NCBI GenBank assembly: GCA_043810615.1
Contig: JBDROA010000092.1
Coordinates: forward strand, 3,235-67,234
Length of the DNA: 64,000 nucleotides
Direction of reading: 5' to 3'
Source of the DNA: Actinomycetota bacterium
GTDB taxonomy: Bacteria; Actinomycetota; Acidimicrobiia; Spongiisociales; UBA11373
A model generated the notes under the pieces. It saw only the letters and a list, made by a program, of their open reading frames with translations, searched no databases and was not told where the DNA came from. Shown here piece by piece: positions 1 to 64,000 of this stretch. Position 1 is the first letter of the stretch, and every line of letters starts with the position of its first letter. The position numbers and the translations under genes are program-made.

Positions 1-2
1 CG

Positions 3-209
3 GTGGTGGTGGTGGCCTACCGGCCGTCGAGCATCGCCCTGGCCGACACCGTGATCTACCTGGACGGGGGCCGGGTGGTGGCTCACGGCCGCCATGTCGA
101 ACTGCTCGCCTCCCAACCCGGCTACGCCCGCCTCCTCCAGGCCTACGCGGAGGATGCCGCGGCCCGGCGGGCGGAGCGGGAGCACAACGAGGAGGGGGGC
201 GCCAGATGA
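3..209 (+). CDS. ABC transporter ATP-binding/permease protein, C-terminal fragment (5' end outside window)
   Basis: ORF runs in from the window edge. The tail resembles the ABC ATPase C-terminus (...TVIYLDGGRVVAHGRHVELL...). Its stop overlaps the next ABC gene start by 4 nt (ATGA). Confidence 0.75.
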   Translation: MVVVAYRPSSIALADTVIYLDGGRVVAHGRHVELLASQPGYARLLQAYAEDAAARRAEREHNEEGGAR

Positions 210-1987
210 CCACCCCCGACCCCGAGACCCCCTCCCTCGGCGCCCGGGTCGCGCTCGCCCGAGCCCTGCGCGAGGCGCCGACGCTGCTGCGGGGCTTCCC
301 CGCCACCGTGCTCCTGATGACGGCGGGGACTGGGATGCAGATCGTGGTCCCCATCGCCATCCAGCAGATCGTGGACGGGGAGATCCTCGCTGCGGGGGGC
401 GTGGACGTCGGAGGGGTGCTGCGGCTGGGCGTGGCGGCGCTCGCGGCGATCGTGGTCGCGGCGGCGGCGCGCCGCCTCGGGCTGGTGCGGATGCTCACCG
501 CCTCGGCCACCGGCCTCTCCGACCTCCGCGTGGTCACTTTCCGCCACCTGCATCGCCTGTCGATTCTTCACGTCGAGGGGGAGCGGCGGGGCGCCCTGGT
601 GGCGCGGGTGACCTCGGACATTGCCACCGTCCAGGACTTCATGGACTTCGGCGGGGTGGCGATGATCCTCGGCTCTCTGCAAGTGGTGCTGGCGGTGGGC
701 GTGATGACCTGGTACCGCTGGCAGCTGTCGCTGCTGGTAGTGCTCGGCGTGGTGGTGTATGCCGTCCTGCTCGCCTGGTTCCAGCGCATCCTCGGCCGGG
801 CCCACGACCGGGTGCGGGGCCGGGTGGCCGACAGCCTGGCCGCGGTCGGAGAGGCCATCTCCGGGCTGCCAGTGGTGCGGGCGTACGGCGCCGAGGACGC
901 CACCCTGGCCCGGGTGCGGCTGGCGCTCGACGGCCAGTTCCGCGCCGAGTTCCGGGCCAACCGCCTAGGGGCGTTCCTGTTCTCCTCGGCGGAGTTGTTC
1001 GCCGGCCTGATCACCGCGGCGGTCATCGGCTTCGGGGTGTGGCTGGGGGCCGGCCGGGGGGTGTCGGCGGGGAGCCTGCTGGCCTTCCTGTTCCTGGTGA
1101 ACCTGCTCGTGGAACCGGTGCAGATGGTGGTGGAAACCCTCGACCTGGTGCAGAGCGCTGGGGCCGGGGTGCGCCGCATCCTGGGAGTGCTCGACACCCC
1201 GGTGGCCGTCCCCGATCCGGCCGACGGCGTGGACCTGCCCGCGGGCGGCCTCGACGTGGACTTCGAAGGGGTGCGGTTCCGCTATCCCACCGGCCCGGAC
1301 GTGCTCTCCGACGTCACGGTGCGCCTCCCCAACGGCACCAGAGTGGCCGTGGTGGGGGAGACGGGCTCGGGGAAGACCACCTTCGCCAAGCTGGTTACCC
1401 GCCTGCTGGACCCCACAGAGGGCTGGGTGATCATCGGCGGCGTGCCCCTGAACCGGGTGCGCTTCGCCTCCCTCCGGTGCCGGGTGGCCTTCGTCCCCCA
1501 GGAGGGGTTCCTCTTCGACGCCACGGTCGGGGGCAACGTGCGCTACGGCAAGCCGGAGGCCACCGACGACGAGGTGCGGGCCGCCTTTGCCGAACTGGGC
1601 CTGGCCGACTGGCTGGAGCAGCTGCCGGCCGGGCTCGACACGCCGGTGGGGGAGCGGGGCGGGCAGCTCTCGGCCGGCGAACGGCAGCTGGTGGCTCTGG
1701 TGCGGGCCTGGATCGCAGACCCCGCCCTGCTCGTGCTCGACGAGGCCACCTCGGCCGTCGACCCGGCGCTGGAGGTGCGCCTGCGGCGGGCCATCGAGCG
1801 GCTGACCGTGGGACGCACCAGCATCACCGTGGCTCACCGGCTGTCGACCGCCGAGGCCGCCGACGAGGTCCTGGTGTTCGAGAGGGGCCGCCTGGTGGAG
1901 CGAGGCCGCCACGACGACCTGCTGACGCGGGGCGGGGCCTACGCCGCGCTGCACGCCGACTGGGCGGCGGGGACCAAGAACCCTTGA
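206..1987 (+). CDS. ABC exporter, fused permease + ATP-binding domains (MsbA/heterodimeric exporter type)
   Basis: N-terminal multi-TM region. Walker A GETGSGKTT, ABC signature LSAGERQ, Walker B LLVLDEAT, H-loop ITVAHRL. Likely forms a pair with the upstream fragment. Confidence 0.9.
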   Translation: MTTPDPETPSLGARVALARALREAPTLLRGFPATVLLMTAGTGMQIVVPIAIQQIVDGEILAAGGVDVGGVLRLGVAALAAIVVAAAARRLGLVRMLTASATGLSDLRVVTFRHLHRLSILHVEGERRGALVARVTSDIATVQDFMDFGGVAMILGSLQVVLAVGVMTWYRWQLSLLVVLGVVVYAVLLAWFQRILGRAHDRVRGRVADSLAAVGEAISGLPVVRAYGAEDATLARVRLALDGQFRAEFRANRLGAFLFSSAELFAGLITAAVIGFGVWLGAGRGVSAGSLLAFLFLVNLLVEPVQMVVETLDLVQSAGAGVRRILGVLDTPVAVPDPADGVDLPAGGLDVDFEGVRFRYPTGPDVLSDVTVRLPNGTRVAVVGETGSGKTTFAKLVTRLLDPTEGWVIIGGVPLNRVRFASLRCRVAFVPQEGFLFDATVGGNVRYGKPEATDDEVRAAFAELGLADWLEQLPAGLDTPVGERGGQLSAGERQLVALVRAWIADPALLVLDEATSAVDPALEVRLRRAIERLTVGRTSITVAHRLSTAEAADEVLVFERGRLVERGRHDDLLTRGGAYAALHADWAAGTKNP

Positions 1988-2000
1988 GACTGCGCCGCTC

Positions 2001-3329
2001 TCAACGAGCGGCGGCTCCCATGGCCAGGCCTACGGCGACCACCTTCGCCATCTCCTCGGCCAGGCGGCCTCCGGTCGCCGCCGCCTCCACCAGGGCCGCC
2101 GTGGGGAACAGCCCCAGCACCTCGATGGCCGCGGCGCAGGCGGCGAGGCCGCAGTCGGCGCGTGCCAGGCGGGTGCCGGCTGCAGCCGGGTCGAGCACGA
2201 TGAGGCGTGCCGGCGTCTCGAGGGCGGCCACCTCGGGGAAGGCGAGGACGGTGGCCTCGGGCGCCATGCGGGGCAGGAAACCGCGGGACTTCGCCAGGCC
2301 GTCCTCGCTGAGGATCACCAGGGCGTCGGGGACGCCGGCGCCGGCGAAGTCGAGCGGCTCCGGCGAGAGGACCAGCGTGGAGAGGCTGTGCCCGCTGCGC
2401 ACAGTGATGGGGTAGTCGTCGGCCTGGGCGGCGTACAGGCCGGAGCGGATGGCGGCCTGGGCGGTGAGGCGCACGCCCGAGCGCACCCGGCCCCCTGCCG
2501 AGCCGGCCACGAGCAGGGCGTAGCGGCGATCGAGGACGGCCTGGTGGGTCACCGGGATGGGAGCCACGCCCACGGAGGAGGGGCCCGGCTTGGCGGCCGC
2601 CCGGCAGGCGGTGGCGTACTCAGGCAGGTCGGGGCGGCACTGGATGACTCCCGAGGGGAAGCCCAGGTCGTCGCGAGTGGTCTGGAAGGCGCGTCGGGTG
2701 AACTTGTTGGAGCGCACGTAGTAGGCGGTGCACATCTCCCAGATGTCGAGCAGGGCGAACCCCTTGGCGTCCATGGCCTCAGCGATGCGCTCCGGGAGGT
2801 CGTCGTCGAAGGAGGTCCCCCGCCACACGTAGCCCGCTCCGTTGACCGCAACAGAGGCACAGATGTCCAGGGGGCGCTCCAGGTTGCCGCCGGGGGTCGT
2901 GGAGGTAAGCGCCCCGGTCGGCGTGGTGGTCGAGTGCTGGCCACCGGTCATGCCGAAGTTGAAGTTGTTGAAGATCAGCACCGTGATCCCGATGTTGCGC
3001 CGGGCGGCGTTGAGGAGGTGGGTGCCGCCGATGCCGGTGCCGCCGTCGCCCATGATCACCACCACGTCGAGGTCGGGGCGCGCCAGTTTGATCCCGGTGG
3101 CGTAGGTGATGCTTCGGCCGTGGAGGCCGTGAAAGGCGCTGGTGGCGAAGTACTGATCGCTGAGGCCGCTGCAGCCGATGTCGGTCACGATGACCACGTT
3201 GGCGGGGTCGGTGCCCCGCCGGACCAGGGCGGTGTCGAGGGCATCGAGGATGGGGCCGTGGCCGCATCCCGGGCAGAAGGGGTAGGGGACGTCGTTGCGA
3301 TAGGAGGCGAGGGTGGTGATGGTGGTCAT
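2001..3329 (-). CDS. korB: 2-oxoacid:ferredoxin oxidoreductase beta subunit (TPP-binding) with C-terminal fused gamma-like domain
   Basis: MTTITTLASY...PFCPGCGHG...GDGG..NN..GMTGGQ TPP motif. The C-terminal ~150 aa resembles the gamma/catalytic domain of pyruvate/2-oxoglutarate ferredoxin oxidoreductases. Start overlaps the korA stop (ATGA at 3326-3329). Confidence 0.85.
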   Translation of the reverse strand: MTTITTLASYRNDVPYPFCPGCGHGPILDALDTALVRRGTDPANVVIVTDIGCSGLSDQYFATSAFHGLHGRSITYATGIKLARPDLDVVVIMGDGGTGIGGTHLLNAARRNIGITVLIFNNFNFGMTGGQHSTTTPTGALTSTTPGGNLERPLDICASVAVNGAGYVWRGTSFDDDLPERIAEAMDAKGFALLDIWEMCTAYYVRSNKFTRRAFQTTRDDLGFPSGVIQCRPDLPEYATACRAAAKPGPSSVGVAPIPVTHQAVLDRRYALLVAGSAGGRVRSGVRLTAQAAIRSGLYAAQADDYPITVRSGHSLSTLVLSPEPLDFAGAGVPDALVILSEDGLAKSRGFLPRMAPEATVLAFPEVAALETPARLIVLDPAAAGTRLARADCGLAACAAAIEVLGLFPTAALVEAAATGGRLAEEMAKVVAVGLAMGAAAR

Positions 3330-4456
3330 CGCACCGCCTCCAGGATCTGCTCGGGGGTGATCATCTCGCCGTCGACGCGGTTGAGGCCTTGCACCTCGAC
3401 CCCGGGGAGCAGGCGCTGCACTTCGAGGCGGTACTGGCCCAGGTTCAGTTCGGGGACCAGGACCCGCCGGGCGCCGGCCGCGGCCTTCCTGAGGGCCTCC
3501 TCGGGCACCGGCCAGAGGCTCTTGAGCACCACAGAGGAGAGGGGGGTGCCGGCGGCCCGGGCCCGGTGCACCGCTTCGCGGGCGGCGCCGGCGGTCACCC
3601 CATAGGAGACGACCAGGGTGTCGGCCCCCGCGGTGAGGTCGGCGTCGGCCATTTCGATCTCGGCGCGGTGGTCGTCGATCTTGGCCGCGAGGTGGCGATT
3701 CAGGGCATCGACCGTGGGAGCGTGCTTGGTGATGAAGGCCCGCTCGTCGTGAGTGGACCCGGTGAAGCGGACCGTCTCCCCGGCGCCGTAGAGACGCATG
3801 GGCGGCACCTGGTCGGCGGGGAAGTATCGGTAGGGGGTACCGGGGGCGTCGGGCGCACGGCGGTGGCGAACCTTCGCCGGCCGGTAGTCCTCGACCGCCA
3901 CGGTGTTCAGGGTCGTGTTGATCTCTTTGTCGGTGAGCACGAACACCGGGCAACGGAAGCGCTCCGCTAAGTCGAACGCCTTCATCGTCAGGTGGTAGCA
4001 GTCGGGGATCGACGACGGGGCGAGGGCGATGATCGGGTACCCGCCGGAGGTGCCCCAGCGCACGAACTGAACGTCCCCCTGGCCAACCGTGGTGGCCCCG
4101 CCGGTGGAGGGGCCGAGGCGCTGCACGACGACCACCACCAGCGGCACCTCGCCCATGATGGCGAGGCCCAAGCTCTCGCCGTAGAGGCTGAGCCCGGGCC
4201 CGCTGGTGGTGATCATGGCGCGCGCCCCGGCCATGGTGGCGCCGATGCACATCCCAATAGAGGCGATCTCGTCCTCGGTCTGGACGGCGACGCCGCCCAC
4301 CCGAGGGAGCTCTCGCAACATCATCATGAGGATGGGGGAAGCGGGGGTGATGGGGTAGCCGGCGAAGAACGTGCAGCCGGCATCGAGGGCGCCACGCACG
4401 ATGGCGGTGGACCCGTCGGTGTACTCGCGGGGGGGTGGGGTGAGGTGCTGGCCCAT
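3326..4456 (-). CDS. korA: 2-oxoacid:ferredoxin oxidoreductase alpha subunit
   Basis: N-terminus EYTDGSTAIVRGALDAGCTFFAGYPITPASPIL is the typical KorA/PorA motif; 376 aa. Confidence 0.85.
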   Translation of the reverse strand: MGQHLTPPPREYTDGSTAIVRGALDAGCTFFAGYPITPASPILMMMLRELPRVGGVAVQTEDEIASIGMCIGATMAGARAMITTSGPGLSLYGESLGLAIMGEVPLVVVVVQRLGPSTGGATTVGQGDVQFVRWGTSGGYPIIALAPSSIPDCYHLTMKAFDLAERFRCPVFVLTDKEINTTLNTVAVEDYRPAKVRHRRAPDAPGTPYRYFPADQVPPMRLYGAGETVRFTGSTHDERAFITKHAPTVDALNRHLAAKIDDHRAEIEMADADLTAGADTLVVSYGVTAGAAREAVHRARAAGTPLSSVVLKSLWPVPEEALRKAAAGARRVLVPELNLGQYRLEVQRLLPGVEVQGLNRVDGEMITPEQILEAVR

Positions 4457-4598
4457 GGCTCGAGGCCATGCTATCGCCGGGGGGGCAATCGGGCGCCGCC
4501 GGAGGTCGCCACGCCTGTGGCTGGGGTCCCGGCCGCTGTCGGCGCCCGCGCGGACGCCTTTCAGGCGCGTCGACGGTTCCTCTTGTAGTCTCGGCGGA

Positions 4599-4614
4599 TT
4601 CAGAGTATCCTGAA
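4599..4614. promoter_or_regulatory. Inverted repeat TTCAGagtatcCTGAA containing a TAtccT -10-like hexamer, immediately upstream of the regulator gene; candidate operator/leaderless promoter
   Basis: Lower-GC divergent intergenic region 4457-4620 between korA and the regulator. 5-bp arms with a 6-bp spacer; TATCCT ends 10 nt before the ATG at 4621. Confidence 0.25.
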
Positions 4615-4620
4615 CTTACG

Positions 4621-5121
4621 ATGAGCACATACACCGATCAACAGCAGCGGCTAGTCCGGGAGCTCCACTTCGCCGAAGACTGGGGGATGGTCTTCGAACT
4701 GCTGGCCTTGCCTCGCATGGCCGGGCGCGTCTGGGCCGCTCTGGCCATGTCGGAGGAGCCATACCTGTCGGCCGCGGACCTGGAGGACCGGCTCGAGGCG
4801 AGCTCGGGGGCGGTGAACGGAGCGCTGCAGTTCCTCACTCGCCAGGGGGCGCTGGAACGGGTGCGGGTCTCCGGGCAGCGCAGGTACTACTTCGGACTGC
4901 GCCCCGGGACCATGGAGATCCTCGTGGGGCGGCGGCTGGCAGTGATGACCGAGGTCAGGGACCTGGCGGCCCGGGGGATCAGGGAGTTCTCCGACCGGCC
5001 GGCCGCCCGGGCCCGGTTCCAGGAGGTCCACGCCTTCTACAACTGGTTCGACGCCGAGATGACCTCGCTCATGGACCGCTTTCGGGCAGAGCGTCTCGGT
5101 GGGAAGGAGGCCCGGTCGTGA
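4621..5121 (+). CDS. MarR/GbsR-type winged-helix transcriptional regulator
   Basis: 167 aa with a wHTH core (...EPYLSAADLEDRLEASSGAVNGALQFLTRQGALERV...). ATG 4621 is chosen over the upstream in-frame extension. Stop overlaps the ABC ATPase start (ATGA). Confidence 0.6.
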   Translation: MSTYTDQQQRLVRELHFAEDWGMVFELLALPRMAGRVWAALAMSEEPYLSAADLEDRLEASSGAVNGALQFLTRQGALERVRVSGQRRYYFGLRPGTMEILVGRRLAVMTEVRDLAARGIREFSDRPAARARFQEVHAFYNWFDAEMTSLMDRFRAERLGGKEARS

Positions 5122-5816
5122 TCGAACTGGCCGGAGTGGGCAAGACCTTCGGGGAGGGCGCCGGCCGGGTGCGGGCCCTCGACGGGGTGGACCTCCGCGT
5201 CGCCGCCGGCGAGTTCGTGGTCGTGCTGGGCCCTTCGGGCTGCGGCAAGACCACACTGCTCAACCTCATCGGCGCCCTCGACACGACGACCGAGGGGAGC
5301 CTCCGGGTAGGTGGGGTGGACATTTCGCGCGCCGGCCGCCGGGGGTTGTTCGAGTTCCGCCGGCGGACGGTGTCGTTCGTCTTCCAGAGCTTCAACATCT
5401 TCCCCGGCCTGACGGCGGCGGAGAACGTCCAATTCGGCATCGACGCCGCCGGACGGTCCGGAGTGGACGCCGGGGAGATCCTGGCGAGCGTGGGCCTGGC
5501 GGGCCGGAGTGACAGCTTCCCCCACCAACTCTCTGGCGGCGAGCAGCAGCGGGTGGCCATCGCCCGCGCCCTGGCCACGGGGAACCCCGTGCTGCTGGCC
5601 GACGAGCCCACGGGCGAACTCGACTTTCGCACCGGGGTGCAGATCCTGGGGCTGCTCGAGGGCCGCGCCGCCGAGGGGCGGGCCGTGCTGGTAGTCACCC
5701 ACAACCGCGAGATCTCCCGGGCCGCCGACCGGGTGGTCCAGTTGAGCAGCGGGCGTATCGTCTCCGATGGTCCTCCGGCCGGGGGCCGGGCCCGGACCGC
5801 CGACCTGCACTGGTGA
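5118..5816 (+). CDS. ABC transporter ATP-binding protein (MacB/LolD-type)
   Basis: Walker A GPSGCGKTT, signature LSGGEQQRVAIARAL, Walker B LLADEPTGELD; 232 aa. Confidence 0.9.
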   Translation: MIELAGVGKTFGEGAGRVRALDGVDLRVAAGEFVVVLGPSGCGKTTLLNLIGALDTTTEGSLRVGGVDISRAGRRGLFEFRRRTVSFVFQSFNIFPGLTAAENVQFGIDAAGRSGVDAGEILASVGLAGRSDSFPHQLSGGEQQRVAIARALATGNPVLLADEPTGELDFRTGVQILGLLEGRAAEGRAVLVVTHNREISRAADRVVQLSSGRIVSDGPPAGGRARTADLHW

Positions 5817-8251
5817 GCGGCATGCGCCTGTGGCTTCGCTGGTCGTGGCGGGACATGCGGGCCCATTGGGTCCAGGTGGGGGCCATCGCCCTCGTCATCG
5901 CCCTGGGCACCGGCACCTTCGCCGGCCTCGGGAGCACCGCTCGCTGGCGGCAGCAATCGGCCGACGCCTCGTACGCCCTCCTGGGGTTCCGCGACCTCGA
6001 GGTGGAGCTCAGCGAGGGTTCCTTCGTAGCCCAGGGCACGCTGGCCGGCGCCCTCGATGGGGTCGAGGCGGGCCTCATCTCCGACACCGAGGAGCGCCTC
6101 AAGATCCCCACCCAGATCGATGCCAGCACGCCGACGCAGACGATCCTCGTCCCCGGCGTGGTCATCGGGATGCCTCTCCGGGGTGCCGGGCCCGGGATCG
6201 ACCGCCTCGAGGTTGTAGCGGGCCGGGCGCTGGCGCCGGAGGACGCAGGGGCACCGGTGGTGCTCCTGGAGCGCAACTTCGCCGAGTACTACGACCTGGC
6301 GTCGGCGGGGTCGCTGTCGATCGCCGGTGGGCGAGCGCTGGACTATGTGGGCCGGGCGGCCTCGCCGGAGTACTTCATCGTGATGCCGGAGGACGGGTCC
6401 GGCTTCTTCGTCCAGGCCAACTTCGCCGCCCTCTTCACCTCGCTCCAGACGGCTCAGGAGCTCGGCGGGGTCCCGGGCGGGGTCAACCGGCTGTTGATGC
6501 GCCTGGCCGAAGGGGCCGACCCGGGGCAGGCAGAGCGGTCGGTGGTCGCGGCCTTGGCCGAGCGGCTCCCCGAGGTCGGGGCCACAGTCGTGCCCCGCGG
6601 CGAGCAGCCGGCTTACGTCATGATCTACCAGGACATCGAGAACGACCAGCAGACGTTCAGCATCTTCGCCATGCTGATCTTCGTGGGGGCGGTGACCGCC
6701 GCTTTCAATCTCACAACCCGCCTCGTCGAGGCCCAGCGCCGGGAGATCGGCATCGCCATGGCCCTGGGCGTGCCCCGGCGGCGCATCGCGGTGCGGCCGC
6801 TGCTGGTCGGCGCTCAGATCGCCCTGCTGGGAGTGGCCCTCGGCGTGGTGGTGGGGTGGGTCATCAGCCTGGCGATGCGCCAGGTCCTGCAGGGGTTCTT
6901 CCCGCTCCCCATATGGCTGACCTCGTTCCAGGCGTCGTCCTTCGCCGGGGCGGCGGCAGCCGGCTTCGCCGTCCCATTCGCCGCCGTCGTCTACCCCGTC
7001 TGGCGGGCGGTGCGGGTGCGCCCGATCGAGGCGATCCGGCCCGCCCACCTGGCCCGCCGGATGCGGATGCGGTGGTGGCGCGCTCCGCGGCGGCCGGGCA
7101 ACACGTTCCGGCGCTTGCCGGTGCGCAACCTGGTGCGGGCGCCGCGGCGAACGGTGCTCACCGCCCTCGGAATCGCTTCGGCGATCGCCGTGCTCACCAC
7201 CCTGCTGGGCATGGTCGACTCCTTCGGCCACACGGTGGACATCGGGGAACAGGAGATCCTGGCGGGGAACCAAGATCGGGTGATCGTGGACTTCGACCGG
7301 GTGTATCCGACGGGGGCCCCCGAGGTGACCGCGGTGCTCGCTTCCCCGACCGTCGCCGGGGCGGAGGCCTCATTGGCGGTTCCGGGCCGCCTGGGAGGAG
7401 CAGAGTCGGGGTTCGAGGTGCTGATCGGCCTCACCGACCTCCGGGGTTCCGCCTGGGTGCCGAGCCTGGTCACCGGAAGGCGCGAGGGTGGCGAGGGCCT
7501 GGTGATCTCGCGCAAGGCCGCCGCCGACCTGGGAGTTGAGGCGGGCGACACGGTCCCCCTCATCCATCCCCGGCGTACCGGAGAGGACTCGTACGGGTTC
7601 GCCGTCACAACGGTGGAGGTGATCGGCATCCACGCCGCCCCCTACCGCTTCCTGGCCTACATGGACGCCTCACAGGCGGAGGCCATGGGCCTGGCCGGCC
7701 TGGTGAACCAGGTGAATGCCACCCCGGCACCCGGCCGCACCGTGGACGATGTCAAGCGCAGCCTATTCGAGGTCGGGGCGGTGTCCTCGGTGCAGCCGGC
7801 GACGGTAGTAGCCGATACGTTCCGCGACCTTCTGGGGCGCTTCATCGGCCTCCTGCGGGTGGTGCAGGGCGCGGTGTTCGTCCTCGCCCTGGCCATAGCG
7901 TTCAACTCGGCGAGCCTCAACCTCGACGAGCGGGCCCGCGACCACGCCACGATGTTCGCTTTCGGGGTGTCGCGGCGGCGCGCGTTGGGCCTGGCGATGG
8001 TGGAAGGCACCTTGCTCGGCCTGCTGGCCACCGCCCTGGGCCTCGGAGCCGGCTACGGCCTGGTGCGCTGGTTCGTGACCAGCGTGTTCCCGCGCACCGC
8101 CCCCGACATCGGCCTGCTGCTGTGGATCACGCCCCAGACCCTGGCGGTGGTGGTGGCCATGGGGGTGGCGGCCGTGGCGCTGGCGCCGCTGCTCACCGTG
8201 CGCAGGATGGGCCGTATGGACCTGCCCGGCACCCTGCGGGTAATGGAGTAG
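5813..8251 (+). CDS. ABC transporter permease, FtsX/MacB-type (duplicated FtsX domains)
   Basis: 812 aa. Two repeats of TM1 - large extracytoplasmic domain - three TM helices. Start overlaps the ATPase stop (GTGA/ATGA type coupling). Confidence 0.85.
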   Translation: MSGMRLWLRWSWRDMRAHWVQVGAIALVIALGTGTFAGLGSTARWRQQSADASYALLGFRDLEVELSEGSFVAQGTLAGALDGVEAGLISDTEERLKIPTQIDASTPTQTILVPGVVIGMPLRGAGPGIDRLEVVAGRALAPEDAGAPVVLLERNFAEYYDLASAGSLSIAGGRALDYVGRAASPEYFIVMPEDGSGFFVQANFAALFTSLQTAQELGGVPGGVNRLLMRLAEGADPGQAERSVVAALAERLPEVGATVVPRGEQPAYVMIYQDIENDQQTFSIFAMLIFVGAVTAAFNLTTRLVEAQRREIGIAMALGVPRRRIAVRPLLVGAQIALLGVALGVVVGWVISLAMRQVLQGFFPLPIWLTSFQASSFAGAAAAGFAVPFAAVVYPVWRAVRVRPIEAIRPAHLARRMRMRWWRAPRRPGNTFRRLPVRNLVRAPRRTVLTALGIASAIAVLTTLLGMVDSFGHTVDIGEQEILAGNQDRVIVDFDRVYPTGAPEVTAVLASPTVAGAEASLAVPGRLGGAESGFEVLIGLTDLRGSAWVPSLVTGRREGGEGLVISRKAAADLGVEAGDTVPLIHPRRTGEDSYGFAVTTVEVIGIHAAPYRFLAYMDASQAEAMGLAGLVNQVNATPAPGRTVDDVKRSLFEVGAVSSVQPATVVADTFRDLLGRFIGLLRVVQGAVFVLALAIAFNSASLNLDERARDHATMFAFGVSRRRALGLAMVEGTLLGLLATALGLGAGYGLVRWFVTSVFPRTAPDIGLLLWITPQTLAVVVAMGVAAVALAPLLTVRRMGRMDLPGTLRVME

Positions 8252-8254
8252 ACC

Positions 8255-8305
8255 GCGCCCTCGGGCCGGCGCCCGGACGCCCTTGCGGCGGGCCGAGGGG
8301 GGCGC
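8255..8305. terminator. GC-rich imperfect hairpin between convergent genes (candidate bidirectional terminator)
   Basis: GCGCCCTCGG...CCGAGGGGGGCGC arms lie between the permease stop (8251) and the kbl stop (8306). No strong U-tract. Confidence 0.25.
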
Positions 8306-9496
8306 TCAGGGGACGACGCCGAGGTCTCGACCGACCCGGGCGAAGGCTTCGGCGCCCTGGGCCAGGTCGTCGTGACTGTGGGCTGCCGACACCATGACGC
8401 GGATGCGGGCCTTGCCCCGGGGCACTGTCGGGAAGCCGATGGCCTGGGCGAAGACAGCCTCCCGGTCGAAGAGGCGCCGCGAAACCTCCTGCGCCAGTGA
8501 GGCCTCGCCGAGCATGACCGGGGTGATGGGGGTAGTGCTCACCCCGATGTCGAACCCGGCCGACGCCATCATCCCCTTGAAGCGCCGTGCGTTGTCCCAC
8601 AGTCGGTCCACCAGTTCGGTGGAGGCCGCGAGCAGGTCCACCGCAGCCACGCAGGCCGCCACGTCGGCCGGGGTGGCGGCCGAGGAGAACAGGAAGGGGC
8701 GGGCTCGCTGGCGCAGCCACTCGATGAGGGCGGCCGAACCGGCCACGTAGCCGCCCATGACCCCGAACGCCTTCGACATCGTACCGACCTCGACGTCCAC
8801 CCGGCCGTGAAGGCCGAAGTGGTCGACGATGCCCCGGCCCCCGCGCCCCAGCACCCCTTCGCCGTGGGCATCGTCCACCATCACGAGGGCCTCGTGAGAC
8901 TCGGCGACTGCCACGATGGCATCGAGAGGCGCGATGTCCCCGTCCATGGAAAAGACGCCGTCGCTGATGACCAGGAGGCGGCGCGCCCCGGCGGCGCGGG
9001 CTTCGGCCAGAGCGCGATCCAGATCGGCCGGATCGGCGTGGCGGTAGATGGAGCGGGCCGCCCGGGTCAGGCGCACCCCGTCCACGATGGAGGCGTGGTT
9101 CAGCTCGTCGGAGATCACCGCGTCCCCTTCCCCCACCAGGGCGGCGATCGTGCCCAGGTTGGCGACGAACCCCGATTGCAGGGAGATCGCCGCCGGGACG
9201 CCCTTGAACTCCGCCAGGCGCTCTTCGAGCTGGTCGTGGAGGGTCATGGTGCCGGCGATGGTGCGCACCGCTCCGGGACCCACCCCGAATCGGTCCAGCG
9301 CGGCGTGGGCGGCGGCCACCAGTTTGGGGTGGTTGGCCAATCCCAGGTAGTTGTTGGAGCAGAAGTTGAGTACGCGACGGCCGTCCACGGTGAGCTGGGG
9401 CCCCTGGGGGCCGTCGCTGTGGCGGATCGTGGTGTACAAGCCCTGGGCGCGCAGGGCCTCCAGCTCGTCGGTGAGGTAGGCGGTGCGGTCGGGCAT
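8306..9496 (-). CDS. kbl: 2-amino-3-ketobutyrate CoA ligase (glycine C-acetyltransferase)
   Basis: PLP-dependent class II aminotransferase family. MPDRTAYL...[10 protein letters not shown]...GTMSKAFG (PLP lysine region); 396 aa. Confidence 0.85.
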
Positions 9497-9498
9497 CT

Positions 9499-10569
9499 TC
9501 ACCTCGCGGCAGGGGTCAGGGTGCCGTCGGCGTCCGCCGGGTCGGGGAACATCACCACCTTGCCGCACGCGCCCGACGCCATGAGGCCGAAGGCCGCAGC
9601 GAAGTCCTCGAGGGCGAAGCGGTGGGTGACCACGGGCGACAGGTCGACGGCGTGGGAGCGAAGCATGGCCCGCATCTGATACCAGGTGGCCCACAGCCGG
9701 CGACCGACGATGCCGTGGACCGTGGCCCCCTTGAAGACGATGCGGTCGTCGAAGTCGAAGGAGATGGGGCGGGAGAAGATGCCGAGCAGGGCCGCCTCTC
9801 CGCCGGGCCGGAGGAGCCCGAAGCCCTGGTCGATGGCCGCGGCCACGCCGGACATCTCCAGCAGGACGTCGACCCCGTCGCCGTCGGTGGCGGCCATGAC
9901 TCCGGCCTCGAGGTCTTGCCGGGCCGGGTTGAACACGGCTTCGGCTCCCATCGCCCGGGCCATGGCCAGGCGGTAGTCGCTGACATCGGAGGCCAGGACC
10001 GAGCGGGCGCCCAGGGCGCGGGCAGCAGCGATGGCCATGACACCCACCGGGCCGCACCCTGTCACCAACACCTTGCGACCGGCGACCGCTGGAGTGGAGG
10101 CGGTGTGTACGGCGTTGCCGAAGTTCTCTTGCAGCGAGGCGATGGAGAGGGGCATGTTCGCCGGATCGGGCCAGCAGTTGACCTCAGGGACGGCCACGAA
10201 CTCGGCAAAGACCCCGTCGCGGTGGACACCGAGGATGCGGGTCTGAGGGCAAAGGTGGCCCTTCCCGGTGCGGCAGAGCAAGCAGGTCCCGCAGACGACG
10301 TGAGACTCCACCGAGACCAGCGTTCCGAACGGGGGCCCGGAGACGCCGTCGCCGTGGCCCACCACCACCCCGCACATCTCATGGCCCACCACGAGCGGCG
10401 GCACGATGCGATCGGCGGCCCAGGGGTCCCAGTTGCGGATGTGCAGGTCGGTGCCGCAGATCGACGCCGCCTTCACCTGGAGGAGCACCTCGCCCCGCCC
10501 CGGCCGCGGCGCAGGCACCTCACACATCTCGAGACCGGGACCGGGGCCCGGCTTCACTACGGCCCGCAT
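9499..10569 (-). CDS. tdh: L-threonine 3-dehydrogenase (Zn-dependent alcohol dehydrogenase family)
   Basis: [10 protein letters not shown]...GHEMCGVV...[15 protein letters not shown] zinc sites, GCGPVG Rossmann motif. Internal Met start at 10569 chosen by N-terminal homology (MKALVK-type). Stop sits 2 nt before the kbl start. Confidence 0.85.
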
Positions 10570-10661
10570 TGCCCGCACCCTAACGGGAACGGGCCTGAGG
10601 TTGCACGTCGGAGCGGCGGGCGAGCGCCGGGCAAACACCGCGATCGGGCCATACTGGCGGC

Positions 10662-12299
10662 ATGCGTTGGCGCGTCTTGACCGCCGGGGCGACCCTGGCT
10701 CTTGCGGGCCTAGCCGTCGCGGTCCCGGCGACGGCGGCGCCGGCCGGAGGAGGGGCGATCGTGGTCCGCGCCCGGTTCGACGCCACCATGCCCGAGCGTT
10801 TCGGGCTCGATGCCGACGAGGACGGCCTGATCGACCTGCCGAACACCCCGGCCTACGTCCGCCCCGGCGGGGGCCTGCAGTGCGGCCCGGACTGCGGGCC
10901 GCTTTTCACCCTGCGCCTGGACGCCACAGAGAGCACGGCGACCATGGGCGGGGGGCCCCTGCCCTTGGCGTCCTACCGATGGGAAATCACCGGGCCGGCG
11001 GGGCGACGGGTGGTGCGCCGCGGGACGGACCCCCGTCTCGAGGTTCCGCTGCCCGAGGGCCGCTACCGGGTCGCTCTGGAGGTCGAAGCCGCTCTGCCCT
11101 GGGGCAGTGCGCGGGGCCGGTCGGTCCGCGAGATCGTGGTGGAGGACCTGCTGGTCGTGGCCATCGGGGACTCCTACGCCGGCGGAGAGGGGAACCCGGA
11201 GCGACCCCGCAGCGAGGGCGATGTCCCCGCGGCATGGGCCGATGCGCCCGGAGACCCCGCTACCGAGGCGGCCCATGCTGCCGCCCACCGCTCCACGGTG
11301 GCCTGGCCGGCCCTGGCCGCCCTGGCCCTGGAACGGGCCGATGCCGGGACTTCGGTGACCTTCGTGTCGGTGGCCGCGAGCTCGGCGCGGGTCGAGGCCG
11401 GCTTGCTGGGCCCCTAGTCCGGGGTGAGCCCGACGGGGCAGCTCGACCAGGTGGCGACGCTGACGGAGGGGCGGCGCATCGATCTGCTGTTGGTTTCGGT
11501 AGGGGGGAACGACATCGGCTTCGCCCGGATTCTGTCCGGCCTGGTGGACGCCGATCGCCTGACCGACCCGCTGTGCTACGGCACCGATCTGCAGAACATC
11601 TGGGAGGCGGCGCTCGACGGCGACTGGAACCGCGACTCCGGCCTCCACTTCGCCCTGCCCTGGGGACTGGGCTGCCGCCCGACGCGGACTTGGGGGAATC
11701 CCGTGCTCCCCGGGCTGCGGGGGCTCCCGGCAGAGCTCGACCGCCTGGCGGCCGCGGTCGATCGCCTTGACGCGGCGGCGGTGTATCTGATGGAGTACCC
11801 CGATCCCACCGGGGCGGGGGCGGAGGACGGCGGCTGCGGCGAGATCGTGGGGGACGCGACGCCGCCGTTCCGCTTCCACGAGATCAACCGGGCCGAGCAG
11901 GAGGAGGGGCTCGCGCGGGTGGTGCGGCCCCTCAACCGGATCCTGGCGGCGGCGGCGAGCCGCCACGGCTGGGGGTTCGTCGGGGGAGTGGCCGAGGGGT
12001 TCGCGGCCGGCCACGGGTACTGCGGCACTCGGCCGGCCTACTCGTCGGCGACCGGGGAGCCGACGGGCTCCCCGGCATCGGGAGCGGGCGGCACAAGGTC
12101 GTGGTACCGGCATCCGGCCGGCCTCGAGGCAGCGCAGGCTCTCACGGGCGAGGGGGTGGGCTGGTATCGCACCGCGACACAATCGGTCGTGCTCCAGGGG
12201 CCGGGCACTGCCTGGGACACGGCCGGCACGATGCACCCCAACGAGCTCGGGCACCTCGCCATGGCCCGCTCCCTGCTGGCGGCGCTGCCAGGAGACTAG
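10662..12299 (+). pseudogene. Secreted SGNH/GDSL-family hydrolase interrupted by a single in-frame TAG (11418-11420)
   Basis: ORFs 10662-11417 and 11424-12299 share one frame, separated only by TAG. The first part has a signal peptide and block I GDSYAGG (catalytic Ser). The second part has block III GGND and block V DTAGTMHPNELGH (Asp/His). The triad is therefore split across the stop. Confidence 0.5.
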
Positions 12300-12401
12300 T
12301 CACCTGGATCCAGCGGAATGATCCCGCGGCTACTACGCGGAGTGGTAGGTTGGGGGTAGGTGACCGCCTAGAGTGGTAGCCATTCGGGCAGAGGGACCAC
12401 A

Positions 12402-13019
12402 ATGACCGGAGCCGAGGGCCACAACGAGCGGTTCGGCAAGGTGCTGCGGATCACCGCGCTCGTCGCCACACTGGTCGCCCTGGCAGCCGTCATCGGTCCC
12501 CGGCTGGCCTCCTCGGGCGGCGGCGGCAGCACCGTGGCCACCGCTGCCGCCTGGGTCCCTGCCGAGGCCACACCAGCGGCGACCCCCACCTGGCCGACGG
12601 TCCCGGCCGCGCGCCTCACCACCGCGCCACCCGTGACCACCACGACCGCACCGGCGGTGGTGTTCCCGGTGACGCCCGTCGAGGACGGCGGCGCCGTAGA
12701 CCTGGCTCTCGCCGGAACGCACGCCGGCCGCTATGGGCCGGAGCGCGCCGGGTTCTTCGCCGGGGACACAATCGGCTGGCGCTTCCAGGTGACCAACAGC
12801 GGTGAGGAGTACCTGTGGGGGGTGTTCGTGTACCTGGAGTTGTACGGCCCGGTGACCTGCGCCTCCCGCCGCCTCGAGGTGGGGGCAAGCACCGAGTGTT
12901 GGGCCGAGACCAACGCCCTCGTCCCCACCAGCGGCGCCGAAGCCTGGGTCACGGCGTGGACCGAGGCGCGCATGGTCGGCGATCGGTTGTCACATCGGGT
13001 CGGCACCGCCGTCGGCTGA
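12402..13019 (+). CDS. Hypothetical membrane-anchored protein with Pro/Thr-rich linker and small C-terminal Cys-pair domain
   Basis: N-terminal TM helix (ITALVATLVALAAVIG), a PT-rich stretch, and a C-terminal ~90 aa domain (CASRRLEVGASTEC). RBS GAGGGA lies 8 nt upstream. Confidence 0.5.
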   Translation: MTGAEGHNERFGKVLRITALVATLVALAAVIGPRLASSGGGGSTVATAAAWVPAEATPAATPTWPTVPAARLTTAPPVTTTTAPAVVFPVTPVEDGGAVDLALAGTHAGRYGPERAGFFAGDTIGWRFQVTNSGEEYLWGVFVYLELYGPVTCASRRLEVGASTECWAETNALVPTSGAEAWVTAWTEARMVGDRLSHRVGTAVG

Positions 13020-14321
13020 GCCGCGGGTCGCCTCCGGTCGGTTCTCTCCGCCATTCCCGGCCTGACCGGTGATGTGCCACAGGCTGCCGGTGATCAGCGT
13101 CAGCGCCAGGGCCACGATCGCCGCGGCCGAAGCTAGGTAGACGACACCTACCCCAAAGGCCTCGGCGGCGGCGCCTCCGAGGACGGCTCCCAGCGGCAAC
13201 CCGGCCCAGGAGAGAGTGCGGGAGGCGGCGATCACCCGGCCCCGGAACTCGGGTGGGGGCAACTGCTGGCGCAGGGTGGTGAAGGTGACGTTGACGAAGG
13301 AGACACCGGTCACCGCCAGGCCGGCAGGGAAGATCGCGGCGACGGTGGACCAGACCGGCGAGAGGGCGGCGAAGGCCGGGGCCGCCACGGCCAGGGCGAG
13401 GAACCCGCCGCCCATCGCCAGGAGGCCGCAGACAAAGGCTCGGCCCAGGCCGAGGCGGCGCGCCACCGTGGGAGCAGCGATCACCCCAAACGCGCCGAGC
13501 AGCGCATGGCCCCCGAAGAACCAGCCGATGAGGACGCCCTCGGTGATTCCGAGGTGTTCGCGACAGAAGAGGACGAGCAGGGCCTCCATGGGGACGAAGG
13601 CGAGGTTGCCCAGGGTCCCGGCCACGGTGGCGGCGCGCAGCGGGGGGAGGCCCCACAGGCAGGAGAGGCCGCGGCGGAAAGAGGCCAGCCATGGAGCGCG
13701 CTCCGGCTGCGGACGGGGCCGGATCTCCACCAGGACCAGCAGGGTCACTGCCGAGAGGGCGAAGGAGGCGGCGTCGAGGCCGAAGGCGACTGGGAAACCG
13801 CCGGTGGCGGCCAGGAAGCCCGCGAGGGGAGGGCCGAGCGTCCAGGCGAGGGTGCGCACGAACTGGAGGCGGGAGTTCACCACCACCAGGGAGCGGTCGG
13901 TGGCGAGAGCCGGCATCCACGACTGCAGGCCGGAATCGAAGGTGACCGTCAGGCTGCCCACCAAGAAGGCGGCGACGAAGACCATCCACACCTCGGTCGT
14001 GCCCGCCGCCGCCGCCAGGGCCAGAGCTACGAAAGCCCCCGCCCGGCCCAGGTCGGCGATGACGAGGATCCGTCGCACGGGGACCCGGTCGAGGAGGACG
14101 CCCACGGCGAAGCCGAACAGCAGCGTGGGGAGGGTCTCGAGGGCCGTGGTGAGACCCAGGTCGAGGGCGGAGCCGGTGAGGTGGACGACGAACAGGGGCA
14201 GGGCCAGCAGGGCGACGTAGTCGCCGAAGAGGGAGGCGGACTGGCCGCCGAGGAGCCAGTAGAGGTTGCGGCGGGCGACGGCGCCTTCATCCGGGGAGGA
14301 ACTTGGGCCACCGGCGGTCAT
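12990..14321 (-). CDS. MFS transporter
   Basis: About 12 predicted TM helices, 444 aa from Met62 of the ORF (start at 14321). The 3' end overlaps the convergent hypothetical gene by 30 nt. Confidence 0.8.
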   Translation of the reverse strand: MTAGGPSSSPDEGAVARRNLYWLLGGQSASLFGDYVALLALPLFVVHLTGSALDLGLTTALETLPTLLFGFAVGVLLDRVPVRRILVIADLGRAGAFVALALAAAAGTTEVWMVFVAAFLVGSLTVTFDSGLQSWMPALATDRSLVVVNSRLQFVRTLAWTLGPPLAGFLAATGGFPVAFGLDAASFALSAVTLLVLVEIRPRPQPERAPWLASFRRGLSCLWGLPPLRAATVAGTLGNLAFVPMEALLVLFCREHLGITEGVLIGWFFGGHALLGAFGVIAAPTVARRLGLGRAFVCGLLAMGGGFLALAVAAPAFAALSPVWSTVAAIFPAGLAVTGVSFVNVTFTTLRQQLPPPEFRGRVIAASRTLSWAGLPLGAVLGGAAAEAFGVGVVYLASAAAIVALALTLITGSLWHITGQAGNGGENRPEATRGSADGGADPM

Positions 14322-14497
14322 GGGGGCCGAGGATACCGGCCGGGGGGCCCGGGGCTGGTGAGCCCCCGCACCGGCGCTCGCGGAATGGCTCGCATGAGGT
14401 AGCCTTCCGATTGCGAGCGCGGCCTTCCCCCGGGGCGGGGGACGGCAAGGGTGACACGGGGCCGCAGGGGCGGTCCCCCCGGCCGAGAAGGGGCATC

Positions 14498-14791
14498 GTG
14501 GCAAAGGCGAAGGAACTCCCCGGACTGGTTTCCGAGTTTGTGGCTCTGGCGAAGGAGTACGTGCGTCAGCGCACCCTGGTGCCGGCCAAGGCGCTGGGCC
14601 GGACGGCCGGGCTCGGCTTCGCCGGGGCGTTCGTGTTCGCCCTCGCGGGCCTGTTCCTGGCGGTGGCCGGCATGCGGCTGATCGTGGCCGCCTTGCCGGA
14701 CGGCCAGATCTGGAGCGGCTTGGGGTACGTCCTGGCCGCGGTCGGGCTGCTGGCGGTCAGCGGAGTTGTGGCCTGGAGGGCATCCAAATGA
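14498..14791 (+). CDS. Holin-X-like (actinobacterial Phage_holin_3_6 family) small membrane protein
   Basis: GTG start. LVSEFVALAKEYVRQRTLVPAKALGRTAGLGFAGAFVFALAGLFLAVAGMRLI..., two TM helices, 97 aa. Confidence 0.55.
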   Translation: MAKAKELPGLVSEFVALAKEYVRQRTLVPAKALGRTAGLGFAGAFVFALAGLFLAVAGMRLIVAALPDGQIWSGLGYVLAAVGLLAVSGVVAWRASK

Positions 14792-14982
14792 CAGTGAAGA
14801 AGGCCGACCTCGAAGCCAAGTTGCGGGAGATCCAGGGAGTGGTCGACGAAACGGCCACGGCGATGCGCGGCGCGGTGGTGGTGACGATCGTGGTGGTGGT
14901 CGCCATCGCCCTCTTCTTCCTTCTCGGCAAGCGCAGGGGCAAGAAGGGCAGCGCCCGGGTCGAGGTATTCCGGCTCGGCTGA
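14788..14982 (+). CDS. Small membrane protein (coiled N-terminus, single C-terminal TM helix)
   Basis: ATGA overlap with the preceding gene. 64 aa; VVVTIVVVVAIALFFLL TM helix followed by a basic tail. Confidence 0.45.
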   Translation: MTVKKADLEAKLREIQGVVDETATAMRGAVVVTIVVVVAIALFFLLGKRRGKKGSARVEVFRLG

Positions 14983-15042
14983 AGACGCGAGGGGCCGCTT
15001 GGCCCGCTGAGCCCGACGGCCGTCCCCGGCCGCCGGGCCCGA

Positions 15043-15261
15043 TCAGGTCCCAGCTTCCGACTCCTCGCCGGGATCGATCAGGCGAATCCGGAGGGCATCC
15101 CCCGGCCGCAGGGTGCGGGCATACAGCAGCCGGCGACGCGGCCCCCGCCGCCGCCGCAGCCACCCGACGACCAGGAGCGCCGTGCCCAGTCCGGCCAGGC
15201 CGGGGTTGCCGCGGCGCGCCCCGCCGGCCAGGGTGCGGGCTCCGGTGCGAAGCAGGTCCAT
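15043..15261 (-). CDS. Small hypothetical protein (72 aa), possible membrane protein
   Basis: ORF only; no recognisable motif. Convergent to the two small membrane protein genes. Weak support. Confidence 0.25.
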   Translation of the reverse strand: MDLLRTGARTLAGGARRGNPGLAGLGTALLVVGWLRRRRGPRRRLLYARTLRPGDALRIRLIDPGEESEAGT

Positions 15262-15473
15262 GCGGTGATGTTAGGGGGCGCGGATGGGATCGCCCCACAA
15301 GCGGGCTGCGGCCGTCGTCCGGCTTGCTCGCCCCTGGGCCGGGGAGGAGCCACGGACGGCGCCTAGAGTGGCACCGTGTTCCGCCATCGCGAGCGCATGG
15401 TCAAGATCCTGGGAGCGATCCTGGCGGTGATGCTGCTCCTGTCCTTCGCCCTTCCACTCCTTCTCGCCGGCAG

Positions 15474-16310
15474 GTGAGCGACGTCTTCCGCTCTGGGGAG
15501 GTTTGCCTGCTGGTCGACGGGCGGGGCCGCCACTACCTGGTGGACCTTGATCCGGCGGGCGTCTTCCAATACCACGTAGGCGTCCTGTCGCACCGCGAGA
15601 TCATCGGGGCGGCCGAGGGGACCGTCCTGCGGTCTTCCGGCGAGGGGCGCCTGATCGCCCTGCGCCCCCGTTTGGCCGACTACATCCTGCGCATGCGCCG
15701 GGGGGCCCAGGTGGTGTATCCCAAGGACATCGGCCCCATCCTGCACTGGGGGGACATCGGGGCCGGGATGACCGTGCTCGAAGCGGGGACGGGGTCGGGA
15801 GCCCTGACGATGGCCCTGGTTCGGGCGGTAGGGCCCGCCGGCCGGGTGATCAGCGTCGAAGAACGGCCCGACCACGCCGCCGGGGCCCGCGCCGCCATCG
15901 TGCGCTTCCTCGGGGAGATCCCCGCCAACCTGGACTTGCGGATCGGCAGGGTGGAGGAGGCGGTCGAGGAGGTGGCGCCGGACCGCCTGGTACTCGACCT
16001 GCCGGAGCCATGGGAGGTCGTGGGCCCGGCGGTGGCCGGCCTCGCCGATGGGGGCGTCCTGACGGCCTACGTTCCCACGGTGCCCCAGGTACAGCACCTC
16101 CACGACGAACTGCGCCGGTCGCACCGCTTCCTGGACGCGTTCACTTTCGAGGTGCTGTTTCGCGAGTGGGTCGCGCAAGGCCGTTCGGTGCGGCCCGCCA
16201 GCCACATGGTCGGCCACACCGGGTTCGTCACCGTGGCCCGCAAGGTGGCCGCGGGCAGCGCGGCGGCCGACGAGCCCGATCCGGAAGACGGGGAGGGGCC
16301 CCGCGAGTAG
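15474..16310 (+). CDS. trmI: tRNA (adenine58-N1)-methyltransferase
   Basis: GTG start at 15474. SAM-binding VLEAGTGSGALTMAL. Homologue of the mycobacterial Rv2118c-type enzyme that sits next to the proteasome locus. The long upstream ORF extension was rejected. Confidence 0.8.
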   Translation: MSDVFRSGEVCLLVDGRGRHYLVDLDPAGVFQYHVGVLSHREIIGAAEGTVLRSSGEGRLIALRPRLADYILRMRRGAQVVYPKDIGPILHWGDIGAGMTVLEAGTGSGALTMALVRAVGPAGRVISVEERPDHAAGARAAIVRFLGEIPANLDLRIGRVEEAVEEVAPDRLVLDLPEPWEVVGPAVAGLADGGVLTAYVPTVPQVQHLHDELRRSHRFLDAFTFEVLFREWVAQGRSVRPASHMVGHTGFVTVARKVAAGSAAADEPDPEDGEGPRE

Positions 16311-16337
16311 CAGGGCCCCTCCTGAGACTCGGCCCGC

Positions 16338-16583
16338 CTACTCCTCGATGAAGATGCACTCGCCGGGGCACTCCTCGACGGACTGGCGGGTGGCGTCCTC
16401 TGAGCCGGCGAGGACCTCGGCTTTGCCTTCGGCCCCCTGTGGGTTGCCCTTGGCGGCGGCGAAGAGCTTGTCGCCTTCGCGCACGTAGGCCAGGCCGTCG
16501 TCCAGCAGGACGAAGACGTCGGGGGCGATTTCCTCGCACAAGCCGTCGCCGGTGCAGAGATCCTGGTCGATCCAGACCTTCAT
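16338..16583 (-). CDS. Ferredoxin (small [Fe-S] ferredoxin)
   Basis: 81 aa: [24 protein letters not shown]...[11 protein letters not shown] with Cys motifs. RBS AGAGGGAAG. It is only the 3' part of a 647-aa antisense ORF in the track. Confidence 0.75.
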
Positions 16584-16616
16584 CGTCTTCCCTCTGTTCG
16601 TTGGGGTCGGGAGGGA

Positions 16617-18428
16617 TTGTACCGAGCGGCGATGCTCCCCCGGCATATCGCCCTGAGAGAGCCGCGGGCCGGCCGTATACTCTCCGCCGGCCGACCGGGA
16701 GGGGCCGTGGCCGCAGGCCAGCGCTCCGGCGACGAGCTGGCGCAGACCATCAGGATGCTCGAGGAGGAGATCGCCATTCTCCGGCGGCGGCTCCAGGATG
16801 CCCCGCGCCGGGTGCGGGCACTCGAGGAGCGCTTGCTCGAGGCCAAAGGCCGGCTCTCCCAGGCGGTCTCCCAGAACGAGAGGCTCTCGGCCGCTCTCGC
16901 GGAGACCCGGGAGCAGCTGGCGCTGCTGCGCACCGAGGTCGACAAGCTCACCGCCCCACCCAACGTCTTCGGCATCATCGACCGCGTCAACACGGACGGC
17001 ACCATCGACGTCCTGACCGGCGGCCGCAAGCTGCGGGTGGGGGTGCAGCCTGCCATCGAGGTGAAGGAACTGGAGCGGGGCCAGGAGGTGCTGCTCAACG
17101 AGGCGATGAACGTGGTCGACGCGCGGGCGTTCGACCCGGCGGGAGAGGTGGCCACCGTCAAGGAGGTCATGGGCGACGGCCGGGTCATCGTGGTGGGGCC
17201 GGCCGGCGAGGAGCACGTGGTCGGACTCGCCGGGCCCATGATGGAGGCGCCCTTGCGAGTGGGCGACGCGGTGCGCCCGGACGGGCGCAGCGGGCTCATC
17301 CACGAGAGGCTGGTGCGCCCCGAGGTCGAGGAGCTGGTCCTGGAGGAGATCCCCGACATCACCTACGAGCAGATCGGGGGTCTGGGGCCGCAGATCGAGA
17401 CCATCCGCGACGCGGTCGAACTGCCCTACCTGCAGAAGCAGCTCTTCGAGGAGTACGGGCTCAGCGCTCCCAAGGGGGTGCTGCTCTACGGGCCGCCCGG
17501 CTGCGGCAAGACGCTGATCGCCAAGGCGGTGGCCAACAGCTTGGCCCGGGCGGTGGCTGCCAAGACCGGCTCGGCGGACGCGCGTTCGCACTTCCTCAAC
17601 GTCAAGGGCCCGGAGCTGCTCAACAAGTACGTGGGGGAGACCGAGCGGCAGATCCGCCTCATTTTCGCCCGTGCCAAAGAGAAGTCGGATGAGGGGGTGC
17701 CGGTCATCGTATTCTTCGATGAGATGGACTCCCTGTTTCGCATCCGGGGGAGCGGGGTGTCGTCGGACGTGGAGCACACTGTGGTCCCGCAGCTGCTCTC
17801 CGAGCTCGACGGCGTCGAGGGCCTGAAGAACGTCATCGTGATCGGGGCCTCGAACCGGGAGGACCTCATCGATCCGGCCATCCTGCGCCCGGGGCGCCTC
17901 GACGTGAAGATCAAGATCGAGCGACCCGACGTGGCGGCGGCACGGGAGATCTTTGGCATCTACCTGAGGAGCACCCTGCCCTTGCCGAAGGACGAGCTCG
18001 TCGCCGCCGGTGACGACCCGGCGGTGCTGGTGGCGGCGATGATCAACCGGGTGATCGAGGCCATGTACTCGTCCGCCGACGAGAACCGCTTCCTGGAGGT
18101 GACGTACGCCAGCGGCGACAAGGAGACCCTCTTCTTCCGGGACTTCGCCTCGGGAGCCATGATCGAGAACGTGGTGCGCCGGGCCAAGAAGGCGGCCATC
18201 AAGCGGGAGATCGCCGGGGGACAGCGCGGGGTGGGCACCGCCGACCTGGTGGAGGCGGTGCGCCAGGAGTTCCGCGAGCACGAGGACCTGCCCAACACCA
18301 CCAACCCCGACGACTGGGCCCGCATCTCAGGCAAGAAGGGAGAGCGCATCGTGTACGTGCGCACCCTGGTTGGGGGCGACACCCCCCATCGCTCCATCGA
18401 GGCCATCAGCACGGGCCAGTACCTGTGA
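16617..18428 (+). CDS. mpa: Proteasome-associated AAA ATPase (ARC/Mpa)
   Basis: Coiled-coil N-terminus. Walker A GPPGCGKT, Walker [11 protein letters not shown]-terminal ...GQYL proteasome-docking motif. Start may be a few codons downstream (ATG 16632); only 33 bp separate it from the divergent ferredoxin gene. Confidence 0.9.
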
Positions 18429-19942
18429 GCCTCGCGGTCCACAAGGTCCTCGGGACGGAGACCGAGTTCGGCATCACGGTACGCGGACGGCCGGGGTACG
18501 ACCCGGCCACGGCGAGCAGCCTGGTGGTGGCGGCCTACGCCGGCCCCCGGCGCATTCGCTGGTCCTACGACGGGGAGACGCCGGGCCGCGACGCTCGGGG
18601 GTTCGGGAACGGCTCCGCCGACTTCGACAGCGGCATGCTCAACGCGGTGCTGCCCAATGGGGCCCGGCTGTACGTCGATCACGCTCACCCCGAGTTCTCC
18701 ACCCCGGAGTGCTTCGACCCCCTGGAGGCCGCGCTCTACGACAAGGCGGGAGAGTTGGTCCTGGCCCGGGCGGCGGCCGCCGCCCAAGGCGCTCTGGGCC
18801 CGGGAGAGCGCCTGCTCATCCACAAGAACAACAGCGACGGCAAGGGCAACTCCTACGGGGCCCACGAGAACTACCTCATGGCCCGTGGGGTGCCGTTCGG
18901 GGACGTGGTGGCACATCTGACCGCCTTCCTGGTGACCCGCCAGGTGTTCACCGGGGCGGGAAAGGTTGGGAGCGAAAACGGCCGTCCGGCCGTGCCTTTC
19001 CAGCTCAGCCAGCGCGCCGACTTCTTCGAGGAGGAGGTGGGGCTGGAGACCACACTCAAGCGGCCCATTGTCAACACCCGCGATGAGCCCCACGCCGACC
19101 CGGGGATCTACCGGCGGCTGCACGTGATCGCCGGTGACGCCAACCTGTCGGAGAAACAGATCCTCCTGAAGCTGGGGAGCACCGCCCTGGTGTTGGCGGC
19201 GCTCGAGGCCGGGGCGCTGGGGCGGCCGCTCCTCCTGAAGGACCCGGTGGGGGCCATGTGGCGGATCAGCCACGATCCGGGGCTGCGGCAGACCGTGCGG
19301 CTTGGCGGGGGGAAGAGCATCACCCCCCTAGAAGTGCAGCGTGAGTACCTCGCGCGGGTGCGCGACTACGCGGCCGCGGCCGATACCGGCCCGGTGCAAC
19401 TGCAGGTGCTGGGCCTCTGGGAGGAGGTTCTGGAGGCCCTGGAAAGCGACCCCCTGTCCACCTCGGGCTACCTGGACTGGGCCGCCAAGCTGGCGCTGCT
19501 CGAGGGTTACCGCGAGCGCGACGGGTTGCCCTGGTCGCATCCCAAGCTGCGCCTGCTCGACCTGCAGTACCACGACGTCGACCCGCAGCGAAGCCTGCAC
19601 CGCCGCCTGGTCCAGGCCGGGCGCATGGAGAGACTGTTCACCGACGACGACGTCGAGCGCGCTACCACGGAGCCGCCGGAGCGGACCCGGGCCTACTTCC
19701 GGGGGCGCTGTCTGGCCCGGTTCGGGGAGGCGGTGGTCGCGGCCAATTGGGACTCCCTGATCCTCGACGTCGGGGAGGATGCGCTGAGACGGGTGCCTAT
19801 GATGGACCCACTGCGCGGCGGCCGGGAGCGGGTGGCCGATCTCATCGATCGGTCCGCCTCGCCTGCCGATCTGGTCCGAGCCCTCGGAGGAGCCAATGGC
19901 CGAACAGGAACGCAAGCAGCGCCGCCGGAGCGGGCCCTCTGA
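18425..19942 (+). CDS. dop: Pup deamidase/depupylase
   Basis: 505 aa, carboxylate-amine ligase fold paralogous to PafA (GTETEFG...). First PafA-like gene after mpa, directly upstream of pup. GTGA overlap with mpa. Confidence 0.85.
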
Positions 19943-20090
19943 GGAAGGCACGCAGGGCGTCGCCACCCCGCGCGGGGTCGGGGGAGAACTGGCGGGGCAA
20001 ATCGACGACCTCCTCGATGAGATCGATTCGGTGCTCGAGGAGAACGCCGAGGAGTTCGTCAGGAACTACGTGCAGAAGGGGGGCCAGTGA
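19896..20090 (+). CDS. pup: Prokaryotic ubiquitin-like protein Pup
   Basis: 64 aa, disordered and acidic, ends ...YVQKGGQ (GGQ C-terminus requiring Dop deamidation). Starts inside the 3' end of dop. Confidence 0.9.
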   Translation: MAEQERKQRRRSGPSEEGTQGVATPRGVGGELAGQIDDLLDEIDSVLEENAEEFVRNYVQKGGQ

Positions 20091-20881
20091 CCGAGGCGCG
20101 GGCCGGGGGCCTGCCCTGGGACGCGGTCGTCCCGGCGGCGAGCTTCACCGCCCTGTTGCGCTCCCGCGGTTTGGAGCCGCGCTGGACCCTTCCCGCCGAA
20201 GCCGCCGCCCTGGAGGCGCCTGAAGGCACCACGGTGCTTGCCTTCCGTTACGCCGACGGGGTGCTCATGGCCGGGGACCGGCGGGCCACCGCCGGCAACG
20301 TGATCGCGCACCGCAACCTCCAGAAGGTCTTCCCGGCCGACGGCCTGTCGGCCGTGGCCATCTCCGGCACCGCCGGTATCGCCATCGAGCTCATCCGCCT
20401 CTTCCAGACCGAACTGGAGCACTACGAGAAGCTCGAAGGCAGCCGCCTGAGCCTCGAGGGCAAGGCCAACCACCTGGCCGCAATGGTCCGGGCCCAGCTT
20501 CCCATGGCCTTCCAGGGCCTGATGGTGGTGCCCGTGTTCTGCGGCTTCGACGAGGGCGCCGGGCGGGGCCGGCTGTACAGCTACGACGTCGTCGGGGGCC
20601 GCTACGAGGAGACCGACTTCACCGCCACCGGATCCGGTGGGCCGTACGCCAAGGCCCACCTGCGCGGCGCCTTCCGGGAAGGGCTCGGAGAGGACGACGC
20701 CCTGCGGGTGGCGGTCGAGGCGCTCGTGGCCGCCGCCGAAGAGGACTCGGCCACCGGGGGCCCCGACCTGCAGCGGGGCATCTACCCCAACGTGGTGGTG
20801 ATCACGGCGGAGGGATACCGGGAGGTGGCCGAGGACCGGGTGGCCGATGCCGCCCGTCGGGCGATGGGAGAGGTGCGATGA
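20087..20881 (+). CDS. prcB: 20S proteasome beta subunit
   Basis: Propeptide followed by GTTVLAFRYADGVLMAGDRR (active-site Thr). GTGA overlap with pup. Confidence 0.9.
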   Translation: MTEARAGGLPWDAVVPAASFTALLRSRGLEPRWTLPAEAAALEAPEGTTVLAFRYADGVLMAGDRRATAGNVIAHRNLQKVFPADGLSAVAISGTAGIAIELIRLFQTELEHYEKLEGSRLSLEGKANHLAAMVRAQLPMAFQGLMVVPVFCGFDEGAGRGRLYSYDVVGGRYEETDFTATGSGGPYAKAHLRGAFREGLGEDDALRVAVEALVAAAEEDSATGGPDLQRGIYPNVVVITAEGYREVAEDRVADAARRAMGEVR

Positions 20882-21552
20882 CCGTCCCGTTCTACGTCCC
20901 GCCCGAGCAGCTCATGAAGGACCGGGCGGAGTACGCCCGCAAAGGCATCGCCCGTGGCAAGTCGATCGCGGCGGTGGAGTACGCCGACGGCATTCTGCTG
21001 GTGGCGGAGAACCCCAGCGGCACTTTGCACAAGATCAGCGAGATCTACGACCGCATCGCCTTCGCCGGGGTGGGCAAGTACAGCGAGTTTGAGACGCTGC
21101 GGGTGGCCGGCATTCGCCACGCCGACCTCAAGGGGTTCTCCTACGCCCGCAGCGACGTCACCGCGAAGTCGCTGGCCAACGCCTATTGCCACGCCCTGGG
21201 CCAGATCTTCACGCAGGAAGTGAAGCCCTACGAGGTGGGAATAATGGTGGCCGAGGTGGGTGACTGCAGCGATGCCAATCTGCTCTTCAAGTTGACCTAC
21301 GACGGCACCCTGAGCGCCGAGGACGACGTGGCGGCCATCGGCGGCCAGGAGGAGCAGCTCACCGCCCACCTGCGGCAGAGCTTCCGGCCCGACGCCACGC
21401 TCACCGAGGCGGTGCAGTGGGCGATCGCCGCCTTCCAGACGGCGAGCTCCCGCACCTTCCAGCCGAACGAGTGGGAGGCGGCGGTGGTCGATCGGCGGCT
21501 GGGGCGGCGCTCCTTCCGGCGGCTGGCCGCCGAGGAGATGGCCGGCCTCTAG
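20878..21552 (+). CDS. prcA: 20S proteasome alpha subunit
   Basis: [29 protein letters not shown]... 224 aa. ATGA overlap with prcB. Confidence 0.9.
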
Positions 21553-21923
21553 GCCAGCCGGCTCAGCAGGCGCCAAACCAGCACGGCGAGCATCCCCAGG
21601 GCGACGGCCGCCCACCAGGTTCGCATCCCCGCCCCGGAACCTGCCGCACCCGCGGGCTCGGCTCCTCCCCGAGGGGCGGTGTCGACTTCGCCGGGGACCG
21701 TGGCCTCCTCCAGGAGGCTCCGGGCATCATCGAGCTGGGCCGCGGGCACCCAGACCTCTGTGGCGGCCATCTCGCCGATGGTGAGCCGGTAGGGCCCGAG
21801 CGACTCGCCCCGCAGACGGGACTCGATGCCGGCCGAACGCAGCAGGGCGGCGCAGAGGTCGGCCGCCGCCGGGTCGGGCAGGGTGGCAAGGCGCACGAAG
21901 GGAGCGGGGGCCCGCGAGGTCAT
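21549..21923 (-). CDS. DUF2007-like small protein with C-terminal TM helix
   Basis: 124 aa from ATG 21923 ([37 protein letters not shown]...). C-terminal [20 protein letters not shown] helix. Antisense between prcA and pafA. Confidence 0.5.
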
Positions 21924-21989
21924 CCCCGGGCATGGTATCGACCGGCCGGGCGTAGCCGGGAGCAACCCCGGCGGGGTACGCTGCCCGCC

Positions 21990-23345
21990 GTGGAGCGCCG
22001 CATCGTCGGGATGGAGAACGAGTACGGAGTGACCTGCACCCTGCACGGGCAGCGTCGGCTCTCGCCCGACGAGGTGGCCCGCTACTTGTTCCGCCGGGTG
22101 GTGTCGTGGGGCCGCTCGTCGAACGTCTTCCTGGAGAACGGGGCGCGCCTGTACCTGGATGTGGGGAGCCACCCGGAGTACGCCACCCCCGAGTGCGACA
22201 GCCTCTACGAGTTGGTGGCCCACGACAAGGCCGGCGAGCGAGTGCTCGAGGGCCTGCTGCACTCCGCCGAAGGGCGCCTCGAAGAAGAAGGCATCCGGGG
22301 ACAGGTGCACCTCTTCAAGAACAACACCGATTCGGCCGGCAACTCCTACGGGTGCCACGAGAACTACCTGGTGGCCCGCCAAGGCGACTTCCAGCAGATG
22401 CTCGACACGCTGATCCCGTTCTTCGTCAGCCGCCAGGTGTTCGCCGGCTCGGGCAAGGTGCTGCACACCTCCCGCGGCGCGGTGTTCTGCCTGGCGCAGC
22501 GGGCCGAGCACATCTGGGAGGGGGTTTCCTCGGCCACCACCCGCAGCCGGCCCCTCATCAACACGCGCGACGAGCCACACGCCGACGCCGAGCGCTACCG
22601 GCGGCTGCACGTGATCGCCGGCGACTCCAACATGAGCGAGTACGCCACCTACGCCAAGGTGGGGAGCACCCTCGCCCTGCTCCAGATGCTCGAAGAGGGG
22701 GTCGTCTTCCGCGACCTGAGCCTGGAGAACCCCATCCGGGCGCTGCGAGAGATTAGCCGCGACCTCAGTTGCCGGCGGCGGGTCCGCCTGGCCAACGGGC
22801 GGGAGCTATCGGCGCTGGACATCCAATGGGAGTACCTGGAACGGGTGCTGCGCTACTCCCGCGCCCATCCCTTCCCGCCCCAGGTCGAATCGGCGGTGGG
22901 GATGTGGGAGCACCTGCTCACCGGGCTGGAGAAGGACCCACTCTCGCTGCGCCGGGAGTGCGACTGGGTGGCGAAGTACCACCTGGTCGAGGACTACCGC
23001 GCCCGGCGCCGACTGGAACTGGGCGACGCCCGGGTGGCCCTCCTCGACCTGGCCTACCACGACGTGACCCGGGAGCGGGGCCTCTATTACCTGCTGGAGC
23101 GGCGCGGGATGGTGGATCGGGTGGTCACCGACGAGGACGTCGGGCGCGCTCTGCTCAACCCGCCCCAGACCACTCGGGCCCGGCTGCGCGGCGAGTTCAT
23201 CAAGGCGGCCAAGGCCGGCCAGCGCGACTTCACGGTGGACTGGGTGCACCTCAAGCTGAACGACCAGGCGCAGCGCACCGTGCTGTGCAAGGACACCTTC
23301 CGGGCCTTCGACGAGCGGGTAGACCGCCTCATCGCCGGGCTCTGA
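21990..23345 (+). CDS. pafA: Pup--protein ligase
   Basis: GTG 21990 gives [47 protein letters not shown]..., co-linear with the mycobacterial PafA N-terminus; 451 aa. The 190-aa upstream ORF extension overlapping prcA was rejected. Confidence 0.85.
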
Positions 23346-23393
23346 ATCGGGCGTGCCTTCTCGCAGGGGGCGGCAGGGGATACAGTCGGACAG

Positions 23394-24317
23394 ATGCAGC
23401 GGGTCATAGAGCGCCTCCTCAATCTGCTCGCCTTCCTCCTCAACGCCGGGCGGCCGGTGACCGCCGACGAGATCCGTCACACCGTGGCGGGGTACGGCCA
23501 GGAGGGGGACGAGGCCTTCCGGCGCACCTTCGAGCGCGACAAGGACCTGCTGCGCCAGTTGGGCATACCGCTGCGGCTGGCCCCCACCGACGCCTGGGAG
23601 GTGGAACAGGGCTATGTGGTGCGGGGCGAGGAGTACGCCTTGCCCGACCCGGGGCTCAGCGACGAGGAGCGGACCGCCCTTTGGCTGGCGGCCCAGGTGG
23701 TGCGGGTCGGCGGACAGGCTCCGGACCCGGCCGTCCTCTTCAAGCTGGGCGGGGCTCCCCCCGCCTTCACCGGAGCCACCCTGGGGGCCGACATCGGCGC
23801 GGTCTCGGACGACCTGGCGGAGTTGTTCGCCGCGGTGACCGAGGCCCGGCTCGTCTCGTTCACCTACAAGGGGAAGGAGCGCCGGGTGCGCCCCTACGGC
23901 CTGGTGCATCGGCGCGGGCACTGGTACCTGGTCGGGCCGCAGGCGGGCGAGAAGGAGGGTCGGGCCTTTCGCATCGACCGCCTCAGCGGCCTCGCGGTGG
24001 GCTCACGGCCGGGGGCCTTTTCCCGCCCGAAGGGCTTTCGCGCCGCCGACGCCGTGCCCGCCGTTCCTTGGGAGGCGGGGGAGGCCGGCATCGAAGTCGC
24101 CGTTCGCTTCGACCCCGCGGTCGCCTGGTGGGCCGGGCGCCAACTGACGGGGGACGCCGTGGTGGAGGAGGAGGCCGGCGGAGGCCTTCTCGCCCGCTTC
24201 TCGGTGGCGGCGCTGGATCCCTTCATCGGGTGGATGGTGGGGTTCGAGGACGCGGCCGAGGTGCTTTCCCCTCCCGAAGTGCGGCGGGCCCTCCTGGCCC
24301 ACGTGGGTGAATCGTGA
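23394..24317 (+). CDS. pafB: Proteasome accessory factor B (HTH + WYL domain transcriptional regulator)
   Basis: N-terminal wHTH (MQRVIERLLNLLAFLLNAGRPVTADEIRHTV), central WYL region; immediately downstream of pafA. Confidence 0.8.
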   Translation: MQRVIERLLNLLAFLLNAGRPVTADEIRHTVAGYGQEGDEAFRRTFERDKDLLRQLGIPLRLAPTDAWEVEQGYVVRGEEYALPDPGLSDEERTALWLAAQVVRVGGQAPDPAVLFKLGGAPPAFTGATLGADIGAVSDDLAELFAAVTEARLVSFTYKGKERRVRPYGLVHRRGHWYLVGPQAGEKEGRAFRIDRLSGLAVGSRPGAFSRPKGFRAADAVPAVPWEAGEAGIEVAVRFDPAVAWWAGRQLTGDAVVEEEAGGGLLARFSVAALDPFIGWMVGFEDAAEVLSPPEVRRALLAHVGES

Positions 24318-25246
24318 GCCGCGAGCGCACCGCCGCCCGTCTCTCGCGCTTGCTGGGCATGCTCCCCTGGGTCATCGGCCATCCCGGGGCCGAGGTTGGC
24401 GAGGTGTGCTCTCGCTTCGGGTACAGCCGGGCCGAACTGGCCCGCGACCTGGCCGCGGTCTTCGTGAGCGGTCTTCCCGGCTACGGGCCCGGCGACCTCA
24501 TGGTGGCCTACCTCGACGGCGACGAAGTGGTGGTCGATCTCGCCGACTACTTCGCCCGCCCGGTACGCCTCACCGCCGGCGAGGGCCTGGCCCTGCTGGC
24601 CGCCGGCATGGCGCTGGCTTCTTCGGGGGCCGCCCCGGAGGCGCTGAGCACCGCCGTCTCCAAACTCGCCGCGGTGCTCGTCCCCGACGACGGCACCCTG
24701 GCGGTGGGGCTGCCCGCTCCCCCGGAGGTGGTCGCCACCCTCGGCCGGGCTGCTGCCGGCGGCGAGGTGGTCCGGCTCACCTACACCTCTCTGGGGCGGG
24801 GGAAGACCACGATGCGGCAGGTGGAACCGTGGCGGGTGTTCTCCACCCTCGGCAACTGGTACCTGAGCGGGCACTGCCGCCTGGCCGAAGGAGAGCGGGT
24901 CTTCCGCGTCGATCGCATCCGCGAGGCGTCGCTCACCGGGGAGCGGTTCACCCCCCCGGCCGAGTCGCCGCCGGCCGAAGTGCGCTACGCCCCGGCCGCA
25001 GACGACGTGTCGGCGCTGATCCGCCTCGGGCCGGGCGCGGAGTGGGTGGCGGACTACTACCCGGTCGAGGTGGTACGGCGCGAGGGGGACCGCGCGGTGG
25101 TGCGGTTCAGCGCCTCGGACCCGGCGGTCACGGCGCGGCTCCTCGTCCGCCTGGGGGGGATGGCCGACTTGCTGGAGGGTCCCGAAGTGGCTGCGGCGGC
25201 AGCCGACCTGCGGGCCCGAATCCGACGGCGCTACCGCACTGCCTAG
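24314..25246 (+). CDS. pafC: Proteasome accessory factor C (HTH + WYL domain)
   Basis: GTGA overlap with pafB. MSRERTAARLSRLLGMLPWV... Paralogous architecture to PafB. Confidence 0.8.
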   Translation: MSRERTAARLSRLLGMLPWVIGHPGAEVGEVCSRFGYSRAELARDLAAVFVSGLPGYGPGDLMVAYLDGDEVVVDLADYFARPVRLTAGEGLALLAAGMALASSGAAPEALSTAVSKLAAVLVPDDGTLAVGLPAPPEVVATLGRAAAGGEVVRLTYTSLGRGKTTMRQVEPWRVFSTLGNWYLSGHCRLAEGERVFRVDRIREASLTGERFTPPAESPPAEVRYAPAADDVSALIRLGPGAEWVADYYPVEVVRREGDRAVVRFSASDPAVTARLLVRLGGMADLLEGPEVAAAAADLRARIRRRYRTA

Positions 25247-25345
25247 CCCGATGTGACTATCCCGGCAATGGTCATTCAGGCCCCACTCAGGGTCTCCGAT
25301 AAGCGCGACGAAGCGAGCCTACCGAGGCCCGGGAGAGTCGCCTAG

Positions 25346-25636
25346 ATGACCACCATCCGCACGTCCTGCCCGCTCTGCGGCGATGTAGAACTGGCTCCCG
25401 TCGATCTGACGTTGCGCCTCACCCCTTGCCGGGGCACCGGGACGTACCAGTTCCGCTGCCCCCATTGCGAGCGGCTGCAACAGCGCCCGGCCAACCATCG
25501 CGTGGTCAGCATCCTGCTGGCCACGGGGGTGGCCTACGAGGTGGTGGACGATGCCGCCCCCATCAGCGAGCAGGAGATCAGCGAGTTCATGAGCGGCCTC
25601 GACCGGGAGAACTGGCGGGAGCACCTGCCCTCCTGA
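25346..25636 (+). CDS. Cys4 zinc-ribbon small protein (96 aa), uncharacterised
   Basis: SCPLCGDVELAPVD...RCPHCERLQ, i.e. CxxC-N27-CxxC. RBS GGGAGAG 8 nt upstream. Sits between pafC and helY. Confidence 0.55.
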   Translation: MTTIRTSCPLCGDVELAPVDLTLRLTPCRGTGTYQFRCPHCERLQQRPANHRVVSILLATGVAYEVVDDAAPISEQEISEFMSGLDRENWREHLPS

Positions 25637-25762
25637 GCGGGCCGCACGCGAGCGGCAAGAGGCGGCCTCGCGGCCGTCTCTTGCGTCTTCAGGGTCGTCG
25701 GGCGGTTCCTACCATGGCCCGGTGAGCGCTCTCCCGCCCCGCACGGCCCCTCAGGAGCCCCG

Positions 25763-28294
25763 GTGACCGCCGCCGGCTACCTGGCAGGGCTGGAATTCCC
25801 CCCCGACCTCTTCCAGGCCGAGGCCGCCGCCGCGATCGACCGTGGGGAGACTGTGGTCGTGTGTGCCCCCACGGGTTCGGGGAAGACGGCGGTCGCTGAG
25901 GCGGCGGTGGCCCGGGCCCTCAGCCGCGGGGAGCGGGCGCTGTACACCACCCCGCTGAAGGCCCTCTCCAACCAGAAGTTCGGGGACTTCCGGGGACGCC
26001 TCGGGTCCGAGGCCGTGGGCCTGCTCACCGGGGACAACTCCATCAACGGGCGGGCGCCGGTAGTGGTGATGACCACCGAGGTGCTGCGCAACATGATGTA
26101 CGCCGCCAGCCCCGACCTCGCGGACGTCGGGGTGGTGGTGCTCGACGAGGTGCACTACCTGCAGGATCGCTCCCGCGGTCCGGTCTGGGGGGAGATCATC
26201 ATCCACCTCGACCCGGCGATCCGCCTGGTGTGCCTGTCGGCCACCGTGGCCAATGCCGGGGAGTTCGCCGCCTGGATTGAGGCTCGCCGGGGCCCCACCG
26301 CGCTGGTCGTGGAGCGGCAGCGCCCCGTTCCCTTGGAGTCGGTGTACCTGCTGCGCGACCGCTGGGAGGGAGGCCGGCTGCGCCTGCTGCCGGTGTTCGA
26401 AGACGGGGACCGGCGCCGGCCCAACGGCCGCCTCGCCGCCATGCTGCGCGCCCGTGATGCCTCACACCGGCGCTACGCCACCCCCCGCCGGACCGAGACC
26501 TGCGAGCTTTTGCGCCGGGAGGGCATGCTGCCGGCCATCTACTTCATCTTCTCGCGGGCAGGTTGCGCCGCCGCCGCGGCCGCCATGGTGGACCACGGAC
26601 TGCGGCTCACCACCGCCGAGGAGGCCGCCGCCATCCGGAGCGCGGCGGCCGAGCACACCGCCCACCTGGACCCTGGAGACCTCTCGGTCCTCGGGTACGG
26701 GAACTGGCTGACGGGCCTGGAAGCCGGCGTGGCCCCGCATCACGCGGGCCTGGTGCCCGCCTTCAAGGAGACGGTGGAACGGCTCTTCGCCGCCGGCCTG
26801 GTCAAGCTGGTGTTCGCCACCGAAACCCTCTCTCTGGGGATCAACATGCCGGCCCGGGCAGTGGTGTTGGAGAGCCTGACCAAGTTTGGGGGAGAGGGCC
26901 ACGAGCTGTTGCAGGCCGGCGACTACACCCAGCTCACCGGCCGGGCGGGTCGCCGCGGTATCGATCGGTTGGGTACCGCGGTGGTGCTGCACTCGCCGTA
27001 CCTGCCCTTTGAGCGGGTGGCGGCGATTGCCGCCACCGGCTCGCACCCGCTCCGCTCATCGTTCCGGCCCACCTACAACATGGCGGCCAATCTGGTGGCG
27101 GTCTACCCGCGGGAGCGGGCCGAGAAGCTGCTCAACGCCTCCTTCGCTCAGTTCCACGACGAGCGCGGCAACGCCGACCTGGCCGCCACGATCGAGGAGG
27201 AGGAGCGGGCCCTGGCCGCCGACCGGGCCGCGGCCGCCTGCGAGTGGGGCGACATCTGGGCGCTGGCGGCCGAGGCCCCGCGCGTTCGGGACGACGTCAT
27301 GAGGAAGTTCGCCGCTTCCACCGCGGCGGGGGACGTGCTGGAGTGGCCCGGCGCCGGGGGTCGGGAGCGCCGGGTGGTGGTCGCCCGGGGGCACGGGAAG
27401 CGGCCCCGGCTGCTGACGGTGGGCGAGGACGGGGCCCTGCAGCGTCTCGAACCGGAGCAGCTGCCGCCCACGGCGACGGTTGCCGGACGACTGGCGCTGC
27501 CCGAGCCCTACCAACCCCGTGAGCCGGACTACCGCCGGGGGGTGGCCGCGCTGCTCCGCGAGTGGCAGACGGACGAAGCGGCGCGACCCGCCTATGCCAT
27601 CGCCGCGGGCGAGCCCACCGGGGCGGCCGCCTGCCCCGACCTCGGCAGCCACCTGGCCGGAGCGCGGGCCGCTCTCCGCCGAGAGCGACGGCTCGAGGGC
27701 CTTCGCCGCCGGCAACGAGTGGCCGGGGCCGGCATGGTTCCCCACCTTCGGGCCATCCTCGGCTTGTTGCGCCGCTGGGGCTACGCCGGGGAGTGGAGCC
27801 TGACGCCGGCGGGGGACCGGCTGCGCTTCATCTACAACGACATGGACCTGTTGGTCGCCGAGTCGCTGCAGCAAGGCTGTTTCGATGGCCTCGATCCCGC
27901 AGAGGCGGGAGCCCTGGCCTCGGTGTTCACCTACGAGCCGCGCGGCGAGGTGGCGACCGAGCCCTGGCCGACCCGCCGCCTCCGCGATCGAGCAGAGCGC
28001 ATCGTCGGGATCTGGGGGAGCCTCGCCGACGACGAGGAGGGGGCCGGGCTGGCCGCCACGCGAGCTCCCGAGGCGGGGTTCGCCGCGATCGCCTACCGTT
28101 GGGGAAGCGGGGAGGGTCTCGAGGACCTGTTCGGGGAGGAAGGGAAGGGAGTGGGCGACTTCGTGCGCAACTGCCGTCAGCTCATCGACCTGCTGCGGCA
28201 GATGGCCGACGCCGCCCCCCACCTGCGACCGGTCCTCACGGCGGCGGCCGGCGCCCTCGACCGGGGGGTGGTGGCCGCCTCGGGGGCCGTATGA
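25763..28294 (+). CDS. helY: Ski2-like DEAD/DEAH-box RNA helicase
   Basis: 843 aa. Walker A APTGSGKT, DEVH box VVLDEVHYL, helicase C motifs, C-terminal DSHCT-like region. Same position relative to paf genes as in mycobacteria. Confidence 0.85.
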   Translation: MTAAGYLAGLEFPPDLFQAEAAAAIDRGETVVVCAPTGSGKTAVAEAAVARALSRGERALYTTPLKALSNQKFGDFRGRLGSEAVGLLTGDNSINGRAPVVVMTTEVLRNMMYAASPDLADVGVVVLDEVHYLQDRSRGPVWGEIIIHLDPAIRLVCLSATVANAGEFAAWIEARRGPTALVVERQRPVPLESVYLLRDRWEGGRLRLLPVFEDGDRRRPNGRLAAMLRARDASHRRYATPRRTETCELLRREGMLPAIYFIFSRAGCAAAAAAMVDHGLRLTTAEEAAAIRSAAAEHTAHLDPGDLSVLGYGNWLTGLEAGVAPHHAGLVPAFKETVERLFAAGLVKLVFATETLSLGINMPARAVVLESLTKFGGEGHELLQAGDYTQLTGRAGRRGIDRLGTAVVLHSPYLPFERVAAIAATGSHPLRSSFRPTYNMAANLVAVYPRERAEKLLNASFAQFHDERGNADLAATIEEEERALAADRAAAACEWGDIWALAAEAPRVRDDVMRKFAASTAAGDVLEWPGAGGRERRVVVARGHGKRPRLLTVGEDGALQRLEPEQLPPTATVAGRLALPEPYQPREPDYRRGVAALLREWQTDEAARPAYAIAAGEPTGAAACPDLGSHLAGARAALRRERRLEGLRRRQRVAGAGMVPHLRAILGLLRRWGYAGEWSLTPAGDRLRFIYNDMDLLVAESLQQGCFDGLDPAEAGALASVFTYEPRGEVATEPWPTRRLRDRAERIVGIWGSLADDEEGAGLAATRAPEAGFAAIAYRWGSGEGLEDLFGEEGKGVGDFVRNCRQLIDLLRQMADAAPHLRPVLTAAAGALDRGVVAASGAV

Positions 28295-29172
28295 CCTGGT
28301 GGGTGGTGGTCAACCCGGCGGCGGGGAATCGCGAGGCCTGGGACGAACGGGTGCGCCGCTGCCTGGGAGGGCTGGGCCTCGAGGCCGAGGTGCGGACTTC
28401 GGAGTCGGCGGAGCACCTGCGGGCCCTGGTGGCCGAGGGCATTGCGGCCGGGGCCCGGCGTTTCGTGGCCGTCGGAGGGGACGGCACGGTCAGCCTGGTC
28501 GCCGACTCTCTCTTTCGCGACCCCTGGGACGAGCCGCCCACGCTGGGAATCCTGCCGGCGGGCTCCGGCTGCGACTTCGCGCGCACCTTCGGCATTCCTC
28601 AGGACCTGGAGGCGGCTGCCCGCCATCTCGCCGGGGAGGCCACCTACCTGGTGGATGTCGGAGTCGCCGAGGGGACCTGGGGGGTGCGCCGCTTTCTCAA
28701 CGTACTCGACATCGGGGTGATCGCCGCGACGGTGCACCGTGCCGAGCGGGCCACGCGCCGCCTCGGGCGGTACCGCTACAAGGCGGCCTTCTGGGCGACG
28801 CTGCCGCTGTTCCGCACCACCCGCCTGACACTCCAGATGGACCACCGCACCTTCGAGGGCAAGGCGAACACCGTCGTGCTGGCCAACGGCCAGTTCTTCG
28901 GGTTCAACATGAACGTGGCCCCGCGGGCTTCCCCGGCCGACGGCCTCCTCGACGTGCAGGTCTACACCGGTCCCAAGACGACCGCACTGGTCCTGCTGCC
29001 GAAGGTGAGCCGCGGCCGCCACCTGGCCCACCCCGCGGTGACCCGCTTTCGCTCGGGGTCCGTCGCGGTGGCCACCGAGCGGCCCTGGCCCATCGAGGTG
29101 GACGGCGACTATCTGGGTGAGACACCGGTGCGGGTGTGGCTCGAGCCGCGGGCTCTGCGCCTCAAGGTCTGA
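28291..29172 (+). CDS. Diacylglycerol/lipid kinase catalytic-domain protein (DAGK_cat, YegS/BmrU family)
   Basis: ATGA overlap with helY. VAVGGDGTV glycine-rich motif, 293 aa. The long upstream ORF extension was rejected. Confidence 0.8.
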   Translation: MTWWVVVNPAAGNREAWDERVRRCLGGLGLEAEVRTSESAEHLRALVAEGIAAGARRFVAVGGDGTVSLVADSLFRDPWDEPPTLGILPAGSGCDFARTFGIPQDLEAAARHLAGEATYLVDVGVAEGTWGVRRFLNVLDIGVIAATVHRAERATRRLGRYRYKAAFWATLPLFRTTRLTLQMDHRTFEGKANTVVLANGQFFGFNMNVAPRASPADGLLDVQVYTGPKTTALVLLPKVSRGRHLAHPAVTRFRSGSVAVATERPWPIEVDGDYLGETPVRVWLEPRALRLKV

Positions 29173-29225
29173 ACGGCCCGTCCGCCCGGCCCTATACTCC
29201 CCGCCGCCCTCGCCACAGGAGTGTC

Positions 29226-29741
29226 ATGGTGCCCCCCCGTACGCCCCCGACCGACGACTTCGCGGACGAAGAACCGGAGGAGCAGACCTGGCTCGAGGCC
29301 GAGGAAGATCCCCCCGCCGAGCAGCCCGATCCCGCGTTCGAGCCGGAACCCGAAGCGGAAGAAGAACAGGGAGAAGACGCGGTAGTGGCGTTCGCCGAAG
29401 CGGAGGTATTCGAAGAAGAGGACTTAGAGGAGGGGGAGGCCGAGCAGGCCGAGGAGGAGGGGGAGGCCGAAGAAGCCGAAGAAGCCGAAGAGGGGGAGGA
29501 AGAGGCCCTCGACGAGCTTGAAGCCGAAGAGTTGGACATGCTCACCGATGACGAGGTGGCGGAGTTGCTTCCCGTCGACGAGGTCGAGGAACTGCGCAAG
29601 CTGCGCCGAGAGGCGATCGAACTGGAGATTGAGGCCAATGCGGTGGCCGAGGACGAGTTCGTGTGCAGCAACTGCTTTCTGGTGAAGCGCACAACCCAAC
29701 TGGCGGACAAGCGCAAGACGCTGTGTCGCGACTGCATCTGA
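29226..29741 (+). CDS. DUF4193-family acidic protein with C-terminal CxxC...CxxC
   Basis: Extremely Glu/Asp-rich, ending ...FVCSNCFLVKRTTQLADKRKTLCRDCI, which resembles the actinobacterial DUF4193 C-terminus. RBS CAGGAG, TATACT -10-like upstream. Family assignment from memory. Confidence 0.6.
   Translation: MVPPRTPPTDDFADEEPEEQTWLEAEEDPPAEQPDPAFEPEPEAEEEQGEDAVVAFAEAEVFEEEDLEEGEAEQAEEEGEAEEAEEAEEGEEEALDELEAEELDMLTDDEVAELLPVDEVEELRKLRREAIELEIEANAVAEDEFVCSNCFLVKRTTQLADKRKTLCRDCI
29411..29508 (+). repeat. Coding simple-sequence repeat (GAAGAAGCC / GAGGAGG units) encoding an E/A-rich acidic tract
   Basis: gaagccgaagaagccgaagaagccgaagag plus several gaggagg(g) units inside the DUF4193 gene. Confidence 0.5.
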
Positions 29742-29790
29742 CCGCTCGAAGGCCGGGAGAAGACACGCCCCAGTCGGGGCGTGGCCGGGC

Positions 29791-30582
29791 ATGAGAGCCT
29801 CGGCTCCTTCACCAGCCGCCCCGGGCAACGTCGTCTGTGACCTGGACGGGGTCGTCTACCTCGCCGAGACCGGGATTCCCGGAGCCGGGGAGGCCCTGAC
29901 CGCCCTGGAGGGCCGCGGCTACCGGCTGATCTTCGCCACCAACGCCCCCATGCGCACTGCCGCCCAGGTCGCCGAGCACATCGGGGCGGCGACCGGCTAT
30001 CCCGCCCGGGCGGAGCAGGTGATCAACGCCGCCATGGCGGCCGCGGCCCTGCTGGCGCCGGCCGACGGCCCGGTGCTGGTGGTGGGCGAAGGGGGCCTGG
30101 GCCCCACCCTGGAGCAGGCCGGGCTCGAGCTCACCGACGACCCCGATCGGGCCCGCACGGTGGTGGTGGGCCTGGATCGCAAGCTGACCTACGACCACCT
30201 GCGGGCGGCGACCCGCGCGGTGCTGGGCGGCGCCCGCCTCGTGGCCTGCAACCGCGACGCCACCTACCCCACCGAGTCGGGGCTCTGGCCTGGCGGCGGG
30301 GCCATCGTGGCCGCCATCGAGACTGCCACGGGCCGCACGGCCGAGGTGGCGGGGAAACCCTGCCCACCCATGACGTCCTTGATCCGCCGGGCGCTGGGGC
30401 CCGGCCCCACCTGGGTAGTGGGCGACCGGCCGGAGACGGACCTGGCCCTGGGAAGGGACGAGGGTTGGGCCACGGTGCTGGTGCTCAGTGGTGTCGTATC
30501 CGACCCGCGCCGCGTGCCGGACGGCCTTCGCCCCGACCTGGTGCTCCCCAGCCTCGCCGCTCTGCCGGCCCTCCTGCCCTGA
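29791..30582 (+). CDS. HAD-superfamily subfamily IIA hydrolase (NagD-like sugar phosphatase)
   Basis: DLDGVVY motif I, ...ATN..., GKP motif, VGD C-terminal motif; 263 aa. Confidence 0.8.
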   Translation: MRASAPSPAAPGNVVCDLDGVVYLAETGIPGAGEALTALEGRGYRLIFATNAPMRTAAQVAEHIGAATGYPARAEQVINAAMAAAALLAPADGPVLVVGEGGLGPTLEQAGLELTDDPDRARTVVVGLDRKLTYDHLRAATRAVLGGARLVACNRDATYPTESGLWPGGGAIVAAIETATGRTAEVAGKPCPPMTSLIRRALGPGPTWVVGDRPETDLALGRDEGWATVLVLSGVVSDPRRVPDGLRPDLVLPSLAALPALLP

Positions 30583-31329
30583 TCAGACGGCGCCGGGGCG
30601 GGCCGCGCTCCGGGGGTGGGGCTCCATGGCGTTCCCCAGCAGACGGCGCCGGAAGGGGAAGGCCACCAGCATCCCGAAGAGGAACCCGGCCACGTGTGCC
30701 TCCCAGGCGATCCCGTTAGCGTCGCCGACCAGGAGGAACTGGCTCAGGAACCAAAGGCCCAGGAAGAAGACGGCGGGGATGGCGACGATGCGAAAGAGGA
30801 TCAGCGTCAGCACGAGGTGCCGGGGGAAGAGCACCAGGTAGGCTCCCATGACCCCGGCGATCGCTCCGCTGGCCCCCACCAGCGGCACCGTGGTCTCCGG
30901 GTTGGCCCACACGAAGCCGGCGGTGGCGGCCACCCCGGAAGCGGCGTAGAGCAGCAAGTACCCGGGCCCGCCGAAGGCCTCCTCGACGTTGTTGCCGAAG
31001 ATCCACAGACTCCACATGTTGAAGAGCAGGTGGAGGATGCCGCCGTGGAGAAACATCGACATCACCACGGACAGCCAGACGTTCTTCGCCGGGAACACGG
31101 GGCGGGAGGGCTCGTCCTCGCAGAACCCCTCGAGGATCTCGTCGCGGTCGAGCGGGTCGCCGGTGGTGATCTCGCAGGCGATGGCGGCCCGCTCGTAGAG
31201 GAACTCGACCTCCTCCGTGCTGCCCGATGGGGGCTGCACGGCGGAGTACACCAGCACGCACGCGGCGATCAGTCCCCAGGTGAGGAAGGGGCGGGCGCGG
31301 GTGGGGTTGATGTCGCGGATCGGCAGCAA
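30583..31329 (-). CDS. Rhomboid family intramembrane serine protease
   Basis: 6-7 TM helices, GASGAIAG catalytic Ser motif, HxxxN; 248 aa. Convergent with the HAD gene with no gap. Confidence 0.85.
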   Translation of the reverse strand: MLPIRDINPTRARPFLTWGLIAACVLVYSAVQPPSGSTEEVEFLYERAAIACEITTGDPLDRDEILEGFCEDEPSRPVFPAKNVWLSVVMSMFLHGGILHLLFNMWSLWIFGNNVEEAFGGPGYLLLYAASGVAATAGFVWANPETTVPLVGASGAIAGVMGAYLVLFPRHLVLTLILFRIVAIPAVFFLGLWFLSQFLLVGDANGIAWEAHVAGFLFGMLVAFPFRRRLLGNAMEPHPRSAARPGAV

Positions 31330-31367
31330 AACCGCTTCCTGTCCCTCTGTGGGGGGATAATGCTGTC

Positions 31368-31508
31368 ATGGATACTACGCCGCTCGACTCCATGCTACGG
31401 GCCCTCGAGGACGCCGACCCGGCCGAAGCCCCCGATCTGGCCGACGCCGTCGCCCGCGTCCTCGGGGATTGGCTCGATCCGCTGCGCCATTCCGAGGGGG
31501 CCCGCTGA
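31368..31508 (+). CDS. Small ORF (46 aa) upstream of tlyA, not in the ORF track (below size cut-off)
   Basis: ATG 31368 to TGA 31506-08: MDTTPLDSMLRALEDADPAEAPDLADAVARVLGDWLDPLRHSEGAR. Positionally matches the small conserved ORF preceding tlyA in mycobacteria. Confidence 0.3.
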   Translation: MDTTPLDSMLRALEDADPAEAPDLADAVARVLGDWLDPLRHSEGAR

Positions 31509-32287
31509 CCCGCCGCCGGCTCGACCTCGAACTCGTGCGGCGCGGCCTGGCCTCCACCCGCACCACGGCGCAGCGGCTGATCGCCGCCGGCCGGGTCGTG
31601 GTCCACGGTGTGCCCGAGCCGCGCCCGGCCACTCTGGTCGACCAGCAGGCCGCCGTGTCGGTGACCGACGACGGGCCCCGGTGGGCGAGCCGGGGGGGCG
31701 TGAAGCTGGCCGCGGCTCTCGAGTCTCTCGGAGTGGACTGCGCGGGGCGGCGCTGCCTCGACGTGGGGGCCTCCACCGGGGGGTTCACCGATGTGCTCCT
31801 CGTCCGCGGGGCCGAGACGGTGACCGCGGTTGACGTGGGGTACGGGCAACTGGCGTGGCGGCTGCGCTCCGACCCGCGGGTGGCCGTTTTCGACCGCACC
31901 AACTTCCGCCTGGCCGACCCGGCGGCCCTGGGCGCCCCGTTCGACCTGGTGACCGCCGACGTGTCGTTCATCTCCCTCCGGCTCCTGGCCCCAAACCTGG
32001 CGGCTTGCGGCCGGCCCGGCACGGAGTACGTTGTGCTGGTGAAACCGCAGTTCGAGGTGGGCCGCCGCCAGGTGCGCCGCGGCGGGCTGGTCACCGATTC
32101 GCAAATGCATCGCTTCGCCCTCCAGGGGGTGGCCGACGGCTTCGCCGCCGCCGGCCTGGGCACCAAAGGCGCCCACCCCTCGCCCATCACCGGGGCCACG
32201 GGCAATCGGGAGTTCTTCCTCCATGCCGTGTGGGGCCGCGCGCTGCAGCCGGCCACACCGTCATTCGATGAGGTGGTGCTGTCGTGA
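31469..32287 (+). CDS. tlyA: TlyA-family rRNA 2'-O-methyltransferase (hemolysin A-like)
   Basis: S4-like N-terminus (LDLELVRRGLASTRTTAQRLIAAGRVVVHG) and FtsJ-type MTase (LDVGASTGGFTD). The start could also be the in-frame CTG at 31505. Confidence 0.8.
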   Translation: MARSAAPFRGGPLTRRRLDLELVRRGLASTRTTAQRLIAAGRVVVHGVPEPRPATLVDQQAAVSVTDDGPRWASRGGVKLAAALESLGVDCAGRRCLDVGASTGGFTDVLLVRGAETVTAVDVGYGQLAWRLRSDPRVAVFDRTNFRLADPAALGAPFDLVTADVSFISLRLLAPNLAACGRPGTEYVVLVKPQFEVGRRQVRRGGLVTDSQMHRFALQGVADGFAAAGLGTKGAHPSPITGATGNREFFLHAVWGRALQPATPSFDEVVLS

Positions 32288-33117
32288 GGCTGGCGTTGGT
32301 GGTCCATCCCGACCGGGAGAGCGCCGCGGCCCTCGCCGCCGACCTGGTGGCCCGGGCTGCGCGGCGGGGTATCGAGGTGTCGGCCCTCTCCCACGACGCT
32401 CGCCGTGTGCCCGGCACCGTTCTGCGCCCCGCGGACACCCCGCTGCGGGCCGACGTGGTGGTGGCCGTGGGAGGAGACGGCACCATGCTCGAGGCGGTGC
32501 GGGTAGCGCTGGACGCCGACTTGCCCGTCCTCGGGGTGAACGCCGGGCACGTCGGGTTCTTGACTCGCGTAGAGCCCGGCCGCATCGACGTCGCCCTCGA
32601 CGCGCTGGCGGCAGGCGGCTGGGCCGAATCGCGGCGCATGACCCTGTGCGCCCGCGTCCAAGGCCGTCCGGATGCGGTTGGCCTCAACGACGTGGTGGTG
32701 GAGAAGGCAGTCAGCCAGCACGTGGTGAAGATCTCGGTGGTGGTGGGGGCCGAGCGCCTGGTGTCGTACCGGGCCGACGGGGTGGTAGTGGCCACACCCA
32801 CCGGTTCCACCGCCTACACGTTCTCGGCGGGGGGCCCTCTGGTGGACCCCGAATTGGAGGCTCTGGTGGTCACGGCCGTGGCCCCGCACAACCTGTTCGC
32901 CCGCCCCATCGTCTTTCGCCCCGACGTCGGCCTCCGGCTCACGGTCGACGACGACCGCCCAGCGCGGGTGAACGTGGACGGCCGCACGCTGGCCGTTCTC
33001 GCCCCCGGCGAGGAGGTCGCGGTGTCCCGGGGGGAAAGGGCGGCTCGTTTCGTGGAGTTGTGGCCGCGCCACTTCGCCGTATCGGTGCGTGAGCGGTTTC
33101 ACCTGCACGATGCTTGA
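32284..33117 (+). CDS. ppnK: NAD(+) kinase
   Basis: VVAVGGDGTML, NAGHVGFL motifs. ATGA-type overlap with tlyA. Confidence 0.85.
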   Translation: MRLALVVHPDRESAAALAADLVARAARRGIEVSALSHDARRVPGTVLRPADTPLRADVVVAVGGDGTMLEAVRVALDADLPVLGVNAGHVGFLTRVEPGRIDVALDALAAGGWAESRRMTLCARVQGRPDAVGLNDVVVEKAVSQHVVKISVVVGAERLVSYRADGVVVATPTGSTAYTFSAGGPLVDPELEALVVTAVAPHNLFARPIVFRPDVGLRLTVDDDRPARVNVDGRTLAVLAPGEEVAVSRGERAARFVELWPRHFAVSVRERFHLHDA

Positions 33118-34729
33118 CGAACTGCTGGTGGAGAACCTGGGCCTCATCGCCCGTGCCCGCCTGGAGCCCGGTGCGGGGCTGGTGGCGGTGACCGGGGAAA
33201 CCGGAGCCGGCAAGACCCTCCTGCTGGGGGCGCTGCGACTGCTTCGGGGCGACACCGCCCGCAGCGACCGCATCGGCCCCGCCGGATCGGAGACCCGGGT
33301 GGAGGGACGCTTCGTGGCCGAAGAAGGGGAGATCGTGGTGGCCCGCCGGGTGGAGGAGGGCCGCTCCCGGGCCTACCTCGACGGGTCCATGGTCCCGTTG
33401 CGGGTGTTGGAAGAGCGCCTGCGCGGGGTCGTCGAGATCGTCGCTCAGCACGAGCACGTGGCCCTGGGCCGCGAGGCGGCGCTGCGCCCCATCGTCGATG
33501 GGGCGCTCGACGAGGCCGGGAGGACGGCTCTGGCGGCCTATGGGGACGCCTGGGAGCGGTGGCAGGCGGTTCGCTCCGATCAGGTTGCATTGGGGGGCGA
33601 CCGGCGGGCGTTGGAGCGCGAACTCGACCTCACCCGGCACCAGGCCCGCGAGATCGCCGGCGCCGGGGTCGTCTCGGGCGAGGACCGGTCCCTGGCCGAG
33701 CAGGTGGAGCGGCTGCGCCACGCCCAGGAGATCGCTGAGGCGCTCTCTGCGGCCCACGCCGTCCTCAGCGCCGACGGCGCCGTCGCCGACTCCCTGGGGG
33801 AGGTGGTGGCCGGGCTGCGGCGGGCGGCCGGGTTCGACGCCGACCTGCAGGAGGCCGCCAGCCGGGCGGCGGCCCTGGCCGAGGAGGCGGCCGATCTGGC
33901 CGCCGACCTGCGACGGCGTGGGGAAGGGGCGGAGCACGACCCCGGGGCCCTCGACACGGCGCAGCAGCGGCTGGCAGTCCTGGCCGACCTGCGCCGGAAG
34001 TACGGGGAGACCCTCGAGGAGGTGCTGGCCTTCGGCGAGGCGGCTCGCCAACGCGCCGAGACCGTGGCGGGTCTGTTGGAGCGGGCCGACTCCCTCGCCA
34101 CCGAGGCGGCGGACGCCGAAGCGATGGTGGCGGCGCGGGGAGCCGAACTCGGTGCGGCGCGCACCGCCGCCGGGGAATGCCTGGCCTCCGCGGCCGAGAG
34201 CCACCTGCGGGAACTGGGCTTCCGCTCGCCGGTGCTCCGGGTGACGGTGGTGCCCGCGGCTCCCGGGCGCAGTGGGGCCGACCGCCTGGAACTGCTCTTC
34301 GCCTCCGACGCCGGACTGGAGCCCGGCCCCGTGGCCCGGGTAGCCAGCGGGGGCGAGCTCAGCCGCCTGGTGCTGGCGGTGCACCTGGCCGCCGGGGTGG
34401 GGGAGGCGCCCGTGGTGGCCTTCGACGAGATAGATGCGGGCATCGGGGGAGCGACTGCTCTGGCCATGGGCGAGAAGCTGGCGGCGTTGGCGGCCGGACG
34501 ACAGGTGCTGGTGGTCACTCACCTGCCTCAGGTGGCGGCCTTCGCCGACACGCATCTGGTGGTCGACCGCGAGGGCAGCCGGGCCACGGTGCGCCGGGTG
34601 GAGGGCGAGGAGCGACTGAGCGAGCTGACCCGGATGCTCGGCGGGCTGCCCGCCAGCGAGCGCGGCCGGGGGCACGCCGCCGAGTTGGTGGAGGCCGCGG
34701 CCGGCCGGCGCGCCGCCGCCGGACGGTGA
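33110..34729 (+). CDS. recN: DNA repair protein RecN
   Basis: MLDELLVENLGLI...VTGETGAGKT Walker A, long coiled coils, C-terminal ABC signature-like LSGGE. ATG 33110 chosen over GTG 33089 by N-terminal homology. Overlaps the ppnK end. Confidence 0.85.
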   Translation: MLDELLVENLGLIARARLEPGAGLVAVTGETGAGKTLLLGALRLLRGDTARSDRIGPAGSETRVEGRFVAEEGEIVVARRVEEGRSRAYLDGSMVPLRVLEERLRGVVEIVAQHEHVALGREAALRPIVDGALDEAGRTALAAYGDAWERWQAVRSDQVALGGDRRALERELDLTRHQAREIAGAGVVSGEDRSLAEQVERLRHAQEIAEALSAAHAVLSADGAVADSLGEVVAGLRRAAGFDADLQEAASRAAALAEEAADLAADLRRRGEGAEHDPGALDTAQQRLAVLADLRRKYGETLEEVLAFGEAARQRAETVAGLLERADSLATEAADAEAMVAARGAELGAARTAAGECLASAAESHLRELGFRSPVLRVTVVPAAPGRSGADRLELLFASDAGLEPGPVARVASGGELSRLVLAVHLAAGVGEAPVVAFDEIDAGIGGATALAMGEKLAALAAGRQVLVVTHLPQVAAFADTHLVVDREGSRATVRRVEGEERLSELTRMLGGLPASERGRGHAAELVEAAAGRRAAAGR

Positions 34730-36436
<1,707 letters not shown>

Positions 36437-36439
36437 GGC

Positions 36440-36988
36440 GTGGTGAGCCCGGGGGGCCTCCCGCTGCTGGGCCGCCGCTTTGTGGCGCGCGGGGCATTCA
36501 TCACCATGGAGCGGAGCTACCACCTGGGCGACGGAGCGGCCTGGACGGCGCGCGACATCGTGCGCCACCCCGGGTCGGTGGCAGTCATCCCCTGGGACGG
36601 GCGGCAGGTCCATCTGACGCGCCAGTACCGCGCCCCGGTGGGTGGGCCGCTGCTCGAGCTGCCGGCGGGCAAGCGCGATGTGCCCGGGGAGGACCCCGTC
36701 GAGACCGCCCGGCGGGAGTGCGTCGAGGAGGTGGGGCTGCGCCCGGGGCGCCTGACGCTGCTCCACGAGGTGTACACCTCTCCCGGGTTCACCGACGAGC
36801 TCACCTGGGTGTTCCTGGCTGAGGACCTCGAGGCCGTGCCCGCTGCCCCTCAGGGGATCGAAGAGACCGTCGCCACTACGGTGGCCCTCTCCCTGGAGGC
36901 GGCTTTCGCCGCACTGACGGAGGGCGGAATCCGTGACGCCAAGACCGTCGTCGGGCTCTACGCCCTGGCGCGGCACCTGGGCCGATGA
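36440..36988 (+). CDS. NUDIX hydrolase (ADP-ribose pyrophosphatase-like)
   Basis: Nudix box GKRDVPGEDPVETARRECVEEVGL. Start uncertain (GTG 36440 or ATG 36507). Same position after pyrG as in mycobacteria. Confidence 0.75.
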   Translation: MVSPGGLPLLGRRFVARGAFITMERSYHLGDGAAWTARDIVRHPGSVAVIPWDGRQVHLTRQYRAPVGGPLLELPAGKRDVPGEDPVETARRECVEEVGLRPGRLTLLHEVYTSPGFTDELTWVFLAEDLEAVPAAPQGIEETVATTVALSLEAAFAALTEGGIRDAKTVVGLYALARHLGR

Positions 36989-37866
36989 GCCTCGAAGATC
37001 GCATTGGGGAGTACCTCGCCGCCCTCCGAGCGGAGCGGGGCCTGGCGGTGGCCACAGTGGCCGCCTACCGGCGTGACCTGCTGCAGTACGCTGCTCACCT
37101 CGCCGGCCGGGAGCCCGACCCGGAAGCAGTGGCCGGCTACGTGACCGCCCTGCACCGGCGCGGGCTGGCCCCGGCAACGGTGGCGCGTCAGGTCGCCGCC
37201 GTCCGCGGGCTCCACCGGTTCCTGGTGGCTGAGGATCTTGCCGCCGCCGACCCCACAGTGTTGCTCGACAGCCCGCGCCGCGGCGCGGCGTTGCCCAAGG
37301 CGCTGCCCGTGGAGGAAGTGATCCGCCTCCTGGAAGCCCCCGATGCGACCACCCCGGACGGGCGGCGCGACCGGGCCCTTCTCGAATTCCTCTACGCCAC
37401 GGGCGCCAGGGTCACCGAGGCGGTGGCCCTGGACCAGTTGGACCTCGACCTCGAGGAAGGGACGGCCCGGCTCACCGGGAAAGGGGACAAGCAGCGGGTG
37501 GTGCCGGTGGGCGCCCCGGCGTGCCGAGCGCTTGCGGCCTATCTGCCCGACCGGCTGGCCTGGCGCCGGCCCGGGCGCGATCCGGGGGCGGTCTTCTTGA
37601 ACCGGCGGGGCGGACGCCTGAGCCGCCAGGGGGCCTGGGGCATCGTGCGCCGCCACGCCGCGCGAGCCGGTTTGGGGCCGGTGGTGGTGTCCCCGCACGT
37701 TCTGCGCCACTCGGCTGCGACCCACATGGTGGAGGGGGGAGCGGACCTGAGAACCGTACAGGAACTGCTCGGCCACGCTAGCATCAGCACCACACAGGTA
37801 TACACCCGAGTATCGCCGCGGCACCTTCTCGAGGTGTACACCGTTTCCCACCCCCGCAGTACCTGA
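36985..37866 (+). CDS. xerD: Tyrosine recombinase XerD (chromosome dimer resolution)
   Basis: N-terminal SAM-like domain. Catalytic R...K...HxxR...Y with LGHASISTTQVYTRV tail; 293 aa. Housekeeping context rather than a phage integrase. Confidence 0.85.
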   Translation: MSLEDRIGEYLAALRAERGLAVATVAAYRRDLLQYAAHLAGREPDPEAVAGYVTALHRRGLAPATVARQVAAVRGLHRFLVAEDLAAADPTVLLDSPRRGAALPKALPVEEVIRLLEAPDATTPDGRRDRALLEFLYATGARVTEAVALDQLDLDLEEGTARLTGKGDKQRVVPVGAPACRALAAYLPDRLAWRRPGRDPGAVFLNRRGGRLSRQGAWGIVRRHAARAGLGPVVVSPHVLRHSAATHMVEGGADLRTVQELLGHASISTTQVYTRVSPRHLLEVYTVSHPRST

Positions 37867-37872
37867 GGCGCA

Positions 37873-38226
37873 ATGACACCTGCAACCTATCCCGAAGCCG
37901 AAGCCGTCCTCCACAGGAGCCGTGCCCGCCTGGTGGAGCGGCTGGCCCAGCTGGGTGCCGAGGAGACCGGGGAGTTGCGGCCCGATGTGGAGTTCGGCGA
38001 CGGCTTCGCCGATGCGGCCTCCGCCACGGCCGAGCGCACCGAGGTCCTCGGCCTGGTGGACTCCCTCAAGAAGAACCTCGACGACGTAGACCTGGCCCTG
38101 CGTAGATTGGGGGAGGGCCGTTACGGCATCTGCCTCGGCTGTGGGCATGAGATCGGGGCCGAGCGCCTCGCCAGCAGGCCGGAATCGACTTACTGCGTCG
38201 GGTGCAAATCCAAACCCGGGTCATGA
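37873..38226 (+). CDS. DksA/TraR-family C4-type zinc finger protein
   Basis: C-terminal [25 protein letters not shown]; 117 aa. Confidence 0.7.
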
Positions 38227-38268
38227 GCCCGTGACGCGGCCGGACCCCGGCCGCAGCGGGGCGGCGGG

Positions 38269-38958
38269 ATGATCTCGGACAACCGGGTCCTCGACGTCGC
38301 CCTGTTTCTTGCCGTCCTGATCCCCAGCGTCATCTTGCACGAAGTCACCCACGGCTGGGTGGCCGAGCGTCTGGGGGACCCCACCGCCCGGCGGACGGGG
38401 CGTATCACCCTGAACCCTATCCGGCATGTGGACCCCTTCGGATCACTGCTCTTCCCGGCGGTGCTCGCGTTTGCCGGGCAGAGCGTGTGGGGCTGGGCGC
38501 GACCGGTCCCGGTGGAGCCTGCCCGCTTCCGCCGGCCCACGCAAGGGATGGCGCTGGTGGCCATCGCCGGGCCGACGAGCAACCTGGTGCTGGCCCTGGT
38601 GGCGGCGCGCCTGGGCCGTCTGGTCGACCTGCGAGCCGCCGGCGGACCGGGAGCCCTGGGCCGCGGAGTGTACTGGGAAGGGTTCGACGTGGGGATCCGC
38701 ACCGGGGCGCTGTGGGGCCGGGTCCTCTTCGCCTTCGTGCTGGTCAACTGCGCCCTGGCCGTCTTCAACATGCTGCCCATCCCCCCGCTCGACGGCAGCC
38801 GCCTGGTCCCTCTGGTCCTCCCGGCACGGGCCCGGGATGCTTTCAATCGGCTGGCTCCCTACGGCTTCATGCTGCTCTTCCTGCTGATCGTGGCATTCCG
38901 CGACGCCCTAGCGTTCGTGGGCACTGCCGTGGGCTGGCTCATGCGGGTGGTGGTGTGA
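38269..38958 (+). CDS. Site-2 protease family (M50) membrane zinc metalloprotease
   Basis: HEVTHG (HExxH) in a TM helix, multiple TM segments, LDGSRL motif near the C-terminus. Confidence 0.8.
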
Positions 38959-39434
38959 GCGCCGGCTTGCGGCACCTGGCGCGGCGCTTCTTCGGGGTGC
39001 TCGGCGCGGCGCGGCTGAGCCCGGCGGAGCAGGTCGAAGTCTCCCGACTGCTGCGGCCGCCGGAGCGGGATCTGTTCTGGGGCCAGCGCCCTGCCGACCA
39101 GCGGCATGGCCTGGAGTGCGCCCGGACGGCGCTGGGGCGTTGCCCCGGTCGGCCCGACCTGGCCCGCGCCGCCCTGCTCCACGATGTCGGCAAGCGGCTC
39201 GCCGGGCTGGGTGTCGCGGGGCGCACGATGGCCGCCATCCTGGGAGCCCTCCGGCTCCCGGTCAAGGGCCGTGTCGCGGCCTACCTGGGTCACGGCCCGG
39301 CCGGCGCCGCCGACCTGGAGGCAGCCGGAGCCGAAGCGGTGGTGGTGGGCTTCGCCCGGCACCATCACGGTTCGTGCCCCGACGACATCCCGGCCGCCGA
39401 CTGGGAAGAGCTGTGTCGCGCCGACTACGCCTGA
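38955..39434 (+). CDS. HD-domain phosphohydrolase-like protein
   Basis: GTGA overlap with the protease gene. H..LLHDVGK HD motif; 159 aa. Confidence 0.6.
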   Translation: MSAGLRHLARRFFGVLGAARLSPAEQVEVSRLLRPPERDLFWGQRPADQRHGLECARTALGRCPGRPDLARAALLHDVGKRLAGLGVAGRTMAAILGALRLPVKGRVAAYLGHGPAGAADLEAAGAEAVVVGFARHHHGSCPDDIPAADWEELCRADYA

Positions 39435-39444
39435 AAGACGGGTC

Positions 39445-40239
39445 ATGGCACGGCGGCGGCAATACGATGACTGCCGCGCCATGAGCTACCAGGTCACCAC
39501 CCCGGTCTTCGAGGGCCCCCTCGACCTCCTCCTGCGCCTCATCAACGAGAGGCAGGTGGAGATCACCGCGGTCAGCCTTGTGGGGCTCGTGGACGAGTAC
39601 GTGGCGCACCTGGGCCAGATGCGCCGCCTCGACCTCGAGGTGACCTCGGAGTTCTTGCTGATCGCCGCCACGCTGATCCAACTGAAGGCTCGCCGCCTCC
39701 TTCCCGGCGCCGCCCCGGTGGACCCCGACGAGGAACTGGCCCTGGCCGAGGAGCGCGACCGGCTCCTGAGCCGCCTGCTCGCCTGCCTCACTTTCAAGGA
39801 TGTGGCGGCCGTGCTGGCCCACCGCATGGAGGCGACGGCCCGCCTGATGGGCCGCTACGGCGGCATCGACCCGAGCATCATCCCCCTCCCTTCCCTGGTG
39901 CGGCTGCCCTGCGATGCCGCCGGCTTCGCCCGGCTGGCCGGGCGCCTCCTGACCCGGCCTCAGGAGCCCGACCTCGACCACTTGGACCTCGACCTGCCCT
40001 CGGTGGCCGTCGCCATCGAGGAGGTGCGGGCCCGGCTGGCCGCCGAGATGCAGACGGACTTCGAACTTCTCACCCGCGGCCTGCGGCGCCCGGTCGAGGT
40101 CGTGGCCTACTTCCTCGCGGTCCTGGAACTGGTGCGCTGGGGTCTGGTGGAAGCCACCCAGGAGCACGCCGGCATGCCCATCCTCCTGCGGCACCGCCGC
40201 GAGGCCGAGGCGGGACTGGTGAGCGAGTGGCAGAAGTAA
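39445..40239 (+). CDS. scpA: Segregation and condensation protein A
   Basis: FEGPLDLLLRLINERQVEITAVSLV is the ScpA N-terminal signature. Alternative start ATG 39481. Confidence 0.8.
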   Translation: MARRRQYDDCRAMSYQVTTPVFEGPLDLLLRLINERQVEITAVSLVGLVDEYVAHLGQMRRLDLEVTSEFLLIAATLIQLKARRLLPGAAPVDPDEELALAEERDRLLSRLLACLTFKDVAAVLAHRMEATARLMGRYGGIDPSIIPLPSLVRLPCDAAGFARLAGRLLTRPQEPDLDHLDLDLPSVAVAIEEVRARLAAEMQTDFELLTRGLRRPVEVVAYFLAVLELVRWGLVEATQEHAGMPILLRHRREAEAGLVSEWQK

Positions 40240-40817
40240 CGGACCTGCTGGCGGCGCTTGAAGCCATCCTCTTCGTGGCCGAGGAGCCGATCCCTGTGGG
40301 GGAGATCGCCGAGGTGCTGGAGGTTCCTGCCACCGTCGTCCAGGAGGCTCTGGCCGTGCTGACCGAGCGGCTGGCGGAGCGCGACTCGGGACTCGTGGTG
40401 CGGGAGGTGGGGAGCGGCTGGCGGCTCTACACCCGGGCCGATGTGCACCCGTACCTGGAGAGGTTCGCCGCGGGCGCCACCGCGGCACGGCTCAGTCGAG
40501 CCGCCCTCGAGACGCTGGCCGTGGTGGCTTACCGCCAGCCCGTCTCGCGCGGCCAGGTGTCCGAGATCCGCGGGGTCGATTCGGATCACGCTCTACGGAC
40601 GCTGGAGCGCCGCGCGCTCATCGATGTGGTGGGCCGGGCCGCGGGCTCGGGCGCCGCCGTCCTGTACGGCACCACCGACCTGTTCCTGGAGAAACTGGGA
40701 CTGCGCTCCCGCGACGAACTGCCCCCCCTGGCCGACCACGTTCCCCCGGCCGGGGTGGTGGCCCGCCTGGAGGAGCCCTTCCGCCCGGAGGAGCCATCGA
40801 GCGACTCCAGCGACTGA
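40227..40817 (+). CDS. scpB: Segregation and condensation protein B
   Basis: LEAILFVAEEPIPVGEIAEVL ... two wHTH repeats. GTG start overlapping the scpA end. Confidence 0.85.
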   Translation: MAEVTDLLAALEAILFVAEEPIPVGEIAEVLEVPATVVQEALAVLTERLAERDSGLVVREVGSGWRLYTRADVHPYLERFAAGATAARLSRAALETLAVVAYRQPVSRGQVSEIRGVDSDHALRTLERRALIDVVGRAAGSGAAVLYGTTDLFLEKLGLRSRDELPPLADHVPPAGVVARLEEPFRPEEPSSDSSD

Positions 40818-41500
40818 TCGCCCACTCGGGGCTGGCCTCCCGCCGCGCCGCCGAGGATCTGGTTCGTGCCGGGCGGGTCCTGGTGGACGGTGTGCCCGCC
40901 CACCTGGGTCAGAAGGTGGACCCCGAGACCGCCCGGGTCGAGGTGGACGGGGTGCCGCTGCCCATCCGGCCGGGCCTGGTCTACTACCTCGTGTTCAAAC
41001 CGGCCGGGGTGGTGAGCACCGCCTCCGACCCCCAGGGCCGCCCCACGGTGGTCGGGTTGGTGCCGCCCGACACCCGGGTGTACCCGGTGGGGCGCCTCGA
41101 CGCTGACAGTGAAGGCCTGATCATCCTCACCAACGACGGGGACCTCGCCTCCCATGTGTCCCATCCCCGGCACTCGGTCCCGAAGACCTATCTGGCACGC
41201 GTCGCCGGCTCGCCCGGGCGCAAAGCCCTGCGGGCCTTGACGACCGGCGTGGAACTGGACGACGGTCCGGCCCGGGCGCTGCGAGTGCGCCTGGTGGGTG
41301 AGCAAGGCGGCGAGGGCCTGGTGGAGGTGGTCATGGGGGAGGGGCGCAAGCGGGAGGTGCGGCGCCTGCTGGCGGCGGTGGGGCATCCGGTGCAGGCCCT
41401 GGTGCGCACCGCCATCGGCCCGGTCCGCGACTCGGCCCTGCGGCCCGGCACCTGGCGCCACCTCACCCTCGACGAAGTGCGGGCGCTCTACATGGCATGA
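40814..41500 (+). CDS. rluB: Pseudouridine synthase (RsuA/RluB family) with non-canonical CTG start
   Basis: An S4 domain (LIAHSGLASRRAAEDLVRAGRVLVDGV) is encoded in frame upstream of the first canonical start (GTG 40883). That frame has no ATG/GTG/TTG between the stop at 40259 and 40883. CTG 40814-16 overlaps the scpB TGA as CTGA. Catalytic motif GRLDADSEGLIILTNDG. Confidence 0.75.
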   Translation: MIAHSGLASRRAAEDLVRAGRVLVDGVPAHLGQKVDPETARVEVDGVPLPIRPGLVYYLVFKPAGVVSTASDPQGRPTVVGLVPPDTRVYPVGRLDADSEGLIILTNDGDLASHVSHPRHSVPKTYLARVAGSPGRKALRALTTGVELDDGPARALRVRLVGEQGGEGLVEVVMGEGRKREVRRLLAAVGHPVQALVRTAIGPVRDSALRPGTWRHLTLDEVRALYMA

Positions 41501-41507
41501 TGCGCCG

Positions 41508-42770
41508 GTGAGGACCTTCCGCCTGCCGCCGGGGCCCTTCTGTGCCGAGCCCACCGTGCCGGGGGACAAGTCCTTGTCGCACCGTGCCCTCCTGCTGGCG
41601 GGGATGGCCTCCGGGGTGAGCCGGGTGGCCAACCTCGGCCCCGGAGGAGACGTCGCCGCCACCGCCGCGGTGCTGCGCTCTCTGGGGGTGGAGGTCGGGA
41701 GCGATTCAGTACGGTCGCCGGGCGTGGAAGCCTGGACGGCTCCCGACGGCCCCCTCGACACCGGGAACTCCGCCACCACCATGCGCCTCCTCGCCGGCGC
41801 TCTGGCGGCGCGGCCGTTCGCGACCACCCTCGTCGGCGACGCTTCCCTGATGACACGCCCCATGGCCCGCCTGGTGGGCCCCCTGGGCGCTCTGGGCGCC
41901 GACATCCGGGTGGGACCAGAAGGATGCCCTCCGGTGACGGTGTGCCCGGGGGTGCTGCACGGCACCACAGTGGACATACCCGTGGCTTCGGCTCAGGTGC
42001 GCAGCGCCGTCGCCCTGGCCGCCCTCCAGGCCGAGGGTCCGACACTGATCACCTCGCCGCCCGGCTTTCGCGACCACACGGAGCGCTGGCTCGAGGCAAT
42101 GGGCCTGGGCCGGCGGTTGACCGAGTCCCGGTTCGAAGTCCTGCCGGGGCCGGTGCCCCCCGCGGCCTACGACCTCCCCGGTGACTTGTCGGCGGCCGCC
42201 TTCCTGCTGGCGGCGGCGGCGCTGCGGCCCGGTGCCGAGATCACCCTGAGGCGAGTGACTCTGAACCCCGGTCGGACGGGGTTCCTGGACGTCCTGGAAG
42301 CCATGGGTGCGCTCGTGTCGCGCTCCGCCACCGGCCTCATCCACGGCGACCCGGTGGGTGACGTCACCCTCACCGGCGCCGAGTTGCGGGGCGTGCGAGT
42401 GGGGAGCGCCGTCGCGGTGCGGGGTCTGGACGAACTGCCTTTGGTGGCCGTCCTGGGCGCAGCCGCCACGGGGGAGACCGTGGTGGAGGGAGCCGTCGAA
42501 CTGCGCGCCAAGGAGAGCGACCGGGTGGCGGCGGCGGTACGCCTGGTGCGCTCCCTGGGAGGCGCTGCCGAGGAGCGGCCCGACGGCTTTGCGGTGCAGG
42601 GCGGGAGCGGGATGCGGGCCGGGTTGGTGGACGCCGGGGGCGATCATCGCATCGCCATGGCGGCGGCGGTGGCGGCGGTGACCGGCGCCGAGGTGACGGT
42701 GGCCGGCTTCGAGGCCGTGGCGGTGTCGTGGCCCGGCTTCGCCGAGGCATTGGAGGGACTGTGGTCGTGA
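41508..42770 (+). CDS. aroA: 3-phosphoshikimate 1-carboxyvinyltransferase (EPSP synthase)
   Basis: GTG start. PGDKSLSHRALLLA, ...LRVKESDRV-like KESDRVAAAV motif; 420 aa. Confidence 0.9.
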   Translation: MRTFRLPPGPFCAEPTVPGDKSLSHRALLLAGMASGVSRVANLGPGGDVAATAAVLRSLGVEVGSDSVRSPGVEAWTAPDGPLDTGNSATTMRLLAGALAARPFATTLVGDASLMTRPMARLVGPLGALGADIRVGPEGCPPVTVCPGVLHGTTVDIPVASAQVRSAVALAALQAEGPTLITSPPGFRDHTERWLEAMGLGRRLTESRFEVLPGPVPPAAYDLPGDLSAAAFLLAAAALRPGAEITLRRVTLNPGRTGFLDVLEAMGALVSRSATGLIHGDPVGDVTLTGAELRGVRVGSAVAVRGLDELPLVAVLGAAATGETVVEGAVELRAKESDRVAAAVRLVRSLGGAAEERPDGFAVQGGSGMRAGLVDAGGDHRIAMAAAVAAVTGAEVTVAGFEAVAVSWPGFAEALEGLWS

Positions 42771-43411
42771 CCGTGGACGGGCCGGCGGGAGTGGGCAAGA
42801 GCACGGTGGCGCGTGCCGTGGCCGCGGCTCTCGGGGCGCCTTACCTCGACACCGGGGCCTTCTACCGCGCCGTGACTCTGGCGGTGGTGCGCTCCCGGGT
42901 GGACCCGGCCGATGCGGCGGCCGTCCTGGCGGTGGCGGCCGCGGCCGACCTGGACTTTTCCGGGGGCGTCATGCTGCTCGACGGCGAACCGGTCACAGAG
43001 GCCGTGCGGGCCCCGGAAGTCGTTGCCCTGGTGAGCGCGGTGTCAGCCTTCCCGGAGGTGCGCCGGGTGGTGGTGGAGCAGCAGCGGGCCTGGGTAGCCC
43101 GTCGCGGGGGGCGGGCCGTGGTGGAGGGGCGAGACATCGGTACCGTGGTCTTTCCCGAGGCCCCGGTGAAGGTGTACCTCACCGCCGACGCCGCCGAGCG
43201 GGCCCGCCGCCGGGCCAGCGACCCCGAGGCGGCGGGGCAGTCGGTAGAGGTCATCGAGGCGCAACTGCGCTCCCGTGACTATGCCGATTCGACCCGGGAG
43301 GCTTCGCCGCTGCGCCCCGCCGACGACGCGGTCACCATCGACACCACCGCCTTGACCGTGGAGCAGGTAGTACGGGTAGTCATCGGCCTGGTCGCCGAGG
43401 CTGAGGGGTAG
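42761..43411 (+). CDS. cmk: Cytidylate kinase
   Basis: VVVTVDGPAGVGKST P-loop. Start GTG 42761 (or GTG 42767 forming GTGA with the aroA stop). Confidence 0.85.
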   Translation: MVVTVDGPAGVGKSTVARAVAAALGAPYLDTGAFYRAVTLAVVRSRVDPADAAAVLAVAAAADLDFSGGVMLLDGEPVTEAVRAPEVVALVSAVSAFPEVRRVVVEQQRAWVARRGGRAVVEGRDIGTVVFPEAPVKVYLTADAAERARRRASDPEAAGQSVEVIEAQLRSRDYADSTREASPLRPADDAVTIDTTALTVEQVVRVVIGLVAEAEG

Positions 43412-43435
43412 GCGGCAGGGCCGGGGGATCCGGCC

Positions 43436-44494
43436 TCAATCGGCGGCCAGGAGTTCCAGGGCGCGGGAGGCCCCCCAGGACCGGTCGTCGTCGAGCAACC
43501 CGGGGCGGCTCGGGTTGCGGGCGCTGCAGCCTCCCTCCACCGCCGCCTGCAGGGCGGCCAGGAGGGCGCGCAATTGGGGCGGGGGCGGGAAGTACTCCTC
43601 CTCGGTGGTTACGCGCACTACCTCGACCCCCTCGGACGCCGCCAGGGCATCGACCACCGCCCGCACCGACCCGTCCGGGGCCGAGGCCCCGGCCGTCACC
43701 CCCACCACCCGCGCCCCGGCGGGCCAGGTCGAGTCGATGGACGCCGGGCCCTCCACCCGGTGGGCCGCCGCTCCGAAGGCCCGGGCCACCCGCACCAGGG
43801 CCCGGGTGTTCGAGGAGTTGGCGCTGCCCACCACCAGCACCAGGTCGGTTCGCCGGGCCAGCGCCTCGACGGCGCTCTGCCGGTTGGTGGTGGCGTAGCA
43901 GAGATCGCTCCGGCGCGCGGTCCATAGAGCGGGGAAGCGCTCGGAGGCGGCGGTGAGCACCCCCTGCCACTCGTGGTGGCCCAGGGTGGTCTGCGCCAGG
44001 AGGGCCACCCGCGCCGGGTCGGGCGCACTGAAGCCGCCCAGGCCGGCCTCGGGATCTACCAGGGTCACCGCCCCCGGCGCCTCCGCGATGGTGCCCACCG
44101 CCTCGTCGTGGCCCTCATGTCCCACGTAGAGCACCTGGTAGCCGGCCGCCGCCAGGCGCCGCACCTCGTGGTGAACCTTGGTGACCAGGGGGCAGACGGC
44201 GTCCACCACGACCGCCCCGCGTCGCTGCGCCTCCCGTACCACGGCGGGGGCGGACCCGTGGGCGGAGAGCATCAGGGGGGCGCCCGGCGGCACCGCGGCG
44301 ATCTCCTCGACGAACACCACTCCGGCGGCTTCGAAGACGGCGACCACGGCGGAGTTGTGGACGATCTGGTGATAGCAGTAGACCGGGGGGGGGAAGACCC
44401 GGGTCATCCAGGTGAGGGCCTTGATGGCCATCTCCACGCCGGCGCAGAACCCCCGGGGCTCGGCCAGCAGCACCTGCTCCACCATGGCGGGCAT
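43436..44494 (-). CDS. ispH: 4-hydroxy-3-methylbut-2-enyl diphosphate reductase
   Basis: MPAMVEQVLLAEPRGFCAGVEMAI N-terminus (conserved Cys), HGSAP..., VVGSANSSNT; 352 aa from ATG 44494. Confidence 0.85.
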   Translation of the reverse strand: MPAMVEQVLLAEPRGFCAGVEMAIKALTWMTRVFPPPVYCYHQIVHNSAVVAVFEAAGVVFVEEIAAVPPGAPLMLSAHGSAPAVVREAQRRGAVVVDAVCPLVTKVHHEVRRLAAAGYQVLYVGHEGHDEAVGTIAEAPGAVTLVDPEAGLGGFSAPDPARVALLAQTTLGHHEWQGVLTAASERFPALWTARRSDLCYATTNRQSAVEALARRTDLVLVVGSANSSNTRALVRVARAFGAAAHRVEGPASIDSTWPAGARVVGVTAGASAPDGSVRAVVDALAASEGVEVVRVTTEEEYFPPPPQLRALLAALQAAVEGGCSARNPSRPGLLDDDRSWGASRALELLAAD

Positions 44495-44583
44495 GCTAGG
44501 GAGGCGCTCTGCCAATCCGGGGGGACCTATCCTGGGATCGTGCCCCATGCCGCTTCACCCTGGGCTGCCGCCCGGAGCCGTTC

Positions 44584-45918
44584 GTGACCCGCCTCCCGGT
44601 GGTGGCGGTCGTGGGACGGCCCAATGTGGGGAAGTCCACTCTGGTGAACCGGGTCTTGCGCCGGCGGGCCGCGGTGGTCGAGGAGAAGCCCGGTGTCACC
44701 CGCGACCGCAAGGAGTTCACCGCCGAGTGGGCCGGTCGGTACTTCATCCTGGTGGACACGGGCGGTTGGGCAGTCAAGGGCGACGACCTCGTCGCCGGCA
44801 TCCGTCACCAGGCTGAAGCCGCTCTGGGCACCGCCGACGTGGTGGTGTTCGTGGCCGACGCCACCACCCACTACACCGAAGACGACCTGGCCGTGGCCCG
44901 CCTCGCCCAGGCGTCGGGGGTGCCGGCGGTCCTGGCCGCCAACAAGGCCGACGGCCCCGGGGTGGACCTCGAAGTGGGGCACCTGTGGGGCCTCGGATTG
45001 GGCCAGCCGTATCCGATAAGCGCCTTGCACGGCCGGGGGACCGGGGACCTGCTCGACGCCATCGTGGCCCGCCTGCCGGAACCGGAGGGCGAGGAGGGCC
45101 CCCCCGGAGAGCGCCTCCCCACGCTGGCCATCCTCGGCCGCCCGAACGTGGGGAAGTCGACCCTGCTGAACCGGCTGCTGGGGGAAGAGCGGGTCCTCGT
45201 GTCGCCCGAGCCGGGCACCACTCGCGACCCTATCGACGCCGTGGTGGAACTGGACGGCGAGCCCTTCCGGGTGTGGGACACGGCCGGCATCCGTCGGACC
45301 AGCCGGGTCGATGAGGCGACGGAGTTCTACTCGGTCCAGCGAGCGCGCCAGGCCTTGGGCGCGGCCGACATCGCCCTGCTCGTGGCCGACGCCACTCAGG
45401 GGATCACCCACCAGGAGCAGCGCCTGGCCGAGGAGATCGCCGCCGCCGGGGCCGGGCTGATCATCCTGCTGAACAAGTGGGACGCCGCCGACCCCGAGGC
45501 CAAGGAGACCACCGAGGACGGCACGGGCGACCGCCTGGGCTTCGTCGGCTGGGCCCCGGTGCTCCGAGTGGCGGCGATCACGGGGTCCCGCCTCCATCGC
45601 CTGCCCGCCGCCGTACGCGCCGTGCTGGAGGCCCGGCGCTCTCGGGTGCCCACTCCCGAGCTCAATCGCCACGTCAGGAGCTGGCAGGAGGCCCATCCCG
45701 CCCCGACCCGCAAGGGCCGGCGGGCCCGCATCATGTACGCAGTGCAAGCCGGAGTGGAGCCCCCCACCTTCGTTCTGTTCGTTCGGGGCGGCGAACTGAG
45801 CCCCGACTACCTCCGGTTCCTCGAAGGCCGCCTGCGGGGGGAGTACGACTTCGTGGGCACCCCGCTGCGCCTGGTGGCCCGTTCGCGGCGGCAGCGGGAG
45901 GACCGGCCGGGGGAGTAG
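44584..45918 (+). CDS. der: Ribosome-biogenesis GTPase Der (EngA), tandem GTPase domains + KH-like domain
   Basis: Two G-domains: GRPNVGKSTL ... DTGG, and GRPNVGKSTLLN ... DTAG. 444 aa. Confidence 0.9.
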   Translation: MTRLPVVAVVGRPNVGKSTLVNRVLRRRAAVVEEKPGVTRDRKEFTAEWAGRYFILVDTGGWAVKGDDLVAGIRHQAEAALGTADVVVFVADATTHYTEDDLAVARLAQASGVPAVLAANKADGPGVDLEVGHLWGLGLGQPYPISALHGRGTGDLLDAIVARLPEPEGEEGPPGERLPTLAILGRPNVGKSTLLNRLLGEERVLVSPEPGTTRDPIDAVVELDGEPFRVWDTAGIRRTSRVDEATEFYSVQRARQALGAADIALLVADATQGITHQEQRLAEEIAAAGAGLIILLNKWDAADPEAKETTEDGTGDRLGFVGWAPVLRVAAITGSRLHRLPAAVRAVLEARRSRVPTPELNRHVRSWQEAHPAPTRKGRRARIMYAVQAGVEPPTFVLFVRGGELSPDYLRFLEGRLRGEYDFVGTPLRLVARSRRQREDRPGE

Positions 45919-45955
45919 GGCATGCCCCGCCCCCGGCGTTACACTGCGCCGGTCC

Positions 45956-46030
45956 CGGGCTGTGGCGCAGCTTGGTTAGCGCGCTTGACTGGGGGTCAAG
46001 AGGTCGCCGGTTCGAATCCGGCCAGCCCGA
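45956..46030 (+). tRNA. tRNA-Pro (anticodon GGG)
   Basis: Acceptor stem CGGGCTG/CAGCCCG. D-arm GCGC-AGCTTGGTTA-GCGC. Anticodon stem CTTGA/TCAAG with loop CTGGGGG (anticodon GGG). T-arm GCCGG-TTCGAAT-CCGGC. Discriminator A; CCA not encoded. Confidence 0.85.
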
Positions 46031-46033
46031 CCC

Positions 46034-46054
46034 GGCCCGGCCCGCCGCCGGGCC
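46034..46054 (+). terminator. GC-rich hairpin directly after tRNA-Pro (GGCCCGGC-ccgcc-GCCGGGCC)
   Basis: Perfect 8-bp stem with 5-nt loop, followed by CCACATATCGG; a weak intrinsic-terminator candidate. Confidence 0.25.
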
Positions 46055-46115
46055 CCACATATCGGCCGCCAGTCCCGCCGCGTAGGCGGAGACCTGCCAG
46101 GAGGGCCCACCGCCG

Positions 46116-46763
46116 ATGAGCGACAAGATCGAGTTCACCCGCAACTACCACGACCAGAGCACGGACGAGGGCTTCCAGTTCGAGTTCGTCTGCGATCGTT
46201 GCGACACCGGGTTCCGCACTCCCTTCGACACCTACGTCGCGGCCCGGGTGGCGGGAGGCCTTCAAACCGCTTCCAGCCTGCTCGGCGGTCTCTTCGGGCG
46301 CGCCGCCGAGGTCACCGAGCAGGTACGCTCGGCCGCCTGGGAGAAGGCTCACGACAAAGCGTTTCGCGAGGCTGCGGCGACGCTGAAGCCCGACTTCCGC
46401 CAGTGCCCGCGGTGCTCGGCGTGGGTGTGCCGCCGCCAGTGCTGGAATGACGGCAAGGGCCTCTGCAAGAGCTGCGCCCCTGACCTCGGCGTCGAGATGG
46501 CCGCCGCCCAATCCTCGCGGACGGTGGAGGAGATCTGGGCCCACTCCAAGGTGGCCGAAGAGGACCGCGCCATGCTGACCGAGGAATCGTGGCGGGAAGG
46601 GGCCACCGCTTCCTGCCCGCGGTGCGAGGCCCCGCTTCCGGCCAAGACCAAGTTCTGCCCCGACTGCGGCGCCCGCATCGGCGAGGCGGGGGCCTGCGCC
46701 AAGTGTGGCGCCAAGCTGGAGTCCGGCGCCAAGTTCTGCGGGGAGTGCGGCACCAAGGCGTAG
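46116..46763 (+). CDS. Multi zinc-ribbon protein (uncharacterised)
   Basis: Three Cys clusters: CDRCDTGF; CPRCSAWVCRRQCW...CKSC; and a C-terminal double zinc ribbon CPRCEAPLPAKTKFCPDCGARIGEAGACAKCGAKLESGAKFCGECG. 215 aa. Confidence 0.55.
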   Translation: MSDKIEFTRNYHDQSTDEGFQFEFVCDRCDTGFRTPFDTYVAARVAGGLQTASSLLGGLFGRAAEVTEQVRSAAWEKAHDKAFREAAATLKPDFRQCPRCSAWVCRRQCWNDGKGLCKSCAPDLGVEMAAAQSSRTVEEIWAHSKVAEEDRAMLTEESWREGATASCPRCEAPLPAKTKFCPDCGARIGEAGACAKCGAKLESGAKFCGECGTKA

Positions 46764-46889
46764 CGATGGAAGCGTGGAGCCCGGTGCCCCCCCGGCCGCG
46801 GAGAGTCACCGGGTGAGCCGATGCCGGCGCCTCGGTGTCCTGCCCCGCTCGGCTCGGCAGAACGCGCTGGTGAGAGGAAGGAAGCCCTG

Positions 46890-48065
46890 ATGACGGCGTA
46901 CGGAGTGTTGGGAGCGGGACGGCAGGGCACCGCCGCCGGCTACGACCTGGCGGTCCACGGCGGAGCCACCCGCGTCGTGATGGCCGACCGCTACGGGGCC
47001 GCGGCCCGCGACGCCGCGGCCCGGCTCAACGCGCTCCTCGGTCGCCAGATGGTGGAGGCCGCAACGGTAGATGCGGCAGATCGCAGCTCCCTCGGGCGAT
47101 TCCTGGCCCCGCTCGACACCTTCGTCTGCGCCGTGCCCTACACCCTGCTGCTCCCGTGCACCCGGGCGGCCATCGCCGCCGGCACGGGAATGGTCGACAT
47201 GGGCGGCCACACGGACACCGTCCTGGCTCAGCTGGCCATGGACCCCGAAGCCCGCCAGGCCGGCGTCGCGGTGGTACCCGATTGCGGCATGGGCCCCGGC
47301 ATGAACAACACCCTCGGCCTCTACGCCATGGATCTCCTCCGGGCCCGGGGCATCACCCCGCGCCGGGTGCATCTGCGCGACGGAGGGCTGCCCCAGGACC
47401 CCTCGGGGCCGTGGGGCTACCGACTCTGCTTCAACCTCGAGGGTCTCACCAACGAGTACGACGGCCAGGCTGTGGTCGTGCGGGAGGGGCGCATCACTCA
47501 CGTGGACACACTCACCGAGCTCGAGGAAGTGGAGTTCGCGGACCTCGGCACGCTGGAGGCATTCGTCACCTCGGGCGGCACCTCGACCGTCCCCTTCGCT
47601 TTCGAGGGCGTGCTCGACGCCTACGACAACAAGACGCTGCGCTACCCCGGGCACCTAGCCGCTTTCAAGGCGTTCAAGGACCTGGGGCTGTTCGGCCGGG
47701 ACCCGGTGCAGGTGGGCAAGGTCGAAGTGCGTCCCCGGGACCTGTACCACGCCCTCCTGGGGCCCATGATCGACACTTCCGACCCCGTGGACGTGTGCGT
47801 GCTGCGAGCCCGCGCCGAGGGCGAAGCCGGTGGGCGTCCCGTGGCGGTGGTGGTGGACATGGTCGACCGCTACGACCCGGCCACCGGCTTTGCCGCCATG
47901 GAGCGGCTGACCGGGTGGCACGCCGCCGTCATGGCCGCCCTGATCGCGGCGGGCGAGATCCCCGCCGGGGTGCACTCCCTGGAGAAAGCGGTGGCCGCCG
48001 GCAGGTTCATGGAGGAAGTGCGGCGGCGCGGCTTCACGTGGACGGAGCATTGGGAAGAGGGCTGA
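46890..48065 (+). CDS. Saccharopine dehydrogenase-like NAD(P)-binding oxidoreductase
   Basis: YGVLGAGRQGTAAGYDL Rossmann motif plus C-terminal saccharopine-DH-like domain; strong RBS GAGAGGAAGGAAG; 391 aa. Confidence 0.75.
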   Translation: MTAYGVLGAGRQGTAAGYDLAVHGGATRVVMADRYGAAARDAAARLNALLGRQMVEAATVDAADRSSLGRFLAPLDTFVCAVPYTLLLPCTRAAIAAGTGMVDMGGHTDTVLAQLAMDPEARQAGVAVVPDCGMGPGMNNTLGLYAMDLLRARGITPRRVHLRDGGLPQDPSGPWGYRLCFNLEGLTNEYDGQAVVVREGRITHVDTLTELEEVEFADLGTLEAFVTSGGTSTVPFAFEGVLDAYDNKTLRYPGHLAAFKAFKDLGLFGRDPVQVGKVEVRPRDLYHALLGPMIDTSDPVDVCVLRARAEGEAGGRPVAVVVDMVDRYDPATGFAAMERLTGWHAAVMAALIAAGEIPAGVHSLEKAVAAGRFMEEVRRRGFTWTEHWEEG

Positions 48066-48170
48066 CGCGGGCGGGGGGGTAGGGGGGCAGGCGCAGGAGC
48101 GCCGGTGAGTGGCTACTACCCTCCGTCCGATGCGGGCCCGCGGCGTCGACTACCTTGAGGAGGTCGGCTG

Positions 48171-48578
48171 ATGCGCCTCACGGTGGCCATGCTCGCCGAC
48201 TCGGCCCAGGTGTCGGCAGGCAAGCTCTTCGTCCTGGGCGGCGCGTTCGACACCATCAACGCCCGGTCCTTTCCCGCCGCGGTGCGCGGCCTGTCGGTGG
48301 TGCTGGTGGCCGAAGTGGGGCCGGGCGATCGCAACCGCGACCTGCCGATCTCCATTCGCCTCTTCGACGAGGACGGCAGCGGCCTGGGAGTGGAGTCGCG
48401 AGGCATGATGCGTGTGGGTGCGCCCTCTACCCTCCCGGCCGGGGCCTCCAGCCTGGTCCCCCTGGTGGCGTCGTTCCTGGGAGTGCGCTTCGCCAGGCCG
48501 GGCGGCTACGTCTTCATCGTGGAGCACGAGGACAAGGAGTTGGGCCGCATCCCGTTTCGGGTTCGGGAGGCGTCGTGA
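48171..48578 (+). CDS. Hypothetical protein (135 aa), translationally coupled to the downstream phosphatidyltransferase
   Basis: No recognised motif. RBS-like GGAGG upstream. Its stop overlaps the GTG start of the next gene (GTGA). Confidence 0.5.
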   Translation: MRLTVAMLADSAQVSAGKLFVLGGAFDTINARSFPAAVRGLSVVLVAEVGPGDRNRDLPISIRLFDEDGSGLGVESRGMMRVGAPSTLPAGASSLVPLVASFLGVRFARPGGYVFIVEHEDKELGRIPFRVREAS

Positions 48579-49144
48579 AGCGGCGGGTCCTCACTATTCC
48601 CAACCTGGTGTCGGCCGTGCGCCTGGCGCTGGTGCCCGTGTTCCTGTGGCTGCTGTTCGGCGCCGACGACCCCCTGGCGGCCGGCCTGCTCCTCGGCGGC
48701 ATCGGCGCCACGGACTGGGTGGACGGCTACCTGGCGCGGCGCCTCAACCAGGTGTCCGAGTTGGGCAAGCTGCTCGACCCCATCGCCGACCGGTTCGCCA
48801 TCACGGCGGCCGTCATCGGAGGCTGGGTCGCCGGCGTGTTGCCGTGGCCGGTGGCAGCGGCTCTGGCGGGGCGCGAATCGATCATCGCCGTCGGAGCTGT
48901 GGTCGCTGCCTGGCGCTGGCAGGCCCGGGTCGAGGTGCGGTACCTGGGCAAGGTAGCCACCTTCGGCCTCTACTCCGCCATCGGCTCGTTCTACGTGTAC
49001 GCCGGGTTCGACCATCCCTTCTTCCTCTGGTGGGCCTGGGCGGTGGTCATCCCGAGCCTGGTGCTCTACTACGTCGTGGGCGCCCAGTACATCGCCGACG
49101 TCACGGCGGCACGCCGCCGGGCGCTCTCGGTATCCTCTTCCTGA
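48575..49144 (+). CDS. CDP-alcohol phosphatidyltransferase family protein (PgsA-like)
   Basis: DWVDGYLARRLNQVSELGKLLDPIADR matches the D-x2-DG-x2-AR...G...D-x3-D motif; 5-6 TM helices; 189 aa. Confidence 0.8.
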   Translation: MKRRVLTIPNLVSAVRLALVPVFLWLLFGADDPLAAGLLLGGIGATDWVDGYLARRLNQVSELGKLLDPIADRFAITAAVIGGWVAGVLPWPVAAALAGRESIIAVGAVVAAWRWQARVEVRYLGKVATFGLYSAIGSFYVYAGFDHPFFLWWAWAVVIPSLVLYYVVGAQYIADVTAARRRALSVSSS

Positions 49145-49163
49145 CGCCGATCAGGAGGAGCGG

Positions 49164-49541
49164 GTGGAAGTCCCCGAGGACCGCCGCTATACGGACCAGC
49201 ACGAGTGGGCCCTCATCGAGGAGAGCGGGGTGCGCCTCGGCATCACCGACTACGCCCAGCAGGCCCTCGGCGAGGTGGTCTTCGTCGGCCTGCCCGAGGC
49301 GGGACGCCGGGTGGATGCCGGGGAAATGGTGGCCGAGATCGACTCCACCAAGTCCGTGGCCGAGGTCTACGCGCCTCTCGCCGGGGTGGTCGTCGAGGTG
49401 AATGCCGTCCTGGCCGAGCATCCCGAACTGGTCAACTCCGACCCGTACGGTTCGGGCTGGTTCATCCTCCTCGGAGCGGACGATACCGGTGCGCTCAACT
49501 CCCTGCTCGACGCCGCGGCCTACCGCGCCCTGGTCGGGTAG
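49164..49541 (+). CDS. gcvH: Glycine cleavage system H protein
   Basis: GTG start with AGGAGGAG RBS. Lipoyl-lysine motif EIDSTKSV; 125 aa. Confidence 0.9.
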   Translation: MEVPEDRRYTDQHEWALIEESGVRLGITDYAQQALGEVVFVGLPEAGRRVDAGEMVAEIDSTKSVAEVYAPLAGVVVEVNAVLAEHPELVNSDPYGSGWFILLGADDTGALNSLLDAAAYRALVG

Positions 49542-49617
49542 CGGTCGGGCCTGCAGCTCACCGCCAGGCTCCCAGACCGGCGCGCCGGCGCAGTCGGGCC
49601 GGGGCGGGCCTCGCCGC

Positions 49618-49645
49618 CTCTCGACCGCCGGTCGAGGGTTTCGGG
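49618..49645 (+). terminator. Hairpin CTCGACCG-c-CGGTCGAG followed by GGTTTCGG downstream of gcvH (candidate intrinsic terminator)
   Basis: Perfect inverted repeat 77 nt after the gcvH stop, with a short T-run. Confidence 0.3.
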
Positions 49646-49667
49646 GTGGGGGACTACCATTGAGGCC

Positions 49668-50102
49668 ATGGACCCCAGCGACGAGGCCGGGCGGCACCCC
49701 CGCGAGAAGTCGGCGGACTCCGAGACCGACGCCACCCTCACCTACAATCCGGTGGACGAGGTTCGGCGCATCCGGGCCCGGGAGGCTGCGGCCGGCATCC
49801 CGGGCCTCGAAGGCTTCGCCCTGGTGGTAACCGAAGGGCCCCTGCGGGGCGCCCACTGGCATCTCGACGACGGCGTGCACGAGGCCGGGCGCAACACCGC
49901 GGCTACGGTGTTCCTCGACGACATCACGGTCTCACGCCACCATGCGGCCTTCCACGTCGAGGGACGGCGCTTCCTGCTTCGCGACCTGGGGTCCACAAAC
50001 GGGACCTACGTCAACGGCAAACTGGCCGAGGAGGCGGAGTTGAGCCCCGGCGACGAGGTGATCATCGGCCGGTTCCACCTCGTTGTGGCGCGCGGGGCAT
50101 GA
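49668..50102 (+). CDS. garA: FHA-domain protein (GarA/OdhI-like)
   Basis: N-terminal phospho-Thr region (SETDATLTY) plus an FHA domain (GRNTAATVFLDDITVSRHHAAFHVEG...LRDLGSTNGTYVNG). Follows gcvH as in mycobacteria. Confidence 0.85.
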   Translation: MDPSDEAGRHPREKSADSETDATLTYNPVDEVRRIRAREAAAGIPGLEGFALVVTEGPLRGAHWHLDDGVHEAGRNTAATVFLDDITVSRHHAAFHVEGRRFLLRDLGSTNGTYVNGKLAEEAELSPGDEVIIGRFHLVVARGA

Positions 50103-50794
50103 GCGAGCGCCGTGCCCTGGCCATAGGCGAGGTGATCGACCTCCTCCAGGAGGAGTTCCCGGATGTGAGCATCTCCAAGCTGCGCTTCCTGGAGACCCAG
50201 GGCCTGGTCCGGCCCGTGCGCAGCCCGTCCGGCTACCGGCAGTTCCGAGCCCCCGACGTCGAGCGCATCCGCTACATCCTCCGGCAGCAGCGTGACCACT
50301 TCCTGCCGCTGAAGGTGATCAAGTCCAAGCTGGCCGCCTGGGAGCGGGGGGAGGAGCCCACCGTCTCCCCGGCGTCGGGCCCCCTTCCCGAGGCCTACTT
50401 CGCCGGAGGGAAGGCGCGCATGTCGGCCGACGAACTCGCCCGCGCCGCCGGCGTACCCCTGGATCTGGTGCACCGCCTGGTGGAGCACGGGGTGCTCGAC
50501 CGGCGCCCCGGGCCCGGGGGCGAACTGCAGTTCGGCGAGAACGACGCCGCCGTCTCCCGCGCCGCCCAGCGCCTGGTCTCCCGGGGCCTGGAGCCGCGCC
50601 ACGTGAAGTCGTTGTGCCTCGCTTCCCACCGCGAGGTGGACCTGCTCTCCCAGTTGGCCGGGCCGCTCCTGCGGCACCGCACCCCCGCCGGGCGCCGTCA
50701 GGCAGCCGAGGTCCTCGCCGACTGCGCCCAGGCGGCGCGTGACCTGCAGGACGCCGTGGTGCGGTCCCGGCTCCGGGACCTGCTGGAGGGCTGA
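50099..50794 (+). CDS. MerR-family transcriptional regulator
   Basis: ATGA overlap with garA. N-terminal MerR HTH (LAIGEVIDLLQEEFPDVSISKLRFLETQGLVRP) with a second HTH-like repeat later. Confidence 0.75.
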   Translation: MSERRALAIGEVIDLLQEEFPDVSISKLRFLETQGLVRPVRSPSGYRQFRAPDVERIRYILRQQRDHFLPLKVIKSKLAAWERGEEPTVSPASGPLPEAYFAGGKARMSADELARAAGVPLDLVHRLVEHGVLDRRPGPGGELQFGENDAAVSRAAQRLVSRGLEPRHVKSLCLASHREVDLLSQLAGPLLRHRTPAGRRQAAEVLADCAQAARDLQDAVVRSRLRDLLEG

Positions 50795-50797
50795 GCC

Positions 50798-51853
50798 TTG
50801 CCCGGCGTCGCCGCTCTCGTGTTGTCGCTGGGGTTGCCTTTGGCGTCGCTGGCCCCACTAGGCCCATCCCTGCCCCCGTTGCCCATCGCCGCCTTTCCGG
50901 ACCACGAGCCGCCGGTGCTGTCGTCCCGGTCCTGGGCGCTGTACTCGGTGGACGAGGCCGCCCTCGTCTGGGCGGCGGGCGCCGATGAGGTCCGAGCCCC
51001 GGCCTCGGTCACCAAGGTGATGACCGCCCTGGTAGTGGTGGAACAGGGTGTGGAACCCGGCGAGGAGGTCACAATCAGCGCCCGGGCGGCAAGCGAGCCG
51101 ATCGGGTACGCGGGCCAGCAGAAGGTCTACGAAGGCGAGGTGTGGACCGTCGAGGCGCTGCTGGCCGACCTGCTGGTCTACTCCGACAATGGGGCCGCCG
51201 TCGCCCTCGCCGAGCACACCGCCGGGTCGGTCCAGGCCTTCGTCGACTTGATGAACCACAAGGCCGTCACCCTGGGAATGACGAGCACCCGCTTCGAGAA
51301 CCCCAACGGCCTCGACGAGGAAGGGCACGTCTCATCGGCCCGGGATCTCATCCGGCTGGGGACGGCGGCCATACAGGAGCCCCGCATCACCCGCATTACC
51401 CGCCTCAAGTTCGTGAGCTTCAACCCGGGCGGGCGCGTCATGGACGTCCGCAACACCAATCGGCTCCTCGGGACCTTCCCCGGGGTGCTCGGCTTGAAGA
51501 CGGGCGATACCGCCGCCGCCGGGGAGGTACTGCTCTCCTACGCCACGCTGGCGCACGAGGACTTCCTCGGTGCGGTAATGGGGTCCACCGACCACATGAG
51601 CGACACCGCCGATCTGCTGGCCTATGCCGGGCGGGTCCTGGGGCCTCAGGACCACTTCTACGCCGCAGGCTCTCACCTGGACGAACTGGCGGAGTGGCCG
51701 GCCTGGAGGCGGACCCGCCTGGCCGCCGCCGGGCCCCTGGACGACGGGAAGCGCCCGGACGCCCCGGTGCCGCTGAGCCCCGCCCAGCAGGACCTGGCCG
51801 CCGCCCTGCGCGACTTGCTGCCCGCCCTGCTCGGGGGAGACGCCGAGTCATGA
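50798..51853 (+). CDS. D-alanyl-D-alanine carboxypeptidase (S11 penicillin-binding protein, DacB-like)
   Basis: TTG start, signal peptide, SVTK (SxxK), SDN, KTG motifs. Confidence 0.8.
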   Translation: MPGVAALVLSLGLPLASLAPLGPSLPPLPIAAFPDHEPPVLSSRSWALYSVDEAALVWAAGADEVRAPASVTKVMTALVVVEQGVEPGEEVTISARAASEPIGYAGQQKVYEGEVWTVEALLADLLVYSDNGAAVALAEHTAGSVQAFVDLMNHKAVTLGMTSTRFENPNGLDEEGHVSSARDLIRLGTAAIQEPRITRITRLKFVSFNPGGRVMDVRNTNRLLGTFPGVLGLKTGDTAAAGEVLLSYATLAHEDFLGAVMGSTDHMSDTADLLAYAGRVLGPQDHFYAAGSHLDELAEWPAWRRTRLAAAGPLDDGKRPDAPVPLSPAQQDLAAALRDLLPALLGGDAES

Positions 51854-52452
51854 CCGGGGGAGAGCGGCCGGCGGGGGTGATCGCCGAGGTGGTGTCGGCC
51901 GCCGCCATCGCCGCTCGCATCACCGAGATGGGCGCTGCCATCCGGGCCGACTACGCCGGCCGCGAGCCCGTGCTGCTGGGGGTGCTCCAAGGAGCCGTAC
52001 CGTTCCTGGCCGACCTCAGCCGGCAGCTCCCGCCCCGTCTCGACATCGACTTCCTCAGCCTGACGCGCTTCGGGTCGGAGGGCCGGGTGGGCATCGCCGT
52101 GGACAGCGCCACTTCCATCGCCGGCCGCCACGTGCTGCTGATCGAGGACATCGTCGACACCGGCCTCACCCTCTCCTACCTTCTCGGCCTCCTCGAGACC
52201 CGGGACCCGGCCTCCCTGGCCACCGCCACCCTCCTCGACAAGCGGACCCGTCGGATCGTCGACGTCCCGCTTCGCTACCGCGGCTTCGAGGTCGGCGACG
52301 AGTTCCTGCTCGGCTACGGCCTCGACTGGGAGGGGCGCTACCGCAACCTCCCCGGCCTCTGGGCGGTTCTCGACCTGGCCGCCTTTCGCCTCAACCCGGA
52401 GATGGCCACCCGCGGCCTTTACGGCGGGGCCGGTGATAAGGTGATCGCATGA
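51850..52452 (+). CDS. hpt: Hypoxanthine phosphoribosyltransferase
   Basis: ATGA overlap. PRPP-binding VLLIEDIVDTGLT; 200 aa. Confidence 0.85.
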   Translation: MTGGERPAGVIAEVVSAAAIAARITEMGAAIRADYAGREPVLLGVLQGAVPFLADLSRQLPPRLDIDFLSLTRFGSEGRVGIAVDSATSIAGRHVLLIEDIVDTGLTLSYLLGLLETRDPASLATATLLDKRTRRIVDVPLRYRGFEVGDEFLLGYGLDWEGRYRNLPGLWAVLDLAAFRLNPEMATRGLYGGAGDKVIA

Positions 52453-52937
52453 GCGACGGCGTGCCGGTGGAGCTGGTCGGGGTGCGGATCGAGCTCCCCA
52501 GCAACCAGCCGATCGTGCTCCTCAAGGAGGTCGAGGGGACGCGCTACCTGCCCATTTGGATCGGGGCGGGGGAGGCCACCGCCATTGCCTTCGCCCTGGA
52601 GGGGGTGCGGCCGCAGCGCCCCCTGACCCACGACCTGCTGAAGCTCTCCGTGGAGGCCCTCGACGCCACAGTGCAGCGGGTGGTGGTCACCGAGATGCGC
52701 GAGGGCATCTACTACGCCAACCTCGTGCTGGCCCGTGAGGGCGAGGAGATCACTGTCTCCTCCCGGCCCTCCGATGCCCTCGCCCTGGCCGCCCGCACCG
52801 GCTCGCCCATCTTCGTATCCCCGCAGGTCCTCGAAGAGTCCGGGGTGGAGATCCGCGACGAGGAGGAAGAGGACGAGGTGGCTCGCTTCCGCAACTTCCT
52901 CGATAGCGTCAAGCCCGAGGATTTCGAGTCGGCCTGA
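52449..52937 (+). CDS. Bifunctional nuclease family protein (DUF151/BFN domain)
   Basis: ATGA overlap. PIVLLKEVEGTRYLPIWIGAGEATAIA...; acidic C-terminus; same position as the mycobacterial Rv1829-type gene. Confidence 0.8.
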   Translation: MSDGVPVELVGVRIELPSNQPIVLLKEVEGTRYLPIWIGAGEATAIAFALEGVRPQRPLTHDLLKLSVEALDATVQRVVVTEMREGIYYANLVLAREGEEITVSSRPSDALALAARTGSPIFVSPQVLEESGVEIRDEEEEDEVARFRNFLDSVKPEDFESA

Positions 52938-53027
52938 GGGCGGCCTCGCCCCTGGTCGGGTCCGCCGCCGGGGCCCCTGCCCACGACCGGGCTTCGGCCG
53001 TCGTCGGCGAGTTCTCCACAGGGGTTG

Positions 53028-53056
53028 TTGACAACCCGGGGGCCCGGCTCTAGTTT
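53028..53056 (+). promoter_or_regulatory. SigmaA-like promoter TTGACA-N17-TAGTTT upstream of merR gene
   Basis: -35 TTGACA at 53028-33 inside the near-palindrome GGGTTGTTGACAACCC; 17-nt spacer; -10 TAGTTT at 53051-56; predicted TSS near 53063; gene GTG at 53109 with GGGGAGG RBS. Confidence 0.4.
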
Positions 53057-53108
53057 CACAGCCGTAGTTCCATGGATCGGAATTGCGCATGTGTAAGCTC
53101 GCGGGGAG

Positions 53109-53585
53109 GTGAGCCACGCCGTGAGGGACGAACAGGGCTATCGGGCCCCACAGGTCTGCAAGATCGTCGGGATCACGTATCGCCAGCTCGACTACTGGGC
53201 GCGCACCGGGCTGCTGGAGCCCAGCATCCGGGCCGCGGCCGGTTCGGGCTCGCAACGCCTCTACGCCTTCCCGGACATCGTGCAGCTCCGGGTGGTGAAA
53301 CGCCTCCTCGACGCCGGCATGAGCCTGAAGCGGATCCGCCAGGCCATGCGCATCCTCTCCGATCAGCTCCACAGCGAGCGGCCCCTCGCCGACGTCACCC
53401 TGCTCTCCGACGGCTCCACCATCTATGCCGCCCATAGCGCCGACGAGGTAGTCGACGTGTTCCGCCGCGGCCAGGGGGTCTTCGGAATCGCCGTAGGTCC
53501 GGTGCTCGAGGAGCTCGAAGGGGAGCTGCATCGGCTGTTCCCCGAGCCCCGGCCGCTCGAAGTCACCGTGCCCATCGAAGCGTGA
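53109..53585 (+). CDS. MerR-family transcriptional regulator
   Basis: QVCKIVGITYRQLDYWARTGLLEPS MerR HTH; 158 aa. Confidence 0.8.
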   Translation: MSHAVRDEQGYRAPQVCKIVGITYRQLDYWARTGLLEPSIRAAAGSGSQRLYAFPDIVQLRVVKRLLDAGMSLKRIRQAMRILSDQLHSERPLADVTLLSDGSTIYAAHSADEVVDVFRRGQGVFGIAVGPVLEELEGELHRLFPEPRPLEVTVPIEA

Positions 53586-54028
53586 CCCGTCTCACCGCCA
53601 TCGACGAGTTCGCCTCCCCGGCCGACGCCGTGGACTTCGCCCACCAGAGCGAGAAGCAGTTCGCCCGGCTCCTCGACTTCTATGGGATCGACTGGCAGTA
53701 CGAGCCCCGCTCCTTCCCCGTCGAATTCGATGCCGAGAGCAACCCCACGGGCTACTTCACCCCCGATTTCTACCTCCCCGACGAGGACGTGTTCATCGAG
53801 ATCACCACGATGAACCAGAAGCTGGTCACCAAGAAGAACCGCAAAGTGCGGCTGCTGCGAGCCCGTTACCCCGAGGTGCGCTGCAAGATCTTCTACCAGC
53901 GGGACTACCTCCACCTGATCGTGAAGTACGGCCTCGAAGCGGCAGAGGTCGAGGGGGAACCCGCACTGCCGACCCGCCTGCCCGGTCCTCCGCAGGTGGT
54001 CAACCTCGGCGCTGCCGAGACCGGATGA
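53582..54028 (+). CDS. Hypothetical protein (148 aa)
   Basis: GTGA overlap with the merR gene. No recognised motif (FTPDFYLPDEDVFIEITTMNQKLVTKKNRKVRLL...). Confidence 0.5.
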   Translation: MTRLTAIDEFASPADAVDFAHQSEKQFARLLDFYGIDWQYEPRSFPVEFDAESNPTGYFTPDFYLPDEDVFIEITTMNQKLVTKKNRKVRLLRARYPEVRCKIFYQRDYLHLIVKYGLEAAEVEGEPALPTRLPGPPQVVNLGAAETG

Positions 54029-54198
54029 CCCGGACCGCCGGCGAGAGAGCGGCGAGGGCCCGGCGCTAGGCTGGGCCCGGTGATCGTCGGCCGTTCCTTC
54101 CGGCTTTCCCCCGGAGCGCACGCCCAGCACGGCGTCCTCCCGACTGGGGGCGCGGCTTGCGGCGATACGGCCTCCGGCATACCCGCTCGGGGGACTTA

Positions 54199-55533
54199 GT
54201 GGACTTCACCCCGCACACTCCCGCCGACATCGAGCGGATGCTGGCCGCCCTGGGCCACAACGCCGTCGAGGACCTGTTCGCCCACCTCCCGCCGGAGTCC
54301 CGGCCGCAGCGAGACCTCGACCTTCCCGAGCCCATGGCCGAGGTCGAGGTCATGCGGCACCTCTCCGGCCTCGCGGCGCGCAACGTTTCGGACCTGGTGT
54401 GCTTCGCCGGCGGGGGGGTGTACGACCACTACTTGCCGCCGACGGTGAGGGCCCTGACCTTGCGGCCCGAGTTCGTCACCTCCTACACCCCGTACCAGGC
54501 TGAGGTGTCGCAGGGGGTGCTGCAGGCCCTCTACGAGTATCAGTCGATGGTGGCGGCCATCACCGGCCTGCCGGTGGCCAACGCCTCCCTCTACGACGGG
54601 GCCACCGCTGCCCTCGAAGCGGTGAACCTGGCGGTGGGGGCGACGGGCCGACGCACCGTGTGGGTCTCTCGGGGGCTGTCCCCGCGGGCCCGGGAAGTGC
54701 TGGCCACCTGCGCCCCGGCCCGGGACCTGGCCGTCGTGGAGCACCCCCTGGCCGAGGGCCGCACCGTGTGGAAGCCCGATGCTGGTCCCGAACCGGCACT
54801 GCTGCTGCTGGCCCAGCCCAACTACCTGGGGGTAGTGGAGGACTACGACACCGCGGTCGGCCTGGCCCGGGCCAAGGGCGCCCTGGCCGCGGCCTCCGTG
54901 GACCCCATGCTCCTGGGGGTGCTTCGCTCCCCGGGTGCCGCCGGCTGCGACATCGCCCTGGGGGATGCTCAGCCTCTGGGCACGCCGCTCTCTTTCGGGG
55001 GTCCGGGCCTGGGCCTCTTTGCCACCAGTGCCGCCCTCATGCGCCGGGTCCCGGGGCGCCTCGTGGGCCGCACCCTGGACGAGGACGGACGGGTCGCCTA
55101 CACCCTCACCCTGCGCACCCGCGAGCAGGATATCCGCCGTGAGAAGGCCTCCTCCAACATCTGCACCAACCAGGGCCTCAACGCCGTCGCGGCGGCCGTG
55201 CATCTGGCCTGGCTGGGCCCCGGTGGGCTGGCCGAGGCCGGCCGCCAGAGCGTCCACAAGGCCCACTACCTGGCCGAAAGACTCGGCCGAATCGCCGGGG
55301 TGCGCCTGGCCGTGGCCGCTCCGTTCGCCCGCGAGTTCGCCATTGAGTTGCCCGCCGAGCCCGTGCCGGTGGTGGCGGCCATGGCGGAGAGCGGCTACCT
55401 GGCCGGAATCCCGCTCTCGGCGGACTACCCCGAACTGCCCCGCAGCCTCCTGGTGGCGGTAACGGAGAAGCGCAGCCGCACAGAGTTGGATGGTTTCGCC
55501 GCGGCCCTCGAGGAGGTTCTCCGCATTGCCTGA
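54199..55533 (+). CDS. gcvPA: Glycine dehydrogenase (decarboxylating) subunit 1
   Basis: GTG 54199 gives VDFTPHTPADIERMLAALG..., the canonical GcvPA N-terminus. TSYTPYQAEVSQG motif; 444 aa. Confidence 0.9.
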   Translation: MDFTPHTPADIERMLAALGHNAVEDLFAHLPPESRPQRDLDLPEPMAEVEVMRHLSGLAARNVSDLVCFAGGGVYDHYLPPTVRALTLRPEFVTSYTPYQAEVSQGVLQALYEYQSMVAAITGLPVANASLYDGATAALEAVNLAVGATGRRTVWVSRGLSPRAREVLATCAPARDLAVVEHPLAEGRTVWKPDAGPEPALLLLAQPNYLGVVEDYDTAVGLARAKGALAAASVDPMLLGVLRSPGAAGCDIALGDAQPLGTPLSFGGPGLGLFATSAALMRRVPGRLVGRTLDEDGRVAYTLTLRTREQDIRREKASSNICTNQGLNAVAAAVHLAWLGPGGLAEAGRQSVHKAHYLAERLGRIAGVRLAVAAPFAREFAIELPAEPVPVVAAMAESGYLAGIPLSADYPELPRSLLVAVTEKRSRTELDGFAAALEEVLRIA

Positions 55534-57019
55534 GCCGGGCGGGCGAGCCGCCTCTTCCCCTCTGGTCGGCGGAGCCGCCGAGCCCACCCTGGCGGCGTTG
55601 TCGGCGTCGGGCCGGAAGGCCTGGTCGTTCCCCGCCCTCGACGTGCCCGAAGCCGGATTCGACCTGCCGGAGAGCGCCCCGACGCCCCCGCCGCTGCCGG
55701 AGGTGAGCGAACGCGACCTGGTGGCTCACTTCACGCGCCTGGCCCACCGCAGCTTCGCCGTAGACCTCGGGGCCTACCCCCTCGGCTCGTGCACCATGAA
55801 GTACAACCCCAAGGTCTGCGACTGGGTGGCCGAGCTGCCCGGGTTCCGCGACCTGCATCCCGCCACCCCGCTGGCCCTGACCCAGGGCGCCCTGGCGGTG
55901 CTGGTAGAGGCTGAGCGGGTGCTCTGCGAGCTCACCGGCATGGCCCGGGCCACTTTCCAGCCCCCGGCGGGGGCGGCCGGCGAGCTCACCGGGTTGCTCA
56001 TCGCGCGGGCCTACCACGCCGCCCGCGGCAACCCGCGTTCCCGGATCATCATCCCCGACTCGGCCCACGGCACCAACCCGGCCTCGGTCAGCCTGGCCGG
56101 GTACCAGGCCGTCCCCGTGCCCAGCAACACGCGCGGTATGGTGGACCTCGAGGCCCTCCGCCGCCTGGTAGACGGTGAAGTCGCCGGCCTCATGCTGACC
56201 AACCCGAACACCCTGGGTCTGTTCGAGGAGGAGATCGTCGAGCTCGCCGCGGTGATCCACGCCGCCGGCGGCCTCGTCTACTACGACGGCGCGAACCTCA
56301 ATGCCATCCTGGGCATCGCCCGCCCCGGCGACATGGGGTTCGACATCGTCCACTCCAACCTCCACAAGACCTTCGCCACGCCGCACGGGGGAGGCGGTCC
56401 CGGGGCGGGCCCGGTGGCGGTGGTGGAGCCCCTGGTGCCCTACCTCCCCGGCCCCGTCCCCCAAGCCCAGGCCGACGGCACCCTGGGCTGGGGGATGCCG
56501 GCGGCTTCCATCGGCCGGGTGCACGGCGGCTACGGCAACTTCCTCGTCGTGGTGCGGGCCCTGGCCTACATGCGAGCCCTGGGCGGGCCGGGCTTGCGGC
56601 GGGTGGCGGAGCGCTCGGTCCTCAACGCCCGCTACCTCGAGTCGCTGATCGCCGCCGAGTACGACATTCCCTACCGCGAGCCGTGCATGCACGAGTTCGT
56701 CGCCTCGGCTGCTCGCCTGAAGCGGGAGACGGGGGTCCGGGCGGCGGATGTCGCCAAGGCCCTGCTGGACCTCGGCTTTCACGCTCCCACCATGTACTTC
56801 CCGCTCATTGTCGAAGAAGCGCTCATGATCGAGCCGACCGAGACCGAGTCGCCCGAGACCGTCGAGGCCCTCGCCGCCGCGCTCCTCGCCATCGCCCGAA
56901 GGGCCCGGGAGGACCCCACCGGCGTCCACCAGCACCCGCGGACTACCCCAGTGCGGCGGCCCGACGACGCCCGGGCGGCCCGCCATCCGGTGCTGACCTG
57001 GTTCATGGAAGCACCGTGA
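55526..57019 (+). CDS. gcvPB: Glycine dehydrogenase (decarboxylating) subunit 2
   Basis: TTG 55526 with AGGAGG 8 nt upstream, inside the gcvPA 3' end. PLP-Lys region SNLHKTF; ~497 aa. Confidence 0.9.
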
Positions 57020-57762
57020 AGCCGGCCATGGGGATCGACGTCGGGGGCTCGGGCATCAAGGGTGCCGTGGTCGACCCGGCCACCGGGGAACTGCTCACCA
57101 CACGCTTGCGGATGGCGACCCCACGGCCGGCGACGCCCAAGGCCGTGGCCCGAGCGGCAGCCCGCCTGGTCGCCCGCGCCGGGTGGACGGGGCCCCTCGG
57201 CTGCACCGTCCCCGGGGTGGTGCGGAACGGCGTGGTCCACACCGCCGCCAACATCGCCCAGGCCTGGGTGGGCACCGACGCTGCCGGCCTCATCGCCGGG
57301 GCCACGGGCCTGCCCACCATCGTGGTCAACGACGCCGACGGCGCCGGCGTTGCCGAGATGCGGGTCGGGGCGGGCCGGAAGCGTCAGGGCGTGGTGCTGC
57401 TCCTCACGTTCGGCACGGGCATCGGCAGCGCGCTGTTCGTGGACGGCCGCCTCGTCCCCAACACCGAACTGGGGCACCTCGTCATGTGGGGAACGAGCGC
57501 TGAGGCGAAAGCTGCCGCTCAGGCCAAGACCCGGGAGGACCTGACCTGGGCGAAGTGGGCCCGTCGGGTGGACAAGTACTTCGCCTATGTCGAGAGCCTC
57601 TTCTGGCCGGACCTGCTGATCGTGGGCGGGGGGGTGAGCCGGGACCACCACAAGTGGGTCCCGCTGCTGCACACCCGCGCCGAGATCGTGCCCGCCCGCT
57701 TCCGCAATAGCGCCGGCATCGTGGGAGCCGCGCTGCTGGCGGCGGGGGACCAAGCGGCCTGA
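57016..57762 (+). CDS. ppgK: ROK-family polyphosphate/ATP glucokinase
   Basis: GTGA overlap with gcv[18 protein letters not shown]-terminal ATPase motif; 248 aa. Confidence 0.8.
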
Positions 57763-57847
57763 GCCCCCGCGACGAGCCTTGGGCTCGGTCGGGCTGGCAG
57801 GACGCTGCCGCCACACCAGGAGGGAAGAGGCGGAAGGGGCCGAGCGA

Positions 57848-58884
57848 TCAGGCCGCCGGGTAGCCGGCCAGCACTCGCTCGCGCACCTCACCGCGGGTGG
57901 CGGGGTCGCAGAAGGCACCCTCGACAGCCCGCAGGGTCACCGTCCGCAGGTCGTCGATGGAGAAGCCGTGGTGCTCCACCGCCAGGGCGAACTCGGCCGT
58001 CATCGAGGTTCGGCTCATGAGCCGGTTGTCGGGGTTGAGGGTGACGGCGAAGCCGGCGCGCTGCAGCACGCCCACCGGATGCTGCCCCACACTGGGGAAG
58101 GCGCCGGTGTGCACGTTCGATGAGGGGCAGACCTCGAGAGGGGTCCCGCGGGCATGCACCTGGCCGGCCACCGCCCCCATGCCCACTACCCGGCCGTCGC
58201 GCACGGTCAGGTCTTCCACCAGCCGCACCCCATGGCCGAGGCGCTCTGCCCCACAGCCCAGGGCTTCGGCGATGCTATCCACCCCGGCCCCTTCTCCGGC
58301 GTGCAGGGTGAGGCGTAGTCCGCTCGCCGCCGCCTCCCGGCAGGCGGCGCGATGGCGCGAGGCGGGGAAGCCGGCCTCCGGCCCTGCCAGGTCGAACCCC
58401 ACGACCCCGCTCCCGGCGAAACCTGCAGCGACCGCGGCCACCCGGGCCGCGTCGTCGTCCTGGCGCATGGCGCACACGATCACGAAGGCGGGGATGCCGG
58501 TCAGCCGCCCTCCGGCGGTGCATCCGGCGAGCACGGCGTCGATCACCTGCTCGGGGGTAAGACCCATGCGCAGGTGGAGCATGGGAGCGAAGCGCAGTTC
58601 GGCGTACACCGCCCCGTCGGCGGCCAGGTCCACGACGGCCTCCCGGGCCACCCGCGCCAGCGCCTCGGCCGTCTGCATCACGGCGAGGGTCTGGCCGAAC
58701 GCCTCCAGGTAGCGCTCCAGGGTGGCCGACTCTCCCTGAAAGAACCATCGGCTCAGAGCCGCGGGATCGGTCTCGGGCAGCCCCGCATAGCCCTGTTCCC
58801 GGGCCAATTCCAGGATGGTCACGGGGCGGAGCCCGCCGTCGAGGTGGTCGTGGAGCACCACCTTGGGAAGCCGCTCCAGCATCG
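57848..58884 (-). CDS. add: Adenosine deaminase
   Basis: LPKVVLHDHLDG (zinc His pair), ...LHAGE..., SLNTDD-like TLNPDN; 345 aa from ATG 58884. Confidence 0.85.
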
Positions 58885-58917
58885 CCCGGTCCATGCTGGG
58901 CAGAGTAGCGGCCGGCC

Positions 58918-59400
58918 TCACTCCGGAGCCAGCCACCACCGCCGCTCCACCCCCACCTCCCCGAAGAGGTCCGCCTCGATGACCTCCCCCGGGACGAAAC
59001 CCTGAGCCTCCAGATACCCCTCGACCGGGCAACATCCGAGCAGGACGTCGGCGCTCACCGGGAGTCCGGGGGAGAGGCGGCGCACCTCCTCCAGGAGGTG
59101 GGCCGCGACCCGGGCCTGACGCCAATCGGGGTCGGTCCCCAAGGCTTTGAGGCGCACCTGGTCGGTCTCGATCGCGGCGTCGGCGAACCCCACCACTCGT
59201 CCCTGCTCCACCGCCACCAGTACCCCGCCCGAGAGCAGCCGGCGGCGAACGGCACCGGGGGAGAAGTCGCGGCGCAGGAGCGACGAGATGGTACCGGGGT
59301 CGAGGAGGCCCGAGTAGGCGTCCCAATGCGCCGCGTCCGCCACCCTCCCGATGCCGACGAGGTCGTCCCTGGCCGCCTTGCGCACCTCCACTCTCCCCAA
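58918..59400 (-). CDS. GNAT-family N-acetyltransferase
   Basis: 160 aa; acetyl-CoA-binding-like segment (VAVEQGRVVGFADAAI...RQARVAAHLLEEV). Confidence 0.65.
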   Translation of the reverse strand: MGRVEVRKAARDDLVGIGRVADAAHWDAYSGLLDPGTISSLLRRDFSPGAVRRRLLSGGVLVAVEQGRVVGFADAAIETDQVRLKALGTDPDWRQARVAAHLLEEVRRLSPGLPVSADVLLGCCPVEGYLEAQGFVPGEVIEADLFGEVGVERRWWLAPE

Positions 59401-59482
59401 CCTACACCCCGGTGAGCCTGGTGGGGCCTGCGCGCTGCGGGTGGCCGTCCCCTACACTGTGAGGAGCAGGTCGAGGGGAGGG

Positions 59483-60454
59483 GTGGTGCAGTACCGGGAG
59501 GACGCCGGCGGTCCTGCTACTGATTGCGTCGCGACCCGGCCCGATGCCGAACGCCTGCAGGCTGCTCTGGAAGCCCTGGCCGCCCGCGATCAGGTGCTCG
59601 CCGATCGCACCCGCCGCCTGGCCGCCCTCGAAGACGTCTCATCCCGGCTCGCCGTGGTCGCCGCCCAACTGCAAACCGCCCAAGAGGAACTGGCCGCTCT
59701 GCACCGGGCCCGTGCCGCCGAAACGGCCGAGAGACAGGGACGGTTGACCGAACTGGAGCACCGCCTCGCGAGGCTTCCACCTCAGCCGGCGGCCGACCCG
59801 GCCGAAGCGGGGAGCGAAACGCGGGGAGAAACCGCGCCCTCGGCCGATCTGGAATCGCTCGTAGCCGGCCTCCGGCACGACCTGGGCATCGAGCGCCTGC
59901 GGAACTCCCGCCTGGCGGCGCGAGGCGGTGGCCCGGACGCGGCCGGAGTCCGCCGGCTCCAGGCGGCTCTCGACGAGGCGCGCCGGCAGGCCGCCACCCT
60001 GGAAGGCCAACTGGCCGAGGCCCGCGGCGGGCCCGGCCCGGCCGGGGCCTACGCGCACTGGGAGGACTGGTTCCGGCGGCGGCTGGCCGAACGCGGCCAA
60101 GCCGGCCTGGCTCGCGCTGCGGAGACCCTTCGCCACCAGCATGCCGTGCTCGAGGAGAAGGAGCGGCTGATCACCGTGCTCCTCCAGCGGCTGCAGGAGG
60201 CCGGGGAGGTGCAGGAAGGTCCCGATGACCTCAAGGAGATCATCGGGATCGGCCCGGTCATCGAGGGGCTGCTGCACGGCCTCGGGATCACCACTTTCGA
60301 GGAACTGGCCGCTCTGTCCGACGACGAGGTGGGCCGTATCGGCAACCTCCTCGGCGCCTTCCGCGAGCGGATTCGGCGGGATCGCTGGGTCGAGCAGGCG
60401 GCTGATTTGGCCCGCCGCCGGGTGAGGCTCGGGCCCGGCCTCTCCCTGGGCTGA
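59483..60454 (+). CDS. Coiled-coil protein with C-terminal helix-hairpin-helix motif
   Basis: GTG 59483 with GAGGGGAGGGG RBS. Long Ala/Arg/Glu-rich coiled coils; C-terminal LKEIIGIGPVIEGLLHGLGITTFEELA HhH. Confidence 0.5.
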   Translation: MVQYREDAGGPATDCVATRPDAERLQAALEALAARDQVLADRTRRLAALEDVSSRLAVVAAQLQTAQEELAALHRARAAETAERQGRLTELEHRLARLPPQPAADPAEAGSETRGETAPSADLESLVAGLRHDLGIERLRNSRLAARGGGPDAAGVRRLQAALDEARRQAATLEGQLAEARGGPGPAGAYAHWEDWFRRRLAERGQAGLARAAETLRHQHAVLEEKERLITVLLQRLQEAGEVQEGPDDLKEIIGIGPVIEGLLHGLGITTFEELAALSDDEVGRIGNLLGAFRERIRRDRWVEQAADLARRRVRLGPGLSLG

Positions 60455-60542
60455 TCCCGGGTTCCCCTCCTGATGGCTTCGCCCGCACGACCACCATCAA
60501 TCGACGACCCGCGCCTCCAAAACGAGCGCGCTAAGCTGCACG

Positions 60543-61342
60543 GTGATGCAGGAGATGCATGAAGCGGCAGGAAAGGCACCCCCTCGACCCGCCCTGCTGA
60601 CCACCCGGGACGTGCAGCAGATCATCAGGGTGGACAAGTCCACCATCTACCGCATGGCCGAGACCGGCCGCATCCCCGCCGTCAAGGTGGGCCGCCAGTG
60701 GCGCTTCCCCGCGGATCGCCTGCAGGAGTGGCTGCAGAGCGGTCCGGCAGCGGTGGGCTCGCCGGGCCAAGAGAACCCTCCGGCGAACGGGTCCCGCCGG
60801 CTGGCCCCCGGAGCACTCCACGCCGTGGCGGACTACCTCGCCGCCGCCACCGGGACCATGGTCGTGGTCACCGACATCACCGGCAGGCCCCTCGCCGACC
60901 CCGCCAACCCCTGCGGGTTGTTCCGGGCGGTGCACGCCTACCCGGGGGTCATGGAGCGCTGCGTGCTCGGCTGGCAGGAACTGGCCGGTGAGCTGGAGTT
61001 CGAACCGCGGTGGCGGCCCACCCCGCTGGGTTTCCTCTGCGCCCGCAGCCTCTTCCGTGTGGGCGATCGCCTGGAGGGCATGGTCCTGGCGGGTGGCGTC
61101 GCTCCGGCTGGCTGGCCTCCGCCCGCGGGTGAAATCGAGCGCCTGGCGGCGAACCTCGGTGTGCCGGCAGCCGTCATCAGCTCCCACCTGGGTGAGGTCT
61201 ACCCCCTCGGGCCGGAGGAGCTAGCGCGCGTCCTGTGCCTGTTGCCCCCTACCGCCGTGCTCGTCTCCCGTCTCGTCGAAGCAGGTGCCGTCGGCCGGGT
61301 CGTGAGCCCTGCCGCGATCGACTCATCGCAAAGGAGCGAAAC

Positions 61343-61346
<4 letters not shown>
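60543..61346 (+). CDS. Transcriptional regulator: excisionase/MerR-type HTH (HTH_17) fused to a ~190-aa Cys-containing sensory domain
   Basis: N-terminus LLTTRDVQQIIRVDKSTIYRMAETGRIPAVKVGRQWRFPADRLQEWL. The C-terminal domain has 4 Cys (PCGLF, ERCVLGW, FLCARS, VLCLL). Its stop overlaps the sqr GTG (GTGA). Confidence 0.6.
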
Positions 61347-62572
<1,226 letters not shown>

Positions 62573-62576
62573 GGCC

Positions 62577-63287
62577 ATGACCACGGCAGTAGCCCAAGAC
62601 CGCCTCGCTTCTCTCGAGGCCAAACTCGACGCGGTCTCCCACCAGGTCGACTACGTCGTCGTCGCGCTGCGCCAGCAGGAAACCCGGCGCGGCATGTGGG
62701 ACGAACTGCGCCACGACCTGGCCCCCGTCACCGCAGACGTCATGGAGCGAGTCAGCCGCGAACTGGACGAGGTGCGCGGCTTCATCGAGCCGGATGACCT
62801 ACTTCGCGTCACCAAGCGCCTGTTGCGCGACCTGCCCTGCCTGGAGGCCCTCCTCGACCAGGTGGAAAGCGTGTCGGCCCTCGGCGCCGACCTGGCACCG
62901 CTGAGCCGGGAGATGCTCCTGGCGGCGATGGCCGCTCTCGCCGAACTGGAGCACCGGGGCTATTTCGCTTTCGCCCGCGGGGCCAAGGAAGTCATGGACC
63001 GCTTAGTCGTCTCCCTCGGCCCTGAGGACCTGCGGGCTCTCGCCGCGAGCGCCCCCGACGCCGTGCAGGCTCTCAAGGAACTCGCTCATCCCGAGGTCCT
63101 CGGCCTCCTGCCCGCCCTGGCGCAAGGCCTGCGGGCGACTCCGGCAGAGACCCCCGGCTTGCTCCGGCTGCTGTGGCGGCTGCACCGCCCGGCGGCCCGG
63201 CGCGGCCTGGCCCGAGCTCTCGAGGCCCTGGAGGCCCTGGGCGGCCCCCCGGCGCCGACCGTCGAGCCCGACCCCACGATCCGCTGA
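62577..63287 (+). CDS. DUF1641-like helical protein
   Basis: ATG 62577 with GAAGGAACGGTGAGG RBS. All-helical, 236 aa. Assignment to the SQR-associated DUF1641 family is from memory and context. Confidence 0.45.
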   Translation: MTTAVAQDRLASLEAKLDAVSHQVDYVVVALRQQETRRGMWDELRHDLAPVTADVMERVSRELDEVRGFIEPDDLLRVTKRLLRDLPCLEALLDQVESVSALGADLAPLSREMLLAAMAALAELEHRGYFAFARGAKEVMDRLVVSLGPEDLRALAASAPDAVQALKELAHPEVLGLLPALAQGLRATPAETPGLLRLLWRLHRPAARRGLARALEALEALGGPPAPTVEPDPTIR

Positions 63288-63315
63288 ACCGAACCTTGAA
63301 GGGAGCAGAACCCCT

Positions 63316-63633
63316 ATGCCCATCGCCACCATCGCCGGCCGTGCCGTCCACCTCGACGAGGAAGGCTTCATGACCGACCCCGCCGAGTGGACCGAGGAGA
63401 TCGCCGCCTTCCTGGCGAGCCAGATCGGCATCGACCCCCTCACCGACGGGCACTGGAGCGTGATCCGCTTCCTGCGCGCCGACTTCGCCGCGCAGGGAGA
63501 GACCGCCACCCTCCGCCGGGTGTCCACCGTGGCCGGGGTGGCCACCAAGGACCTCTACGCCCTCTTCCCTGGCAAACCCGCCCGCAAGATGGCCTACGTG
63601 GCCGGGCTCCCCAAGCCCACGGGCTGCGTGTAA
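63316..63633 (+). CDS. TusE/DsrC/DsvC-family sulfur relay protein
   Basis: 105 aa ending ...YVAGLPKPTGCV (the conserved C-terminal arm Cys of DsrC/TusE); RBS GAAGGGAG. Confidence 0.8.
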   Translation: MPIATIAGRAVHLDEEGFMTDPAEWTEEIAAFLASQIGIDPLTDGHWSVIRFLRADFAAQGETATLRRVSTVAGVATKDLYALFPGKPARKMAYVAGLPKPTGCV

Positions 63634-63663
63634 TCGACGGGTCGCGACCAAGGAGACCGCCAC

Positions 63664-64000
63664 ATGACCACCAGTGAGGGCTTCATCGCCCCCAAGTTCG
63701 ACAACGATGCCGGCCGCAAGCTGGTCATCATCTGTTCGAAGGGCACCCTCGACATGGCCTACCCCGGGCTCATCATGGGCAACGGGGCCCTGCAGGAGGG
63801 CATCGAGGTGCACATGTTCTACACCTTCTGGGGCCTGGACATCATCCGGAAGAAGACGGTGGACAAGCTCAGCCTCACCCCGGTGGGCAACACGGCAATG
63901 CGCATCGGAAACACGTCGCTGGCCATGCCGCAGACCCTGGGTGCCCTGCCCGGCATGAGCAGCATGGCCAGCTGGATGATGCGGAGCAAGATCAAGGGCC
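63664..64000 (+). CDS. DsrE/DsrF-like family protein (3' end outside window)
   Basis: KLVIICSKGTLDMAYPGLIMGNGALQEGIEVHMFYTFWGLD with the conserved Cys; the ORF runs off the window end. Confidence 0.7.
   Translation, partial: MTTSEGFIAPKFDNDAGRKLVIICSKGTLDMAYPGLIMGNGALQEGIEVHMFYTFWGLDIIRKKTVDKLSLTPVGNTAMRIGNTSLAMPQTLGALPGMSSMASWMMRSKIKG

What the first reader, a model, noticed from the sequence alone, without database searches (positions are those of the whole stretch)
10662..12299. Secreted SGNH hydrolase whose catalytic triad is split by a single in-frame amber codon
Two ORFs share one frame and are separated only by TAG at 11418-20. Catalytic Ser block I (GDSYAGG) lies upstream of the stop; block III (GGND) and block V (D..HP) lie downstream. 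Neither half could be active alone. Possible explanations are a recent pseudogenisation, a sequencing error, or stop-codon read-through. The N-terminal part also has an Ig/PKD-like region between the signal peptide and the catalytic domain.
Basis: seen in the sequence. Interest (0 to 1): 0.5.

Follow-up and report, generated by a model that had tools for sequence, protein, structure and literature searches.

The report
Esterase gene broken by one stop codon
A normally intact 545-residue secreted esterase gene of an uncultured Acidimicrobiia bacterium carries a single C-to-T change that turns a glutamine codon into a stop; this is most likely a very young pseudogene or a base-call error, so the finding is ordinary.

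Summary
Two same-frame ORFs (10662-11417 and 11418/11424-12299) are separated by one TAG.

Read through, they give a 545-aa protein collinear with more than 120 single-chain homologues of about 530-550 aa from Acidimicrobiia MAGs and metagenomes. The nearest orthologue (88% aa) has CAG where the window has TAG, and the seven codons upstream are identical. 61 of 94 homologues have Gln there.

Apart from the stop, the gene is undamaged:
- dN/dS against the nearest orthologue is 0.29 upstream and 0.24 downstream of the stop.
- Only 1 of 122 highly conserved columns deviates.
- There are no frameshifts.

TAG is an ordinary terminator in this window, including for this gene itself. There is no suppressor or Pyl tRNA in the window and no unusually stable RNA structure after the TAG.

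Verdict: a recent nonsense mutation (about 0.7) or a sequence error (about 0.25). Recoding is very unlikely. Low interest.

The parts
10662..12299 (+). Whole disrupted gene. The read-through product is 545 aa: signal peptide, Ca-loop-like motif, beta-sandwich and SGNH esterase domain.
   Evidence: Collinear with more than 120 full-length homologues. Synteny kbl-tdh | SGNH | 205-aa hypothetical | MFS is conserved with L082.
10662..11417 (+). 5' ORF of 251 codons plus the premature TAG. It carries the signal peptide, the beta-sandwich and SGNH blocks I and II.
10662..10739 (+). Probable Sec signal peptide, MRWRVLTAGATLALAGLAVAVPATA|AP.
   Evidence: Sequence inspection only: basic N-terminus, hydrophobic core, A-x-A. 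Residues 1-30 have low pLDDT in the AF2 model of the orthologue. No signal-peptide predictor was available.
10809..10835 (+). Conserved DxDxDGxxD motif (D50-D58), resembling a calcium-binding loop.
   Evidence: D50 is invariant. D52, D54, G55 and D58 are at least 90% conserved. The calcium-binding function is inferred from the motif only.
10902..11141 (+). Ig/FN3-like seven-strand beta-sandwich domain, about residues 81-160.
   Evidence: AF2 model of the 88%-identical orthologue has strands E82-170 at pLDDT above 90. Foldseek gives weak FN3/Ig hits at E 0.01-0.05. There is a weak profile match to 2yrl, E 0.3.
11166..11174 (+). SGNH block I, G169-D170-S171. The Ser171 nucleophile codon is at 11172-11174.
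   Evidence: Invariant in 30/30 and 94/94 homologues.
11415..11417 (+). Premature amber codon (codon 252), derived from CAG (Gln) by a C-to-T change at 11415.
   Evidence: The nearest orthologue L001 has CAG with identical flanking codons. Gln is found in 61 of 94 homologues.
11418..12299 (+). 3' remainder of the gene: 293 codons plus the terminal TAG, first start codon GTG at 11424. It carries blocks III and V and has no signal peptide of its own.
   Evidence: dN/dS is 0.24. Only 1 of 74 conserved columns deviates.
11502..11513 (+). SGNH block III, G281-G282-N283-D284. The oxyanion-hole Asn283 codon is at 11508-11510.
   Evidence: Invariant. The equivalent Asn82 is essential in the S. rimosus lipase (PMC10779480).
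12225..12245 (+). SGNH block V, G522-T-M-H525-P-N-E528. The catalytic His525 codon is at 12234-12236, with Gly instead of Asp at His-3.
   Evidence: G522, T523, H525, P526, N527 and E528 are invariant.

Best explanation
This is one gene, not two. It is the orthologue of a conserved, syntenic, roughly 545-aa secreted esterase of Acidimicrobiia. The domain order is signal peptide, Ig-like beta-sandwich, then an SGNH domain of the Streptomyces SEST/SrL type.

A single C-to-T transition at 11415 converted Gln252 (CAG) into an amber stop. Translation would end after residue 251. The resulting exported fragment has the nucleophile Ser171 and block II but lacks the oxyanion Asn283 and the general-base His525. 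Any product reinitiated at GTG 11424 would lack both a signal peptide and the nucleophile. The enzyme is therefore inactive in this genome.

The rest of the gene shows no decay, so the event is very recent: a young or polymorphic pseudogene allele.

Shown: the gene is one unit, the ancestral codon, the lack of further damage, and that TAG is a normal terminator here. Inferred: loss of activity, secretion, and that the base is real rather than a base-call error.
For: - One gene: more than 120 single-chain homologues of about 530-550 aa span the stop, and A1 is collinear.
- Ancestral codon: the nearest orthologue L001 (88% aa, 88.5% nt) reads GGC CCC CAG TCT where the window reads GGC CCC TAG TCC. 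CAG or CAA is also found in L082, L083, L085, L003, L004 and L005. Gln is found in 61 of 94 homologues.
- Synteny: the L082 locus matches at kbl 88%, tdh about 90%, the hypothetical protein 57% and MFS 81%, and its SGNH gene is intact.
- No decay: dN/dS is 0.286 for the N-half and 0.244 for the C-half. Only 1 of 122 columns that are at least 90% conserved deviates, against a median of 3 for intact homologues. There are no frameshifts.
- TAG is a terminator: it ends Der/EngA, PafC, an FtsX permease, a zinc-ribbon protein and this gene itself at the family's conserved C-terminus.
- Assembly quality: the other genes checked in the window are intact, so the assembly is not error-ridden.
- Catalytic residues: Ser, Asn and His are each essential in the structural relative SrL (PMC10779480).
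Against: No reads are available, so a base-call or consensus error at 11415 cannot be excluded. The pristine state of the gene fits an error equally well.

The source genome, or an identical strain, was not found in any collection. Whether the allele persists in a population is therefore unknown.
Confidence: 0.7

Rival explanations
1. Sequencing, base-calling or consensus artefact. The true base at 11415 is C (CAG, Gln) and the gene is intact and functional. The T would come from a read error, a systematic base-call error, or a minor strain variant picked up in a MAG consensus.
For: The rest of the gene is indistinguishable from a functional orthologue: dN/dS is about 0.25 on both sides, and only 1 of 122 conserved columns deviates. 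The change is a single transition from the orthologous codon.
Against: Substitution errors in finished consensus sequence are rarer than real pseudogenes, which run at a few per cent of bacterial genes (general knowledge). No other broken gene or frameshift was seen among about 25 genes checked in the window. That argues against a low-quality assembly. The question cannot be settled without reads.
Confidence: 0.25
2. The amber codon is decoded, by a natural suppressor tRNA, pyrrolysine or context-dependent read-through. A full-length active esterase would then still be made, possibly at a low or regulated level.
For: The lack of decay downstream of the stop would fit continued selection on the full-length product.
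Against: - TAG terminates this same gene at the family's conserved C-terminus, and terminates Der, PafC, FtsX and a zinc-ribbon gene.
- The only tRNA in the window is tRNA-Pro(GGG).
- RNA downstream of the TAG folds no better than shuffles, z = +1.66.
- None of the more than 120 homologues is reported with a break here, and the column is an ordinary, variable loop position (Q, R, G, A, P and others).
- Orthologues with available DNA encode CAG or CAA.
- Pyl systems are not known in Acidimicrobiia (own knowledge; not testable from a 64-kb window).
Confidence: 0.03
3. A genuine two-gene arrangement, or a split enzyme whose halves reassemble.
For: A GTG lies two codons after the stop, so reinitiation is conceivable.
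Against: No homologue is split here. The short hits are either cut by a contig end (L092) or broken by a different lesion (L091). The C-terminal half has no signal peptide, whereas the N-terminal half is exported. The conserved Cys residues suggest an extracellular disulfide-bonded fold.
Confidence: 0.02

Closest known systems
Streptomyces scabies esterase SsEst (PDB 1ESC), Streptomyces rimosus extracellular lipase SrL (PDB 5MAL) and S. albidoflavus phospholipase A1 (4HYQ): the SEST-like branch of SGNH/GDSL hydrolases
   Same: - They are also the best PDB sequence-profile hits, on blocks I, III and the GHGYC region.
- All are secreted actinobacterial enzymes.
- GDS, GxND and HPN motifs are present.
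- The block V Asp is absent, as in these Ser-His dyad enzymes (PMC10779480).
   Different: - Sequence identity is only 20-30%.
- The protein is about 545 aa rather than about 230-300 aa.
- It has an extra N-terminal DxDxDG motif and Ig-like beta-sandwich, and large insertions in the catalytic domain (about residues 300-350 and 455-515).
- Pfam GDSL scores are below the gathering threshold.
- Substrate is unknown.
- In this window the gene is interrupted by a stop codon.
Ordinary bacterial pseudogenes created by a nonsense point mutation
   Same: A single-base change creates a premature stop in an otherwise conserved, syntenic gene. Orthologues are intact.
   Different: There is nothing distinctive. 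It is simply very young: no secondary lesions and no relaxed dN/dS.
Carbohydrate esterase family 2 (e.g. PDB 2W9X), with a beta-sandwich plus SGNH architecture
   Same: It is the top Foldseek hit (E 8e-7). It has the same domain order, an N-terminal beta-sandwich followed by an SGNH domain.
   Different: TM-scores are low (0.19/0.30) and identity is 12%. The catalytic domain is much closer to SsEst and SrL. No evidence for carbohydrate esterase activity was obtained.

Membership tests
SGNH/GDSL hydrolase superfamily | Block I GDS(L) with the nucleophilic Ser near the start of the domain | tested here: met
   G169-D170-S171 is invariant in 30/30 and 94/94 homologues. It is upstream of the stop.
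SGNH/GDSL hydrolase superfamily | Block II Gly (oxyanion hole backbone) | tested here: inconclusive
   The family consensus is SVAASGA. The window and P0001 have Ser at the Gly position (AASSAR), and other members have K or S. Structural equivalence was not checked residue by residue. A Gly-to-Ala change is tolerated in SrL.
SGNH/GDSL hydrolase superfamily | Block III GxND with the oxyanion-hole Asn | tested here: met
   G281-G282-N283-D284 is invariant. It is downstream of the stop.
SGNH/GDSL hydrolase superfamily | Block V DxxH (catalytic His with Asp at His-3) | tested here: not met
   His525 is invariant, but His-3 is an invariant Gly (G522). D519 is not conserved. The same deviation occurs in the SEST-like dyad enzymes, so it does not exclude superfamily membership.
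SGNH/GDSL hydrolase superfamily | Three-layer alpha/beta/alpha flavodoxin-like SGNH fold | tested here: met
   [not shown]
SGNH/GDSL hydrolase superfamily | Curated profile match (Pfam PF13472 or PF00657 at or above the gathering score) | tested here: not met
   Scores are 24.4 bits vs a cut-off of 32.9, and 16.9 vs 23.6. There was no NCBIfam hit. Many homologues do carry a precomputed PF13472 hit.
SEST-like Ser-His dyad subgroup (SsEst, SrL, SaPLA1) | No acidic residue at His-3, closest fold to 1ESC/5MAL, and secreted | tested here: met
   [not shown]
SEST-like Ser-His dyad subgroup (SsEst, SrL, SaPLA1) | Esterase or lipase activity | not testable with these tools
   No biochemical data exist for any member of this 545-aa family.
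   There was no Pfam PKD hit at E <= 1. There is a weak profile hit to 2yrl, E 0.3. A seven-strand beta-sandwich is predicted, with weak FN3/Ig Foldseek hits at E 0.01-0.05. Ig-like fold is supported; PKD membership is not shown.
Programmed stop-codon recoding (pyrrolysine or suppression) | TAG not used as a general terminator, a dedicated tRNA-CUA, and a conserved in-frame TAG in orthologues | tested here: not met
   TAG ends at least 5 verified genes in the window. No tRNA-CUA is present in the window. Orthologues have CAG or CAA. The rest of the genome could not be examined.

The most novel reading that the evidence does not exclude
The amber codon is decoded at a useful rate, by a suppressor tRNA or by read-through, in this uncultured Acidimicrobiia lineage. 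A full-length secreted esterase would then still be produced, which would explain why the gene shows no decay downstream of the stop.
Probability: 0.03. Interest if true: 0.55.

Novelty: new member of a known kind. Interest (0 to 1): 0.1.

Why it matters
It matters little. At most it marks strain-level loss of one secreted esterase in an uncultured Acidimicrobiia lineage. For annotators, it flags a site that should be called as a single pseudogene, or checked against reads, rather than annotated as two hypothetical proteins.

The underlying 545-aa family is uncharacterised. It has a Ca-loop-like motif, an Ig-like sandwich, and a dyad-type SGNH domain with large insertions, and it is widespread in Acidimicrobiia MAGs. 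It could be a modest target for enzyme discovery, but that does not depend on the stop codon.

Tried and rejected
- **Finding the source genome or near-identical strains, to see whether the TAG allele recurs.** None of these succeeded:
  - An exact-protein look-up of the 251-aa ORF found nothing.
  - No 100%-identical half-length hit appeared among the protein hits.
  - A 32-mer DNA pattern around the site with N at the variable base found nothing in metagenome contigs.
  - A protein-seeded metagenome scan gave nothing closer than 68%.
- **Recoding signals.** No suppressor or Pyl tRNA was found. There is no stable RNA structure after the TAG. No promoter-like or terminator-like sites lie in 10300-12700.
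- **Other single-stop splits in the window.** Six other same-frame adjacent ORF pairs were inspected. They are separate genes with intergenic spacers. Neighbouring overlapping ORF pairs are complete, distinct genes.
- **Short homologues as possible natural half-genes.** P0116 is cut by a contig end. P0111 is broken by an unrelated frameshifting deletion. So there is no conserved split.
- **NCBIfam.** It gave no hit.

Full report
**1. Observation**

The sequence and ORF list show an ATG-initiated ORF at 10662-11417 of 251 codons, ending in TAG. The same reading frame continues open from 11418 to a TAG at 12297-12299, with the first start codon a GTG at 11424. Straight translation of 10662-12299 gives 545 sense codons with a single internal stop at codon 252.

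The cited motifs are present and in the stated order:
- GDSYAGG is residues 169-175.
- GGND is residues 281-284.
- HPNE is residues 525-528.

GC3 is 0.88 in the first half and 0.90 in the second, in a 72-74% GC region. Both halves are therefore in the coding frame.

**2. It is one gene**

A search with the read-through product returned more than 120 proteins. Nearly all are 520-570 aa, cover 90-100% of the query and come from Acidimicrobiia/Actinomycetota MAGs and metagenomes. The best hit, P0001, is 88% identical. The alignment is collinear across the stop (A1).

At the stop column, the closest homologues read GLLGPQSG or GLLGPQPG. Gln occurs in 61 of 94 aligned homologues, with R, G, A, P and others in the rest. 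It is an ordinary, moderately conserved loop position.

At DNA level, the nearest orthologue (L001, 88.5% nt identity) reads GGC TTG CTG GGC CCC CAG TCT GGG GTG. The window reads GGC TTG CTG GGC CCC TAG TCC GGG GTG. Other orthologues with available DNA have CAG or CAA at the site. The lesion is therefore a single C-to-T transition at 11415 (Gln252 to amber).

The locus is orthologous. In L082, a 350-kb ENA contig carrying the intact P0004, the neighbours are the same as in the window:

| Neighbour | Strand | aa identity to window |
|---|---|---|
| kbl | - | 88% |
| tdh | - | about 90% |
| 205-220-aa hypothetical | + | 57% |
| MFS transporter | - | 81% |

**3. State of the gene apart from the stop**

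- Nei-Gojobori dN/dS against L001 is 0.286 for codons 1-251 and 0.244 for codons 253-545, with dS about 0.28 in both halves. There is no relaxation downstream.
- Of 122 columns that are at least 90% conserved in 94 homologues, the window deviates at one (E269 vs G). The median for intact homologues is 3.
- There are no frameshifts and no further stops.

The lesion is therefore either very recent or not real.

**4. Is TAG read as sense here?**

TAG is the terminator of this same gene at the family's conserved C-terminus (...ALPGD). It also terminates Der/EngA (44500-45918), PafC (24311-25246), an FtsX/MacB permease (5513-8251) and a zinc-ribbon protein (46086-46763). The domain matches of these genes run to their ends.

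The only tRNA in the window is tRNA-Pro(GGG). The 106 nt around and after the TAG fold less stably than shuffled controls (z = +1.66). No promoter-like or terminator-like signals lie in the region.

Programmed recoding is therefore unsupported. The rest of the genome could not be examined.

**5. Is the assembly error-prone?**

Six other same-frame adjacent ORF pairs are separate genes with spacers. Ten overlapping neighbour ORFs are complete and distinct: Pup, proteasome, NAD kinase, RecN, NUDIX, XerC/D-type recombinase, GcvPA/PB and others.

No other broken gene was seen. That argues mildly for a real mutation over an artefact. Without reads, an artefact remains a serious rival (about 0.25).

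**6. What the protein is**

Pfam gives only sub-threshold GDSL matches (24.4 vs 32.9 bits), and NCBIfam gives nothing.

An AlphaFold2 model of the intact 88%-identical orthologue is confident (pLDDT 91.3, pTM 0.90). It shows:
- a disordered N-terminus, consistent with a signal peptide;
- a short region containing a conserved DxDxDGxxD motif and a Cys pair;
- a seven-strand beta-sandwich (about residues 82-165);
- an alpha/beta domain.

These enzymes lack the block V Asp and work with a Ser-His dyad. In SrL, Ser10, Asn82 and His216 are each essential (PMC10779480). "Dyad" is therefore more likely than "triad".

The beta-sandwich gives only weak FN3/Ig matches (Foldseek E 0.01-0.05; 2yrl E 0.3). 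Ig-like is reasonable, but PKD is not shown. Substrate is unknown.

**7. Mechanistic consequence (inferred)**

Termination at codon 252 falls between block II and block III. The exported fragment would carry the nucleophile but lack both the oxyanion Asn and the His. A product reinitiated at GTG 11424 would have no signal peptide and no nucleophile.

**8. Attempts to find the same strain**

All attempts to locate the source genome or a near-identical strain failed. Allele frequency and age are therefore unknown.

Short homologues are not natural half-genes. P0116 is cut by a contig end. P0111 (L091) carries an independent frameshifting deletion exactly at the VVAIGDS motif. This hints that the family is dispensable and sporadically lost, or that metagenome assemblies occasionally break it.

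**9. Verdict**

This is a routine nonsense lesion in a conserved but uncharacterised secreted SGNH esterase gene.

| Explanation | Probability |
|---|---|
| Real, very young or polymorphic pseudogene | about 0.70 |
| Base-call or consensus error | about 0.25 |
| Functional read-through | about 0.03 |
| Genuine split gene | about 0.02 |

Interest is low (0.1). It should be annotated as one pseudogene, or checked against reads.

Noticed in passing
L091:1-1604 (JGI 3300069047, contig Ga0617983_0000484): A 61%-identical homologue (P0111) is independently broken. The N-terminal part (…VTVEDLL) is in a different frame from the rest (DSYAAGDGNPE…), which implies a deletion, not a multiple of 3, exactly at the catalytic VVAIGDS motif. 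This is either a second pseudogene in the family or an assembly error.
   Followed up: partly
L082:8845-9907 (ENA ERZ25039554 contig_4388): In the syntenic relative that has the intact esterase, the neighbouring threonine dehydrogenase-like gene is split into two frames. The tblastn pieces are 9907-9347 and 9360-8845, and the called product is only 154 aa. This is a frameshift or a long-read indel error.
   Followed up: partly
window 10809-10835 and 10881-10895: The family's N-terminus carries a nearly invariant DxDxDGxxD motif (D50-D58), which resembles a calcium-binding loop. It also has a conserved Cys74/Cys78 pair. Further conserved Cys at 305, 338, 392 and 454 suggest disulfides of an extracellular protein.
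   Followed up: no
window 12402-13019 (+): A 205-aa protein with an N-terminal hydrophobic segment and no Pfam match lies immediately downstream of the esterase. It is conserved in the same position in L082 (57% identity). Its function is unknown.
   Followed up: partly
window 8306-10572 (-): A kbl-tdh pair (2-amino-3-ketobutyrate CoA ligase-like aminotransferase and Zn-dependent threonine dehydrogenase-like ADH) is transcribed divergently from the esterase. About 90 nt separate the two start codons. The esterase is far less conserved (69%) than these neighbours (88-90%) between the window and L082.
   Followed up: partly
window 19803-25246: A Pup-proteasome cluster (Pup, proteasome subunits, PafC-like HTH/WYL regulator) is present and intact. 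The same cluster lies near the esterase locus in L082.
   Followed up: no
window 54070-57019 (+): Glycine dehydrogenase is encoded as two subunits (GcvPA and GcvPB). This is a normal two-gene arrangement, not a split pseudogene.
   Followed up: partly

What the first reader, a model, noticed from the sequence alone, without database searches (positions are those of the whole stretch)
40796..40883. Pseudouridine synthase S4 domain reachable only through a CUG start overlapping the scpB stop (CTGA)
A codon-by-codon scan of the rluB reading frame from its upstream stop (40259) to 40883 finds no ATG, GTG or TTG. The frame nevertheless encodes a textbook S4 domain (LIAHSGLASRRAAEDLVRAGRVLVDGV) from 40814, which aligns with the N-terminus of RsuA/RluB proteins. 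The only initiation solution is CTG 40814-16. This codon forms CTGA with the scpB stop codon, analogous to the ATGA/GTGA coupling used throughout this window. Starting at GTG 40883 would delete the S4 RNA-binding domain.
Basis: seen in the sequence. Interest (0 to 1): 0.55.

Follow-up and report, generated by a model that had tools for sequence, protein, structure and literature searches.

The report
Conserved AUC start codon of rluB

Summary
The rluB frame has no ATG, GTG or TTG between the stop at 40259 and GTG 40883, yet it encodes an S4 domain upstream of that GTG.

The proposed CTG 40814 start is not supported. Homology to S4 and to E. coli RluB begins five codons earlier, at Glu 40799. 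That codon is directly preceded by ATC 40796-40798, with GGAGG at 40787-40791.

- In 33 distinct junction sequences from Acidimicrobiia genomes and metagenomes (54-96% protein identity), C-ATC-GA is invariant.
- Codon periodicity and pN/pS switch from the scpB frame to the rluB frame exactly at the ATC. In the ATC-to-CTG stretch, pN/pS is 0.33 in the rluB frame and 2.09 in the scpB frame.
- Some relatives have an rluB-frame stop 12-15 codons upstream of the ATC.
- No conserved slippery site or RNA structure was found.
- Nested lineages have gained an ATG 1-2 codons upstream. One has ATA at the site.
- Two GenBank records already annotate the ATC as the start. 97 of the 120 best database homologues are called truncated.
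- Among about 45 Pfam-bearing ORFs in the window, only rluB shows this.

Verdict: a clade-conserved AUC initiation codon lying 22 nt inside scpB. It is a new member of a known kind and of moderate interest. Initiation at the AUC is inferred, not shown.

The parts
40227..40817 (+). scpB coding sequence (GTG start, TGA stop at 40815-40817). Its last 22 nt overlap rluB.
   Evidence: ORF list. Pfam SMC_ScpB E = 1.4e-51. Upstream of the ATC the scpB frame has pN/pS 0.39.
40787..40791 (+). GGAGG, a Shine-Dalgarno-like motif 4 nt upstream of ATC 40796. It also encodes Glu-Glu in the scpB tail.
   Evidence: Sequence. GGAGG at -9..-5 in 25 of 33 relatives and GGAG at -9..-6 in 4 more.
40796..40798 (+). 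ATC, the proposed AUC initiation codon of rluB.
   Evidence: Invariant in 33 of 33 distinct junction sequences. Entropy is 0 at all three positions and at -1, +4 and +5. It is the only near-cognate codon conserved between the upstream stops and ERLQ. It is annotated as the start in two GenBank records. It occupies the position of the ATG in Bacilli RluB, MERLQK.
40796..41500 (+). rluB coding sequence as re-delimited here: 234 codons plus a stop at 41498-41500.
   Evidence: Pfam S4 plus PseudoU_synth_2. E. coli RluB chains 4lab and 9cl9 align to residues 2-228, E about 1e-40.
40799..40927 (+). S4 RNA-binding domain, residues 2-44.
   Evidence: Pfam PF01479 at residues 2-44, profile 1-45 of 48. 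pN/pS 0.34 in the rluB frame over +4..+87.
40814..40816 (+). It overlaps the scpB stop as CTGA.
   Evidence: TTG replaces it in L082 and L090. The codons upstream of it are under rluB-frame constraint.
40883..40885 (+). GTG, the first canonical start-type codon in the frame. It is the internal Val-30 codon, and starting here removes S4.
   Evidence: The position of the first canonical codon varies among relatives (+18, +36, +63, +66, +81, or none up to +130).

Best explanation
rluB (23S rRNA pseudouridine synthase, S4 domain plus catalytic domain) is translated from the non-canonical codon AUC at 40796-40798. This gives an N-terminus Met-Glu-Arg-Leu-Gln-Arg-Leu-Ile-Ala, the same as in orthologues that start with ATG.

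The AUC lies 22 nt inside the 3' end of scpB, 4 nt downstream of GGAGG and 19 nt upstream of the scpB UGA stop.

Shown here:
- The coding boundary of RluB is at this codon.
- The codon is invariant across a deep Acidimicrobiia clade.
- No canonical alternative exists that keeps the S4 domain.

Inferred:
- Initiator tRNA reads AUC by third-position mismatch, as at the AUU/AUC start of infC. Efficiency would be low and sensitive to IF3.
- Ribosomes translating and terminating scpB just downstream probably help, by unfolding the site or by re-initiating.
- The result would be a small, scpB-coupled output of a low-abundance enzyme.
For: - No ATG, GTG or TTG lies between 40259 and 40883.
- S4 begins at residue 2 of the ATC-started protein. 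E. coli RluB chain residue 3 aligns to residue 2.
- 33 distinct sequences keep C-ATC-GA.
- Entropy periodicity flips frame at the ATC.
- pN/pS in the rluB frame is 0.34 over +4..+87 and 0.33 over +4..+18, against 2.09 for the scpB frame over +2..+19, the same ATC-to-CTG stretch. Upstream, the scpB frame gives 0.39 and the rluB frame 1.89.
- rluB-frame stops at -36 and -45 in L007, L101, L012, L013 and L100 cap any upstream start. L012 has no canonical codon from -45 to +130.
- GGAGG or GGAG lies at -9 in 29 of 33 sequences.
- In the NJ tree, ATC is the state of a deep clade. Nested lineages gained ATG at -3 (L016, L010) or -6 (L005), right beside the ATC. Sister clades use GTG or ATG.
- One relative has ATA at the site, forming ATAG with the scpB stop.
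- GenBank records GCA_036396055.1 and GCA_036277595.1 annotate the gene from the ATC as Met.
- AUC initiates with Met at 1-2% of AUG in E. coli (bioRxiv 10.1101/063800).
- infC uses AUU or AUC under IF3 control (PMC5499595).
Against: - No experimental N-terminus or ribosome-profiling data exist. Initiation at AUC is inferred from comparative evidence only.
- The GGAGG doubles as scpB codons (Pro-Glu-Glu). Its conservation cannot be credited to initiation alone, and a 4-nt spacer is short.
- ATC is also the preferred Ile codon in a 72% GC genome. Third-position invariance alone is weak evidence.
- One clade member, L099, has a 6-nt deletion that removes both GGAG and ATC and leaves GTC. It does have an in-frame ATT four codons upstream with GGAG at the same spacing.
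- A 22-nt overlap is longer than the -4/-1 overlaps for which termination-reinitiation is best documented (PMC12548453).
Confidence: 0.8

Rival explanations
1. Translation starts at CUG 40814-40816, coupled to the scpB stop through the CTGA overlap, giving a protein that begins (M)IAHSGLASRR.
For: - CTG is a near-cognate start codon, at 1-2% of AUG in E. coli.
- It overlaps the scpB UGA, and (C/T)TGATC is conserved in the clade.
- In L082 and L090 the codon is TTG, and gene callers start there.
Against: - The five codons upstream (ERLQR) are part of the S4 domain in Pfam and in E. coli RluB. They evolve under rluB-frame purifying selection, pN/pS 0.33 against 2.09 for scpB.
- There is no SD-like motif within 5-10 nt of the CTG.
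- Conservation of CTGATC is accounted for by Leu-Ile codons plus the scpB stop.
- Lineages that regained a canonical start placed it next to the ATC, not at the CTG.
Confidence: 0.05
2. RluB is made as a ScpB-RluB fusion by programmed -1 ribosomal frameshifting in the overlap. rluB is in the -1 frame relative to scpB, so no start codon would be needed.
For: - The frame relationship is right for a -1 shift.
- The rluB frame is open for at least 12 codons upstream of the ATC in all relatives.
Against: - An in-frame X XXY YYZ heptamer is present in only 4 of 33 sequences. It sits at -54, upstream of the rluB-frame stops seen in other clade members.
- There is no conserved downstream structure. 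The consensus fold is -2.57 kcal/mol, and the window sequence has z = -0.51 against shuffles.
- The rluB frame upstream of the ATC shows no coding constraint (pN/pS 1.89).
- Close relatives with ATGA overlaps (L016, L010) clearly make separate proteins.
Confidence: 0.04
3. Artefact or decay. Either a base-call error turned ATG into ATC, or the gene is N-terminally truncated or decaying and is really expressed from GTG 40883 without S4.
For: - Most gene callers choose a downstream canonical codon. 97 of the 120 best homologues are called truncated.
- ATC differs from ATG by one base.
Against: - The same ATC occurs in 33 distinct sequences from independent genome and metagenome assemblies.
- The S4 segment is under purifying selection (pN/pS 0.34).
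- The first canonical codon falls at different places in different relatives and is absent up to +130 in some. No single truncated product is conserved.
Confidence: 0.03

Closest known systems
infC (initiation factor IF3) AUU/AUC start codon, and E. coli pcnB AUU
   Same: A near-cognate AUH codon is conserved across species as the sole start of a housekeeping gene linked to translation. It is preceded by an SD-like motif and would be read by initiator tRNA as Met. Low intrinsic efficiency and IF3 discrimination are expected (PMC5499595; 10.1101/063800).
   Different: - The gene is different: an rRNA pseudouridine synthase.
- The codon lies 22 nt inside the upstream gene.
- No autoregulatory logic is known or shown here.
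- Conservation is limited to one Acidimicrobiia clade rather than spanning bacteria.
E. coli RluB and B. subtilis-type RluB (RsuA/RluB/RluE/RluF family; PDB 4lab, 9cl9)
   Same: Same architecture, an N-terminal S4 domain plus a PseudoU_synth_2 catalytic domain with the GRLD motif. Chain residues 3-237 of 9cl9_A align to residues 2-228 here. The gene follows scpA-scpB, as in the related loci.
   Different: Bacilli orthologues start with ATG at exactly the position of the ATC, for example Sporosarcina L068, MERLQK. Here and in the clade, that codon is ATC.
Translationally coupled overlapping gene pairs (ATGA / TGATG; termination-reinitiation)
   Same: Both are co-directional overlapping genes in one operon. 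Relatives L016 and L010 have the classic ATGA overlap at this same junction, and L163 has the analogous ATAG. The scpB stop lies within ribosome-footprint distance (19 nt) of the rluB start.
   Different: The overlap is 22 nt, not 4 or 1, and the restart codon is non-canonical. Coupling was not tested. The efficiency of backward re-initiation over 19 nt is uncertain (PMC12548453).

Membership tests
RluB-type pseudouridine synthase (RsuA/RluB/RluE/RluF family) | N-terminal S4 RNA-binding domain | tested here: met
   PF01479 at residues 2-44, E = 8.5e-10, above the curated cutoff. Present only if translation starts at or before 40799.
RluB-type pseudouridine synthase (RsuA/RluB/RluE/RluF family) | PseudoU_synth_2 catalytic domain with the conserved GRLD aspartate motif | tested here: met
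   PF00849 at residues 63-194, E = 2.7e-18. 'VGRLDADSEGL' aligns to 'VGRLDVNTCGL' of E. coli RluB.
RluB-type pseudouridine synthase (RsuA/RluB/RluE/RluF family) | Modifies U2605 of 23S rRNA | not testable with these tools
   Only database names ('23S rRNA pseudouridine2605 synthase') and best PDB hits to RluB.
Genes with a conserved non-canonical (AUH) initiation codon, infC-like | No canonical start codon is compatible with the conserved N-terminal domain | tested here: met
   The same holds in relatives. It is unique among about 45 Pfam-bearing ORFs of the window.
Genes with a conserved non-canonical (AUH) initiation codon, infC-like | A near-cognate codon is conserved at the coding boundary across orthologues | tested here: met
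   ATC in 33 of 33 sequences, ATA in one further relative. The frame-specific constraint switches at this codon.
Genes with a conserved non-canonical (AUH) initiation codon, infC-like | Shine-Dalgarno sequence at functional spacing | tested here: inconclusive
   GGAGG at -9..-5 in 25 of 33 and GGAG in 4 more. The motif is also scpB coding sequence, and the spacer is only 4-5 nt.
Genes with a conserved non-canonical (AUH) initiation codon, infC-like | Experimentally mapped N-terminus or initiation site, and IF3-dependent expression | not testable with these tools
   No proteomic or ribosome-profiling data are available. No paper was found.
Termination-reinitiation coupled gene pair | Stop and start codons overlap or lie within a few nt (-4, -1) | tested here: not met
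   The overlap is 22 nt and the start lies 19 nt upstream of the stop. Relatives L016, L010 and L163 do have 4-nt overlaps.
Programmed -1 ribosomal frameshift site | Conserved slippery heptamer X XXY YYZ plus a downstream stimulatory structure | tested here: not met
   A heptamer occurs in only 4 of 33 sequences, at -54. There is no conserved structure.

The most novel reading that the evidence does not exclude
The AUC start may be regulatory rather than just tolerated. IF3 and mature 30S subunits discriminate against AUH codons, and assembly-defective ribosomes relax that scrutiny (PMC6868393 was listed but not read in detail). RluB synthesis would then rise when IF3 is limiting or ribosome maturation is compromised. 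That would give a feedback loop from ribosome quality to an rRNA-modification enzyme, layered on obligatory coupling to scpB translation. The long persistence of ATC, and of the invariant C at -1, would reflect selection for this low, conditional output.
Probability: 0.12. Interest if true: 0.7.

Novelty: new member of a known kind. Interest (0 to 1): 0.4.

Why it matters
Conserved non-AUG/GUG/UUG start codons are very rare in bacteria. infC and pcnB are the textbook cases. A second gene family with an AUH start kept across a deep clade is useful in three ways.

- **A natural test case.** It bears on how near-cognate initiation is sustained: by the Shine-Dalgarno motif, by coupling to an upstream gene, or by IF3 sensitivity.
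- **A systematic annotation error.** 97 of the 120 closest database entries are called without the first part of the S4 RNA-binding domain. This would mislead domain-based function calls and structure predictions.
- **Evolution of overlapping signals.** The junction moves between ATGA, ATAG and ATC...TGA forms. A single base in a 4-nt start/stop overlap can both remove the start and extend the upstream gene.

Tried and rejected
- **RNA structure.** RNAalifold on 33 junction sequences gave -2.57 kcal/mol with no real covariation. The single-sequence fold had z = -0.51. No structure-based mechanism is supported.
- **Known RNA families.** An Rfam scan of 39000-42000 at E <= 1 returned only a spurious miRNA hit.
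- **Slippery heptamers.** None is conserved in the scpB frame.
- **Other near-cognate codons upstream of the ATC.** None is conserved. A second ATC at -3 occurs in 10 of 33 sequences.
- **Genome-wide relaxed start usage.** I scanned stop-to-stop translations of 59 coding-like ORFs against Pfam. About 45 had hits. Only rluB has a domain beginning upstream of its first canonical start. The test sees only N-terminal domains, so it is coarse.
- **Initiator tRNA.** The window holds only tRNA-Pro(GGG).
- **Literature.** No paper links an ATC start to a pseudouridine synthase or describes this case.
- **GC3-based start prediction.** Too noisy to use and dropped.

Full report
**1. The observation**

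The window is 71.8% G+C. The operon here reads:
- scpA, ending at TAA 40237-40239
- scpB, GTG 40227 to TGA 40815-40817
- rluB
- aroA, probably starting at GTG 41508
- cmk

In the rluB frame the upstream stop is TGA 40259, and the first ATG, GTG or TTG is GTG 40883.

A protein started at GTG 40883 has only the PseudoU_synth_2 domain. Read from 40796, it also has an S4 domain at residues 2-44, matching profile positions 1-45 of 48.

- The frame also contains ATC at 40796, along with several other near-cognate codons.
- The homology does not begin at 40814. It begins at Glu 40799. The translation is I-ERLQRLIAHSGLASRRAAEDLV, and deposited E. coli RluB chains align from their residue 3 (EKLQKVLARAG) to residue 2 here.

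**2. Evidence from relatives**

A protein search gave thousands of homologues. Among the 120 best, 97 are called with a truncated N-terminus (213 aa in 41 cases, also 205, 222, 227 and 228 aa). These start at whatever internal ATG, GTG or TTG each sequence happens to have. More distant homologues begin MERLQK, MNERLQK and similar. That pattern pointed to a clade-wide absence of a canonical start rather than a local error.

I fetched 160 loci from species-representative genomes and from metagenomes and placed the query on each by tblastn.
- 35 loci have ATC at the codon directly before E/D-R-L/I/V-Q/H-K/R. With the window, these collapse to 33 distinct junction sequences at 54-96% protein identity.
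- The hexamer C-ATC-GA is invariant in all 33.
- (C/T)TGATC, which contains the scpB stop, always follows 15 nt later.
- GGAGG lies at -9..-5 in 25 sequences and GGAG at -9..-6 in 4 more.

**3. Where the coding boundary lies**

Per-column entropy shows three-base periodicity in the scpB frame upstream of about -6 and in the rluB frame from +4 onwards. The six positions from -1 to +5 have zero entropy.

Nei-Gojobori estimates over all pairs:

| Region | Frame | pN/pS |
|---|---|---|
| +4..+87 | rluB | 0.34 |
| Same stretch (+5..+88, +3..+86) | the other two frames | 1.55, 2.33 |
| ATC-to-CTG stretch, +4..+18 | rluB | 0.33 |
| ATC-to-CTG stretch, +2..+19 | scpB | 2.09 |
| -44..-3 | scpB | 0.39 |
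| -45..-1 | rluB | 1.89 |

The ERLQR codons are therefore translated as RluB. The rluB frame upstream of the ATC is not protein-coding.

Independent limits agree:
- L007 and L101 have an rluB-frame stop at -36. L012, L013 and L100 have one at -45.
- L012 has no canonical codon from -45 to +130.
- Between those stops and ERLQ, the ATC is the only near-cognate codon present in all sequences.

**4. Evolutionary pattern**

In an NJ tree of the proteins, the ATC-bearing sequences form one deep clade, and sister clades use GTG or ATG a few codons upstream of ERLQ. Three lineages nest inside the ATC clade:
- L016 and L010 have ATG one codon upstream, forming the classic ATGA overlap with a shortened scpB.
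- L005 has ATG two codons upstream.

Ten of 33 sequences have tandem ATC-ATC. L016 looks like that arrangement with the first ATC turned into ATG.

In Bacilli such as Sporosarcina L068, the ATG sits exactly where the ATC is, giving MERLQK.

One further relative, GCA_036478235.1, has ATA at the site, and there the scpB stop overlaps as ATAG.

The one exception is L099. A 6-nt deletion removes GGAG and leaves GTC. It does carry an in-frame ATT four codons upstream, with GGAG at the same -9..-6 spacing. This may be a replacement start, but it is a single contig.

**5. Existing annotation**

Two GenBank assemblies, GCA_036396055.1 and GCA_036277595.1, annotate this gene from the ATC and translate it as Met (P0059 and P0066). 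JGI, Logan and ENA calls truncate the gene.

I found no paper describing the case.

**6. Rivals**

- **CTG 40814.** Rejected because the upstream codons are under RluB constraint and belong to S4, there is no SD nearby, and the codon varies to TTG as a Leu codon would.
- **-1 frameshift fusion.** The frame relationship is right. However, no slippery heptamer is conserved (4 of 33, at -54), there is no conserved structure, and there is no rluB-frame constraint upstream.
- **Sequencing error or pseudogene.** Rejected by recurrence in independent assemblies and by purifying selection on S4.

**7. Mechanism**

Shown: the boundary, the conservation, and the absence of alternatives.

Inferred from established knowledge:
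- AUC is read by initiator tRNA and yields N-terminal Met at about 1-2% of AUG efficiency in E. coli (10.1101/063800).
- AUH codons are the class discriminated against by IF3, as in infC autoregulation (PMC5499595).
- The site lies inside scpB and 19 nt before its stop. Ribosomes translating scpB will therefore unwind it and terminate within reach. [quoted passage not shown]

The data here cannot tell how much each route contributes. No inhibitory structure was detected, which gives no support to a pure unfolding model.

**8. Specificity within the genome**

I scanned stop-to-stop translations of 59 coding-like ORFs in the window against Pfam. About 45 had hits. Only rluB has a domain that begins upstream of its first canonical start: S4 at codons 180-222 against the first canonical codon at 208. 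The non-canonical start therefore looks gene-specific, not a sign of generally relaxed start-codon use.

**9. Verdict**

The start codon should be reassigned from CTG 40814 to ATC 40796. It is a new, clade-conserved example of a known but rare phenomenon, a bacterial AUH start codon, and it has already been picked up silently in some GenBank annotations. Interest is moderate, mainly for translation-initiation biology and for correcting widespread truncated annotations.

Noticed in passing
window 40795: The base just before the ATC (C at -1) is invariant in 33 of 33 sequences. The scpB codon it belongs to (nCA) changes between Pro, Ser and Thr, and positions -2 to -4 are highly variable. It may be initiation context. 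It remains unexplained.
   Followed up: partly
L099:1411-1560: This is the only clade member without the ATC. A 6-nt deletion removes GGAG and leaves GTC. A synonymous CCA-TTT in scpB creates an in-frame ATT four codons upstream, with GGAG at the same -9..-6 spacing. It may be a compensating start, or an assembly artefact in a single 4.5-kb contig.
   Followed up: partly
L163:1495-1510 (GCA_036478235.1): ATA replaces ATC at the start position, and the scpB stop is TAG overlapping it (ATAG). This mimics the ATGA overlap with a non-canonical start. GenBank annotates the gene from this ATA.
   Followed up: partly
protein database hits P0001-P0120: 97 of the 120 closest RluB homologues are called N-terminally truncated (213 aa in 41 cases). 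They lose part or all of the S4 domain, a systematic gene-caller error for this clade.
   Followed up: yes
L016:2480-2520 and L010:1960-2000: These lineages nest inside the ATC clade and carry ATG one codon upstream, forming ATGA with a scpB that is 6-7 codons shorter. The junction toggles between ATGA and ATC...TGA forms. Ten of 33 sequences carry tandem ATC-ATC.
   Followed up: partly
window 40227-40239: scpA and scpB overlap by 13 nt (scpB GTG 40227, scpA TAA 40237-40239). This is another overlap longer than 4 nt in the same operon.
   Followed up: no
window 16404-25243: A complete Pup-proteasome cluster: proteasomal ATPase (ARC/Mpa-like), two proteasome subunits, Pup ligase, and PafB/PafC-like WYL regulators.
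   Followed up: no
window 63007-63630: An ORF with a full-length DsrC-like domain (PF04358, E = 4.4e-30), next to ORFs without Pfam hits.
   Followed up: no
window 31361-32284: A second S4-domain protein, TlyA-like (S4 plus FtsJ methyltransferase). Its S4 domain begins 15 codons after a canonical start, so it serves as an internal contrast to rluB.
   Followed up: yes
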